In this document: positions 1-56,570 of the stretch, piece after piece | Numbering within the stretch: position 1 is the first letter of the stretch | How the letters are laid out: every line of letters begins with the position of its first letter | Source: Schmidtea nova | Taxonomy: Eukaryota | DNA length: 56,570 bases | Assembly: GCA_044892505.1 (NCBI GenBank) | Contig: CM097882.1 | Location: 255,316,001 to 255,372,570, forward strand | Reading direction: 5' to 3' | Made by a program: the position numbers and the translations under genes | The notes under the pieces: model-generated | What the model was told of the DNA's origin: nothing | Database searches by the model: none | What the model saw: the letters and a program-made list of their open reading frames with translations, nothing else

Positions 1-920
1 AGGGTTGATCCAAATGTTTCTCCATTTCTTCTCAATCTCTCTCTGATAACTTCTTTCACAAATATTTCGCTTTTGCCGGTGCGTTCCATTACCTTTTGAG
101 TTCGTGGTTCGTCTAATATCTTATCTACTAATAATTCATTAACAGGCATCTCTGGGTTTTTATAATTGATCGGTTCTTCGTCTTCATATAATTCTTCTCC
201 ATATTTACAATATTCGTTGTGTTTCAGGTATTCTCCTTCTTCTTTTGGTAATTGATATTGTATTCCACACTCTGAACATTCAGCGGTTGATTCATTTATT
301 GCATAAAAACCTTCTATTGCTAATCTGATACCCATCTTTTTATCTGCAAAGGTGTCAGTTCTCCCATTAAACTTATATTTTGGATCAATTTCTATGAATC
401 GTATCTTTGCTGGACCTGTTGAAGTTATCGTTACTATTTTGGGTTTTTCTTCTTCGTCGTTGTTCATTGTTGCTGGTTTTCTTGGTTTTTCGCATGCCTT
501 TAATACAAACTGGCATGTGGGTGAAAGTTTTCTATGTTCTGTTAGTGGATCATCGTTAATTCTCCAAGGTTCTATTTCAATTCTGCAAAATACACAGGTT
601 ACTTTATCGGGTTTCTCAATTGTCCCTGCAAAATACAACCCATCTTTGGCGAATTTTCTGTATTGCTTTTCATAGAAATTGTCTTGTTGTAAAAAGGTTA
701 TATATCTTCAGTTCTCATTTTTCAACGTTTCATCGATAATTTTGAATTTGCCATAATTCCTTTCCTTGGGAACATTCGATATTGTTCGTGTAAATTGGCA
801 ATAAATCAATTCTGAGGTAATTGGTGTTGACATCTTTTCTTTACCTCTTTTCATTAATTCGCATAAACTTTTGAATGATCTGTCATCTTCTCGTATTTTC
901 ACGATCTTCCTTTCAGTCAT
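1..920 (-). pseudogene. Inhibitor-of-apoptosis (IAP) gene, BIR + degenerate BIR + UBA-like; one in-frame TGA at 710-708; runs off the left edge
   Basis: Reading the 920..708 ORF through its TGA stays in frame to position 1: NEN*RYITF...KFAKDGLYFAGTIEKPDKVTCVFCRIEIEPWRINDDPLTEHRKLSPTCQFV (BIR with CxxC-H-C), then RTDTF...LAIEGFY...CSEC...H...C (second BIR-like), then VMERTGKSEIFVKEVIRERLRRNGETFGST (resembles the cIAP/XIAP UBA). No introns. Confidence 0.85.
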
Positions 921-1140
921 TGTATCTACAATATTTTCTCCGTTATATTTTCACAATTTTTGTTTTCTATATTTACAAAATTTTGATTTTTCTCATTTTT
1001 ATATTTGATTTTTTGGTTTTTCTCATTTTTATATTTCTTTTTAATTTTTATGTTTTTTGTGATTTTTTAATTTTATTTTGTACATTATGATACAGATACT
1101 TCATTATAATACAGACATATTTACACTTTTTCCATCTTCA

Positions 1141-2598
1141 CTACGGCTTCCTCACTTCGATAATCAGATACAGGATATTATTTACCAAATATAATGATTG
1201 TTCTGTGGTTAAATAATGTAATGCAATAAAACGTGGATTTCCTACAGCTACGTTGTAGTTTTCGATCGGCTTCCTATAAGCTGCTTCTACCTTCTTCAAG
1301 TTTGGCCTGAATACTTCCCGAACGTTGTTTTCCTTTGTTCCGATCATCATAGTTATATCGCAATCGTAGGGCCATTCTAACCAATCGTCATAATCTCCTT
1401 TACATATTTGAAAATATACAGATAAATGAGTTCCGGCTCCTAGTCCGTCTCCCGTTAGATATACTTTGAATCTGAGCTTGTAACCATGTTTCCAACTGTG
1501 ACAAGGTGGACTTGTCCATACACGTTGACCTCCTTCTCTTGCTAGTCTCAATTTCTCTGTAAATTCTGTGATTTTCCAATAGTAGGGTGTGACGGGTAGT
1601 TCTTCCATTGTTGGCAATATGCTTTCCAATCTTTGTTGGATTGTTGATATTTCTGCTATTTTCTGGTCTAATAGTATCATTTTTTGGATCATTTGTTCTC
1701 TTATTCTTTCAAAATTTCCTCTCGTATCCAACATCTCTTGTATCATGATTTTGTGAGATTTTATTTCTGTGTTGGCTTCTCCAATTACCAGTGCGGTTGC
1801 TCCAATAGCTTCCACAACGGTTCTCAAATGATTTACACTATTTTCATCTACATGCTTTTGTATTTCCTCTTTTGGTAATCTCACTTTGCAATTGAATAAT
1901 TTTAGTGGACATGCAGTAGGCTTCTTTTCGCATATTTCCCAATGTTCTTTTAGCTTCACGTTTTCTGCCATTCCACATTGATTACAATTACCTTCATACT
2001 CGTCACATACTTGCCCTTCTTCTATATTCCAATGCTCATCTTTTAACACTATCCAAGCGTCTGTTTCGTTGCAAAACTCACATATTTCCTGTCGTTGTTC
2101 ACACATTTCCTCATGACTGTCTTTGACTTTCTTCAACATTTCTTCTTCACACCACTTGCATTTGGCTTTCGTATCATCACAATTATAAAGGTGTTTGGCG
2201 ATCCATTTTATTGGCCCACTCCATACACATGGTTTATTTGGACAGGTTGTGGCTGCGTTCATTATTTCCCGATTCATTGCGATATCTGGTCTGGTTTGGT
2301 CAAATTGATCTATTATTGCTTCACCACATTCAGGACATAGCTTCTGTTTTGTTCGTATTATTTTCATCACGCAATTAGTGCATATTCGACATCCACATTC
2401 AGTTTGTCTGGGTTCTATCAATAAATTTCTACATACTTTGCATTTAAATCTTTCTTGAAATTCTGTTGGTTCTATCCGTTGTCTCTGTAGTATCTGATAT
2501 AGTTCAATCAATTCCTCTTGTTTCTGCTGATTCTCGGTCTGCATTCTAAAATAATTTATAATTTTTTCGTTTTGCTCTTTATACCAAGTTTTATTCAT
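1141..2598 (-). CDS. TNF receptor-associated factor (TRAF2/3/5-like), intronless
   Basis: RING CKVC..CGCRICTNC..CPEC; TRAF zinc fingers (CPNKPCVW..H..C; CPLKLFNC..H); coiled coil; C-terminal MATH/TRAF-C (YYWKITEF..GYKLRFKVYLTGDGLGAGTHLSVYFQICKGDYDDWLEWPY). First ATG at 2598 (ORF track uses GTG 2604). Confidence 0.92.
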   Translation of the reverse strand: MNKTWYKEQNEKIINYFRMQTENQQKQEELIELYQILQRQRIEPTEFQERFKCKVCRNLLIEPRQTECGCRICTNCVMKIIRTKQKLCPECGEAIIDQFDQTRPDIAMNREIMNAATTCPNKPCVWSGPIKWIAKHLYNCDDTKAKCKWCEEEMLKKVKDSHEEMCEQRQEICEFCNETDAWIVLKDEHWNIEEGQVCDEYEGNCNQCGMAENVKLKEHWEICEKKPTACPLKLFNCKVRLPKEEIQKHVDENSVNHLRTVVEAIGATALVIGEANTEIKSHKIMIQEMLDTRGNFERIREQMIQKMILLDQKIAEISTIQQRLESILPTMEELPVTPYYWKITEFTEKLRLAREGGQRVWTSPPCHSWKHGYKLRFKVYLTGDGLGAGTHLSVYFQICKGDYDDWLEWPYDCDITMMIGTKENNVREVFRPNLKKVEAAYRKPIENYNVAVGNPRFIALHYLTTEQSLYLVNNILYLIIEVRKP

Positions 2599-2638
2599 AT
2601 TCACATTTTTACATTTTATTTACACTGGTTTTAAATTT

Positions 2639-3274
2639 TTATAATGGTTCATCCCTTCCCGTCGAGTCAGGCTCTCGAACCGGTTCTGGAAAATTGTCTA
2701 ACCAGTTATACCATGCTCTAACTTCTTCTCGCGTCTCATTCAATCTTCTAATTTCGTTTGTTTGCCACTCCGTATGTCTTGTAAACCATTCAATTCTCTG
2801 GTCCTTTTGGATTATCATTTGTTGTTGTTCTTCCATTTTGGCAAGATATAATAAATTTCTGTTTACGCTCTCTGTTAACAAAGCTTGTTCGTTTTTCCAT
2901 TGTGCGTAGGCTTGATTCAACATCCTGCTTAATAATTCACATTGCGTTTTCCATGATAACTCTTGCGTCATTGTCTGCTGATAAACCATCGGAGCTGATA
3001 TTGATTGAGTCTGGCTATTTGTTGGTTGTTGATTTAATACGAATGTCGTTTGAATTGGGTTCATGGTTTCATCAAATAGTGGAATTTCGACTTGGTATAT
3101 CAGGTTTCTATCATCAATTGTTGGATTTTGCGTTTCATTTTCGATTACTGGGGTTTGCAGTGACCCTTCTCTTTCTCGTATATTGGTATCTTCTGGAAAC
3201 TGAGTTTGATTTAATGGTTCATTGAACGTAGGAACTGATGTTTGATAACTTTGACTCTCGTTGTTCGGATTCAT
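2639..3274 (-). CDS. Hypothetical protein, Q/N/T-rich N-terminus and coiled-coil-like C-half
   Basis: Uninterrupted ~211-codon ORF (first ATG 3274), same strand and compact spacing as its neighbours; no recognisable family. Confidence 0.6.
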   Translation of the reverse strand: MNPNNESQSYQTSVPTFNEPLNQTQFPEDTNIREREGSLQTPVIENETQNPTIDDRNLIYQVEIPLFDETMNPIQTTFVLNQQPTNSQTQSISAPMVYQQTMTQELSWKTQCELLSRMLNQAYAQWKNEQALLTESVNRNLLYLAKMEEQQQMIIQKDQRIEWFTRHTEWQTNEIRRLNETREEVRAWYNWLDNFPEPVREPDSTGRDEPL

Positions 3275-3428
3275 TTCTGTCAATAATTACACAATATTAT
3301 CATTTGTTTATCCCAGTTTTGAGGTATTCATTTTTTTTTTGGATTTTTAAATTTTTATTATACAAATATATTCTACTTTTATAATACAATATAATTTTAT
3401 ACACTATATACACTGTTCCTTCCACTGG

Positions 3429-5951
3429 TTACTCTGACAACTTGCGTTTCGACGACACTCTGATGTTCTCATCTGGCTCGTCGGTTAATATGACTTTTAT
3501 GTCTTCTTGGGTGACTTTTGAACCATTATGTGTTACTATCTGACATACGAGTGTTCTAAACATTTCTTGTGATGCTTTCTTTTTGTAAACACAGATTTTA
3601 TATTTTGTTTCTCGTTTTAATCCATTTATTCGGATTTCTCCTCCTTCTGCTCGTTGACATTTGACTGGATTATCTCCTTTAATTTGCAATTTTACGCTAC
3701 TCCAACATGCTTCTTCATTATCTGCTCCTTGTATTAATACTTGTACTGGTTTTCTCTTGTCATCCGCTTCCGTTCCTTTCAATGCTGACAGCATCAATAT
3801 CAGTAATATTATGTCTTTTATTCGAGTTTTATGTAGACATGCTGTTCGTTTTTCATAATTTGAAGTTTCTTGCTTGGGTTCATCACTTTTGTTCCCAATT
3901 TCCTCGTTATTGCTTTTTCCATCATCTTTCTCGTCTTTGTCATTGTTTCTGTTGATACTTTCATTGTCATCTTTCTTTGTTTTGTTGTTATTATTCTCTT
4001 CATCTTCATCGTCAGGCTCATTGTGATCATCAGCACCACCCTCGGTTCTGATTAAAATGTCGTCCTCGACATTTATTAATTTTATTATTTCCTCATATCT
4101 TTTGGCTATTTCATCCGCTTCGGCTTTTATATTTGCTCTCTTGGTTATTTCTTCTTTGGCGTTGTTCCAGCTTCGGTGAATTCTGCTTTCTTTTATATTT
4201 TCTTTCCATATGATGACTTGCTGATATAATTCATGTCTTTTAGATCCAATTCTTTCTTTTTCTTTTTTGTTGTTTGTAAATCTGAAATCAGGTCTTTGCA
4301 GCAATGCTTTAATCGTTTTACACATTTTCCATTTTCTTTTCATGGCTCTTTTCATTATCATATTTTCACCGTCTTCAAATCTGTCATTGACATTTATCAC
4401 TCCTTCGTGCGTAACTGGATGTAACCATTTAATCATTTTGGCTGTTGTTTCGTCTGCATCTTTGTTCACTGCATTTACTAATGGATTTGGATCTGAACTG
4501 AGTACTTCAATATCTTCTTCTGTAGCATTTGACATAATATATTTGATTATTTGATGGTTATTTGCTTGCACTGCATATGATAACACCGTTTCATTTTTAT
4601 CATCTCTTTCTTTAAAACTTGATCCGGTTCTCATCAGTTCTGCTATGAGTTTCTTGGATCCTCCTTTTTCAATTGCTACCATCAAGGGTGTTTGATCTTT
4701 CCAGTTTTTCGTGTTGGTATGTTGTTTACACTTTTCCATGAGTTTTATGATTTCAAACATTCTCTGTTCATTCCCACTTTTTATTGCGTGGTATAATGGT
4801 ATCTCATCTTTAAAACTGGTAATTGTAAGTAATATTGGTAATCTTTCTTTTATGGTATTCATCGCTTCTGTCGTTTCATTTCCTTTGGCATATTCCTCAA
4901 CCATTAAGCTTACTCCTCCCAATATTTCAAATAGATTTTTACTTTTTGACCATTCTGGCATAATTTCTTTGGTAATCTCAATGATCAATTCCATCTTTTT
5001 GCGGTGCTCCATTTTTACATCGTCAACTATCTTAGGTTGTTCAGATATTGTTGTTGACTGATTTACTTTTCTGCTCGTAGTTAATATACGATGTAGCCAA
5101 TCGTCATTTGCATTTTCTCGAAACATAAATACTTGTCCTTTTCTGGTCATTTCTTGATTTGATTGTTCTGTCATTGTTTCTCTTGTGCAATTCTCTTCAA
5201 TTTGGTGTTTCAACTTCATCGTATTCAAATCAATTACAGATCCTTTTAACAGTTTTGGTATTAAGTCTGTTCCAATAATGCATGATGCACCTAGTTGTTT
5301 TATTACTGTCAAATAAGTTGATATTTTCACATTTCTGTATTCGATGTCTGTCCATATTTTTCCAACGATATTGACAGATTCTTTGCTGCATGTTATTACG
5401 TCTACTGATGTTTTCTCGATGCATGACCATAACATTTCTGGTATCATATCGATATCTATTGCTGATATATTTGCGCCAGTGTCTATCATGGCGTCTACTT
5501 TCACACCATTAACTTCGATGTTAATTGTAAGTGTTGGTCCAGCTGGAGTTTTCATCATTGCAATTATCGTTGTTTCGGGATTATCTTCACCTCTCGCTTT
5601 TCTGGTCAACTCGCTTCCTGCAATTTTATCAACAGTTAATTTATTACTTGTTTCGATTTGTATTGGGGTTACACCGATTTCTATATCATCATCCAGCGAT
5701 TCTCCATCATATTTCAAGTGAAATGGTAAGTCAAACGGTAATCTCTCTTTTATCTCTTTGATCTTTGTTGTTAATGATACATTCATCTTTATTTCTTCTA
5801 GACTCGGAAACTGAATTTTCAATCTGCACATCTGTGGATCATCGTTTGTTTGTTCCAGTTGTTTCCATTTTCTCATGATGTCGTCAAATTGTGTTGAATA
5901 CCAAGGGCATAAACGTCTGCATTTCTCGATTTCTCTCACTATCAATCTCAT
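3429..5951 (-). CDS. Mosaic 840-aa protein: ubiquitin-like + retropepsin aspartic protease + ankyrin repeats + acidic linker + signal-peptide-like segment + FN3-like domain
   Basis: LKIQFPSLEEIKMNVSLTTKIKEIKERL..LKYDGESLDDD (UBL-like); IEVNGVKVDAMIDTGANISAI..CIIGTDLI (retropepsin); IPLYHAIKSG, DQTPLMVAIEKG, NETVLSYAVQAN (ankyrin); KDIILLILMLSALKGTEA; INGLKRETKYKICV (FN3-like). The frame is open upstream to 6047. Confidence 0.75.
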   Translation of the reverse strand: MRLIVREIEKCRRLCPWYSTQFDDIMRKWKQLEQTNDDPQMCRLKIQFPSLEEIKMNVSLTTKIKEIKERLPFDLPFHLKYDGESLDDDIEIGVTPIQIETSNKLTVDKIAGSELTRKARGEDNPETTIIAMMKTPAGPTLTINIEVNGVKVDAMIDTGANISAIDIDMIPEMLWSCIEKTSVDVITCSKESVNIVGKIWTDIEYRNVKISTYLTVIKQLGASCIIGTDLIPKLLKGSVIDLNTMKLKHQIEENCTRETMTEQSNQEMTRKGQVFMFRENANDDWLHRILTTSRKVNQSTTISEQPKIVDDVKMEHRKKMELIIEITKEIMPEWSKSKNLFEILGGVSLMVEEYAKGNETTEAMNTIKERLPILLTITSFKDEIPLYHAIKSGNEQRMFEIIKLMEKCKQHTNTKNWKDQTPLMVAIEKGGSKKLIAELMRTGSSFKERDDKNETVLSYAVQANNHQIIKYIMSNATEEDIEVLSSDPNPLVNAVNKDADETTAKMIKWLHPVTHEGVINVNDRFEDGENMIMKRAMKRKWKMCKTIKALLQRPDFRFTNNKKEKERIGSKRHELYQQVIIWKENIKESRIHRSWNNAKEEITKRANIKAEADEIAKRYEEIIKLINVEDDILIRTEGGADDHNEPDDEDEENNNNKTKKDDNESINRNNDKDEKDDGKSNNEEIGNKSDEPKQETSNYEKRTACLHKTRIKDIILLILMLSALKGTEADDKRKPVQVLIQGADNEEACWSSVKLQIKGDNPVKCQRAEGGEIRINGLKRETKYKICVYKKKASQEMFRTLVCQIVTHNGSKVTQEDIKVILTDEPDENIRVSSKRKLSE

Positions 5952-6050
5952 GTTTGATATATTTGCACTATTTTTTATAACCCATTTTAGTAATTCAGTT
6001 GTTGTTTCACATTGATTTCCTGCATTCTTGATTAGGTTATTGATTAATCA

Positions 6051-6529
6051 TTCGGTCTTTGACGTCTCTGTTTGTTTTGATCTTTCGAGCTTCGCTGATT
6101 TCCTTTTTTCTTCCGACTTTTGATTCATTTTCGTCATTTCTTCTATGGTAATGGTTAACAATCTTTGTGCCATTTGATCGTTATGGATTCATCCCATTTC
6201 TCGTCCATGCTACATGTATCATCATTGCTTCTTCTTTCTCTTCTTTGTCGGTTATATTTCTCCACAAACTTCTTCTTTTCTTCTCCCTCCATATCTTTTA
6301 CTGAAAATTCATATACATTTCCCTTTCTTTCAATTTCAACGTCTGATAATTCGGTTATCATTTCATTTACTTTTCCTTCGATATTCTGTTGTAGTTGCAT
6401 ATTCATTGTTATTACTTCTTTTTCTTCTTCCTGTAAATTATCTTCTACATTTGGACTGGTTATTTTCTGCTCTTCTTTTAATAAATTATCTTCTGAGTTT
6501 GCACTGGTAACTTTCTGATTCTCCTCCAT
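6051..6529 (-). pseudogene. E/K/N-rich low-complexity coding remnant, probably a disrupted N-terminal extension of the 5951..3429 ORF
   Basis: ORF 6529..6155 overlaps a second open stretch (6188..6051) that is in frame with the mosaic ORF and separated from it by one TGA (6050-6048). Confidence 0.4.
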
Positions 6530-6946
6530 TTTTCTTTATTTATCAGCTTTGTTTCTTTGTTATTTCCTTTCGTCGTTTCTTTATAGATTTGACTCTTTAT
6601 CTTTCGACTTTACGAACTTGGTTGGTTTGGTAATATTGCCAATTTGTGTTTAATATCGATTGTTGATCTCTCTTTTATCTTCAATTGGGTCTTCTTTGAT
6701 TTATTTTCTTTTACTTCTTTCCTTTTCAATTAGACTTCTTTTTCTTCTTTTCTTCTATATATACCTCTTCAATAACTGATTGATTTGACTATCTCTTGGC
6801 TTGGCTTTGATCTGTTGGACAATCTAAATAAAAATATCGCTTCTTCATCGACGCCATTTACCCCCCTTTTACTCTGAGCTCAGATTTTAAATTATCTATA
6901 TCTCGTAATAATTATCTATATGGTCGTATCAGTTATCTATACCCTG

Positions 6947-6983
<37 letters not shown>

Positions 6984-6985
6984 TA
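6947..6985. repeat. (AAT)n microsatellite
   Basis: Direct reading. Confidence 0.9.
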
Positions 6986-7211
6986 ACAATACTAATACTA
7001 TAATAACAGTATGATCATACTCATCTCGGCATTCAAAAAAAATGTCTTGTTCGTTATCTATTCATGGCCATTATTTTATTTCCTAAGTACTACACCTTAA
7101 GTATTCGCGTTCAATGTTTTTCTCTGTCATAACAAAATTTTTTCTGCGCAGTTTTATTTAATTCTATCTCTCAAACGTTTTCCTAAATTTCTCAACAATA
7201 TCCACAAACAT

Positions 7212-7614
7212 TGGACTCTCAAAGTCTCTCACATACATGAACTCTCAAAGTTTATCAATTATCTGGACTCTCAAAGTCTCTCCCAGAGCGCTCAATTATC
7301 TGGACTCTCAAAGTCTCTTAATGGACTCTCAAAGTCTCTCAATGGACTCTCAAAGTCTCTCAATGGACTCTCAAAGTCTCTCAATGGACTCTCAAAGTCT
7401 CTCAATGGACTCTCAAAGTCTCTCAATGGACTCTCAAAGTCTCTCAATGGACTCTCAAAGTCTCTCAATGGACTCTCAAAGTCTCTCAATGGACTCTCAA
7501 AGTCTCTCAATGGACTCTCAAAGTCTCTCAATGGACTCTCAAAGTCTCTCAATGGACTCTCAAAGTCTCTTACTGGACTCTCAAAGTCTCTTACTGAACT
7601 CTCAAAGTTTCTCA
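7212..7614. repeat. 21-bp minisatellite (ATGGACTCTCAAAGTCTCTCA)
   Basis: 11 perfect units at 7321-7551, variant units at 7300, 7552, 7573 and 7594, and degenerate copies back to ~7212. Confidence 0.97.
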
Positions 7615-8652
7615 ATTATCTCGGCCGTCTTCAATTGTTCTCTTTATGCTATTTAATCACTCGTTTCCCTATTCTCAAATTTTTAAATAAATTCGCTGTT
7701 GCTGACTGTTTTTCTCAAATTGTTCTACTACTTCTCAATTACGAATTTATTCCTTAACTACCATGGTAGAATCTTTTCTTGTTATATTATCATCTACTAT
7801 TATCATCGAAATTCACTTTTTACTCTTTTGACTTGCTAAAATCTGCATCTGATTTTCTCAGCAACTTTCTCTTTACTCATGTTACTGTCTTCTACCTCAG
7901 TGTACCAATCATGCCTTGGCAAACTGGTGTATAAGATGAACATTACGGGTTTGACCCTTTCACCTAATTCAAAATCGTAAAATAATCGCATCAACTAGTT
8001 TCGCCATTTGTGATGATCAGTCACAAACGAAATTTCGCCAACATATGCGATGGATATCCTATTCTACTCTCTTTCCTCAAGGTGATCAAGTTTTTCCCCG
8101 TTTGTTGTCTGCTAATTTTTAACAACAAAATATTGACGTACTATCTTTTGATAGCTCTGTTAAAACTTGGCGTACTATCTTTTGATAGCTCAGTTATGAA
8201 TTTGTGAACTATTTTCTCGTTTCGACTCAGGCACTCATTTATTTCGGAAGATTCTCCCTATAAAATCAACTTCTATAACTCTACTTATTGCTCGTCCTAA
8301 TACATACATATTTATATAAAAATGATCAGTATAATAATGATAATCAATATAATAATGATAATAAGGAAGATTTATAGTAATAGAATTCGGATCGATATAA
8401 TAATGATGAGGAGGATTTATAAGAATAATAATAAAGAAAATTTGAAAAGAACAGAAAAATAACTTTGTCACAAATTCCCATTTTCCTAATGTTTAATTTT
8501 TCGGCATTAGCCGTTACTTGTTATGTTTTACGCGCATCTCAGTTATTAATTACCTAGTGTTCTTTGTTTAGTTAGTTTTCACGACGGTTTGGAGTACTGG
8601 ATGATCGACGAAGTTCAACACGACTAAAACGTTTTATTTCGAACGGCATTCT

Positions 8653-9135
8653 TTACGAACAAAATACGACGATTTTGTCTTCAATCGTCTGTTTGCAGAT
8701 TACGCATCTCTTTATTTCTCCATAACACGGCTGGCAATAACACAAATGCACACATGGCATGAAAAAAATGTTCGCTTCTCTTAGTCGACAAATATAACAT
8801 CTTTCGAACGAATCGATCTGTTGATTCATCGATCTCTCCAGCCTGTCCATGATTTTATCGATTTTACCAATCCATTCCTGTATTTTCAGATCGAAATTCG
8901 GATTATTCAGTCGCAATCGTTGTAATTCATAAACCGTTTCTAACGAAATATCGTTTGTTGCTCCCACAATTCCTGCAATCACTACCAGATTCTCAGGTTG
9001 TGGTCCAGGACTCAACAATAATTCATCTTTTATTCCATTTACTCGTTCGAGTTTCTCGCTCAACACCTGTAATGGGTCATTTTTAAAATCGAAAAACAAC
9101 TCGATTCGTAGTAAAATATGCTCAATCGATTCCAT
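8653..9135 (-). CDS. Small protein with C-terminal RING-HC finger of the IAP/MDM2 type (putative E3 ubiquitin ligase)
   Basis: CYICRLREANIFFMPCVHLCYCQPCYGEIKRCVICKQTIEDKIVVFCS at the extreme C-terminus; ATG start, intronless. Confidence 0.85.
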   Translation of the reverse strand: MESIEHILLRIELFFDFKNDPLQVLSEKLERVNGIKDELLLSPGPQPENLVVIAGIVGATNDISLETVYELQRLRLNNPNFDLKIQEWIGKIDKIMDRLERSMNQQIDSFERCYICRLREANIFFMPCVHLCYCQPCYGEIKRCVICKQTIEDKIVVFCS

Positions 9136-10280
9136 CTAAAATATTCATGATGACTGGTGTTTATAACTTTTTGAATTAACCATTCATTATAATTTGAACG
9201 AAAATAAATAATAAAAACTTCAACATCTATGTACACGAAATTTTTTTTTTACAATTTTTATATATTTTTGTATTTTTTTTCAAAACTACACTAACAGAGT
9301 ATTCAGCCATTTTTATACATATATTTTTATATTTTTATATTTTTATATTTTTATATTTTTATATTTTTAACTAACAGAATATTCAGCCATTTTTATACAT
9401 ATATTTTTATATTTTTATATTTTTTTTATATTTTTATATTTTTATAATTTTCTCCATTCGTCCATATTCCATATTTTTCGAATAATATAAATAAAATAAT
9501 CAGCCATTATGTACATAATTTTTATGATTTTTTATATATTTTTTTTTATATATACTAATATTTTCTACATAAAAAATAATTAAACATTTATTTACACAAT
9601 TTTTTCATGATTTTTACACTTTTTATCAATTTTAAAATAATTATATTTTTATTCACAGTATTCGCAACCTTTTGGTAATTTTTCGTTTACTGAAAGCAAT
9701 TTTTATATACTCGAATATTTATTTTCTAAGTGATTTGCGTGAACTCTATCCCGTATCGTATGATCATATAACATTTCCTTTTATCAGGTTCCTAATTTTG
9801 TGCATCTCAAAATTTTCGTATTTGCGCTAAGTCTCACGTTTTCTTGTCTGATTCTGTATCATTATATTCGTTTTTAAGATGTTGTTAAATATTATTTTAT
9901 GATTTCTAAAGATTTTAGAGTTATTCCCGATTTCGATTTCTGAATTGAGTTGCGATCATCATTCCAATATCACCATGCATCATTCCGACTTCAACAAGCT
10001 AATCTTTCCCAACATTCAAACTTCAAACTCATTAGACTATATCATTCATTCTCCACCGGTATTATTATATTAATTAAAACAAACAATTCACGCATTGCTC
10101 CATTTTCGCCGTTATTTCTTTTAGACCCGATACTTTCCATGTCCCCTTTTGCCAACAAAACAAAATTACAGGGGTCATACCTCAGTCATTCTCAATCAAC
10201 CAAAATAACACCAATATCGTCAGTAATAATAATGACATCAACAGTACACTCATGATAATAACAGTAACAATAATAATACC

Positions 10281-10345
<65 letters not shown>
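10281..10345. repeat. (AAT)n microsatellite
   Basis: Direct reading; lies just before an assembly gap. Confidence 0.9.
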
Positions 10346-10346
<1 letters not shown>

Positions 10347-10380
10347 TTTAATAATTATACCAAGATGCTAGTAGTACTAC

Positions 10381-10516
10381 NNNNNNNNNNNNNNNNNNNN
10401 NNNNNNNNNNNNNNNNNNNNNNNNNNNNNNNNNNNNNNNNNNNNNNNNNNNNNNNNNNNNNNNNNNNNNNNNNNNNNNNNNNNNNNNNNNNNNNNNNNNN
10501 NNNNNNNNNNNNNNNT
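10381..10516. other. Assembly gap (N run)
   Basis: Ns. Confidence 1.
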
Positions 10517-11179
10517 TACCCAATATGTTTTCTTATATATTATTACGTAATAATTATAATAAGAATATAATAACTCAGTCTTATTTTTATATTATTTGAC
10601 CAAATTACGGTTTCTACTGTTAAAATGATAATAATAATAATTCTGATATCTATACGATCATTAATACTCAGTGTTACTGCTTTCTTGGATCAAAATTTCG
10701 TAATTTCTTCAATTTTTTAATTTCTTAGCGGCGATTTTCTACACTTTTTGCGGATTCCGGTGTCATATTCTATCTTTCGAGGTATTTTCCACTTGCCGGT
10801 GCTGCGTACTCACTTTCTACGCTCTATGGACGTTATTTGAACCATTTTACGATTATTGGTTGTTCGTGGGATTTATTTGTCGCGATTTGGTATTTTGACT
10901 ATTTTACCCGTGATTTTCTTAGACTTTTGACCCATTCCGGCTCAACTTTTTATCCTATGCTATGTTTGATGTTTATTCATATTAAAGACACTTATTCTAC
11001 GCTCTGTAGTTATTATTCGTTCTCAATTTCGATCATTGACTGCTCCTGGGGCTTAAAAATCGCGTTTTGGCTTTCAATTTTATCATTTTCGCGGTGATTC
11101 TGTTTGAAATTTTCTCGATTTTTTCCGATTTTTCGATTTAAATCTCGTTTAAAATGCTATTTATGATTCCAATCATAAT

Positions 11180-11443
11180 NNNNNNNNNNNNNNNNNNNNN
11201 NNNNNNNNNNNNNNNNNNNNNNNNNNNNNNNNNNNNNNNNNNNNNNNNNNNNNNNNNNNNNNNNNNNNNNNNNNNNNNNNNNNNNNNNNNNNNNNNNNNN
11301 NNNNNNNNNNNNNNNNNNNNNNNNNNNNNNNNNNNNNNNNNNNNNNNNNNNNNNNNNNNNNNNNNNNNNNNNNNNNNNNNNNNNNNNNNNNNNNNNNNNN
11401 NNNNNNNNNNNNNNNNNNNNNNNNNNNNNNNNNNNNNNNNNNN
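11180..11443. other. Assembly gap (N run)
   Basis: Ns. Confidence 1.
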
Positions 11444-11605
11444 ATCAAACATAATTTTCCGCTGTTTGTGTCAAAGTTTTATTTAACAGTTTGTTGATAT
11501 TTTATGAAAACTTTCATTAAATCTCGCGCGAACTCGTTTAGTTGTTTTTCGATTTTTTCAAGCAAAACAAACTCAAATCCCGGCTGAGCCCCCAAATTTT
11601 TATAT

Positions 11606-11841
11606 GGTGGGTTGTTGATCGTCAATATGACCTTGACGTTTCTATGGCTCTCATCAACAACTCAACACATAAAACATTTAAACTACCATCTTGTTACCCG
11701 TCACTATGTAACGTTGGTACTGTAACAAGTGGGTGGGTATTCGCAATCAGTGAGCGTCGTCAATACGAAACTATGATTGACCGAATATCTCCTGGGTCCA
11801 AGGGCTACCGATAGAAGGTTTAATGCCCATTTTGTCCCTCC
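11606..11841 (-). repeat. Conserved block A, copy 1 (inverted relative to 25881-26116 and 26426-26648)
   Basis: Reverse complement matches GGAGGGACAAAATGGGCAT...GATCAACAACCCACC with few substitutions. Confidence 0.95.
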
Positions 11842-12899
11842 TTTAATGATTGATCTATAAGCATTCAACAAAATTTTATCGGAAATTCAACATAAACACT
11901 CTACACAACTATAAATTCATTATTGCATCCAACTAAATTATTTCGAGCATCAAAAACACTAATATAACCCTATTTTTACCAATATTGCATTTTATGATAA
12001 TTAATACATAAAATATTATATTTTTATAGAAAAATTTTAATCTGCATTTGAAATTTAAGAAAAATTTTAATTATTACCGTAATTTAATCCAGTTAAGAAA
12101 TAATAAAAATAAAATTTCCGTTTGTTTAAAATTGCTAATTTAATCAAAAGGACAAATTTACTCAATTTAAAAATCATATTAATTTTAAATGTAATTTTCT
12201 GAATTTTTCAATAAATTGATAAATTAACAATTTCTATAGTTCAGATCAACAAGAAATGGACCTCTCCAGAAACTACGAAACCAGAGGAAAATTCTCCCAC
12301 CCCAAACGGGTCAATCCAATTAGAACTCGAGCTCCTATGAAGCAAAATAGCCCGCTCTACCAACCAAGTAAAATTTTGATTATTTCAGAATTATAATTTA
12401 TTTTGAACAATTTTAGAAAATTTCTTGAAGAGAATATGTTGGAACTGGCCCTTCAAGCATTGTAAACCGGAAAAAATCCTTGCCGGGGACTCTTATCCCT
12501 CAAACTGAATTTTTATCAATAAATCTTTAGATAAAAATTTTTTTCGTCTTTACTCTTTTTCGTTTGAGTTTTTATTATTTTTATGAAATTTTTGTAAATT
12601 AAAAATAAACTGTAATGTAAATGGCCTATTTGGCTGGGTAAATTCAATTTTATATGGTAGGTTTGAATGATAGAAATTTTTGTATGGTTTTTCTGGATGT
12701 ATGTTGCCGACTAACATAACTGTGTAGAATTTTCAGTATGGTTTGCTTGTGTGTATATAACTATTGAATGCTAATAAATGGTACTGTGTATGTGTGTATA
12801 TTGTATTTTAAATATATGTTGCTTGTGTATTAGTATGGGAAATGTTATTGAATGAAATGGATGTAATATTTTGCAAATAGGGATGCATTATGATTTTTG

Positions 12900-13030
12900 N
12901 NNNNNNNNNNNNNNNNNNNNNNNNNNNNNNNNNNNNNNNNNNNNNNNNNNNNNNNNNNNNNNNNNNNNNNNNNNNNNNNNNNNNNNNNNNNNNNNNNNNN
13001 NNNNNNNNNNNNNNNNNNNNNNNNNNNNNN
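12900..13030. other. Assembly gap (N run)
   Basis: Ns. Confidence 1.
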
Positions 13031-13907
13031 NAATTTTTATGAAGTAATATAATAATAAAATTTCCAATTTTTATATTATAAATTTTTATAATACTTTTTA
13101 TAAATTTTAAATTTATAATTTTATGAAAATAATATAATAATAAAATTTCTAGTTTTTATAATATATATTTTTATATTCGAATTTTTATATTTTAAGTATA
13201 TATATATATATATATAGTAAAAAATTTTTCCTATAAAATTTTAAATTTTGGATTTTTTAAAATGATAAAATTTTCAATATAATAATAACATTTTCGATTT
13301 AAAATTTTTATGGGTTTCAATATAAGTTTTGATTTATAAATTCTTAGGAATTTTATAAAATGACAAAATCTTTTATATCATAACAATATTCGGAGAATTT
13401 TTGGTTTACAATTTTTCATTATAAAAATTTTTTCAATATAATAAAAAGTAAATTTTTATTTTTTGATCGAAACGAAATCCACATCATAATAAATTTCTCA
13501 TCCATAGATTTCGAAATCTAAATAAGCATTTAATCTAAAAATTTTTATATGCTAAATAAAAATAAAATAAAAAATAAGTTATAAATTTTTCAACGAAATT
13601 TTTTCGACATCGAGTAAAGTTAATTTCGGTTTCCTTGTTATTCCATCGGATTTGAGCATTAATTCGAACGATTTACTTTTTGATATCGGTTTTTAATATT
13701 CTGGCTCTTGGATGAGAAGAAAATTATTGTGAAGGTGAAGGCGAAGGACGAGTAAAATGTTTTTGCATAATTATTTTTCCTAATGGAAAAGATGTTGCTG
13801 GAGAGATTGGTTTTCACGTTTTCATGTAGTATTAATTTTCAATATATTAAAAATTATAAATTCGGATAAGCTACATTTATTATAAATAAATATCATTAAT
13901 ATAACAC

Positions 13908-14085
13908 CTTGCCTTGGGCCAAGCCACTGTTCCCCAGTTGGGATGAAGTGATCTTGGATGGTTAGGCTATTCACCTGAACTCGGACAATGGACTGATCGA
14001 TTTACGTATCGAACCAGCGATCCGCTCAGGCTACTTCCACCCGATCGGCGCAAGGCCAGACACAGGCTTCAGGGGGTAAGGAAGT
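13908..14085 (-). repeat. GC-rich conserved block B, copy 1
   Basis: Inverted copy at 17838-18015; much higher GC than the flanks and by eye better conserved than them. Confidence 0.95.
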
Positions 14086-16404
14086 AAAAAAAAAATTAAT
14101 ATTTTTTATTTATTTATTCTCTTTATAATATATATTATTGTGACTTTAAACGGCAATTTGCGACAAACAAAAATTAAAAAATTAAAAGTAAATATTTTAA
14201 TATTCAATAACGATAGCATAATAATAATAATATAAAAATTATAAAAACATTATCGGTACGGGGAAATCGAACAGGCATGGTGTTCGATGACCCCGCGCCA
14301 ACAAAAGAATAAGACTTACGAATAAATTTAGAGGTCTTCTTGCATAAAATTTTAAAAAATTTTTTTTTCACAAATTCTGAATAGATTCCATTTTGATGGC
14401 GGTATATATACCGTCGATTTTCGTCACCTTCACCAGTGTAATAAAACAAATTGTTCTAGAATTTTCCATTTAATTTTTTCTAAATTAATTCTAATGATTT
14501 TCCGAAAATTAAATCCATATTTTTGTGTAATAATTTTTTACAAAACACAAATAATTTATTTTAATCCAAAATTTTTATTTTTGAATCGAAATTTGTTCGA
14601 TTTAATTTAATTTACGATATTTCAATCAATATTAATTCTTTTTATTGTTAATGTGAAATATTTTGCTAACATCACAATTTTCGGCTAAAATTCTGTTAAT
14701 TTTTTCTGCATGAAGGTTTTATAACACAATTCCGTTGTTTATGGGTATTTTCAATGGGTTTTCCGCCTTATTCTAACTTTTAAACGTTCTTCTTTTGATG
14801 GTATTTGATTTTTCTCGAGGTTTCAATGTAAGAGCTCTCAGACTCACAGCTAGCGCGTTCTCTACTGGTTGATGTGTTGTGAGTTCACTTCACCTTTTGT
14901 TGTTTTTCACTTAATTGCTTGGATTTTTAATGGGTTTTTGGGTTAAAACTGAATCTTGCGCGCTCTCTACCTATGAGGTTATCGTTTGTTTAAAACAATT
15001 TGTGGTTTTTGCCCAACATTTCCTAGAATTAGACAAATTATTTTATATATACATAACCATCATTTTATAATTTAACCCTTCCAAAAATAATCCTTATAAA
15101 CCTTCCTTGCAAAATACTACATCCATTCCATTCAATAACATCATCCATATCTAATAACACATAAAAAAACTTATTTATCTATAATACACACACTACATCA
15201 TTTAATTCAATAACACCTATCTGCATCATACATCCAGAAATTCTCATAAGCACTCAATATAACCCATTTATCACTAAATTATTTATTTCATCCAGCATAC
15301 AATCACATGCAACCATCACAATAGGAGAATTTATCTCAAATGGACAATAGTTTATACGCACGCATTTGTAGCCACCACATTCCACTTCACCAAAACGTAT
15401 CACATACCTCATCCATACATTTTCATCATAAATCAGAATCCTTTACTTCACAATTTCCACAGATCAATGTAACCAACAGTTCATATTCGCTTTTCACATT
15501 ATACCATAAACATTTAATGATATCACACGAATAATCTACATTGACTAATTTATCAAATCTTTAGTATTCAAACAGAACTAACGAAATGCTTCGCGCCTAT
15601 TTATTAGCCATTTTAAATAGAAATTTTTTTTATTTTTAATCACATCTACGTAACTGTATAAGATACATGAAATTTTGAAAAATTTGAGAAAATTGTAAAA
15701 TTTTATTAACTACAAAATTTTTGAATCACCACTACTACATGTAATATCTCTTGCATCGACATAACGATTCAAAATGAAAAATTAAATATCCATCAAAGAG
15801 AACCAAGCAACATGTAGATCCATTAATTCCTTGGAGCTGGGCGTGAATTCAAATAGATTGATCCGTCGTTATAAGATGACTTGGCTGTATAAAATCGACG
15901 CGTAAAATATGACATAATCATATTACGAACTTACATTAAATTGTTTTGAGGGAAATAATTGACGAACTCGAGGATATCCGTGAAAGAAAATTGAACTGTC
16001 TCGGTTGATTCTGAGAATACGAAGCCTAAAGTTCAACAAGGTGGATTGAAATTATAAATAAGGAAAAGTAAATAATACTAAATTCAATTACTCGAATGAG
16101 AAGAAGCGATTGGGAATGTTTGAATTTTCTGCCTAAAAACTAACACCTAAAATCAATAAAATATAATATAGGAAACAATATTACTATACTGGGATTCGAC
16201 CAATTAGATTTCATTAATTTTGGTTTCCGTCTGGCAATATAGAGTTTTGAAAAAGTTAAATGCAAATTATCTTGGAAAAAAACGAAAAAGGCGTGTAAGA
16301 ATTAAATTCCTAATGTAATATTTCACTTAGAATTTTAAAATAAAATAACATTTTAATTTTAGGTAGAAATTTAAAGGTAAAATTAATATAATATTGGTAG
16401 AACC

Positions 16405-16672
16405 GTAACCGTTGCCAAGTTGTCAAGGCCTCGGCAAATTTTTGAAAATTAAAAAATTAAAGTTTTAGTAAAATTATAAATAGATACATAAAGCAAGATA
16501 GACATTAGATATAGGGGAACAATAAAGTTTAGTTAAATTTACTAACACAATAATATAGAAATTTAAAAAATCAGGAAAATAATAGTAGTTTAGTCAAAAT
16601 CAACAGAAATCAAATACCCCGAATATATGTGTTGATAAAAGATTATTCGACCCCAAAATTGAGATGGTGATA
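16405..16672 (+). repeat. Diverged direct repeat of 24454-24723
   Basis: Shared GTAACCGTTG..TTGTCAAGGCCTCG, TAAAGCAAGATAGACATTAG and TCAAATACCCCGAAT in the same order. Confidence 0.85.
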
Positions 16673-17837
16673 TTATGTTTGAGTATGAGCTTGAGAATAA
16701 ACTAAAATTTGTGAATATGTTTGTGTCTGTTGATAATATAATGTATAGTGATTGTGTTGGGCAAAAACTACAAATTGTTTTAATAAAGCGATAACCCCAT
16801 AGGTAGAGAGTGCGCAAGATTCCATTTTAACCCAAGCAACCATTAAAAATCCAAACGATTAAGTGGAAAACACCAAAAGGTGAAGTGGACTCAAAACACA
16901 TCAAGCAGTAGAGAACGCGCTAGATGTGAGTCTGAAAGCCCTTACACTGAAACCTCGAGAAAAATCAAATGCCATCAAAAGAAGAACGTTTGAAAATTAG
17001 AATAGGCGGAAAACCCATTGAAAATACTCATAAAAAACGAAATTGTGTTATAAAACCTTCAGTGCAGTAAAAATTAAAAAAATTTTTTAGCCGAAAATTG
17101 TGATTTTATCAAAATATTTCACATTAACAATAAAAAGAACTAATATTGATAGAAATATCGTAAATTAAATCAAATCGAACAAATTTCGATTCAAAAATAA
17201 AAATTTTAAATTAAAATAAATTATTTGTGTTTTATAAAAAATTATTACACAAAAATATGGATTTAATTTTCGGAAAATCATTAGAATTAAATTAGAAAAA
17301 TTAAAAAGAAAATTCTGGAACAATTTGTTTTACTACACTAGTGAAGGTAACGCAAAATCTATGGTATATATACGGCCATCAAAATGGCAATAATCAGAAT
17401 TGGTGGAAGTTTTTGTCGTAATTCAAAATTTTGCAGAATTTAAATTTTTAATTTGTGAAAAATTTGTAACCAGAGAAGTATTACTTGATCCTGAAATATT
17501 ATCCCGCATCGTGGAACATTAATGTAAGGAGTTATTTTTATTTATTTTTTTGGATGAGATCATCAGTCGTCATGCCCGTTGATCATCTCATGCCCAGTAT
17601 TTTGGTTATCTTTATATTTATTTATTTATTTATTTATTATTGATTTAGTTTATTTATATGAAATATCAATTTTTTAGATTGAATTAATTATTCCATTGAA
17701 TTATTACTTATTGAAATTTATACGAAAATGTTAATTTTATATGTTTTTATCAAGATACTGTCACAAATACCCATATTAGATTAATATTTATTTTAAAATA
17801 TAGGCTGTAGAAAGAGAAGAATAACTAATTTTTTTTT

Positions 17838-18015
17838 GCTTCCATACCCCCTGAAACCTGTTTCTGGCCTTGTGCCGAGCGGGTGGAAGTAGCCTGAGCG
17901 GATCGCTGGTTCGATTCGTAATCGATCAGCCCATATTTCCGAGTCCAGGTGAATAGCCCAAACATCCATGATCACTTCATCCCAACTGGGGAACAGTGGC
18001 TTGGCCAAGAGCAAG
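17838..18015 (+). repeat. GC-rich conserved block B, copy 2
   Basis: Reverse complement of 13908-14085. Confidence 0.95.
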
Positions 18016-18377
18016 TTGTTATACTAATGATATTTGATTTATAATAATGTAGTTTATCTGAATTTATAATTCTAACATATTCATAATTAAAGATTGATAC
18101 CACATATAAACGTAAGGACGATTTTCTCCAGTAATGCCTTTTCCATTATGAAAAATAATTTGTGCAAGAATATTTTACTCGTCGTTCGCCTTCACTCTCA
18201 CAACAACTGTCATCTTATCCGAAAACGCAAGTAAAATGGAAGCTAATATTGAAAAGAGAATCGTTTGAAATAATGCTCAAAGCTGGTATAATGATCACGA
18301 AATGAAACGAATTGTGAAGACAAGTATTGATTGATCTGAATTAAACCTCATTTATAGTCTAAATAATTTTCTCCAGT

Positions 18378-18541
18378 GAACCTTGTTTTCGGGAGCCTGA
18401 AGTTCCTAAGTAAAGCGTCTCGAAAAATTCACGCGCGCTTTAGTTGGGAAATTCATGCTCGAACGAAACCGAAGTTCATTTTACTCGATGTCGAAAAATA
18501 TTCATTGAAGAATTTATGACTTATTTTATTTTTATTCTTAT
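18378..18541 (+). repeat. 164-bp perfect direct repeat of 24890-25053
   Basis: No differences found by eye from GAACCTTGTTTTCGGGAGCC to TTTATTCTTAT. Confidence 0.95.
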
Positions 18542-18673
18542 TCAGTATATAAAAAAATTTTTAGATTGAATTCTTATTTGGATTGCGAAATTTGTGGATA
18601 AAAATTTATTATTTCGTTTTGATCAAAAAATAAAAACTTACTTTTATTATATTGCAAAAATTTTTATAATGAA

Positions 18674-18980
18674 CTAGTAAATCAAAAAAAAATTCTTTTT
18701 TCAAATCCATGCTTTATGCGAGCAGAACTCCACTTGGCTGAGAAATTTTTTTTTGTTATATTTTGTAAAGGGAAAATTACATTTTTCGTGTGTCCTCAAA
18801 AAAAATTTTTAAAAAAAATTTGTTTTCAAATTTTTTTCCATTTCCATGTATTGTCACCGGAAGTGAGCAAGTGTGCAAAATTTGAAGTGAATCGGTTGAG
18901 AGAAAAGCACTAAAAAATTGATTTGTAATTTTGTGGCACACACATATATATATAGAAAGCAACCTTATATAAAGCATGGA
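18674..18980 (-). mobile_element. Non-autonomous Helitron/Helentron-like element
   Basis: Minus strand starts TC and ends CTAG; 12-bp inverted repeat TCCATGCTTTAT (18706-18717) / ATAAAGCATGGA (18969-18980); (CA)/(TA) microsatellite; no TSD. The empty T-rich site is seen in the paralogous arm near 13405-13420. Confidence 0.65.
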
Positions 18981-19474
18981 AAAATTGTAAACCAAAAAAT
19001 TTTCCTAAGAATTTATAAATCAAAACTTATATTGAAACCCATAAAAATTGTAAATCGAGAATATTATTAATATATTGAAAATTTTTATCATCTTGTAAAA
19101 TTCCAAATTCGAGATTTTATAGGAAAATTTTGCGATTAATATATATATATATATATATATTAAAATATTAAAATTTGAATTCAAAATGTATATTATACAA
19201 ATTTAGAAATTTTATTATTTTCATAAAATTATAAATTTAAAAATTTATAAAAATCATAATAAAAATATTATTATTATTTTAATTCTGAAAATATTTTATA
19301 TATAAATATATATTTCTTTATAAAATACCCCCCACGATATCTCAAAATCATAATGCATCCCTATTTGCTAAAACTTACATCCATTTCATTCATTAGTAAC
19401 GTTCACATATAACACCACATAAAAATCCATTCATTCATCAACACACATACTATATCGTTTCACTCAATAGTACC

Positions 19475-22400
19475 CAGCGGCGGAACTACTGGACGCAGGA
19501 CCCTGCGTTGCGGGGGGGCCTACCAGCTATAGGGGGCCCTCATATAAAAAAAATTATACCATCAATAATATTTATACTATAAAACTCTTTTCCGCAGGTC
19601 TAGTGGGCCCTAAAATATAAAACTTGGTTAAAAAAAATGTCATCCATCGTATTAAAATATATTGTTCAAAAATTTATTTTTGTATTGGAGTGCGTAGTTT
19701 ACATTTAAACGAAAAGTTTTAACCTTTTTAAAATTGCATACGCAATTGAGAAATAAAGTACGATTATCAGCTGCGAACTGCCAGATTTTATTGTATAGTT
19801 AATTTTTATACCGTTATGTTGTGTTTGTGTATGAATTAGACAATTAGACTGAATTCGGTAAAAGTAATAATTTGTTGCGTATAAATTTTTTTTAAACTGT
19901 AAGAAGTTCTTCAATTTATAAGTTCTTAGTTGCATATTCAATATTTTTAAAATATAAACAATATTATTTGTTATGTCGTTGCATATACAAATTAACTTTT
20001 AAATGTATGTTCTCATTTTCAATTTTATATTAAATCTTCCGTTGTATTAAGTTAACTTTTCATTTCTTATTTTATCTGAATTACTAGTGTCCAATTTATT
20101 TAATCGTGTTACGAATAATAAAGTATTGTTGCACGAGAGTTTATTACTTCACTGATATATTTAATAAAAGGTAATTAATAAATTTGTAATAATTAAAAAT
20201 TTTACAACAGGTACTGAATTTATAAATTTGTAATAATTTAGATTTTGACTCATAATAATGGAAAAGAAATTAAGTAGTACAAGCGGTGCAGCAAAAAGAA
20301 GAAAGTTAAAAGAAACAAAAGCTACTTTAGCTAAATTGCCGAAGCTAACAACGTTTTTGAAACCAATCGAAAAGCGAGCGGAAACGGAAGTGGAAAGTCA
20401 GAACTCTGCAGAAGTGGTATGTATAAATCAGTCAGTAGAACATGATGATATCGAAGAAAACATTGCTACTGGTAATAAAAATGTGAACGAAGAAGATGTG
20501 AATAGGTCTCCGAGAAACCACCGAAATGAAGACAAGGAAGATTCAAACTCTGATACGAATGACGCCATTGAACAAATTAATTTAGAAAAATCAAGTGAAT
20601 TATTTTCTACTGACATTGCAAATTTTCATGGTAAAATACTAACAAAAGATATTAAGAAAATAATTGTATTATCTGAATCGTGTCGGCCAAAAGGTCCTTT
20701 TATACGCAGCCCCTTGCAAGAAAACCGTAGGTTTTCCAAGGAATATTTTAAAACTACCACAAAATATGGATCTATTTTTTTTTTTTTTTTCTATTTGCTA
20801 TTCCCCAAAACTTGATGCCGTTTATTGCGAGCCTTGTTGGCTTTTCTCAGAAGAACGAAAAGCAAAGGATAACTGGCGTGAGCATGGTGTCAGAGATTGG
20901 CGTGGTCTTTCTAAAATAATTATAATTCACGAAAATAGTCAACAACATATATTTGCTTGTTGCATTTATGAAAAATGGCGACATAATGAAACAATTGATA
21001 AAAATATAGAAGAACAAATACGATACGAATCAAAATTTTGGGTGCAAGTCTTAGAGCGGATAGTAAATATAACATTAGCACTTTGTAAAAATTCTTTGGC
21101 TTTTCGTGGTCATCGTGAATCATTTGACAATGAATATAATGGTAATTTTTTAACCCAAGTTCAACTTTTAGCTAAATATGATAATTTTATGAAGCAAGTT
21201 TTGAGTATGCCAAATGGATCTATAAAATATTTAAGCCATCAAATTCAAAATGAAGTCATACATTGCCTTGCAACACATTTAAAAGCCACTCTTACTGCTG
21301 ATATTAATAGTTCACCTTTTTATTCAATTATAATGGATACAACACAAGATATTACTAAAAGAGATCAGCTCAGTCAAGTATTTAGATACGTAAAAATTAT
21401 TAAAAATGAAAAAGATGAAGCCACATCAATTGAAATTAAAGAAGTTTTCTTGGGATTCACGGAAATATATAACCACACTGCTGCTGGACTACATGAAGAA
21501 ATTTTAAATCTGTTAGAAAAACATCATATAAAATTAAGTAACTGCAGGGGTCAAGGTTATGATGGTGCGAACGTCATGAGTGGGATATACAATGGGGTTC
21601 AGGCCCTTTTTAAGAAAAATCAACCCAATGCTATGTATATGCATTGCGCAGCTCATAATTTAAATCTTGTTATTAACGATGCGGTTAAATGTTGTGTTGA
21701 AGTTGCTTCATTTTTTGTAATGCTAGAAGATGTGTATTCATTTTTCGGAAATAGCATAAACAGGTGGGATCTACTATCCAAATTTACAGGAGAATCACAA
21801 ATAACATTAAAAAGGTTAAATCCAACGCGATGGGCAGGACGATATACTTCTCTTTTCGCCGTTAAAATTCGCTTTCTTGATATAATGAAAGCTCTTTCCG
21901 AGATATCAATAACAAGTACAAAACGTGAAGAACGCGAAGAAGCAGTACGAATACAAAAAAATATGAGCAGTTTCGAATTTGTTTTTTTATGCGTGCTTTT
22001 GTCTAAAATCCTTAATGAGGTACATATACCATCAAAATTGCTGCAAACTAAAAATTTAGATCTTATGACAGCTTCAGGTTCTCTAGAAAATGCCAGCAAA
22101 AATTTAAAACAATATAGAAAGATGTTTGATTCAGCAAACTTGAAGCGGTAGAAATAGCGACTACGTGGCAGATTCCTGCAATATTTGTTCAAAAAAGAAG
22201 AAAAATTGTGAAAAGGCATTTTGACGAATTATCTACAGATCACCGTTTTGATAGTAGTGAGGAAATTTTTCGCATCAATATTTTTATAAAAATTTTGGAC
22301 GTCGTTATCAACCAACTCGACAATAGATTTAAAGGAATGCAAGAAGTGGTACAATTATTTTCCTGCATCCATCCAAATAAATTAATGGTAATGAAAGAAC

Positions 22401-22993
22401 GTGAGATCATAAGCTGTGCAGAAGCCATTCAGAGAAAATATAGTGAAGATATAACAACTGAATTTCCGCTGCAAATGGTTATGGTAAAGTCAATGCTTCA
22501 CGATGAAATATCAAAAATATCATCTATACGTGAATTGGCTGACCTTTTAATAGTAAAATTGTCAACTATAGCTGCAAGCGTTCCACAAGTGATAACAGCA
22601 TTGTTATTGTTTGTTACATTACCTGTTACTGTTGCATCAGCTGAACGTTCTTTTTCGAAACTTAAAATAATAAAAAATTATTTACGAAATACCATTGGTA
22701 AAGAATGTTTAAGCGACCTTGCAATACTTTCTATTGGGGCAAAAGCGGCTGGAAAAATGGAAATGAAAAACATCATTACCGATTTTGCCAATATGAAATC
22801 AAGGAGGAAAGATTTCACTATTTAAGTTCGGTTAAGTTTTAGTTTCGTTTTTAAGTTATGTTTATCTTTATTTAATTTTTTGTTTTTAAATATGATATAT
22901 GAAATAAATATCTATTTAATATGTGAAGCTTTATTTTTTTAAAAAAAAACATTCTTTTGCGGGGGGGGCCCAAATTTTGAAGTTCCGCCACTG
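19475..22993 (+). mobile_element. Full-length hAT DNA transposon (ZMYM1-like transposase type)
   Basis: TIRs CAGCGGCGGAACT (19475-19487) and AGTTCCGCCACTG (22981-22993), 12/13 match; perfect 8-bp TSD ATAGTACC (19467-19474, 22994-23001). Confidence 0.97.
20258..22825 (+). pseudogene. hAT transposase split by two frameshifts (poly-T run ~20776-20791 and ~22140-22150)
   Basis: IIMDTTQD, GQGYDGANVMSG, HCAAHNLNL, PTRWA and the dimerisation motif TLPVTVASAERSFSKLKIIK are spread over ORFs 20258, 20664 and 22208. Confidence 0.93.
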
Positions 22994-24453
22994 ATAGTAC
23001 CTATCTACATCAAAACCCATCGAATACACCCCCGAAATTTATATAACCACATGTGTCTGCATCTTACATCCAGCAAATTTCAATTGTTTCCATCCAGCAT
23101 TCAATACAACACACAGACACATATACTTGCATGTAATCACACACAAACTCCTATCTTCGCATTATTATTTTAAACCCTACCCATTCGTTTATGGACAGAC
23201 GGAAAATTCATAAAATCTGTAATTCCCAATAACCAAAAGCAAATATTGGCAATCATAACTCCCCAAAACCTCAAATCATTTGCAACTACAATACCCATCG
23301 CCATAATGATCTAATGTTTCTTAACGTTCCACCCCTTACAGTCGAAATAGAAATGTTGGAAACCGTTTGGTGAGGCCATCATACTAAGGTAGATTAGGGT
23401 GTCATGATCAGATCATCATCAAGTTACTACCAGGTCGTTATTTCCACTAATGGTATGATAAGATAACAGTATGTTCAAAATGGGGAATAAACCGCAACAG
23501 GGTCGTTAGAATTTCGAATCACCCATTCATGCAATTTCAACATAAATTTTTATATTTTAAAGAGAATTAAAAATTTAAAAAATTCATAATGTTTTATTTT
23601 ATACTTTTAATAACTTGTACATAGAAATTATAAAAAAATCATTACTATCAGAATTTATTTATAAAACTAAACGAAGCCAAATTTTTTTTTCACGAAAAAT
23701 TTACTTCCAAGTTTGATTAATCAGAACAGAGAACGATTTCTTATTCATGAAGTTAGTACAGATATAAAATCATTGCAGACGTAAAACCACTGCACATCTG
23801 TGAAGTTTTCTTGCCATGCTGCCATGAATGCAAGCTGGGAAATAGATTGGTGATCATTTGTTTTTTTTAAATTTTGAGATAGAAAATCAAATCACAATAA
23901 AATCCACCATAAAAGAGATGGCGAAAAATTAGATCCGTAGAGAAAATCGGCTTAGAAGGAGAATTTTCTGAAATTATCTTACTCCGTAAACAGCCAACAA
24001 AAAATCCAGAGTGGAAGAATTTCATTGAATAAGTTATCTGGATGTGATAGGTTTCGATCTACAATGTGTATTCATTGGAACGATTGCTCTGAATAGGATT
24101 GATACCATTATAAAGGAGAATGAAATAATACAAAATTACTTGTAAATTAAGTTTCTTTTGCTTTGAGGGAAATTCGAATTTTCAACTACTTCTAAAAATA
24201 GCTGTCTAAAAATCAATGAAATATTAATATGAACGATATGTATTAGAGTAAACTAACCAATAAAAATCATTTAAATTTGGAAATACGTTTATATAGTTAT
24301 TTTAAGAATTAAAATTTACCATTTTGAGGGATAAAAGAGAGCGGAAAAAGACCAAATTTTGTAGTTGAAAATTAATTACCCTATCTCCTTGCTTTTATCT
24401 ACAGTAAAATCTTAAGGTTTTTAAAGCCCAGGTTTTCCTTTTTAGCAGTGGCT

Positions 24454-24723
24454 GTAACCGTTGCTGTTGTCAAGGCCTCGACAAAAAATTCAAATGTTAT
24501 AATTTTCAGAATTTTAATAAAAATTTTATAAAATTTAATAAAGCAAGATAGACATTAGGTATAGGGGATAAATAGAGTTTAATTAAAATTTACTAATGAC
24601 AAAAATATACAAATTTAAAAAGTATAGAAAATAATAAAGTTTGATTAAAATCATCGAAAATTCAAATACCCCGAATTATGTGATAGATCAAAGATTTTTC
24701 GACCTCTGAATTGAGTTGGCGAT
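24454..24723 (+). repeat. Diverged direct repeat of 16405-16672
   Basis: See partner. Confidence 0.85.
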
Positions 24724-24889
24724 AGTATACTTGAGGTTAAACTGGCAATCAATAATGAATGTGTAAAAATCCCTGTGATTTGAGATAAATTTTGTGTACA
24801 ATAGTTGGTTATGAAAAATCGATAAATGTTCATCGATCAAAATGGTTTTATCTTATGAATTTAAAATGAATATTTTAAATTAAATGTTA

Positions 24890-25053
24890 GAACCTTGTTT
24901 TCGGGAGCCTGAAGTTCCTAAGTAAAGCGTCTCGAAAAATTCACGCGCGCTTTAGTTGGGAAATTCATGCTCGAACGAAACCGAAGTTCATTTTACTCGA
25001 TGTCGAAAAATATTCATTGAAGAATTTATGACTTATTTTATTTTTATTCTTAT
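24890..25053 (+). repeat. 164-bp perfect direct repeat of 18378-18541
   Basis: See partner. Confidence 0.95.
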
Positions 25054-25083
25054 ATTGAATGTGTTATGAATGTATAATTTTAG

Positions 25084-25647
25084 ATGTCAGAAATGAACTT
25101 AGAACAAAAATTCGAGGAGATGCACAAATTGATCCTGGAAAATGACCGACATAATCGCCGGGTAGATCAGTGCTTCGCCGAGATAGAAAAGGCGAAAACC
25201 TCAAACACTGACGCGCTGCAAATAATGACTTCCCGGATGGAGAAGTTCCTAGCGCGATGTCGGGACATATAGTCGACGTGGTCGGTCAAGGAGACCGTCG
25301 ACAAACTCCGAAAACAGAATCAAATGCTGTTACAACAGGCTGCGGACGACGCAATGAGACTGCGGGCATGCCGAGTCACGATCCGAGAACTGGAACTCCA
25401 AAACGAAAAGCTGAAGACGGACAGTGGCATAATTTCTGCAATACTGCCAAAGCCACCCTGCCTTTCCCAGGAATTATTTCCAGTGAGGGTCGAAGAAGAG
25501 ATCTTGACACCTCCGGTTCCAGCAAAAACGACAAGACAGAAACATAATAAAGGGGTGAGGGCTCGACGAAGACGTCGGCGGGAATCGAGATTGCTGGGGC
25601 AAATCCGCAAAGAGTCCTCAGAAGTGATCGACATTACTTTATTGTGA
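25084..25647 (+). pseudogene. Orphan ~187-codon coiled-coil ORF with Arg-rich C-terminus, one in-frame TAG at 25270-25272
   Basis: Track ORFs 25084..25272 and 25324..25647 are in the same frame with an open linker (DI*STWSVKETVDKLRKQNQMLLQ); GC content is far above the flanks. Confidence 0.6.
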
Positions 25648-25880
25648 TATAATCGACAATGAGTATTTCATCTTGTATTTATTTGTTTTACTTTGTAGTT
25701 TATGCTGTTGTTTTTTTGCTAACATTAAAGTTTTCTCTTGTATCTTTTGAAATATTTATTGGTTTGAATGTTTAATGGAATAAATTGATGAATGGAATAA
25801 ATTGAGTAAAATCAACTGAGGTCTAGTAGTAAATTAAGTTCAGTATAACTCATGAATTTTTCTGAAGTAAATAATGCATA

Positions 25881-26116
25881 GGAGGGACAAAATGGGCATA
25901 AAACCTTCTATTGGTAGCCCTTGGACCCAGAAGATATTCGGTCAATCATAGTTTCGTATTGACGACGCTCACTGATTGCGAATACCCACCCACTTGTTAC
26001 AGTACCAACGTTACATAGTGACGGGTAACAAGATGGTTATTTCAATGTTTTATGTGTTGAGTTGTTGATATGAGCCATAGCAACGTCAAGGCTATATTGA
26101 CGATCAACAACCCACC
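25881..26116 (+). repeat. Conserved block A, copy 2
   Basis: Reverse complement of 11606-11841. Confidence 0.95.
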
Positions 26117-26425
26117 AATTGATGGAAATAATTGACTCTATTATGTTTTAAATTTTTGATCGGAAAAATCGAGAATTCAGAGACAGTAAGGTACGAAAAC
26201 ATCTCGGAAAACCCAAAGAACTTTAATAATCCTTGTACGAATGATTTTATTCTGTTTATTCTTGTGTTATGTGTACCTGAAATGGATCATTGCCTGAATT
26301 ATTGATGTTTTGATGTTGAAAAAAGGGTTATTTTGATGCAATAATAAATTTATATTGATGTAGATTGTTTATTTCAAAATTCCGATTAAAATATTGTTGA
26401 ATGCTTGTAGTTAGATTGTTGAAGA

Positions 26426-26648
26426 AGGGACAAAATGGGCATTAAACCTTCTATCGGTAGCCCTTGGACCCAGGAGATATTCAGTTAATCATAGTTTCGA
26501 ATTTTTGACACTGCCTGATTGCGATTTGTTGCATTACCAAAGTTACATTGTGACGGGCAACAGGATGGTTAATCTAATGTTTTGTATGTTGAGTTGTTGA
26601 TGTGAGCCATAGCAACGTCAAGGTCATATTGACGATCAACAACCCACC
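26426..26648 (+). repeat. Conserved block A, copy 3 (more diverged)
   Basis: Tandem to copy 2; its upstream flank 26330-26425 matches the reverse complement of 11842-11950. Confidence 0.93.
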
Positions 26649-29134
26649 ATTACTACTATTGAGAGAAAATTAATAATTCACCTTGTTGGATATATAATTC
26701 AAGTCTGTATTATTTTCTAACTCATCGTGCTCTTATTTAAATCAATGAAGATTACCCAACAATTTAGGACAAAATTTACAATTGTATATTACATTTTTTA
26801 ATTTAACTGCACGTTCCTGTGTTAGGAGTAAGTTGTTCTAATGAAAGATCGTATTTTCTGGTTTCCGAAATCGATTTGATTTGTTGATACTATCTTCTTT
26901 ACATTGTTTAGCCTACTAACCTTTCGAGAATTCAGAATCGTTCACGAAATATTTCTTCGACTAACTTATTTGCTTCTGTTTTTATAGTATTTTCCAAATT
27001 GAACTTTTTCCATTCTAATTTAATTTCTGAAAGGTGCCTCTCATGGTCTTCAAATTTAATTGCAATTTGTCTGGTTTAATTTTTAAAATCAATTTGTTTT
27101 CTTGTTCTCTCTCCCACACAACTAATTCGTTTTGGTAATTGAATCATTTTGTTGACGATTAAAGTTACCCATACATCTCGGTTTTTTCTAAATTTCGGGG
27201 TTTCCTACAATTCATTTGTTTGGAGTAATTGAATCGATTTATTGACACGGACTTTTCCACACTGCTCGGGGTTTCCATTAGGTGATTATTATTTTTTGAT
27301 TAGTTTGATTTTCTTAATATTTATTTCTGGGGATCTCCATTGATTCTTATTTATTATATTTGGATTCGTTTTATCATTTGACATCCAGGTTCCCCTAATT
27401 AAATATTTATTTCTAATTTTTCTTGATTTAAAAAATTATTTTGCAATTTAATTACTGATTTTTAAATTTTGATGTTTTTATTGATTTTCAATTAGTTTTT
27501 ATGTATTTTATTGTTATTTCGTACTTATTCAGACGAACCACAATAACTTTGATAAGGCAAGTATACATAATAAACTCTTAAGTTTTCTGAAATTAATTTA
27601 TGTTGTCGTCAGAGCGTATAGAGTGGAATTTTGGTGGCTTCCCGGCGTTATGACAAGTTCCCATTAGGCTGACGCGTTGACTTGAATTTTCTCAAGTCAA
27701 TGCATGTCTAGATGGATCATTTCGTATCAGAAATAACCGTGGTTTTGTGGACTTTTTAAAGCTAAATCGGGTAGAGAAATAAAGTAATCTTAAAATCCAA
27801 GTGAGAAAATATTTATCGAAAAATACAGACAGAACACTGTGAAAACTTTCAAAATCAACAAATAATCATAGAAAAATTCGAATCAATTGGGAATTCTCAA
27901 ACGGGATGCTATTCAAATATTTGAAAACTAAATGGGTGTAGGATGAAAACAAATGGGTCTAAATTCCAGATAGTATTATGCGATGTTGTTGAAAAGTATA
28001 GATTGTTTAATCGAATGGACCTTAAAAAGATAAGATAGTTTTGAGTAAGATCTTCTTTGGACAGCTAGGAACCCGAAAGAAGAATGCAATAAGAAATAGT
28101 TTAGAAAAGAAAATAGATCACCTGCTCATTGGTTCTCGTACCACCGTATACATTACCAAGATAATCACCGAAGAGTTTTTATGGATATACTAATGAGGTA
28201 AGTTGTACCATATGGTGGTGTCTAGGTAACAGTAACATTAGTAACAAAAAAGTAAAACAACCCATACGCCAACAGCTAATAGCCAGAATAAGATCTGCAA
28301 ATTTTCCGAAAAAAATCCTTTGAGAATCTACCCATTTGCATATCAATTGGACATTGTTTTGGTCAAAGTGTGTTATTAAACAATAAATAAATTCTAATTG
28401 TTGTGTTTTCTTTCGAATAATTATGGACACGAGGAGACAGATTTGGATCAGTATCCTAACAAAAATGTTATACCCCAACACTACTAACAATCAAAAGCGT
28501 TCCATTATCACTTCCGTAAAATATAATGCTATAAAGACCTGATATGTCGGGTTTTCCAAAATAGACAAGTCGATCTCGACATAAACGAATTGATAAACAA
28601 TTAATAGAGATTTAACCGTAAAAATATGAGAAAAATTTCTTTTTTTGCGAGCACATAAAAATGACAGCACAAAAACAATAAAAATGATACGAGTTCATCA
28701 TATGAAATACTAATTCCACTTATTTCATCGAATTGAGGTCCTGTCGTCGGATTGTTTCATTAGTGTTATGAAGTCACCAAATTTTATGTAAATTTCTTTA
28801 GCGGCTTTTAATAGTCCTTTTATTTCCCCATTAAAACCTTTTCTTATTTTTCTTAAAATAAATTTTTTTATAAAAACTTTCTTTCATTAAAAATAATTAG
28901 AAAATTTGTTAAAAAGAAGAAGAAATCTAAAAGATATTTAGGTCATTAGTCAACTAAATTAGACACGGTCGACATCAATAAAATCATTTATTTTTTCTTC
29001 ACCTTTAATCTATTTCCATTTACAATGACTATTGGCCTGCGTAGATATCATTAATTGTAAACTAAATAACTCAACATCCCCTATCACCGACAGATTAGCA
29101 CAATTTTTGTTCTAAATATTTTGTTCCCCCTTAA

Positions 29135-29367
29135 CCCTTTCGCCCCTATTGGGACAATACGTCCCAGAAACTTTCATCATGATCCTACTGGGATATTTTC
29201 AAAGCAATTTGCGGTGTTAAAGTTTATTTTCAGTGTTTCATTGTTCTAGGATATTCAGAAGCGCCACGATTACAAAAATGAGAATATTTCATATTTAGGT
29301 CAATATTAACAAGTTCCAATATATAAATTTAGCATAGTGTCATTAGCGGAAAGTCGGTGCGAAAGGG
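29135..29367. mobile_element. piggyBac-type MITE (233 bp)
   Basis: TTAA on both sides (29131-29134, 29368-29371); TIRs CCCTTTCGC.. / ..GCGAAAGGG. Confidence 0.8.
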
Positions 29368-29467
29368 TTAAGTATGAAAATTTAGGAAGCAACCAAGTAT
29401 TCGTTTTTATTAAATTATAGATATTTTTAATCAAGGAAATTAAACTATTTTTCAGAAGTCTGAAAAT

Positions 29468-31029
<1,562 letters not shown>

Positions 31030-31974
31030 GTTTATCGCGATGCACCGAGCATGCGTTACGTAACCGCAAAATTTAAAAACTAAGATTCTGTGCTTGACTA
31101 AGCTTAATTTTATTTCTAATTCGGAAGTTGAAAAATACTTAAAATATTTTTGTTATCTGTTAAAACTTTTCTATCTTTAAGATAAAGATAACAATGAAAA
31201 TCTAATTATTAATTGTGTTTCATCTAGTAAGCAGTTCTGCTGGTCTGGATCTTAAATGTAAATATTTTTAAACAGTTTCTAATTTACAGACATTTTTCTA
31301 AAAATAACAGAAAATCTTTATCTATTTCAGAGTTGTATTTATTTTGTTTTCGACTTTTCTATTCTGATTTCAGATATTTTTAAAAATTAATTTTTTTGTT
31401 ATTATTTATCGCTTTTGATATTTCTTTAGATTTCGGTTTCTTAACAATTTGCTAAGTGGGCCACATCGTAGCACATTTTTATTAGCAAAATATTGTTTCT
31501 GCGCGATTGAAAACGTTCGAATAAGGAACCGCTCGTAAAAGGATCGTGCAAAATGAGAGTTTGCTTCACCGGCAACCCAATTCGCAACTAAACATTGCAT
31601 CATACGGAAGATAAACAAATTCCCTATATTATAATTATTATAGCTGATAATAAAATTTTTCGATATGGAGCCAAAATCTGGCCATGCAACACGACTTCTC
31701 CATGAAAACGCATCTGGGCCCCTATCCAATATATTCCACTAAAAAATAAATTTCTTGATTCTAGTTTTATTTATTTCTACAAAATGTTAAATCAAAATAA
31801 TTTAATCTAACCTTAAATTAAAAGAACGCAAAAGATGCTGAAGTTCAAGTTTTTTCTTGAATAATTTGTTTAAATAAACTTGCTGGGACAATTGTGTTTA
31901 GAAAAATTATAAAAACAAATATATTTGTTACAGAGAAAATTTAAGAAAGGCAGTCGTTTAGGGCCCCAAAGCAT

Positions 31975-32250
31975 TCTAGTGGTCGTCAATGCCATTTTGT
32001 TGTTTTATCTCGTCCGTGAAAAATCTTTGAAGATCAGTAAGTGGTAAATTTATAATCCGATTCTTAATTAGATTCACCTGATTGTTCAGTATTAGTGACG
32101 TGATCACTAACTTGTAAATCATCTTCATCGGCTTCACTCTGATTTTCAGATATTTCTTCCTCTGATTGTATTTCATTCCATAACTTTTGCAATTGTGCTA
32201 CTTCTCATTCATAGTCTCTCATTTCTTAAATAAATATATAAAATATTTAG
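31975..32250 (-). pseudogene. Degenerate piggyBac-like transposase N-terminal fragment
   Basis: Acidic LQKLWNEIQSEEEISENQSEADEDDLQVSDHVTNTEQ followed, in a shifted frame, by GRDKTTKW; resembles PGBD4-like N-termini. Stops and frameshifts present. Confidence 0.4.
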
Positions 32251-32986
32251 AATAAAACGTATGTATGCAAAATTTTATAAAAGGCCAAACAATGCTAACT
32301 TTATTAGTCGCAAGACGGTCGATATGACCATTCTCAGAAACAAAGCGTAATAACGTACACACTACACCAAATCAAACCCTCAACTAACTTGCAGTAACAG
32401 CATTAGTAAGTTTTGGAAGCATAACTAAATGCAGGGCGTTAAGTGGTAAGGAGTGAGCAAATTTTGAATTTATCGGTCTTTTGAACATATTAGCGATAAT
32501 TACCTGGTTAAAAAACTGTAAACCAGTGCAGTAACTATATCATTTTCTGGAAACTATATTTTGCTTTTTATTCCTTTTAAATTTATACGGAAAATTATTT
32601 AAATGCAGTATGAAAAATAAATTCAATTCATCCCTGCATTAAAATTTACAGCATGACCTTTTCACATAGGTCATTATTATGATTATTTGTTTATGACTAT
32701 TATTGCAGTTGTCGACGAATTAAAAAATTAACAACTATTAATCTGACTCCAAAGCGTGCTTTCGTTGGTAACAATAATGAATTTCAAACCATTTAAATAT
32801 TTATTGATCAGAAAAATTCCAGCTGAGTCTTCACTTTACTAATTATAACTATAATGATTAGATAATTTCACAGATTTTAACTGACTGCTTATAACACCAC
32901 TTCTTGAGGAAAAGCACTGTTCAATAAAAACTTAGGATTCATCATTCTTTAACTACTGGTTTCAATCTCAATATATTCGTATAAAT

Positions 32987-34197
32987 CAGCGGTCAGGGAA
33001 CCGGGTACCAATGAAACTTTCAGGGGTAATAAGGATATTTTTCAAATTTTCTATATACGTGTGGGTGACATAAATATTTTTAGTGAAGCCTCCAAACCTG
33101 CGATTTTCGATCTGGTGCATCCTAAATGCGCAAAAAACCCGTAGTTCTAAATCTATTCACTACTATAATAGGTTAACTTGATTACTAAGAATGTAAAAAC
33201 ATTAATAAAGGTAATATGTTTTTTGTCATGAGTGTTCATCTATTTCTTTCTTTTAAAGTCTTTTTAAAAAGCAGTCACTTTTCAATTTCAATCCAACTTC
33301 ATTATTGTTATAATGAACAGTAACCTAAACCTGTATGGTTTAGTTTTTGAATTTTATTGTATTAAAAATTACTTTCATTTATGTATAATGTTTAAAGCTC
33401 AACGCCAGTTTTGATATTCAAGGTAAACCATAATTTGAAATTTAATTCAATCTAAATGCTTTTCAATTACTGAATTTTACATCCTTCAAATAAAAGTTGG
33501 TAAAAATAGGCAAAGAACATATAAAGAAGAATTCCTCAATTACAGCTTTACGGAAATAGGAGATAAAACGTTGTTGTATGTTTAAAAAAGTTGACTACCG
33601 AATCTTTCAAAAAAAGTCAATTGAAAAAACATAACTTGCATCCACATTTTTCTTCCAAACCACGGGAATATTTTGCAAATTTAGAAAAATCTGTCAAAAG
33701 GCAAAGATTAAACAACAGTTGCTTAGGTATATTCGATCAATGCTTAGCATCTAAGGCTAGCTTTGAAGTAGCCAAGCTAATTGCCCGAAAAAAGCTACAC
33801 ACTATTGGTAAAAATTTGATTAAACCAGCAGCTGTTAAAATAGCAGAAATCATGTGTGGTCAGAAGGAAGCGAATACACTAAATGCAGTTCCCTTGTCTA
33901 CAAAAATTGTAAAAGAAAGAATTTCTATCTTAGCAGAAAATATGAATGAACAAATTATTTTCTCACTTAAACAAAGTAAAGAAAAATCGCGCTCACGTCA
34001 AAAACTCCTGATTTTGAAGTCATTATGTTGATGTTTAAAATTTTTATTGACTCATAGATAGTTTTTATGTAAATTCCAATAAATTTAACAAATAAAACAC
34101 GTTTATCTTGCTTTATTTGCTTTTTGGAATATAGGGATAATAGCAACCTATGCAAAACTATTTTGGGGTAATGGCTCAAAAAGTTCTCCGGCCACTG
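32987..34197 (+). mobile_element. Internally deleted Buster/Charlie-type hAT with a ZBED5/FAM200-like transposase fragment (33591-34031)
   Basis: ASKASFEVAKLIARKKLHTIGKNLIKPAAVKIAEIMCG..LNAVPLS..ERISILAENM; imperfect TIRs CAGCGGTCAGGGAACC vs CAGTGGCCGGAGAACT (11/16); flanks GTATAAAT/CTCTAAAC share a central TA. Confidence 0.65.
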
Positions 34198-34285
34198 CTC
34201 TAAACTATCCATGTTTCCCTGGTAATTTGAATATTTTGTTAATGACTTGGGTTTTTCATACGACTTGGGTTTCCAATTAGGTAAA

Positions 34286-35214
34286 TGTTGAGGATACCTA
34301 AATAATAAAATTAAATATTATCATAAATAAATAAAAATAACTTGGGGGTAAATTGACATGGTAAACGATATGATGTTCTAGAATTCAGAGAAGAAAAAAT
34401 GAGAGCATAATATTAAAAAATAATAATATAATAGTAAAATTACAGACATCGAACAATAAAGTAAAAGAAGTTCATTGATAATTAACAAGCACAAAAGGGA
34501 TAAAGGAATACCAAAATTGAAAACAAACACAAGAGGAAAGTTTATATCTTGACAGCTTGTCGAAGATAACAAGAGTGCAAAAGAAAAAATAACATTTCTC
34601 GACAGCTGTCAGAGATAATGAAGGAGCTATGAAGAAAGAACTGAGTTTGTTAGAGGCAAAGAAATAGGAAAACAAAAATAATGTCAAGTAACATTCTTTA
34701 AAGGTCAATCTATAAAAGGAATAAACCGCAGTTGTTGAATCAGAAGAAATTTTAGTAGAAGAGAAAAAGTTAGTGGAAGTTAATCAATTAGTGGAGGCAA
34801 AAATATAGAGTAGAAATTGAGAACGCAGTAAAAATGAGTTACTAATGATTTATTGAGGTCAATGTAGAAGCAGCTAGTCCAAGATCACACAAATAATAAC
34901 AGAGGAAAAGCCTAACGAGTAAAATTACTAATTCAAAGCTAGAGAACAATCATATCGATCAGTTAATTGTTGAATCTAAGTCAGTAGTGAGTGATCGTTA
35001 AATTTTATGTATTATACACTAATGATGTTCTTCACGAATTATCGTAATAAGCACTGTATAGAAACCTATGATGATATTGAATTGGTCGTGTCATATGATT
35101 ATGCATAGCCATTTGTGGTAATCAATAAAGGTTTATATTATTTAAAATTGTTATAAAGCACCCTTGGAGTCAGATAATTAATAGGTAAATTTATATTTCA
35201 CCAACAACCCAACA
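34286..35214 (+). mobile_element. Solo-LTR-like element, copy 1
   Basis: TGTTG...CAACA termini; shares TGACAGCTGTCAGAGATAA and tail motifs with copies 2 and 3; flanks TAAA/TAAT (3/4). Confidence 0.7.
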
Positions 35215-35853
35215 TAATTGATATTTTAATAATTTGTTTTTCTTTTATTTCTGGATACCCCATTTTGATTATATATTATTATATTTGTATTCGTCTCATC
35301 ATTTGGCATCCGCCCATACCAGTTTCCCCTAAACATTTAGTTTTTATTTTCCAAGTTTTAAATTAATTTTTGTACCTTAATTATTATTTTTTGAATTTTC
35401 ATGTTTTTATTGATTTCACTTAGATTTTGTGCTTTGTATTTTATTTCGTGCTTGTTTAGACAAAACCACAAAACAACGAGTAAAATTATTTGTATTTAAC
35501 TTAAATATCAATTATAAAAGAAATTATACAAATTTTGCTCGGCTAAAATTAAAATATTAAAAGAATAAAGATGTCAGATTATTTTTCCACGAAATTTATT
35601 AAACTTAAAATTTTATTAATTTTATTAATTTTATTAATATTTTATAATTAAAGTTTTTTTGCCATGGCATTTGCAACCACAAGTATTGTATTGCATAAGT
35701 TTATCGTTAGTATTTTAAGTAATAAAGGTAAGTAAAGGAATTTAGAAAAGACAATAATTTGTTTCAATCTGTATCACAGTGGCCAACCGTTTCCATTCTA
35801 AAATTCAACTTAAAATCTGGAAATTATTTATGAAAAATTATTTTATTTCAATT

Positions 35854-36838
35854 TGTTGGGTTATTGGGTTGTTGGAGAAGCTTAAAAATTACCAATCAAC
35901 TTTCTGACTACGAATGCGTGCTTTATTAATCAATAGAATGACAATTACAACAGGAATCTTTATTGATATCACAACTGGTTTGACAATTATACTGGCACAC
36001 TGAATCAGTAACCTGAGGCATTTATAGAGTGCTTATTACAACACTATTGTGAGGAATAGCACTCGTGTATAATTTCTATCTAACGATCACCAACTACTGA
36101 TTTAGATTTAATAATGGGTAACCAACTATTTGTTTTCTTTGCTTTGTCTTGAAATTCTACTTACAATTGTTTCAATAAATTTCTCAATAATCAATTTCTC
36201 AATAATCAATTTCTCAATAATCAATTTCTCAATAAACTTCTCTCGATCAATTTCAAAATAACTTCTTGTCGTAAAACTTCTGTTGCAAATTCTCGCCGTA
36301 ATACTTCTCCGCAAACTTCTCTACAAATATCTCTACAAATTTCTGTTACAAATTCGTTCTACAAAAACTTCTGTCTAAAACTTTTGTCTCTCCCTTTTTA
36401 TAGTTTGTCATTCTCCGGTACTTTTGCTGATTTGCTTTTTTTCCCATTCCTGCCGCTGGCATTTCCAATTTTCCTTTTTAGCTCCCGTGCTACCCATAGC
36501 CGTTCGGCACTCGGGACGATTTATTTTTTTTCCTTTTTGTCGCTGGCGTTTTCCAATGTTTTTCCCAGTTCCCGTGTTATCTTTGACAGCTGTCAAGATA
36601 CCGGTTTAGTTTTCGTTTCGTAATTTCGTAATTCCAATTTTGTTTTCTTGCACTTATTAATTATAAGTGACCTTTCTCCGTTTTATTTTTTATTTTGTTA
36701 CCCTTTCCTCATTAATCAATTTTTGTTTTTCCGTTTTATTCTCCAAGCTCCAGAATACTCTCTCAATCACCCTATCGGTTTTCCCCCAAGTTATTCAAAT
36801 TGTCTGAAAAATTAATTATTAATTATGTATTCCCAACA
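35854..36838 (-). mobile_element. Solo-LTR-like element, copy 2
   Basis: TGTTG...CAACA termini; 4-bp TSD AATT; internal 15-bp tandem repeat near 36177-36237. Confidence 0.8.
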
Positions 36839-38141
36839 AATTTCTTCAGATAAATTTATTTTAATATACTACCTTTTATACTTTTTTTTAGTTTTAAACG
36901 TATTTCTTCTAACTAAAACAAGAATAGTTTACAAAGCGCCACTGAAAGGCAGAAATTTAAATCATGCTTTAACTTTAAATTATTTTCTATAATTCAAATT
37001 TATCAATCAATGTTATCATGTTGTGGAAACAGAGTGCAGTAAACAAGTCAGGAATCGAGATGCATTTTGTGAATCCCTAAAATCAATGTTTTGCCTCTCT
37101 TGAAAAAATACCTGCTGCCACCCATGTTTCAGGTGTCAGCAAATTCGACCGTATAAGTTTTTTGGGTTTCCTTCGTTATTACCGCAGATTTTGTTAACTG
37201 CAGTTTTACCATTTATTTAAAATTCGGCAGCGCACCTATTAACTATAATTATTGAAAAATTGAAAAAGGCAGCGAACATTAAAAAACTGTTTCTCTCTTA
37301 TAATATGTCGTATAAATTTCATTTAAGTGGCAAATTCATGTATTCAATTTAGTTTGATTTACAATATGCAATCCAAGTGCCGTGTTTATGAGTCAGACAA
37401 TCATCCACTAACATCAAATGGTGATACTGAATTATAGATATACAGGATTGTGTGTAACAATTTCATATAACAATTTCATGTATTATTTTCCAGTTACGCG
37501 GCAAATTTGCAAATTTGGCGAATTTAAAAATTAATTATTTATTTAACTTAGAATGCTTTTCCCTAAGTTTAAATAAATAAATGTGAAACAAAGTCAAAAA
37601 GGATAATTTTGAGCTCTAGCTTAGAAATAAAAAAATTGAATAATTTTAAGAATGAATAATTATTTTTGTTAAAAGTAAGATTAGGATAAATTATTACAAA
37701 GCCAAATTGCTCAACGACCCTAGGAAAATAATGGACGCTTAACATTATAATTTACTTAAATTTAGTAACCTTGTTTGACAAAAAGAATTTTCCCGTAGAC
37801 TAGATTAGGTTAAACTTTTTCAATTTTTCGAGGATGGCAATGCTTGAATCAAGTTTTTTGATACTTAAATTTCACAAAAAATTAAAAAAATTTCCAAAAT
37901 ACTGGAAACGATATTCAACAATATATCTAGTTTAATAGATAATATTTCGGAAAAAAATTACAAATAAATAATTTAATTAATTAAAAATAAAAAAATAAAA
38001 TTCGAAAAAATATGTAATAGATATTTGATTGATGACGCGAGCAAAAATTGTTAGAAAATAATTCATAAAAATTAAAAAAAAATTTATTTTACAAATTTTA
38101 ATTAAGCCTACAGAGAATAATGAACACATTTCGTAATAGTG

Positions 38142-39727
<1,586 letters not shown>

Positions 39728-40403
39728 TCTTCTCAAAAAATAAAATGAACAAATGTACAATTCAGGCAATAAAAGGCGTTCTGATATATCAGAATTAATC
39801 TTTTTTGATAATAATAGATATAACAAAAATTTTCGTTTTAAATATAACTGAACTAATAGCAATAATTATTATGATTATAACCGAGAGAATCGTTTCGATC
39901 GAAGTATAAATGATGATAACAGATACGATTTTGAGTCTACTAGAGATATTTTTAGAGGAAGACAATCGAGTTCGAATAGACAAAGTTATAAAAAATAGAA
40001 GACCTACCTCATTTAATAATTATTGAAGAAATTAAGTTAATTTTCTAGGTGAGATAATATATTTTCAATAATATTGCCATATGGCAAAAGCCTTTAGAAG
40101 TGTGCAAACTGAATCACCGACCAGAGTTTAATTTAAAATGAGCTTGAGGTAAAACAAATAAATAGTATGGAAATTAATGAATCGAATAATGAAATTGAGA
40201 TAATGAGAAATGAATTTAAAGAATTTAAAACAAAATAGGCGAGATTGATTTAGAGGAATAAAATTGTCATATCAATAAATGAATTATAAGCTTATTTAAA
40301 CGAAGGTAAGTTAGGCAGTGATGAATTAAAGCAACAATGAGAAAGAAACTAACAAATATATGCAGAAATAGATAGAAAAAATATTTTGAAACAAGAATTG
40401 GAT

Positions 40404-41387
40404 TGTTGAGGATACCTAAATTACAAATTTATGAATAATTAAATAAAATTACCTGGGGGAAATTCGTCATGACGAATGGGATAATTAATTGGAACTCGGA
40501 AAAGAAAACAGAAATAAAAAGAAATGGGAAAGAGAAATCAGACAAAAAAACAAAAACAATGGTCAGTACTAATTAATTAGTACAAAAGGAAAAGGAATTT
40601 CAGGATCGGGAAAACAGAAACAATATACTTATCTCGAAAGCTTGTCAGAGATAACGGGAACAAAAAGAAAACAGGCTGAAACGGCAAAAAAGGAAAAAAC
40701 AGATAATATCTTGACAGCTGTCAGAGATAACTCCGTACAGAAAAAAGTCGGGAAATTATGTTGGAGAAAAAATGGAAAATTAGAGATAAACTTAAGTGCC
40801 ACAAAGTGACTAGATATAAAAGGATGAAACTTAGCAGAGAGACAGAACATTGGCGGGAGAAAAATTACGCGAGAAAAGTAGACAGAACATTTACGACAAA
40901 CGATTGAAGACAATGTGATGGAAATTTATTGGAGAAATTGAAAGATTTTGTGAAGCCGGAGAAAGTTAGAAGAGACGTTTAGAAAATAATTCAAAGGAAA
41001 TCCGACGAAATAATAGATCAGAAATAAAGGAAGTAAAAGAAAATTTAGTGAAACCCGTTATTAGAGCTCAGCAAGTAAATCCAAGTCAAACCAATCAATC
41101 AACCAGTTAAATTACCAATTGTTACCCTCTTCAGCAGTGAGTAATATTTTGAATCAGGATTATACGCGAGTGCTATTCCTTACAATAGTGTTGCAATAAG
41201 AATTTTATAGTAGTAGTTAGACTGTTGAATAAATTGTATCATTGTGAAAATATTTGTGATAGCCAATAAAGTTTCCTGCTGCCAATTGTTATTTGTGGAT
41301 CAATTAAAAGCACGTTTGGAGTTAGAGGAATAATTTGTTAAACTTAAGTTTCACCAACGACTTTATGTCGATTATTAAATGACAACA
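40404..41387 (+). mobile_element. Solo-LTR-like element, copy 3, inserted into a hAT remnant
   Basis: TGTTG...CAACA termini; 4-bp TSD GGAT (40400-40403, 41388-41391); removing it restores RIGLIWNNLTAYG. Confidence 0.8.
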
Positions 41388-42712
41388 GGATTAATTTGGA
41401 ACAATCTAACTGCATATGGAACTAATAACGCTAGTGTTAATTACGGAATAAACAATTCGCTTTTTGAAAAATTAGTTAATGAAGAAAATAAAACCATTAT
41501 TGCAGCTCATTGTAATGATCATATAATTCATAATTGTGATAAAATGCTTTGAAATTATTATCCTTCGACATTGAAAACATTATATTAAAAGTGTTTGCTG
41601 AGTTTTCTAATTCAGCCAAAAAGCGAGAAAATTTGAAAGAATGTTATGAGTTTTACGAATCAAATTTTCATGAAGTTGTTCAACTAGATGGCTATCTTAA
41701 TTTAAAGCAGTTGATCGCTTGTTACTAAGCTGGCAGCCGCTAAATATTATTTTTTAGCTTTAGGTGAAGACGAATGTCCAAGATCAATATGGATAATGAT
41801 ATTTGATCAAGAAAATGAAATGTCGCCAGTAGATGAACCTACAATTTCCGAAATTTATATCTATTTCGTTCACTCGTTTATGTCTTCTTTTCAAAAAAAT
41901 TTACTAATTCTTGAAACTCGTACAACTTTGGCATGTGATCTTTATTTAATATTGGTAAAATTTCGAGAATCGTTGAAAAATAACATGGACACCAAATTTT
42001 TTGGCATGAAAGTAAAATTTGCCATGATGAAAAACTGTCAGGTGAATCCATGTCAGGTGAATAAATTTTAAAAAAGCTTCAAATGTATATGCTAGAGCAT
42101 TGAACTATTTGGAAAAATGGTTTGATTTCCAGAATTCTCCTTATATGCACTTTCAAGCTATGAGCCTTGCAGACGGTAAAAAATCTATAAGTCTGAATGA
42201 AATTTTGAAAATTTGGATGTTGTCGCCATTGAAGGATGAAGTTCCACCAGACTATTTACACGCCGAAATATGTGCATTGAATTTGGTAATGGAGACACTT
42301 GAAGGAACATCTTCTCTTGAAAAGTGGAACTATTTCTTTCAAAGAGTCGTCACCAAATTTATTGAAAATAGCTCAGTTCGTCTTTTCGATTCCAGTTACG
42401 AATGCGAATGTTGAAAGAATTTTCAGTGTGATGGGCAATCTATGGACTAACGAACGTAATTGGATGTCGTTGAATTTAGTAAATGCGAACTTTGTATCTT
42501 CTTTAATATTCCTTATACATGCTAAAATGTAAAAGAAATATTTTCTAAAAATAAAAAACTGCTAAAAGCTGCTTCGCAGAATGAAAAATATAAAAAATAA
42601 TAAAAATATCTTATTTTTATTTTAAAATTTATTTTTATTTAAAAATAGCATAGTCTAAGGTTTATTTTAAAAATTTTTCCGGTATTCTTTAAGGTCTCAC
42701 CTGGCAACCCTA
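41388..42712 (+). pseudogene. Degenerate hAT transposase (3' part) with right TIR
   Basis: NNLTAYGTNNASVNYG..IIAAHCNDHIIHNC and FSIPVTNANVERIFSVMGNLWTNERN; terminal ACCTGGCAACCCTA (42699-42712; reverse complement TAGGGTTGCCAGGT). No left TIR found. Confidence 0.8.
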
Positions 42713-43066
42713 TAGCTTAATAATGCTATACTAATTTATATCCGATACTGCTTGCTATTATTTTTTAGAAACTTATGATATAATAACAGAAACTTCAACT
42801 TATAAAATACTAATAATTGTATTCTAGAATAAATGCAAATAATTAAAATTTAAGCTAAATATTTTAACAATTCAAAAGAATTGTTTAAATTTACATCAAT
42901 GCAACTATAGAGAATTTTGGCTAATTATTTAAAATAGTAAAATTGTAAACTAATAATAAATTAATAAAGTTAATATTTTCTTAATTAATTCAATAATTAA
43001 ATTGTAATCAAAATTAATTTACAGTTTCAATAATTTAATAGAGTAAAATAACAATATTTATAATAA

Positions 43067-46000
43067 ATGGCTCCTAAAAAGGACAAAAAACTCAAACCCA
43101 AACCAATTCCATCTAAAGTAGCTCCAAAAGTTAATAAAACTGGTAAATTTTAAATTTTTAGTTTGTATAAATTTTAAATAAAAAATATATATAATAAATT
43201 GTTTGAATCAAGTTTCAAAAAACAGTCATTCTGGATCTTTGGATAAAAAACCAGTTTTAAATCCATCCAATAAAGCGTGGACAGAGAAAGATGAAAAAGC
43301 TGTCATTATTCAGAAATTGATTAGAAAGTTTTTGGCCAAAAAACGACTAGAGAAATTGAAAATAGACAAAGTTATAATTATTTGCACTGCATTGACATCT
43401 ATGTAACGATAACAATATTTGTTATTATTATTTGCTAGAGGGAATACGATAATAGGATGGAGGAATTGGAACGAAAAGCATATTTGGATATCGTTAAGCG
43501 AGAACAGCAAGAGAACGAAAGACAAAGAAAAATTGAAGAAGAAGAAAAACGGAAAATAACTGAAAACAGAAGAAGAAAGAAATCAATGATTGAAGCAGCA
43601 TTTGAAGGAAATCTTTCGGAGATTTTGTCTATCCTTCAACTAGTAATATTTATGATATTAAATTTGATAAATTACATTGTTTAATCATTGGGAAAGGTGG
43701 AAAATAGTTGAAATTTTGTTCGAACACTGTCTGAAATTATAATTTCATTAATTAAAATTGAAACATTTCATCAACATTTAGTTCGCATTAAAATTATAAA
43801 CAGAAAAAGCGTTAATTAATTATTTAAGAAAACCTCGAATTAGGTAAACAACAAGAAAATTCAACGAAATGGATTTAGGAGAGAGATTATCATAATATGA
43901 TGATTATTAACGGTACTCAAACATAAAAATGACTAGGTAATCGTTTCCTGCCATTTGATTGGTTCTTTATCAAATTTTATTCTATTTTTTAAAATTGAAA
44001 TAAAATAAAATAACAAAATACATAAAATAAAATTAGCGTAAATAAGTATAAATAGATCTAAAAACACGTGAAATGGCCAACGGTAGAACTGGCATTATTA
44101 ATATGAATCAAATCAATACAGATCTTGAAATGTAACAGAGAAGTGCAAATAAGTAAATAAGCTAACATTGAGACAGACTGTGTCGAGGAAATTTGATGGG
44201 AAAATGCTGCAATATGGCATGCTCACGACAGCAGCGCAGGAACAGCCCTCCCGACATTTGCTTGCAATTGTATGATAAATTTAATATTTATTGAACTGGA
44301 ATGCAACAATGGATATACATTATATTGGCCTTGTGAACGGTCACCACTGGCTTGAGGTCGGTTTTTTCGGCGTATTGGAAAGCATATATTGGAATATTAG
44401 CGCTGTAAGATTTGTACATTTACCAGCAATAAATATGAAATGCTATGAGAATGTGAGATTTATTATAATTTTATATATAAATCTTACGGAGTTTTTTTTC
44501 ATTTTCTCGACAATTCAAAGTAGATTCCTCGGAACAACTTAAAGTTATTTGGCACACAATCTTTAAATTTCAATAATTATAGTGATTAAAATCATTTATA
44601 ATGTTTTTACCAGAGCCGCCGCCTTCCCATCTGCATCATCTGCCTTTGCAGGGGCCCCATAAATATGATGGGAAACGTTTACCACATTTTTGAGAGTAAA
44701 TTATAGGATATAAGTATGAAGAAATCAGAAGGATAGTAAAGTGATGAACCCAGATTCAAAGCAACACACAGAAAAACTGTGGTGTTAGACTGGTAGTGCA
44801 TTGTATGTTCAAGTCTTACGAATGGTGATCAGATGGAACTATCCTATATCAAGCCATCCAAATAAGAATTATTTTTCTTATGAGAATACCACTTCTAAAG
44901 TTATCAAACAATACGCAGGAAGTCAATTATCTATACGATCTCTCTTGCCATGTTACTTTTTATAAAAAAAGTAAACAAAAACTGGCTGCGCATAACTTTC
45001 ACCTGAAGGACCCTTTCCGAATTGTCTCAGGGTTTGCCTTTTATCCACTGATAAAAAGAATATTAAACCTACAAGTGATTCCACCCAGTAACTCATCAGT
45101 GTCACATATGCTTATACCGTTTTATCTCTTGGCTAGAACACTACTGGAACTAGTGATCCCACCTAGTAACCCATGTGGGGCACATATGCTTATACCGTTT
45201 TATCTATTGGCTAGAACACCACTGGAACTAGTGATCCCACCCAGTAACCCATGAGGGGCACATATGCTTATACTGTTTTATCTCTTGGCTAGAACACCAC
45301 GGGAACTAGTGATCCCACCCAGTAACCCATGAAGGGCACATATGCTTATACCGTTTTATCTCTTGACTAGAACACCAGTGGAACTAGTGATCCCACCTAG
45401 TAACCCATGTGGGGCACATATGCTTATACCGTTTTATCTCTTGGCTAGAACACTACTGGAACTAGTGATCCCACCTAGTAACCCATGAGGGGCACATATG
45501 CTTATACCGTTTTATCTATTGGCTAGAACACTACTGGAACTAGTGATCCCACCCAGTAACCCATGAGGGGCACATATGCTTATACTGTTTTATCTCTTGG
45601 CTAGAACACTACTGGAACTAGTGATCCCACCTAGTAACCCATGAGGGCACATATGCTTATACCGTTTTATCTCTTGGCTAGAACACTACTGGAACTAGTG
45701 ATCCCACCCAGTAACCCATGAGGGTCACATATGCTTATACCGTTTTATCTATTGGCTAGAACACTACTGGAACTAGTGATCCCACCTAGTAACCCGTGTG
45801 GGGCACATATGCTTATACTGTTTTATCTATTGGCTAGAACACTACTGGAACTAGTGATCCCACCTAGTAACCCATGTGGGGCACATATGCTTATACTGTT
45901 TTATCTATTGGCTAGAACACCAGTGGAACTAGTGATCCCACCTAGTAACCCATGAGGGGCACATATGCTTATACCGTTTTATCTATTGGCTAGAACACTA

Positions 46001-46536
46001 CTGGAACTAGTGATCCCACCCAGTAACCCATGAGGGGCACATATGCTTATACTGTTTTATCTCTTGGCTAGAACACTACTGGAACTAGTGATCCCACCTA
46101 GTAACCCATGAGGGCACATATGCTTATACCGTTTTATCTCTTGGCTAGAACACTACTGGAACTAGTGATCCCACCCAGTAACCCATGAGGGTCACATATG
46201 CTTATACCGTTTTATCTATTGGCTAGAACACTACTGGAACTAGTGATCCCACCTAGTAACCCGTGTGGGGCACATATGCTTATACTGTTTTATCTATTGG
46301 CTAGAACACTACTGGAACTAGTGATCCCACCTAGTAACCCATGTGGGGCACATATGCTTATACTGTTTTATCTATTGGCTAGAACACCAGTGGAACTAGT
46401 GATCCCACCTAGTAACCCATGAGGGGCACATATGCTTATACCGTTTTATCTCTTGGTTGAATTACCATTATTAACCACCTTCAGAAAGCATGCGATGGCT
46501 CTGCTTTTATCCACTGAAACGGTTGCAGCAGCTGAA

Positions 46537-46598
<62 letters not shown>

Positions 46599-46773
46599 CT
46601 ACATTTTGTGTTTGTTTGTGGTTTTTTATATTTTTCAATATAGGTCGAAGATGATGATAATAAACAAGATCTAAAACACGATTTTATCGGTCAGAATATA
46701 CGAAAGAGGCATCTATTAGATATGATTAATTGTGAAGATGCCAATAAGAATACGCCGATTTCAGAAGCTTCTA
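43067..46773 (+). CDS. IQANK1: IQ motif and ankyrin repeat protein 1-like, 5' partial; exons 43067-43142, 43213-43370, 43439-43642, 46644-46773
   Basis: Phase-compatible GT-AG splicing gives MAPKKDK..VIIQKLIRKFLAKKRL (IQ motif)..REYDNRMEELERKAYLDIVKREQQE..MIEAAFEGNLSEILSILQL|VEDD..HDFIG..MINCEDANKNTPISEAS, matching my recollection of vertebrate IQANK1. Later exons not seen (gap at 46837 or beyond the window). Confidence 0.8.
44611..46503. mobile_element. Putative non-autonomous hAT-like element enclosing the 78-bp satellite
   Basis: Ends CAGAGCCGCCGC vs reverse complement CAGAGCCATCGC (10/12); subterminal GGGGCCCC; flanks GTTTTTAC/CTTTTATC only 5/8. Confidence 0.45.
45074..46456. repeat. 78-bp tandem satellite, about 17-18 units, with a 467-bp higher-order repeat
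   Basis: Unit TTGGCTAGAACACTACTGGAACTAGTGATCCCACCTAGTAACCCATG..GGCACATATGCTTATACCGTTTTATCTC; identical ORFs at 45731 and 46198 (offset 467). Confidence 0.97.
46541..46593. repeat. (TA)n microsatellite
   Basis: Direct reading. Confidence 0.95.
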
Positions 46774-46836
46774 GTAATATTTTTTAAATTACTTTATTTT
46801 ACAACTGTCAATAATGTTTCTGACGGAATTCTCAAT

Positions 46837-46980
46837 NNNNNNNNNNNNNNNNNNNNNNNNNNNNNNNNNNNNNNNNNNNNNNNNNNNNNNNNNNNNNNNN
46901 NNNNNNNNNNNNNNNNNNNNNNNNNNNNNNNNNNNNNNNNNNNNNNNNNNNNNNNNNNNNNNNNNNNNNNNNNNNNNNNN
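46837..46980. other. Assembly gap (N run)
   Basis: Ns. Confidence 1.
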
Positions 46981-47099
46981 AGTGAAGCAAAAGGGGCCTA
47001 TTCCGAAAAGTTTTTGTCTATTAATTTTTAACTGAGTTACATATTTTTAGGAATGTCAGATTTTGTTTTAAAAAATGTATGGGGGTGGCAATTTGTTTA

Positions 47100-47630
47100 G
47101 ATCACGCGATTGTAAAGATAAAGAATACTACATTATCTCTCAGGCAACCAATCAATTTTAAGATTGACATTTTGATAGCAAATGCAAATATATCATCAAT
47201 GAAAGTTTTCAAAACCTTTAGAGCAAATTTATCCATGGAAGATGAGCGACTGCTAGTTTATAAAAAACTGAGTTGTCATCGTAATGAATGCAAACATCAG
47301 CAGGAATCCTTAGGACATAGACAAAACCCCTGATTTACCATCCGGTATGCTCCAATTAACAGAATAAATTGCTAATCCAGCCGATAATAGGAACAAGATC
47401 TATGACAAATATTTTTTTCAAAATTGATAATATTTCCTTGAATCGAATTCTAACATAAGCTGCTCCCTATTGACAGTGATTTTGATAACCTTTGATAACC
47501 ACAACAGAACCTTTCACCATGAAATTTGTATCATTGTCAAGTACATACAGAACCACAATGATCGATGGGAACACTTACAGAAACTCGATCGAACTAACAA
47601 ATCTTGACGTGATTCCATTCGTCCTTCATC
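47100..47630 (-). pseudogene. CLPTM1: CLPTM1-like pseudogene fragment (multiple stops and frameshifts)
   Basis: Pieces in shifting frames: FPSIIVVLYVLDNDTNFMV; KYLS*ILFLL; VLSMS*GFLLMFAFITMTTQFFIN; VAHLPW; KTFIDDIFAFAIKMSILKLIGCLRDNVVFFI. These correspond to the conserved CLPTM1 C-terminal membrane region. Confidence 0.85.
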
Positions 47631-48073
47631 CTTCACAACTTAAAATCAATTATAAAAACTCAAAAATGAAAACAATATTCGCCAAACAAATAAAATCAAA
47701 AATCAAATCCTTTCTACAAAAAACAATACAAAAAATGTTCTAATAAAGCAAAAACCTAATTAACAATAGTTAAGTTAAAAATTTACAAATTTACGAAATT
47801 CATAAGATTTTATTTTACCCAAATCTTATTTTTATGATTGACCAACAACTATACAATTATAATGAAATGTTCTATCTGTACTTTTGTTTTCCTATGTGTT
47901 ATAATGCACGCACAAGAAATTTTAATATTCAAATTATATTTATTATAAAATGATTAGATATTAAAACAGTGATGTTCAATAATTAACCTTGTTTAAATAT
48001 TATCAAGTTGGCACTGTTTTAAAAATATATATTTAATTTGTTAAATTGTTATGAATTATGAAGAGATTGTAAC

Positions 48074-48084
48074 TGGCGACCACG
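48074..48084 (+). promoter_or_regulatory. Primer-binding site TGGCGACCACG (tRNA-Arg-like)
   Basis: Abuts the 5' LTR; complementary to the 3' end of tRNA-Arg(TCG) types ending CGTGGTCG-CCA (from memory). Confidence 0.75.
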
Positions 48085-48134
48085 CCGAAAAAATCGAGCC
48101 GATTCACGCGGTGACAAGAAATCAGCATAGAAAG

Positions 48135-49266
48135 ATGATTATGGAATCTTTGCCTAAACAGGCAAAAGACATTTTGAATTTTAATGTCAGAAGATTCGAC
48201 GGCCGAAGCACGGTAGAAGCAGAGAAATGGCTCAAGGATATTGAAGATTGGATGCTACTAAATGATCTAAATTTAGTAAGTATTTTTGATTTATTATTGT
48301 CTGAAGAGGCATCTATTCTCTGGAAAGAATTTAAGGACATCGCCATAACGAATGAAAAAGCTCGTGAATGGTTTAATGAAACATTTACCAAAAAGAAGTC
48401 TATTATGGATAAGATTTGTGACTTATCAGCAGTGAAACAAAATAAAGATGAAAGATTTATTACATTCGAGATACGAGTAAAGAAACTTGTTGACGAAGTT
48501 TTTGACTGTGGAATTTCAAAAGAAAATATTGTTGAAATGATTTTGTGCAGCAGAGTTCGAAACGACCGTTTGAAAGAAAATATTTCAACGAAGGCTAATA
48601 TCACGAGGGAAGAAATTAGAAATTTAGCAAAAGTATATGAGGCACAAGAAGGCTACGATGCAAAAGAACGATTTGAAGAAGTTCAGGCAGTAGTGAAATC
48701 AACCTATGCAAACGTTGCTCAAGATAAACAGAAGCAATGGACTAAAAAAACATCTTTAAATAATAGAATGTATTCGAGTCGTCAACCAGAAATAAGTTAT
48801 CAAAATAGAAATGAAAGAAACGAAAGACAAATTGATAGAGTGAAACCCGTGGTAGAACAATATAATGAGAGGACAACTATGGATCGTAGACCACCACCGT
48901 TAGTTTCAATGAAACATATCGCAAGAAAAGTTTATAATAGATGTTGTGGTCTACCTGAGCCAGCAGAAGAAAGGTTAAGATCTGGTCAATGCTATTGTTG
49001 TGGACAGTGACCATATGCGATTTGAGTGTCCTTTGAAGGACAAATGCTTAATATGCGGTAAAGAAGGTCATTCATTTAGAAATTGCAATTTGTTAGTGAA
49101 ATCAAGAAGCAATACACAAAGACTGGAACGAAGAGTGTACTGTATACACGAAGAAGACGATGACAGATCAGAGGAATTGATAGCCCCAGTCATACATAAT
49201 GTTGAGACTCAAAAAAACCAAGAAGACCCTGTTGTCTACATTTCGTCAGTAGGGTCGAGACAGTAG
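48135..49266 (+). pseudogene. Gag of the inner element with two CCHC knuckles; frameshift at ~49005 breaks the first knuckle
   Basis: CYCCG / SDHMRFEC lie in different frames, then CLICGKEGHSFRNC. Likely start is ATG 48135, after the PBS. Confidence 0.85.
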
Positions 49267-52200
49267 ATGAGTATAAAAAACGAAATGTTGTAAAGAAGGA
49301 TGTGATGTTTAAGAAGGATGATGACAGAAAGTGGAGTACGATTGAAATAAATGAATTTTATGTAGAAATGCTATGGGATTCAGGAGCTTCAATCAGTGTG
49401 ATGAGTGAGAAATGTTGGAGATTAATTGGCAGTCCAAAATTGATGGAAAGCAGAATACGGTTGAGTGGAGTATTTTCAAAAGAAGATGAGAAACCTCTTG
49501 GAAGCGTTAAAATCGTTGCAAAATGGAACAACAAATGTCGAGAATTGGATGTTATTATTGTCAGAAAAATTCATCCAAATTTTATAGGAGGTGTAGACAC
49601 CATGAGAATATTTGGCTTGGAGCTTAAAGAAGTCAATAATATAGATGCATCGTTAATTACCCAGAAATTTACAGATTCTGATCGTTTAGAGTTTGCTTTA
49701 TCGACGCTCAAGTTGGACAAGAATTCGAAGTTGGGTACTTTAATATCTAGGTTTAGCAACATTTTTATGGCATCCAGATTTGACTTAGGTCATACAAAAG
49801 TAATAACACATGAAATAACGACTTCGGGTCCTCCAATTTTACAAAATCCAAAAAGACAACCCATGCATTTAGAAGTCAAAATTGAAGAGTTAATACAGAA
49901 TTTATTAGAAGCTGGAGTTGTGAGAAAATGTCAGAGTCCATGGAACACACCACTAGTAATAGTTGGAAAACCGGATGGCTCTATAAGAATGTGTCTAGAT
50001 TTTAGGCTATTAAATTCAGTTACAGAAAAGTTTTCATTCCCGATGCCAGACATGCAGTTATTATTGGATTGTCTCGGTAAATCAAAGATATTTTCATCAA
50101 TTGATTTAGGTCAAGCTTATTATCAGGTAGAGTTGCATGAAAATTCCCAAACCAAGACGGCATTTAGTACAAAAGAGGGACAATTCTGTTTTAACAGGTT
50201 ACCATTTGGTTTATCAACAGCTCCGGCCACTTTTCAGAAACTGATGCATAAGATATTGGAAGGATTAATTTTCAAAGGAGTGGTTGTCTATCTTGATGAC
50301 ATTTTAATATATGCTGAAAATCAGGAAACTCATGATAAACTTCTACTTGAAGTATTCACACGCATTAGAGATGCCGGCTTGAAAGTTAATCCCGAGAAAT
50401 GCGCGTTCCATAAAAGCGTATTAAATTTCATTGGTCATACAGTGAGTGAAAAGGGAATTCAAACAAACAAAAGAAAGATTTCAGAAATTGAAAATGCAAC
50501 TGAACCGAAGAGTGTTACAGAATTGAGGTCATTCTTAGGTTTAACTAATTATTATCGGCGGTTTATCAAAAATTATTCAATGATAGCAGCACCTTTGTAT
50601 GCCGCAACAACAGGAAACGATAAAATTATTGTTTGGACTGAAGAATGTAGAAAAAGTTTTATCAATTTAAAGAAACTCTTGTGTGAAGCACCAATATTAG
50701 AATTTCCAAGGGCAGATCGACTATTTATTCTTGATACGGATGCTAGTTTTGGAGCCATAGGTGCAGTTTTATCTCAGATTAAGGAAGATGGTACTGAGGG
50801 AGTAATAGCGTATGGTTCAAGACATTTGACAACACATGAAATGGGATATTGTGTTACTAGAAAAGAGTTGTTGGCACTTCACGAGTTTATTGTACATTTC
50901 AAGCAATATTTATATGGAAGAAAATTTATAGCCAGAACGGATCACAAGGCATTGACGTTTATGAACACGACAAAGAAACCAATAAGTCCGCAGTTTCAGA
51001 CATGGATGGCAAATTTATCTGAATACGATTTTGAGTTACGATATAGGAAGGGAGAAGAACATGGAAATGCAGATGGTATGTCTCGTTTAAATAATGCCAT
51101 ATGCGCTCATTGTCAGATGAAACACAAAGATGCTAAAGAGGCAAAATGTAGAACTCGGTACATTAATAGTCTACAAGGAAGTTCAAATATTATGAAAATT
51201 ATTAAACAGAAGCAAAACGAAGACAAAATTATTTCAGAAATCATATCACATCTTAATGGAAATGAGGCTCATATATCTTATGAAACAATCAGTAGCAGTA
51301 TATTCAAGTATCTAAAAATATTACAGATACAAGATGACGTATTGATGACTAATGCAGATGGAAAACTTGCAGTTGTAGTACCTGACAAGTACGTAAAAAC
51401 ATTGGTAAATTATTTTCATATTGAACTGTGCCATCTGGGTATCAAGAAAACTTTATTTTATTTAAAAGACTTTTTCTTTTGGCCATCGATGAATCAAAGT
51501 ATTACGGAATGTATTAATAAATGCAAGATTTGTGCTAGTAGAAAGATTGATCAAGGAAGAACAAAGGAAATTTTATTGCCAAGAACAGGAGAACGGTTTT
51601 TAGAACAGATAGTAGTGGATATTGCATATATGGAGCCAAAAGCAAGTAAGAAATATATGATAGTGATAATAGATCGTTTTAGTAAATTGGTCAGCTTATC
51701 AGCAACAAGTACGCAGGATGAATCAACAATTTTGAATGTCATTTTAAATAATTGGATATATCGTTTTGGTAGACCAGAAAGCATTCTTACAGATAGAGGA
51801 AGAATTTTTGAAGGATCGATGTTTCGTGATTGGATGGAGAAATTTGGTATAAAACAAGAATTCAGTTCACCATATCAACATCAATCAAATGGTTTAGCAG
51901 AACGAATCATAAGAACAGTTCGGGACATGTTGGCAACAGAGATTAGAACAGAAAATAATTGGTGCAGATTGTTACCGAAGATTGAATTTAGTTTGAATGC
52001 TACAATACAAAACTCAACAAATTTCTCACCTTTTGAAATTGTATATGGTCGGAAGATTAATTTATATTCTAGATTAGGACATATACAAAAAAGCAAAGAA
52101 GAAATCGTGGATAAAACAAAAACTAATCTAGAGAAAGCAGCTACAATAATGCAAAATAGAGATTTAGAACACCGGGGAACTCGAGTTTTCACGGTGGGAG

Positions 52201-52394
52201 AGAAAGTATTAGTTCGCTTGGAACCACATAGACGAAAGAAGGAGGGAATCCAATATGAAGGACCTTACAAAATTTTAAAATTCTTATCACCAAGACAAGT
52301 TGAATTACAATTTCCAAACTCAATCAAATCAAGAAGAATTGAATGGCTGAAGAGATTCAAAGAAAATGAAGAGGAGGAGAGTGATGTTCAATAA
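49206..52394 (+). CDS. Pol polyprotein (PR-RT-RNaseH-IN), uninterrupted, in the -1 frame relative to gag
   Basis: LWDSGASISV; YLDD; LDTDAS; HIELCHLG..CKIC; VVDIAY, LTDRG, SNGLAER; GPY motif. Stop codon lies inside the 3' LTR. Confidence 0.95.
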   Translation, partial: DSKKPRRPCCLHFVSRVETVDEYKKRNVVKKDVMFKKDDDRKWSTIEINEFYVEMLWDSGASISVMSEKCWRLIGSPKLMESRIRLSGVFSKEDEKPLGSVKIVAKWNNKCRELDVIIVRKIHPNFIGGVDTMRIFGLELKEVNNIDASLITQKFTDSDRLEFALSTLKLDKNSKLGTLISRFSNIFMASRFDLGHTKVITHEITTSGPPILQNPKRQPMHLEVKIEELIQNLLEAGVVRKCQSPWNTPLVIVGKPDGSIRMCLDFRLLNSVTEKFSFPMPDMQLLLDCLGKSKIFSSIDLGQAYYQVELHENSQTKTAFSTKEGQFCFNRLPFGLSTAPATFQKLMHKILEGLIFKGVVVYLDDILIYAENQETHDKLLLEVFTRIRDAGLKVNPEKCAFHKSVLNFIGHTVSEKGIQTNKRKISEIENATEPKSVTELRSFLGLTNYYRRFIKNYSMIAAPLYAATTGNDKIIVWTEECRKSFINLKKLLCEAPILEFPRADRLFILDTDASFGAIGAVLSQIKEDGTEGVIAYGSRHLTTHEMGYCVTRKELLALHEFIVHFKQYLYGRKFIARTDHKALTFMNTTKKPISPQFQTWMANLSEYDFELRYRKGEEHGNADGMSRLNNAICAHCQMKHKDAKEAKCRTRYINSLQGSSNIMKIIKQKQNEDKIISEIISHLNGNEAHISYETISSSIFKYLKILQIQDDVLMTNADGKLAVVVPDKYVKTLVNYFHIELCHLGIKKTLFYLKDFFFWPSMNQSITECINKCKICASRKIDQGRTKEILLPRTGERFLEQIVVDIAYMEPKASKKYMIVIIDRFSKLVSLSATSTQDESTILNVILNNWIYRFGRPESILTDRGRIFEGSMFRDWMEKFGIKQEFSSPYQHQSNGLAERIIRTVRDMLATEIRTENNWCRLLPKIEFSLNATIQNSTNFSPFEIVYGRKINLYSRLGHIQKSKEEIVDKTKTNLEKAATIMQNRDLEHRGTRVFTVGEKVLVRLEPHRRKKEGIQYEGPYKILKFLSPRQVELQFPNSIKSRRIEWLKRFKENEEEESDVQ
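49212..49288 (+). promoter_or_regulatory. -1 programmed ribosomal frameshift signal (A AAA AAC plus H-type pseudoknot)
   Basis: Slippery heptamer 49212-49218 in gag phase; 6-nt spacer; stem 1 49225-49234/49247-49256; stem 2 49238-49246/49280-49288; pol frame open from 49206. Confidence 0.85.
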
Positions 52395-52559
52395 TTAACC
52401 TTGTTTAAATATTATCAAGTTGGCACTGTTTTAAAAATATATATTTAATTTGTTAAATTATTATTAATTATGAAGAGATTGTAACTAAAACAAAATATTA
52501 AAACGATGATTAACACGATTATTGTTAATCATCATTGACAATATTATGATATCCTTTCA

Positions 52560-55500
52560 TCAGCAGCACCCACATCTATGTTTCGATCGATGTCTCCCAC
52601 TGCGTTTAATATCGGATTCGGCTGGTATTTTCTCTTGCGTAAGTTGTGCGTCTTTGATTTCCTGGATCTGCCGGCGGTCTGAGATTTGGTTATTGCTAAC
52701 CAACGTCACATTGTCGTTCTGACTCTCGATGGTGATATATGAAGTGTTGTTGCCCTTAGTCATGATAAATTCGCCCTCTTTTGGTTCCACGTCCTCACTG
52801 GCTTTGTACCAGATGTCCTGGCCTTGTTGAAATTTAGACATTATCGGAGCTCTAGGCTGTCCCCCGAAAATAATCTCTGCGGGTGATTTGCCCCTCGATG
52901 TCGATGAAATTCTGTGGTGGAATAAGATTTTCTGTAGGAAGGTATTGAAATCACAATGTGTCCGAAGCTCGTTCCATCCTTTGAGAGCTTTCTTGACAGT
53001 TTGTACAGTCCTTTCTGCTGATCCGTTTGATCTAGGGAAGTATGCCGGCGATTCTAGTTTCATTGCTCCTTGGCTGTTGATCCACGCGTTTAGCTCATGC
53101 GAAGTGAATTCCTGGGCATTATCCGAGACGAGGCATTCCGGGACTCCAAACCTGGTGAAAACAGTTCGTAAGCACGTGATCACTGACTTACTCGTTTTAT
53201 CGGATGTCTTGAAGGCTTCAATCCATCCCGAGCCAGCGTCTACAATAATGAGCACGTCGCCCACCTCTTTGATGTGGGCCCAATCCATATGTACTCTTTG
53301 GAATGGTTTCGCTTCTGGCCATTTGTGAATGCTCTTCTCTGGGCGAGGATGTAGTTTCTTGCAAATTGCGCATGACCTAATGAAGTTGTCAATGTCTCCG
53401 TGGATTCCAGGCCACCAAGATGATGCCTTTAGCCGGTAAAATGTTGATTGTAGACCAGAATGTGTCTCATTGTGTGCTATGTCAATGCATTTCTTCCTTA
53501 GTTTTGGTGGAATGAATAGACGTGACCCGTGGTAAAGCAGTCCATCTTCAATTGTTAATCGGTCTGATATTTTCTTGAATGGCATTTCTGATTGTGAGCA
53601 CTTCGACCAATTGCCTTTCTTGATGCGACGCATGATATCTTTGGCCAACTCGTTTAGCGATGTTTCCAATCTGACCTCTGAGGCATTTAATAAGCCCTCG
53701 CTAAACTGGACCGTGAAAACACTCAATGTGTTCTTGGTTTTGATTTCCTCGTTTGCTTCCTTTTCATCGATGAATTTTAGTTTTGATAGTGCATCTGCAT
53801 GCGGGATCTGCTTTCCCATAACATAGTATATTTCATAATCGTACTGCATCAACAGCATGGCCCACCTTGAGATTCGATTGGATGTTCGCCTTGGAATCGA
53901 TGATTCACTACCGAATAGGGATTGGAGTGGTTGGTGGTCTGTATTCACCTTGAATTTCCTCCCTAATAAGAAGTGTTGTAGTCTAGATATAGACCATACT
54001 ATGGCTAAAGCCTCTCTCTCTATGTTAGAGTAATTTTTTTCGGCAGCCGAAAGTGTTCTGGAAATGTAGATCACAGGATGGCCATCTTGGGTTAGGACAG
54101 CTGCTACGGCGTGTTTAGATGCATTAGTCGTCAATGTGGCTTCCTTTTCGAGGCTGTAAGGTTGCATAACTGGATACGTTGAAATTTCTTGTTTTAGTGC
54201 TTTTAACTGGTTCGAGCATTCCTTGTTCCAATCGAACTTTACACCTTTTTTTCTCAATTCGTTGATTACTCTTGTTTTGTCTGAAAAATTTGGAATTAAC
54301 CTTCCAAAGTAATTAATTAACCCGATGAAAGATTCTACTTCCTCCTTGCATGTTGGTTCTTTTATATTGTTTATTTTGCTGACGAGACTTTTATCAGGTG
54401 TGATACCCTTTGACGATATTTCGAAACCCAAGAAGGAAACACTATCGGTAAGTTCAATAGTCTTTGCTTGGTTAATTGTAACTTTTTTCTCTTTAAGGCG
54501 CGATTTTATCGTTTGCAGTCTATTCCTTAGTGATTCTTCATTCTCGGCATATATCAGTACGTCGTCTTGGTAGATTAGTATTCCTTTGATATCTTTAAGT
54601 ATTTGCTCCATTGTCCTGTTGAAAGATTGCAGAGGCGTTCTTCATACCCATCTGTAATCTATTTACAATAAACATACCTTTTGTCGTATTTATGCACGAA
54701 ATCTCTTTTGCTTTATCGTCTAATTCTATCTGCCAATATGCCGATGTGAGATCGAGCTTTGCGAATTTGTTGGCATTCTTTAGTTTTGAGAAAATTGTTT
54801 CGACGTTCGGAATGGGGTATGCATCGGTCTTTATCTTTTTTATTGATATGCACTTTGAAGTCAACGCATAATCTGAGGTCGCAATTGCTCTTTTTTACCC
54901 AAACCACGGGCGAAGAATTCAGTACGAGTTTGGTGCACGGAGAGATTACTCCTAATCGCTGTAACCTTATTAGTTCATCGTTGACCTTGTTTTCTAAAGC
55001 TAATGGTATTGGCCTAGCCTTACAGAACATGGGCTTCGCATTGTCGATTAAATCCATAGAAGCTTTTATACCTTTGATTGCTGGTAACACTTGAGATTCT
55101 GTTGTCTTCGTGATTTGACACTGTAAGATTCCGTGTCGTGTCTGCTGCAGTATATCCATTCCTATTAGTCCGAAGTCCTTCATAGATTGAATGACTGTGA
55201 TTGTTACCGGAAGCACTTGCTTTTCCCATTCCACAGTTGTCAGAAACGAGCCGTGGCATTGCATGATATGCCCATCGTAGGCTTCAAGCTTTTTTCTTGT
55301 CTTGTCAAGCTTCGGTCTTCCCATGTCTTCCCACATCTTGGATGATATGATTGATACAGATGCGCCGGTATCTTTTTGCATTTTCACTATCGATGTACCT
55401 AGGAGGACAGGGTTAATATCACTTGTAATATTATTTGAAGTGAACTGGTTGATGTATTGCGTGTCACTTTCATCGGCTGACGATGTCTGATCTGCGAATG

Positions 55501-56293
55501 TTCCGTGTATCGACTTTGTCAAAGATCTGCAGGCTTTCGCAAAATGATTCATTCTGTCGCAATTCGTACACTTCTTTCCATATGCCGGGCATTTCTTTGG
55601 CTCGTGTATTCGATCACAGTAATGACACCTTTGATTTCCTTTCTCTTCGAATTTCCTTGATGTTCCAAGGTTTGATCTCTTCTTTTTAGTGAAATTGATT
55701 TCATCGGTCGTAGAGGTAATTGCAGGTTTTGTTCCATGCTGGAGGGATATGAACGTCGATATCTCCTCATATGTTTGCATTTGTGCGAGGATCTCGTTGC
55801 ATGTTGGAATCCCAACACTCATTTGCATCAAAATCTTTTCCTTAGCATTGATGTCATATATTCCCGATATCAATGCCATGAGGAGCATATCCTCGTTGGG
55901 GTCAGTTGAGTCCTTCAATTTCTTGAAGTCACAATATATAGCAGCTTTCTTGAGTCTGATATAGAAATCTGCTAATTTCTCTTTCGGTTCCTGTCTTAGC
56001 TGATAAAATCTTGCTCTCTCAGCTATTACAACTTTGCTTTTCGGCTGTGTGTGGTTTAATAGCATGGCTTTGATCTCGCTGAACGTCATCTCCTCTAGCA
56101 ATTTGGGAGAAGCCATATGTTGGATTTTCGTGAGTGCCTTCAGTCCACATACAGATAGGAAGTTGTCCATGATTTGTCTTGATTTGTCACTGTCGACCCA
56201 CTTATTGGCTCGACTCATCGCACCAAAAGCGGTTAACCATATTTCGACATTGATGTTGTCATCTAGATTCAATTCTTCCAATCGTGACGCCAT
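52560..56293 (-). pseudogene. Gag-Pol of the outer element, two +1 frameshifts in RT (~54838, ~54615) and RNase H Asp to Asn
   Basis: MASRL start at 56293; CHYCDRIH..C and CTNCDRMNHFAKAC; DTGASVSI; KLDLTSAYWQI; YQDD; LTTNAS (expected TDAS); HMDW, VSDNA, SNGSAER. Confidence 0.93.
56282..56292 (-). promoter_or_regulatory. Primer-binding site TGGCGTCACGA (tRNA-Ser-like), overlapping the Gag start codon
   Basis: 1 nt after the LTR end CA; complementary to tRNA-Ser(CGA) types ending TCGTGACG-CCA (from memory). Confidence 0.75.
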
Positions 56294-56570
56294 TGTTATA
56301 ATGCACGCACAAGAATTTTTAATATTCAAATTATATTTATTATAAAATGATTAGTTATTTAAACAAAATATTAAAACAATGATTAACACGATTATTGTTA
56401 ATCATCATTGACAATATTATGATACAATGTATGACAATATGTTGACTTGGATGCGTAACCTCTTATGATTTATCGAGCAACTGTTTAACTAAATTGTATT
56501 ATTTCATTTCTCTTCACTAAATTAGATTTATTGTTCATTATAATACTATAAATATTATATATTATATACT

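Follow-up and report, generated by a model that had tools for sequence, protein, structure and literature searches.

The cassette of co-oriented genes at positions 1 to 9,135 of the window, by which we mean the whole 56,570-nucleotide stretch of Schmidtea nova DNA that was analysed (CM097882.1, positions 255,316,001 to 255,372,570), is, with good confidence, the coding interior of a 23.5-kb LTR retroelement of the Burro family that has lost gag, env, RT, RNase H and integrase, that probably depends on a Burro1-like helper for packaging and copying, and whose TRAF, IAP and neighbours are under purifying selection, likely since they keep the expressing cell alive. The Burro section of PMC6431247 describes Burro1/GYPSM1 and Burro-2 to -4 of Schmidtea mediterranea as giant LTR elements of gypsy type that carry MATH/TRAF, BIR, ankyrin, RING, Smc-like coiled-coil and Ubl domains and whose accessory ORFs are interchangeable with polyprotein domains. 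The set of TRAF, BIR, ankyrin and protease domains is already on record for Burro1/GYPSM1 in that section; a preliminary description of this DNA knew of no combination of TRAF, IAP and ankyrin-protease.

The element has the hallmarks of an LTR retroelement: direct LTRs with TG...CA ends, a target-site duplication (TSD) and a primer-binding site (PBS) after the 5' LTR. The 3.4-kb 5' LTR occupies 11605..15018 on the minus strand, with the 4-bp TSD TTTC beside it at 15019-15022. The 18-nt PBS, presumably tRNA-Pro-like, lies 10 nt from the LTR end (11577..11594, minus strand); it is conserved across the genome's 2,072 exact LTR-PBS junctions and in other Burro lineages. Next comes a leader (6536..11576, minus strand) that contains AAT runs and, at 7238-7678, a tandem array of 21-nt units. 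The preliminary description had proposed looking for a second LTR and a TSD to the left, and the 3' LTR does lie there, from L011:4467 to L014:3586 in the adjoining DNA, split by a nested 26-kb sister copy with the TSD GATG. The two LTRs differ at only 8 of 3,240 positions (0.25%), and the insertion is recent. No polypurine tract was found before the 3' LTR; the site holds a GC-rich, hairpin-like stretch, as in the helper.

The RT, RNase H and integrase that were likewise to be looked for on the left are absent, and the element is non-autonomous: helper gag, env, RT and integrase had no match at E<0.01 in the 11 stretches tested, and only PR, Ubl and ANK pieces of the helper polyprotein are retained. 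Contrary to the preliminary description, the window does contain RT and integrase frames (49206-54641), which lie outside the LTRs of the cassette element. The missing RT and integrase, the recent multicopy insertion and the cis ends in common with an autonomous partner are those of a non-autonomous, LARD-like Ty3/gypsy element. Descent from Burro is indicated by LTR, leader and polyprotein pieces homologous to an element of Burro1 architecture and by the MATH/BIR/ankyrin/RING cargo, an assignment made by architecture and homology to elements of this genome.

The 16.6-kb interior holds nine ORFs. The co-oriented frames noted at the outset are real, with spacers of 154, 40 and 220 bp among the left four, and the actin gene of the window has an intron as claimed, a short GT-AG one. 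The frames at 6155-6529 (124 aa) and 3429-5951 (840 aa) are one gene with a frameshift near 6173-6179 in the window copy, and the RING frame sits 2.1 kb upstream in the leader. This RING ORF (8653..9135, minus strand; 160 aa, zf-C3HC4_3 E 2e-11) is of IAP type without a BIR and is common to the helper and other Burro lineages. The united gene (3429..6535, minus strand; ~1,040 aa) encodes a Ubl, a retropepsin (DTG; E 1e-5), an ankyrin domain (Ank_2 E 2e-10) and an FN3-like part. A 211-aa ORF (2639..3274, minus strand) has no Pfam match, and its C-terminal half is 33-38% homologous to the pre-TRAF ORF of other Burro lineages. The TRAF (1141..2598, minus strand; 485 aa) is full-length, with a RING in which Cys replaces His, as in planarian TRAFs, TRAF zinc fingers (zf-TRAF), a coiled coil and a MATH domain (E 9e-23). 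The IAP (1..920, minus strand) runs out of the window to the left, where its C-terminal RING stops after 250 bases (L011:9251). It has one canonical BIR with CCHC ligands (E 6e-18), a degenerate second BIR and a UBA-like part; its best PDB match is BIRC2 (cIAP1; E 6e-13), and the window copy has an in-frame stop at 708-710. Four further ORFs lie left of the window: a 527-aa coiled-coil ORF (CC527, L011:7569-9152), a 192-aa ORF (L011:6936-7295) shortened to 119 aa in this copy, the 275-aa Cys-rich/TM ORF o275 (L011:5797-6624), which is a candidate TNF-receptor-like protein, and the 297-aa coiled-coil/TM frame o297 (L011:5007-5693), cut short in this copy. Four frames are broken in the window's young copy, the nested neighbour has one frameshift, and the TRAF frame is open in 8 of 13 copies. 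Protein-database searches with a longer Ubl-PR query, the IAP and o275 gave no matches, a word-limited result that is weak evidence.

The element is multicopy and a giant Ty3/gypsy element of the Burro type, a kind that the preliminary description had brought up. Copy numbers were taken from exact patterns (first-look candidate counts of 2,440, 2,398 and 1,295 are not copy numbers): a TRAF 26-mer occurs at 1,172 genomic places and a helper RT 26-mer at 185, the latter designed from four copies and perhaps an undercount. Forty junctions, hand-picked among the first 100 listed, comprised 14 of window type, 12 shorter cargo types, 6 of helper type, 3 IN-ankyrin remnants and 5 others. TRAF and IAP were absent from 12 of the 26 cargo-type copies, indicating that they are dispensable for transposition.

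The helper is likely an element whose polyprotein (frames of 4,990-5,018 aa) runs gag-CCHC-MATH-Ubl-env-PR-RT-RH-IN-ANK-FN3, which matches the Burro1 order gag-CCHC-MATH-Ubl-env-PR-RT-RH-IN and its ~5,000 aa. It thus has the autonomous gag-env-PR-RT-RH-IN polyprotein that the window element lacks. Its termini are identical in kind to those of the satellite, it makes 4-bp TSDs, and PBS and leader are common to both; LTR ends and leader are 85-96% identical despite a coding dS of ~1.0-1.7. In a leader tree, two cargo copies fall inside the helper-type clade (100/100), and helper monophyly is rejected (p-AU 0.002). Mobilisation of the satellite in trans by this helper is very probable; other Burro lineages carry the PBS and 5' terminus in common and so could help too. 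A Bcl-2-bearing gag-env-pol family (13.7 kb, 1.07-kb LTRs) was rejected as helper, having no LTR in common. The ankyrin-protease gene arose from the helper polyprotein by deletions: its frame corresponds to helper residues 554-653, 1380-1582, 2742-2886 and 3887-4455, and three deletion junctions kept the reading frame. Protease and ankyrin are therefore not the separate capture first proposed. A Ddi1-type origin of the Ubl-protease was discarded, with a PDB E of only 0.08, whereas the helper protease is 62-72% identical to that of the cargo. A comparison of six cargo ORFs and of the IAP's BIR part with four helper copies gave no match; the helper carries a MATH, an ankyrin and a BIR-less RING ORF of its own.

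TRAF, IAP and most neighbours are under purifying selection among copies. The pN/pS of shared variants lies at 0.07-0.36 over these genes (TRAF 0.09, IAP 0.16, CC527 0.07, o275 0.14, Ubl-PR-ANK 0.28), shared and private variants differ (Fisher p 3e-7), and the result stands at kappa 8; o297 showed no selection (0.86 in 9 copies). Of 9 starts, 7 have a T-rich YAG no more than 8 nt away, as against 16 of 336 other ATGs, for a motif defined post hoc after inspection of the data; in other lineages a YAG was counted by eye at this distance for 8 of 12 starts. This pattern suggests, with somewhat better than even odds, that each ORF would be expressed by splicing to an acceptor directly before its ATG. 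Four contig runs of unspecified type, aligned to positions 1-6900, revealed nothing about splicing or expression. The retained protease may free the ankyrin domain. By analogy with B-IAP of Burro1, a BIR+RING protein that reportedly protects stem cells against caspase-mediated death (PMC13465017, in its passage on Lee et al. 2026 Dev Cell), we lean towards IAP and TRAF acting against death of the caspase/JNK type; an anti-death cargo, as originally suggested, is plausible.

It is possible that o275 is a TNF-receptor-like membrane protein. Its predicted topology (signal peptide, Cys-rich domain, single TM, tail) fits the single-CRD TNFR type, and an atlas look-up placed Grindelwald, TACI/BCMA and Fn14 on top (0.78-0.80), a level of 0.8 that a third of shuffled proteins also reach. 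None of nine o275 copies matched a TNFR family in Pfam, no TNFR chain was found in the PDB, and the predicted fold of the Cys-rich part is unusable (pLDDT 41-49). When the tail of o275 was modelled in complex with the cargo MATH, the score was 0.60, versus 0.00 for the best control, which is weak support: scores at or below 0.60 came from just 5 of 78 solved complexes and from all four passing mismatches. At least 49% of contacts agree between runs, the partner pLDDT is at least 41, and the model may be reproducing TRAF-peptide complexes that have already been solved.

The TRAF block has homologues among the accessory genes of other Burro lineages and hence was likely inherited within Burro, not freshly captured. 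The satellite TRAF shares 35-37% identity with other Burro TRAFs versus 28-30% with host-like ones, and it joins the element MATHs (95.8/94; long branches) in a tree of 28 of the 51 rows of a first tree that was a quick fallback. Four high-copy TRAF families lie in Burro elements at the sites examined. The BIR-IAP, seen neither in the helper nor in three other lineages examined, may be a separate capture, which lends something to the idea that a host TRAF-IAP-IkB set was newly captured through mRNA and damps NF-kB. That idea also draws on Bcl-3 as best fold match of the ankyrin model (E 8e-6, 17% identity) and on divergent RHD genes reported in a planarian (PMC13563047); an RHD genome search, run without a positive control, gave no matches and was given no weight in view of that report. 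Such a capture is nevertheless improbable given the affinities of the TRAF, the polyprotein origin of ankyrin and protease, a Bcl-3 lead of only four-fold over generic ankyrins, and no IkB-family chain among 58 sequence hits of the ankyrin domain. The lack of introns, earlier read as a mark of mRNA capture, does not show it, because low-copy host-like TRAFs are also intronless single open frames. A host gene cluster or an endogenous DNA virus, suggested by gene content only, is refuted by the LTRs with their PBS and TSD, by the nested insertion and by the more than a thousand near-identical copies, and its probability is negligible.

A different possibility is a pure parasite with passenger genes, where the selection signal is a legacy of an autonomous ancestor and the cargo is by now in decay. 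While broken frames in young copies and the common deletion variants without cargo are consistent with this, variants shared among present satellite copies post-date the helper split and are strongly synonymous-biased, and the deletion junctions stayed in frame, so that we judge it unlikely. Less unlikely, though still doubtful, is a two-part element in which the satellite contributes a survival module of receptor, TRAF and IAP; the helper would have lost this module and need it, or the host would now rely on it. The cargo is missing from the helper copies while other autonomous lineages hold orf211-TRAF-CC in cis, the cargo is under selection, and the atlas matches and tail-MATH model of o275 would fit; against it, the helper retains its own MATH, ankyrin and RING, TRAF and IAP are optional among satellites, and o275 is blank for TNFR in Pfam and PDB, with an atlas score level that a third of shuffled proteins reach. 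In its fullest form, which we regard as slightly more doubtful again, capsid, envelope, RT and integrase would come from the helper. A satellite six times as abundant would encode the complete receptor-proximal part of a TNF survival module (a TNFR-like membrane protein, a TRAF and a cIAP-like ligase), produced by splicing of a single transcript and selected since the shared host cell, perhaps a stem cell, is kept alive.

The reading that we prefer, a cargo-bearing Burro satellite mobilised by a helper, differs from known systems in several respects. Defective oncogene-transducing retroviruses (REV-T with REV-A) are replication-defective, carry a host-derived survival or signalling gene and are spread by a helper; they are short-lived, exogenous and have one such gene, whereas the satellite is an old endogenous lineage (dS >1 from the helper) with a multi-gene block. 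Unlike Burro1-4, it lacks gag, env, RT and integrase and has TRAF and IAP as separate full-length ORFs. B-IAP is likewise a BIR+RING protein of a Burro element; here the BIR-bearing IAP is in the satellite, and the helper copies examined have only the BIR-less RING ORF. LARDs, DNA between two LTRs that an autonomous partner moves in trans, have interiors that are seldom longer than 10 kb and may be non-coding (PMC6431247); the satellite would move alike, with a larger interior and mostly selected ORFs. New here is a satellite that outnumbers its helper and carries a BIR-IAP and a full TRAF absent from it, plus possibly a TNF-receptor-like membrane protein. The literature searched, including the Burro section of PMC6431247, yielded no non-autonomous Burro class and no TNFR-like cargo, which the primary Burro papers and their supplements may describe.

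Part of the planarian TRAF/MATH expansion reported in PMC6109357 is suggested to be element-borne. Loss of coding sequence is what one expects of a non-autonomous element; in this satellite a signalling block of several genes has stayed under selection long after RT and integrase were gone, and the satellite is now more numerous than its helper. Cargo and replication genes are separable by knockdown, which, given the report on the Burro1 IAP in stem cells, would allow a direct test of who benefits: the element, the helper or the host.

The cassette at window 1-9135, on the minus strand, comprises a RING ORF, a 124-amino-acid (aa) piece, an 840-aa retropepsin-ankyrin frame, a 211-aa ORF (orf211), a 485-aa TRAF, and an IAP whose frame extends beyond the left window edge. 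The named relatives of the TRAF are from Dendrocoelum and Dugesia, which makes a triclad planarian the likely source of the genome. The short spacers noted among the left four genes in the preliminary description measured 154, 40 and 220 bp. In other copies the 124-aa and 840-aa frames form a single gene (ubiquitin-like/retropepsin/ankyrin, Ubl-PR-ANK), which a frameshift near 6173-6179 divides in the window copy; the window IAP also carries a stop at 708-710. Approximately 48 kb to the left was examined as five separate stretches (negative coordinates count leftwards from the window). The reverse transcriptase (RT) or integrase (IN) expected there was absent from all five, and helper gag, env, RT and IN queries had no match at E<0.01 across 11 stretches from five cargo-bearing copies. 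The second LTR and target-site duplication (TSD) that had also been sought were both found, together with the IAP RING and four further ORFs of 527, 192, 275 and 297 aa, lengths as in a neighbouring copy.

The 5′ LTR occupies window 11605-15018; beyond it come a spacer of 10 nt and a primer-binding site (PBS) of 18 nt. Its 3′ counterpart spans -5033 to -34415 because a sister copy of 26 kb is nested within it (-33156 to -7186; L014:4845 to L011:2314 in the left stretches), and the window element has a net length of 23.5 kb. The TSDs are TTTC for the window copy and GATG for the nested copy. Both insertions are young, since their LTR pairs differ at only 8 of 3,240 and 7 of 4,537 positions, respectively. 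The spacer (window 11595-11604) is AT-rich, and a hairpin-like stretch (near L011:4467) lies where a polypurine tract would be expected; both have similar counterparts in the helper and another lineage, and may reflect unusual end processing or plus-strand priming.

Elsewhere in the window, a plus-strand solo LTR of the same family (16756-26117, TSD ATTG) is interrupted by a hAT-type element (ORFs 20249-22825). Two actin genes form a perfect 1,486-bp inverted pair (29537-31022 and 38174-39659), with an intron of ~58 nt checked in one of them, and at 48045-56350 a pair of conventional gypsy gag-pol sets point in opposite directions. A separate, many-copy 13.7-kb gypsy family (stretches L024-L025, L029-L030 and L034-L035) encodes gag-Bcl2-env-pol in one ~3,070-aa frame, with a second ORF of 828-898 aa; L035:4921-8292 holds a chimeric 1,124-aa frame matching Cpn60, HECT, HSP70, ubiquitin and DUF1759.

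The cassette proved to be multicopy, an exact TRAF 26-mer occurring at 1,172 places versus 185 for helper RT. The LTR-PBS junction matched 2,072 places in the genome. Among 40 junctions hand-picked from the first 100 listed, 14 had the window arrangement, 12 were cargo variants without TRAF and IAP, 6 led into the long polyprotein, 3 into an IN-ankyrin remnant and 5 into other sequence. Two of the 40 copies (L055:6528-7979 and L070:1993-3444), both lacking TRAF and IAP, have a 484-aa secreted or transmembrane ORF after the ankyrin gene.

The helper polyprotein is ordered gag-CCHC-MATH-Ubl-env-PR-RT-RH-IN-ANK-FN3, as described for Burro1/GYPSM1 (PMC6431247), and many of 150 scored matches to its MATH sit in 4,990-5,018-aa frames. 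Burro1 is reported to be under PIWI control (PMC8532177). The first cargo gene, Ubl-PR-ANK, is collinear with helper residues 554-653, 1380-1582, 2742-2886 and 3887-4455 at 40-62% identity; read from sequence, it is the helper polyprotein after three in-frame internal deletions and loss of gag. Although synonymous divergence in these regions is ~1.0-1.7, the LTR ends and the leader retain 85-96% identity. A tree of 37 leader rows put two cargo copies within the helper-type clade, and helper monophyly was rejected (p-AU 0.002). Co-packaging would produce such continuing exchange of cis sequences. The window cassette belongs to a genuine, recently inserted copy of a Burro derivative that probably depends on a helper and whose co-packaging we infer. 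Among papers listed by literature searches, which did not take in Grohme 2018, Jurka 2007, Lee 2026 or their supplements, none dealt with non-autonomous Burro elements as a class or with cargo resembling a TNFR.

The combination of TRAF, IAP and ankyrin-protease, for which the preliminary description knew no precedent, is present, but MATH/TRAF, BIR, ankyrin, RING and Ubl had already been published in Burro elements (PMC6431247). Three other Burro lineages (L121-L140) have a MATH-less polyprotein, after which come an orf211-like ORF, a full TRAF and coiled-coil ORFs, ordered as in the window element; their TRAFs are 35-37% identical to that of the window. Relative to the helper, these lineages are 92% identical in RT, 35-40% in gag and 53-57% in PR; in one copy (L138), PR was joined independently to ankyrin without RT-IN. 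In a MATH tree of 28 rows, the element MATHs clustered with two database proteins and separately from host-like TRAFs (95.8/94), with long branches, and a quick tree recovered the same element grouping (SH 92). The intronless state had been read as a sign of mRNA capture; it is uninformative because low-copy host-like TRAFs (L109-L111, clustered on contig 2) are likewise single open frames, of 417-486 aa. The BIR-bearing IAP was not found in the four helper copies and three other lineages examined. In its C-terminal half this IAP is similar to the RING ORF of the leader (27%), its best PDB match is BIRC2/cIAP1, and the genome's top BIR matches are mostly 399-aa element frames.

Evidence for selection on the cargo came from pN/pS, calculated against one real copy from variants common to at least two copies, with 9-27 copies per ORF. 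Values were 0.09 for TRAF, 0.16 for IAP, 0.13 for orf211, 0.07 for CC527, 0.08 for o192, 0.14 for o275, 0.28 for Ubl-PR-ANK, 0.36 for RING and 0.86 for o297. The synonymous fraction was higher among shared than among private variants (385:282 vs 327:416, p = 3e-7). With the transition bias set to 8 the signal held, although it was weak for RING and lost for o297. These data indicate purifying selection on most of the cargo; the often-broken frames (open in 8/13 TRAF, 17/21 Ubl-PR-ANK and 6/7 IAP copies) and the optional TRAF and IAP count against it. With regard to expression, a T-rich YAG lies within 8 nt of the ATG at 7/9 starts versus 16/336 other ATGs, a motif defined after inspection; other Burro lineages have YAG within 8 nt of the start in 8/12. 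The ORFs are likely resolved by splicing or spliced-leader trans-splicing.

The ankyrin model has pLDDT of ~90 over the repeats, and a fold search placed Bcl-3 first by a narrow lead; IkB chains were absent from 58 sequence matches, leaving NF-kB control as a candidate function. Left of the window, the ORF of 275 aa (o275) has receptor topology. Its nearest entries in the atlas, at 0.78-0.80, are Grindelwald, TACI/BCMA and Fn14, which offer a lead only; a TNFR domain was unconfirmed by Pfam, PDB and folding. A prediction placed its tail on the cargo MATH with a score of 0.60, versus 0.00 for the best control, a result graded weak: of 78 solved complexes just 5 scored at or under 0.60, as did all 4 mismatches that passed. 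Contact agreement was at least 49% and partner pLDDT at least 41, and the model may have memorised solved TRAF-peptide complexes. It is rather improbable that this is a two-part element in which the satellite provides a receptor-TRAF-IAP module beside the helper. An anti-death role for the window element's cargo is likely, because a Burro1 BIR-RING protein is reported to guard stem cells in planarians against caspase-mediated death (PMC13465017, citing Lee et al. 2026) and planarian TRAF knockdown to increase cell death (PMC7586133).

Follow-up and report, generated by a model that had tools for sequence, protein, structure and literature searches.

Does the DNA at the left edge of a 56,570-nt stretch of Schmidtea nova (GCA_044892505.1, contig CM097882.1, positions 255,316,001 to 255,372,570; hereafter the window) hold a hidden IAP gene, and if so, does that gene belong to the host or to something mobile? 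We addressed the reading frame, the domains that it encodes, the genes that accompany it, and the alternative explanations. The features at the centre of the argument are collected in Table 1.

Table 1. Features of the interrupted IAP gene and of the gene row to which it belongs (window coordinates)
Feature	Position	Strand	Basis
C-terminal helical region at the usual IAP UBA position, cut by the window edge	3..143	-	predicted fold
BIR2, divergent	192..389	-	90-BIR profile, Atlas, VIA fold search of AlphaFold model
BIR1, canonical CX2CX16HX6C	498..707	-	Pfam, PDB BIR chains, Foldseek
Sole in-frame TGA, one codon ahead of the invariant BIR Arg	708..710	-	translation, homolog alignment
IAP 5' stub, 70 aa, no domain	711..920	-	translation, Pfam
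Full-length, intact, intronless TRAF: RING, TRAF zinc fingers, MATH	1141..2604	-	Pfam
211-aa ORF, no family match	2639..3274	-	Pfam, NCBIfam
840-aa ORF: SUMO/ubiquitin-like, retropepsin, ankyrins, acidic tract, hydrophobic stretch, FN3-like tail	3429..5951	-	Pfam, Atlas
Purine-rich, coding-like leader, including a 124-aa ORF (6529-6155)	6048..6860	-	composition, stop count
21-bp tandem array, 15 copies, 97% matches	7301..7616	.	repeat search
160-aa ORF with IAP-type C-terminal RING, no BIR	8653..9135	-	Pfam zf-C3HC4_3, E 2.2e-11

A single stop interrupts the reading frame

The minus-strand frame from 920 to 3 comprises 306 codons with exactly one stop, the TGA at 710-708. Upstream of it lies the stub, which begins with an ATG, and downstream are 235 open codons up to the window edge, where the frame leaves the window at base 3. 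About 24 stops would be expected from base composition, and the probability of 235 codons without a stop is approximately 3e-9; the remaining five frames of 1..920 contain 7-26 stops each. The preliminary description had noted that the ORF track shows the stub only, with the frame open beyond the TGA, and this is confirmed.

The position of the stop is equally telling. The codon after the TGA aligns to the BIR entry Arg, which is invariant in 88 of the 88 homolog BIRs with a residue there, confirming that the stop sits just before the BIR entry motif. The stub carries a Glu at -3 from this Arg, the commonest residue at that position (18 of the 53 homolog BIRs scored), and because this fits the BIR entry pattern, the stub is part of the same frame as the BIRs. 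The column of the TGA itself is variable, with 14 different residues among homolog BIRs and the commonest at 22%, so the homologs do not single out the original codon, for which CGA had been suggested. The next in-frame ATG is at 467 (residue 152), behind BIR1, and a restart of translation would therefore still lose the canonical BIR. Frame and BIR evidence together support an IAP gene behind a single nonsense codon, and we hold this interrupted gene to be a real feature with high confidence.

Two BIR domains, one canonical and one divergent

With the stop represented as X, the read-through protein matches Pfam PF00653 in BIR1 at E 1.1e-17 (64.7 bits, cut-off 22.9), and 707..480 alone matches Pfam BIR at E 2e-16, in agreement with the canonical BIR described previously. 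The condition named in advance as a refutation, the absence of a BIR HMM hit for 707..500, therefore does not hold. The ligands of BIR1 are C109, C112, H129, and C136, with a spacing of x2-x16-x6. Sequence matches in the PDB comprise the BIRs of NAIP, DIAP1, survivin, ML-IAP, cIAP, and XIAP, and in Foldseek single-BIR chains match BIR1 at an r.m.s.d. of about 1.8 Å.

The candidate zinc ligands of BIR2 are C215, C218, H234, and C238, spaced x2-x15-x3, such that the segment between His and Cys is shortened. BIR2 has no match to Pfam PF00653 at E ≤ 10, the only Pfam match being zf-C3HC at E 0.09, and a PDB sequence search with it returned nothing relevant. For a custom profile, 90 BIRs were cut from 18 of the 150 homologs listed, each with 4-7 BIRs and chosen for having at least five matched stretches. 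On this profile BIR2 scores 15.0 bits, a value reached by none of 1000 shuffles (best shuffle 8.8), and a profile search of the read-through protein yields two BIR regions. The three Atlas rows listed for BIR2 are all BIR clusters at 0.87-0.89, with 176-182 features in common, which we treat as a lead only. In the AlphaFold model, pLDDT is 81-92 across BIR2, and the best 14 rows of a VIA search with the modeled domain are all BIR chains (Z 5.9-7.0), as exemplified by cIAP2 BIR1 (Z 7.0, r.m.s.d. 2.5, 63 aligned). The VIA support is not fully independent, because BIR proteins made up the alignment from which the model derives. We accept BIR2, on its sequence profile and predicted structure, as a divergent BIR with a BIR fold and non-canonical ligand spacing. 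The divergent second BIR claimed at the outset is thus supported by profile, Atlas, and VIA, even without a Pfam match.

The C-terminal helical region

A cIAP-like UBA had also been proposed for the end of the frame. To the eye, the C-terminal 47 residues resemble the cIAP UBA, and three helices are predicted in them with a mean pLDDT of 80. Pfam searches of 3-185 and 3-410 gave no UBA match, and PDB sequence searches with the C-terminal region gave nothing significant. On three custom profiles, applied to a domain that is cut by the edge, 2 of 1000, 27 of 2000, and 307 of 2000 shuffles scored at or above the real sequence; the first result is not counted, because the alignment covers the part of the profile after the UBA and is in the wrong register. 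VIA placed UBA-type chains at Z 3.8 for the edge-cut region, tied with unrelated bundles, and with the last 66 residues folded alone there was no UBA-titled entry among the VIA and Foldseek matches listed. The helical region at the expected position stands, and its identity as a cIAP-like UBA is plausible by position and helix content only, since no significant sequence, profile, or fold match was obtained.

The IAP gene is the last of a same-strand row

The preliminary description handled the IAP as a stand-alone gene; instead, it is a member of a mobile-element-like same-strand cassette. The IAP is last in an intronless row that runs from the IAP-type RING through the 21-bp array, the leader, the 840-aa ORF, the 211-aa ORF, and the TRAF, with five adjacent ORFs separated by short spacers or none.

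TRAF genes are normally multi-exon. In the TRAF of the cassette, MATH is matched by Pfam at E 8.9e-23, and zf-TRAF and RING are marginal or below the cut-off. Among 4067 candidates of near length, 16 matched, all of them distant (23-34% identity) and TRAF3/5-type, with 15 of the 16 named and from fish. The 211-aa ORF is a probable coiled coil, as judged by eye. The 840-aa ORF matches PF11976 weakly (E 0.015), RVP at E 1.1e-5, and Ank_2 at E 2.3e-10; its retropepsin carries a DTG motif and finds its best PDB match in Ddi1, albeit a weak one (E 0.09). A hydrophobic stretch followed by an FN3-like tail ends this ORF (3432-3830, minus strand), the tail being an Atlas lead at 0.83 with no Pfam match. 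Only one of 6315 near-length candidates matched the 840-aa protein, and that match is confined to the ankyrins. Stops number 21, 12, and 14 in the three frames of the leader (about 6860-6048).

None of the cassette proteins searched yielded a close homolog, in a scope of near-length candidates for the IAP, the 840-aa ORF, and the TRAF, outside which long polyproteins fall. For the post-stop IAP, none of 95 near-length candidates matched, and the best IAP homologs among the matches listed have 28-46% identity. NCBIfam searches gave only a sub-threshold clan AA protease match and one spurious match. A predicted complex of three copies of the TRAF (residues 250-340) with the BIR1-BIR2 piece, computed without alignments, scored 0.14, the mark being 0.34, and counts neither for nor against an interaction. 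A literature search over titles and opening abstracts found no description of this cassette layout.

The row also has a composition of its own. Coding-strand A lies at 0.41-0.48 for the IAP and its four upstream ORFs, compared with 0.31-0.375 in the actin, hAT, and two Gypsy pol genes of the window. In the RING ORF it is 0.335, and the membership of this ORF is less sure because of the lower A content, though it lies on the same strand. The A skew of the spacer between TRAF and IAP is 0.41 against a background median of 0.10, and 13 of 130 background windows reach 0.30; two other cassette spacers have a skew of only 0.23 and 0.25. Similar AT-rich short repeats, which may be low complexity, occur upstream of the IAP (964-1060) and of the RING ORF (9244-9540).

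Surroundings of the cassette

The window as a whole is animal scaffold sequence, rich in AT and gapped by four N runs, and it contains two actin genes, a hAT transposase, and two Gypsy elements. Such a scaffold, with its short-intron actin, is compatible with a triclad host. The actin genes (29537-31022 and 38174-39659) are inverted and 100% identical over 1486 nt, including an intron of roughly 60 nt; the pair may result from recent duplication, gene conversion, or an assembly effect. The hAT-type transposase (20258-22825, plus strand) consists of three consecutive ORF pieces, with matches to DUF4371 and the hAT dimerisation domain in the two that were scanned. Spanning 47897-56424 is a pair of Gypsy-type elements, apparently nested, that lie on opposite strands and have terminal repeats interleaved with one another. 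Repeats include a 78-bp tandem array (45074-46456, 17.8 copies, 94% matches), a long degenerate inverted-repeat nest centred near 15900 (12846-19395) that probably represents foldback or nested DNA-transposon remnants, and a short repeat family (11604-11887 and 25880-26650) with inverted and direct copies that are 85-95% alike.

A Burro-type retroelement as the likely carrier

The row of intronless apoptosis and ubiquitin genes most resembles Burro cargo, and for this reason the feature is probably a decaying mobile-element copy, not a hidden host gene. The row appears to be one mobile unit because the TRAF is intronless and strand and A-rich composition are common to the row, whereas the host actin has an intron. 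We therefore favor, with a probability of about 0.6, a reading in which the IAP is host-derived, intronless accessory cargo of a large Burro-type retroelement, in a copy inactivated by a nonsense mutation.

Burro elements, according to the portions of the published descriptions available to us, are giant Gypsy-like LTR retrotransposons of about 30 kb with a domain inventory like that of the cassette. In the accessible part of PMC6431247, planarian Burro elements are listed with MATH_TRAF_C, BIR, ankyrin, SUMO-like PF11976, BCL2, env, and tandem repeats, a Dugesia tigrina Burro with MATH on an upstream accessory ORF, and D. japonica Burro with decaying copies that contain stops. MATH/TRAF, BIR, ankyrin, a SUMO-like domain (PF11976, E 0.015), RING, retropepsin, and tandem repeats are all present in the cassette row, as in Burro elements; a Pfam scan of the cassette ORFs gave no BCL2 or env match. 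An excerpt of PMC13465017 cites Lee et al. 2026 for the Burro1 B-IAP, a BIR+RING protein reported to guard stem cells from caspase-mediated apoptosis. Further background comes from the available part of PMC11410931.

There are differences in layout. As far as the partial descriptions go, Burro1 encodes MATH, SUMO-like, BCL2, env, protease, and RT within a single polyprotein of 4,873 aa, whereas the cassette has separate ORFs in another order; the protease of Burro1 is followed by dUTPase and RT, that of the cassette by ankyrins. Compared with Burro/GYPSM1 by published domain descriptions, which were available in part, and not by sequence, the cassette is distinguished by a full-length TRAF and a two-BIR IAP. 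A motif search of 1..13500, where the cassette is cut by the left edge, found no gag, CCHC knuckle, or YxDD motif, and with tblastn nothing in 1..20000 resembled the RT, RNase H, or integrase of the Gypsy proteins encoded in the window. Elsewhere in the window, in which only one side of the element can fall, 1..11200 has no LTR-like second copy. None of the three BURRO1 primers given in the part of PMC8532177 available to us, where their place in the element is not stated, matches with up to three mismatches. Burro membership is therefore unproven, because no gag, RT, integrase, or LTR was found, the domains are in separate ORFs, and there is no close relative. If present, the replication genes and the 3' LTR would sit beyond the left edge.

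In intact copies of such an element, the IAP would block caspases via BIR1 and, if a RING follows beyond the left edge, would also ubiquitinate them. The same death and NF-κB pathways would be targets of the TRAF and the stand-alone RING, and cargo of this kind would let cells with an active element survive. In the present copy, translation would end after 70 aa, before any BIR, to give a domain-less peptide.

Age and state of the copy

Seven cassette ORF pieces contain one stop in 2125 codons. Given that 4.6-6.2% of substitutions are nonsense, this implies a neutral divergence of about 0.25-0.34% (95% range 0.006-1.9%), for ORFs that were chosen for being open and with the leader (6860-6048) left out. 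The leader is coding-like yet has stops in every frame, and the IAP stop may therefore not be the sole lesion. The IAP copy is probably young and inactivated. The earlier claim of recent inactivation is plausible at this low divergence, but the stops in the leader and a possible assembly error weigh against a simple reading of the event.

Alternative explanations

The cassette could be part of a large integrated DNA virus or of another non-retro mobile element, in which the captured IAP, TRAF, RING, and Ddi1-like protease block apoptosis and the stop reflects decay after integration. Compact intronless genes and AT-rich spacers would suit such an origin, IAPs are common in invertebrate DNA viruses, 30 BFVD matches were obtained at E ≤ 0.001, and viral proteins make up 63% of the few recorded members in the top Atlas cluster for BIR2. 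However, these BFVD and Atlas matches reflect the common BIR fold at 13-42% identity and not kinship, the cassette ORFs that were scanned with Pfam include no viral core gene, and the five adjacent ORFs are all on one strand with a uniform A bias, which makes a viral origin unlikely. A host locus has much the same low standing. Here, the row would consist of clustered immune and apoptosis genes, retrocopied or in tandem, and the IAP would be a processed pseudogene comparable to the many intronless IAPs of bivalves. UBL plus retropepsin is the layout of host Ddi1, to which the protease has its weak PDB match, and A-rich tracts follow some ORFs. In hard clam, 51 of 159 IAPs are intronless (PMC7831173), and most retrocopies are untranscribed (PMC7831173, PMC8917759), according to the parts of these sources available to us. 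Independent retrocopies scatter randomly, however, and four gene families head-to-tail within 6 kb on one strand, with a composition unlike actin, point to a single unit.

Two further explanations concern the stop and not its carrier. The animal may have an intact gene, with the TGA introduced by faulty sequencing or assembly or representing a single allele where repeat copies were collapsed. This would be compatible with a Burro-type identity of the element, the scaffold is a gapped draft with four N runs, and there is just the one stop in the seven ORF pieces; but the leader shows apparent further lesions, and the hAT transposase is also in pieces, indicating that decayed elements are normal here. 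We give an error little credence. Least probable is a bypass of the stop in vivo, through a splice into the AG dinucleotide that directly follows it, leaky read-through, or recoding of the TGA. Retroelements do use read-through, and a leaky stop context has C after TGA; here the base after TGA is A. An intron is disfavored because the BIR entry pattern continues in frame through the codons ahead of the stop. The pyrimidine-tract score at the candidate acceptor, 0.30, compared with 0.35 at the actin intron, whose coordinates are off by a few bases, is uninformative. Recoding is countered by TGG, which occurs 77 times in 5341 codons of eleven long ORFs, and by two ORFs that end in TGA, although this argument is partly circular because the ORFs were defined with TGA as a stop. 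Rfam yielded no matches in the window.

Significance

There is nothing unusual in an IAP copy broken by a nonsense codon as such; it is of value because it marks a retroelement-like cassette that assembles regulators of apoptosis and ubiquitin. The Burro1 IAP is reported, in the excerpt of PMC13465017, to support planarian regeneration. If a relative differed in layout and had intact as well as broken copies, selection on the IAP could be compared with that on replication genes, which bears on whether IAP cargo serves the element or the host.

A more far-reaching but doubtful possibility is that the cassette is part of a giant mobile element that is not Burro1 and has not been described before, with a whole module for death-receptor and ubiquitin control carried as separate genes. 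That module would tentatively comprise a full-length TRAF, an IAP with two BIRs of which one is of a new, shortened type, an IAP RING in an ORF of its own, and a Ddi1-like UBL-retropepsin-ankyrin protein with a membrane or secreted FN3-like tail. If so, intact siblings would rewire host TNF/NF-κB and caspase control, and the loss of the IAP from copy to copy would be a natural test of its benefit to the element versus the host.

Comparison with known IAP systems

The two tandem BIRs of the cassette IAP are shared with IAPs of the DIAP1 type, BIR-BIR-(UBA)-RING, and with those of baculoviruses and nudiviruses. Among single-domain PDB sequence matches, the read-through frame scores best with DIAP1 BIR1 (E 2.5e-8), with survivin and ML-IAP narrowly behind. 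Unlike DIAP1-type IAPs, the cassette protein has a BIR2 with a shortened His-Cys segment and no Pfam match, and its gene is interrupted and has no RING within the window; in homologs, linkers of 95-237 aa follow the last BIR. Vertebrate cIAP1/2 likewise have BIRs followed by a helical region at the UBA position, though they contain three BIRs and not two. By analogy, an IAP with a TRAF next to it resembles the pairing of TRAF2 with cIAP; binding of TRAF1/2 by type I BIRs is stated in the available portion of PMC8917759. The retroposed IAPs of bivalves, as far as the partly available sources describe them, are also intronless and probably silent, whereas the cassette IAP is embedded in a multi-gene row on one strand.

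Follow-up and report, generated by a model that had tools for sequence, protein, structure and literature searches.

A retropepsin-ankyrin reading frame of Schmidtea nova probably represents a damaged copy of the principal protein encoded by a non-autonomous LTR element of the Burro type

The window, a stretch of 56,570 nucleotides of Schmidtea nova DNA, carries on its reverse strand a long open reading frame in which a ubiquitin-like (UBL) region, a retropepsin, ankyrin repeats, an acidic linker, an internal signal-peptide-like stretch and an FN3-like domain follow one another. Probably this ORF is a damaged copy of the principal protein encoded by a non-autonomous element of the Burro type; the protein would likely process itself, and the element is likely mobilised by a Burro1-like helper. 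In the following this family is called the satellite, and its closer autonomous relative the helper.

The flagged frame extends from stop to stop over 872 codons (3429-6047, minus strand), and its first ATG, at 5951, leaves 840 aa. The long frame is real, but it covers no more than the 3' portion of a broken gene, which in sibling copies forms a single ORF of 1,036 aa with a start equivalent to position 6529. It is separated by an indel that shifts the frame near 6175, and by a stop codon immediately above 6047, from the 5' fragment, which is homologous to the helper region immediately downstream of Gag. The same indel state is common to 2 of 49 other fetched loci, indicating that it was inherited and is not an assembly error. 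The window copy probably makes no full product.

The flagged gene lies inside an LTR element of about 23.5 kb with an interior of 16.6 kb. The following parts are located in the window:

11605-15018, minus strand: 5' LTR, 3,414 bp, TG...CA, with a 4-bp target-site duplication and a masked N stretch inside
11577-11594, minus strand: primer-binding site complementary to tRNA-Pro, 10 nt inside the LTR end
8653-9135, minus strand: RING (C3HC4_3) ORF, 160 aa long, within the leader that satellite and helper have in common (Pfam E=2.2e-11)
7210-7620, no strand: tandem repeat of the leader, limits approximate, also present in the helper (sequence, blastn)
6155-6529, minus strand: 5' fragment of the broken gene, 124 aa, severed by the indel near 6175
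3429-5951, minus strand: 840-aa ORF, the flagged polyprotein remnant (ORF list, Pfam)
2639-3274, minus strand: 211-aa cargo ORF with a homologue in the second autonomous family
1141-2598, minus strand: intronless TRAF gene (RING, zinc fingers, MATH), 485 aa (Pfam TRAF-MATH E=8.9e-23)
1-920, minus strand: BIR-RING IAP gene, frameshifted near 708 and extending before the window (ORFs, sibling)

The LTR pair of the window element is 99.4-99.7% identical; the 3' LTR is located before the start of the window, and a sister copy nested in it divides it in two. Matching tRNA-Pro(TGG) genes are present in the genome, and both the helper and another autonomous family have the same tRNA-Pro primer site. 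Along the element, the RING ORF, the tandem repeat, the polyprotein, the 211-aa ORF, TRAF and the BIR-RING IAP (389 aa in a sibling, BIR E=2.9e-16) are followed by two coiled-coil-like and two hydrophobic-ended ORFs. Satellite copies measure 21-26 kb in total and have LTRs of 3.4-4.5 kb, the tRNA-Pro site and a 4-bp duplication; in four siblings with 4-bp target-site duplications the LTR pairs are 99.76-99.98% identical. When five satellite interiors were searched by tblastn with ten helper domains, neither Gag nor zinc knuckle, Env, RT, RNase H or integrase was found in any of them; MATH alone matched, from TRAF, in four, and the fifth stayed blank. From these near-identical LTR pairs in elements without replication genes we infer mobilisation in trans. 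Long TG...CA LTRs, a length above 20 kb, the cargo set and the homology of the polyprotein place the satellite, at the level of sequence, in the Burro-type lineage.

For the comparison of copies a sample of 20 was used. Of these, 18 follow the order of the genome, one old copy and two local duplicates having been left out, and 2 were chosen for their variant codons. The gene is unbroken from the 6529-equivalent start to the end in 11 of these copies and broken or cut in the other 9. A 200-aa query spanning UBL and protease had at least 150 matches at 96-100% identity among 7,417 candidates. Siblings with RT after the protease, which would have made the flagged ORF look like a recombinant, were not seen: in 30 of the 30 top-scoring loci the protease runs into the ankyrin region, and the flagged ORF is thus not a one-off. 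Sibling frames of 2,134 and 1,248 aa proved to be simple-repeat read-throughs, and one of 1,180 aa a fusion to the IAP tail; all three are without RT.

Within the 840-aa ORF the following segments can be distinguished:

5598-5951, minus strand: helical segment and UBL/SUMO-like domain, the latter at about 5598-5831 (Pfam, helper alignment)
5199-5567, minus strand: retropepsin with DTGA at 5472-5483 and a cleavage-like word in front at 5550-5567 (Pfam, helper alignment)
5118-5135, minus strand: cleavage-like word at the protease/ankyrin border, aligning to the integrase/ankyrin border of the helper
4053-5006, minus strand: ankyrin region, repeats recognisable in its middle, with helical flanks (Pfam, helper alignment)
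3852-4052, minus strand: acidic, Asn-rich linker (sequence), present in both autonomous families as well
3759-3833, minus strand: internal signal-peptide-like stretch (hydropathy), with same-place homologues in both autonomous families
3516-3746, minus strand: single FN3-like domain with four Cys (AlphaFold model, Foldseek, VIA)

Of the domain calls of the sequence-only reading, retropepsin and ankyrin passed the Pfam cut-offs. The protease is a retropepsin of the retroelement type (Pfam RVP, E=1.1e-5, 26.1 bits against a cut-off of 20.7) and 68% identical to the helper protease. The ankyrin region is above the cut-off, too (Ank_2, E=1.3e-11, 45.3 bits against 27.3), and 50% identical to the helper. 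Acidic linker and hydrophobic stretch ending in TEA are both present in the sequence; the latter is a putative signal peptide, and its hydrophobic core is interrupted by Lys in 3 of the 20 position-ordered copies and in 7 of the 30 top loci. The UBL, called by eye, lacks a terminal di-glycine and has weak profile support: Rad60-SLD (SUMO-like, PF11976) remained below the Pfam cut-off (E=0.017, 15.4 bits against 23.8), and the best PDB profile match, a redesigned ubiquitin, is weak (E=0.12). Helical segment and UBL together are 53% identical to the helper segment directly after MATH.

The FN3 call has no Pfam FN3 match in the satellite and draws moderate support from the predicted fold. An AlphaFold model of positions 3465-3779, built on a 12-row alignment that included 11 homologous repeats, had six strands at a pLDDT of 67.7. 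All Foldseek matches listed for this model were FN3 (best E 3.7e-3, none below 1e-3), most rows were FN3 in VIA (best Z 7.5, none reaching 8), and the Atlas gave, as a lead, FN3 clusters at 0.85 for the C-terminal domain. An FN3-like repeat of the helper is matched by Pfam fn3 at E=0.0011. With moderate confidence the C-terminal domain may therefore be read as FN3, a predicted beta-sandwich with an L-x-P/x-x-T-x-Y motif. A single-sequence fold of the 840-aa ORF reached a pLDDT of 35.7 and was left out of the evidence. Public protein collections returned generic ankyrin matches only, and among 1,051 candidates, which is weak evidence, no longer fused relative of aa 1-330 was found.

What had seemed an architecture in its own right is a trimmed Burro polyprotein. 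The 1,036-aa protein is colinear with the 4,893-aa polyprotein of the helper in four pieces (E 1e-22 to 8e-123; 42-68% aa identity):

aa 32-144 of the satellite protein, aligned to helper 441-552
aa 151-314, aligned to helper about 1320-1482
aa 311-447, aligned to helper 2629-2765
aa 436-986, aligned to helper 3774-4342

Relative to the helper, Gag, the MATH region, the BCL2-position region with Env, RT-RH-IN, the FN3 repeats past the first and the membrane anchor are missing. Since the four pieces align in order, the UBL-protease and protease-ankyrin borders are old deletion junctions. The order of ankyrin, acidic linker, signal peptide and FN3 is, by the alignment, inherited intact from a polyprotein with a membrane-anchored FN3 array. 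In an older satellite copy, remnants of Gag and of zinc knuckles still precede the rest, which indicates that the protein was eroded step by step without loss of frame: one frame stayed open through three large deletions and the subsequent loss of Gag. The satellite FN3 is as similar to other repeats as to the first repeat of the helper, and hence the helper sampled here is not its parent in the literal sense.

These alignments also indicate that the likeness to Ddi1-type proteins pointed out earlier is not kinship. A rival explanation takes the ORF for a Ddi1-like gene of the host, or for UBL, protease, IkB and FN3 genes captured from it and fused de novo. Ddi1 and Ddi2 (UBL-HDD-retropepsin) indeed resemble the satellite protein in having a helical and a UBL region right before the retropepsin, and the best PDB sequence matches of the protease are Ddi1 proteins, at E=0.036 only. 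However, the satellite order is derived by deletion, UBL and protease being about 1,150 aa apart in the helper, and ankyrins follow the protease. Moreover the gene is multicopy and mobile, flanked by LTRs in far more than a thousand copies; a single-copy host gene with a protease closest to Ddi1, as in the Ddi1 family, is not what we found. A host origin is so improbable in view of the LTR flanks, the colinearity with the helper and the 1,740 copies that we regard it as refuted.

The helper was recognised among the loci found with a degenerate protease motif. This search gave 2,610 matches, the first 30 loci of which were classified as 21 satellite, 3 closer autonomous and 4 distant autonomous elements and 2 Pol-less forms of the distant family. 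The helper is about 29.7 kb long and has LTRs of 4,107 bp. Its polyprotein comprises Gag, CCHC, MATH, UBL, an in-frame fusion glycoprotein, protease, RT, RNase H, integrase, ankyrin, signal peptide, four FN3-like repeats and a membrane anchor; Pfam recognises Gag, CCHC, MATH, the fusion glycoprotein, RVP, RT, RNase H, integrase, Ank and, weakly, fn3. BCL2-like and dUTPase-like domains were both absent from the helper by Pfam; a dUTPase search of the genome led to one non-repeated locus and did not find Burro. The second, distant autonomous family (a 30-kb element encoding 5,487 aa) has the same primer site and cargo order as the satellite and, in pieces 25-47% identical to it, the same domain order. 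Three env-bearing gypsy families (3,034-3,401 aa; LTRs of 0.86-1.1 kb) were rejected as helpers, their LTRs being unrelated and their proteases matching at about 24% or not at all. A Polinton that was reached via a homologue of one cargo gene is not a parent either.

Satellite and helper have LTR, primer site and 3' junction in common. When one satellite copy was compared with one helper copy, the cis sequences were 92-96% (LTR), 88-89% (leader) and about 96% (last 300 bp) identical, and the best coding pieces 68-76%. The same difference appears in dS, which is 1.5-2.1 in the four coding pieces and 0.08 in the leader RING; a sibling RING ORF is 96% identical to that of one helper copy. This indicates that the coding part split long ago whereas the cis parts were exchanged recently. 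In a protease tree satellite and helper were not resolved as a starred clade. BIR was absent from ten of the ten autonomous regions tested, which included five helper copies, two of these partly covered. Some of the host-modulating proteins of the satellite are lacking in the sampled helper copies. Counted by family-specific protease words, the genome contains 1,740 satellite and 245 helper sequences (about 7:1), and the exact 3' junction occurs 2,257 times. As an arithmetic estimate, about 1,700 copies of 21-26 kb would amount to roughly 3% of the genome.

By description, which is the only level at which the two were compared, the helper fits the published Burro1 (4,893 versus 4,873 aa). The account in PMC6431247, as far as its section on these elements goes, presents Burro1/GYPSM1 as a planarian giant Ty3/gypsy element of 4,873 aa with a Gag containing CCHC, MATH followed by a SUMO-like domain, an in-frame Env before the protease, RT-RH-IN and ankyrins, and it names BIR, RING and TRAF as cargo. 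The satellite retains the SUMO-like part (below the Pfam cut-off), the protease and the ankyrins as well as BIR, RING and TRAF cargo, but not Gag, Env, RT, RNase H and integrase; BIR is found on the satellite and not on the helper copies examined. Section 7 of PMC6431247 mentions neither a non-autonomous family nor a signal peptide after the ankyrins nor an anchored FN3 array. Second-hand, in a passage of PMC13465017, Lee et al. 2026 (Dev Cell) are credited with a host-transposon mutualism based on the Burro1 B-IAP. Both cases concern a BIR-RING IAP on a Burro-type element; according to that passage (PMC13465017), however, B-IAP belongs to Burro1 itself, whereas the IAP described here sits on a replication-dead satellite. 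A literature search found no description of this satellite, although Grohme 2018 and Lee et al. 2026 may anticipate part of it.

Because the proteins that non-autonomous retroelements encode act in trans, they would ordinarily be expected to degenerate. We compared variants among the 20 copies with a neutral omega of 0.66 expected from four-fold sites; the copies are related and recombining, and an intact protease motif was required for their inclusion. Variants present in at least two of the 20 copies (154 N/134 S) gave an omega of 0.27, and private variants numbered 242 N/108 S (Fisher p=5.8e-5). In the ankyrin region the shared variants were 15 N/41 S (omega 0.08, p=1.1e-4). For the other parts omega of the shared variants was 0.21 (N-terminus), 0.32 (UBL), 0.33 (protease), 0.32 (signal peptide) and 0.52 (FN3), and in the 11 copies carrying both cargo genes 0.19 (TRAF) and 0.22 (IAP). 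Individually significant among the polyprotein domains were the ankyrin region and the N-terminus only (protease p=1, UBL p=0.15, FN3 p=0.62). On these sequence data the satellite protein appears to be under purifying selection, strongest in the ankyrins, and FN3 looks nearly neutral and weakly constrained.

The same pattern would arise if the satellite were a plain defective derivative which spread by its cis sequences only, whose selection signal was inherited from a closer autonomous family outside our sample or renewed by recombination with it, and whose protein is now inert. Recombination of the leader with the helper fits this well, as do the 9 broken or cut ORFs and the fact that sub-lineages with N-terminal breaks or without TRAF and IAP have multiplied; TRAF and IAP are lost in 9 of the 20 copies, which nevertheless spread. 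Also the protease loci classified were 30 only. Yet in the part of the protease that aligns, none of the seven RT-bearing loci among these 30 is more than 63% identical (aa) to the satellite, the single frame stayed open through all the deletions, and omega was 0.27 between the older and a young satellite copy and about 0.21 in the sub-lineage of the window copy. We consider an inert derivative rather improbable.

The likely processing of the protein can be outlined. A short cleavage-like word recurs at domain borders in both autonomous polyproteins. In the satellite, all 20 copies agree in the core of the word that precedes the protease, and the word after the protease has one variable position (C, Y or G; F in the window). 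Self-cleavage by the satellite protease is thus plausible from the sequence: cutting at the two flanking words, the protease would release a UBL-bearing N-terminal piece, itself and an ankyrin-acidic piece. A similar hydrophobic stretch precedes Env in the autonomous families, and this, together with the same-place stretches in both of them, makes a release of the FN3-like tail by signal peptidase likely. The tail would be freed into the ER. The stretch from the ankyrins to the signal sequence showed no such word, and so the ankyrin-acidic piece would likely stay tethered to the ER.

Ankyrin repeats followed by an acidic tail recall IkB, and an IkB-like ankyrin protein had been suggested as a product of the flagged ORF. 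The ankyrin piece could then be a mimic that blocks a host NF-kB-like protein. The pathway concerned is also the one in which the TRAF and IAP cargo acts, and planarians have RHD-ANK proteins, with a related idea carried by a planarian nidovirus, as touched upon in PMC6211748. But no IkB-family chain, be it IkB, Bcl-3 or p105, was found among the 60 matches listed of 330 and of 142, in a ranking that favours long repeat proteins, and no word was seen that would free the ankyrin part from the signal sequence. An IkB mimic seems unlikely.

In the reading that we favour, an autonomous Burro1-like helper likely copies the satellite in trans; ankyrin, TRAF and IAP would act on host survival or immune signalling, and this would be the reason for selection; FN3 would be a mostly vestigial remnant. 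A further step, which is tentative and rather unlikely, is a division of labour between the two elements. The helper would then provide particles and enzymes, and the long-lived satellite, having lost every replication gene, would persist as a carrier of host-modulating proteins (ankyrin, processed by the satellite protein itself, TRAF and IAP), favoured by selection for keeping the retrotransposing stem or germ cell alive.

Non-autonomous LTR elements such as TR-GAG, BARE-2 and LARD of plants keep Gag, with or without protease, or nothing. The satellite resembles them in its intact LTRs, primer site, dependence on a helper and high copy number. Unlike them, it lost Gag, kept the protease and host-modulating cargo and measures about 21-26 kb.

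The signal peptide, the FN3 array and the membrane anchor form a module of Burro polyproteins that section 7 of PMC6431247 does not describe. More interesting than the order of the domains is that a family unable to replicate by itself outnumbers its likely helper and seems to maintain its cargo under selection. While swapping cis sequences with the helper, this family has a protease-ankyrin protein under apparent purifying selection, and its IAP is of the kind that, second-hand and in a passage of PMC13465017, is reported to shield the stem cells of planarians. The question why a parasite of a parasite should hold on to cargo thus becomes testable in an animal well suited to knock-down.

Both autonomous Burro-type polyproteins (genomic loci L164 and L203; the other L-numbers likewise denote genomic loci) carry at their C-termini a putative internal signal peptide, several FN3-like repeats with four Cys each, and a membrane anchor. 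In the 5,487-aa polyprotein this signal peptide/FN3-like/anchor module occurs twice, as do the ankyrin blocks. A protease-ankyrin junction lacking RT is not confined to the satellite; it was also found in a different Burro-type family (L178, L181) and there represents an independent loss of Pol.

TRAF and IAP were missing from 9 of the 20 satellite copies sampled (L213-L232); in most of these 9, the loss goes back to a single deletion that recurs within the 211-aa ORF. Separately, one copy carries an in-frame fusion of the polyprotein to the C-terminal half of the IAP, 1,171 aa in length (L062-L063; L005). Nesting was observed as well: the element in the window has a younger sister copy, 26 kb long and on the opposite strand, lodged within its 3' LTR (L031-L034). 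Other features lie in the window itself; the hAT-like and gypsy calls were made by eye.

~16750-19400, + strand: fragments of this LTR family, diverged in sequence
20258-22825: broken hAT-like transposase
29703-30701: actin ORF 1, inverted relative to actin ORF 2
38495-39493: actin ORF 2, inverted relative to actin ORF 1
48051-52394: ordinary gypsy element, on the strand opposite to the next
52560-56293: ordinary gypsy element, on the strand opposite to the preceding one

The translations of the two actin ORFs are identical.

Elsewhere in the genome, an in-frame mononegavirus-like fusion glycoprotein occurs in three or more additional gypsy families of high copy number (L065-L104), in one of them together with a Bcl-2 domain. 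The tRNA-Pro(TGG) motif has 1,106 genomic matches, and tRNA-Pro(TGG) genes form a long tandem array with a period of 308 bp (L241).

A very abundant Polinton/Maverick was also found, with the following ORF.

L075:1343-1927; L111-L130: secreted-type Cys-rich ORF

Its N-terminal domain is also present in one of the satellite's cargo ORFs, which is 274 aa long (57% over 37 aa). The shared domain suggests that a DNA transposon and an LTR element have exchanged genes.
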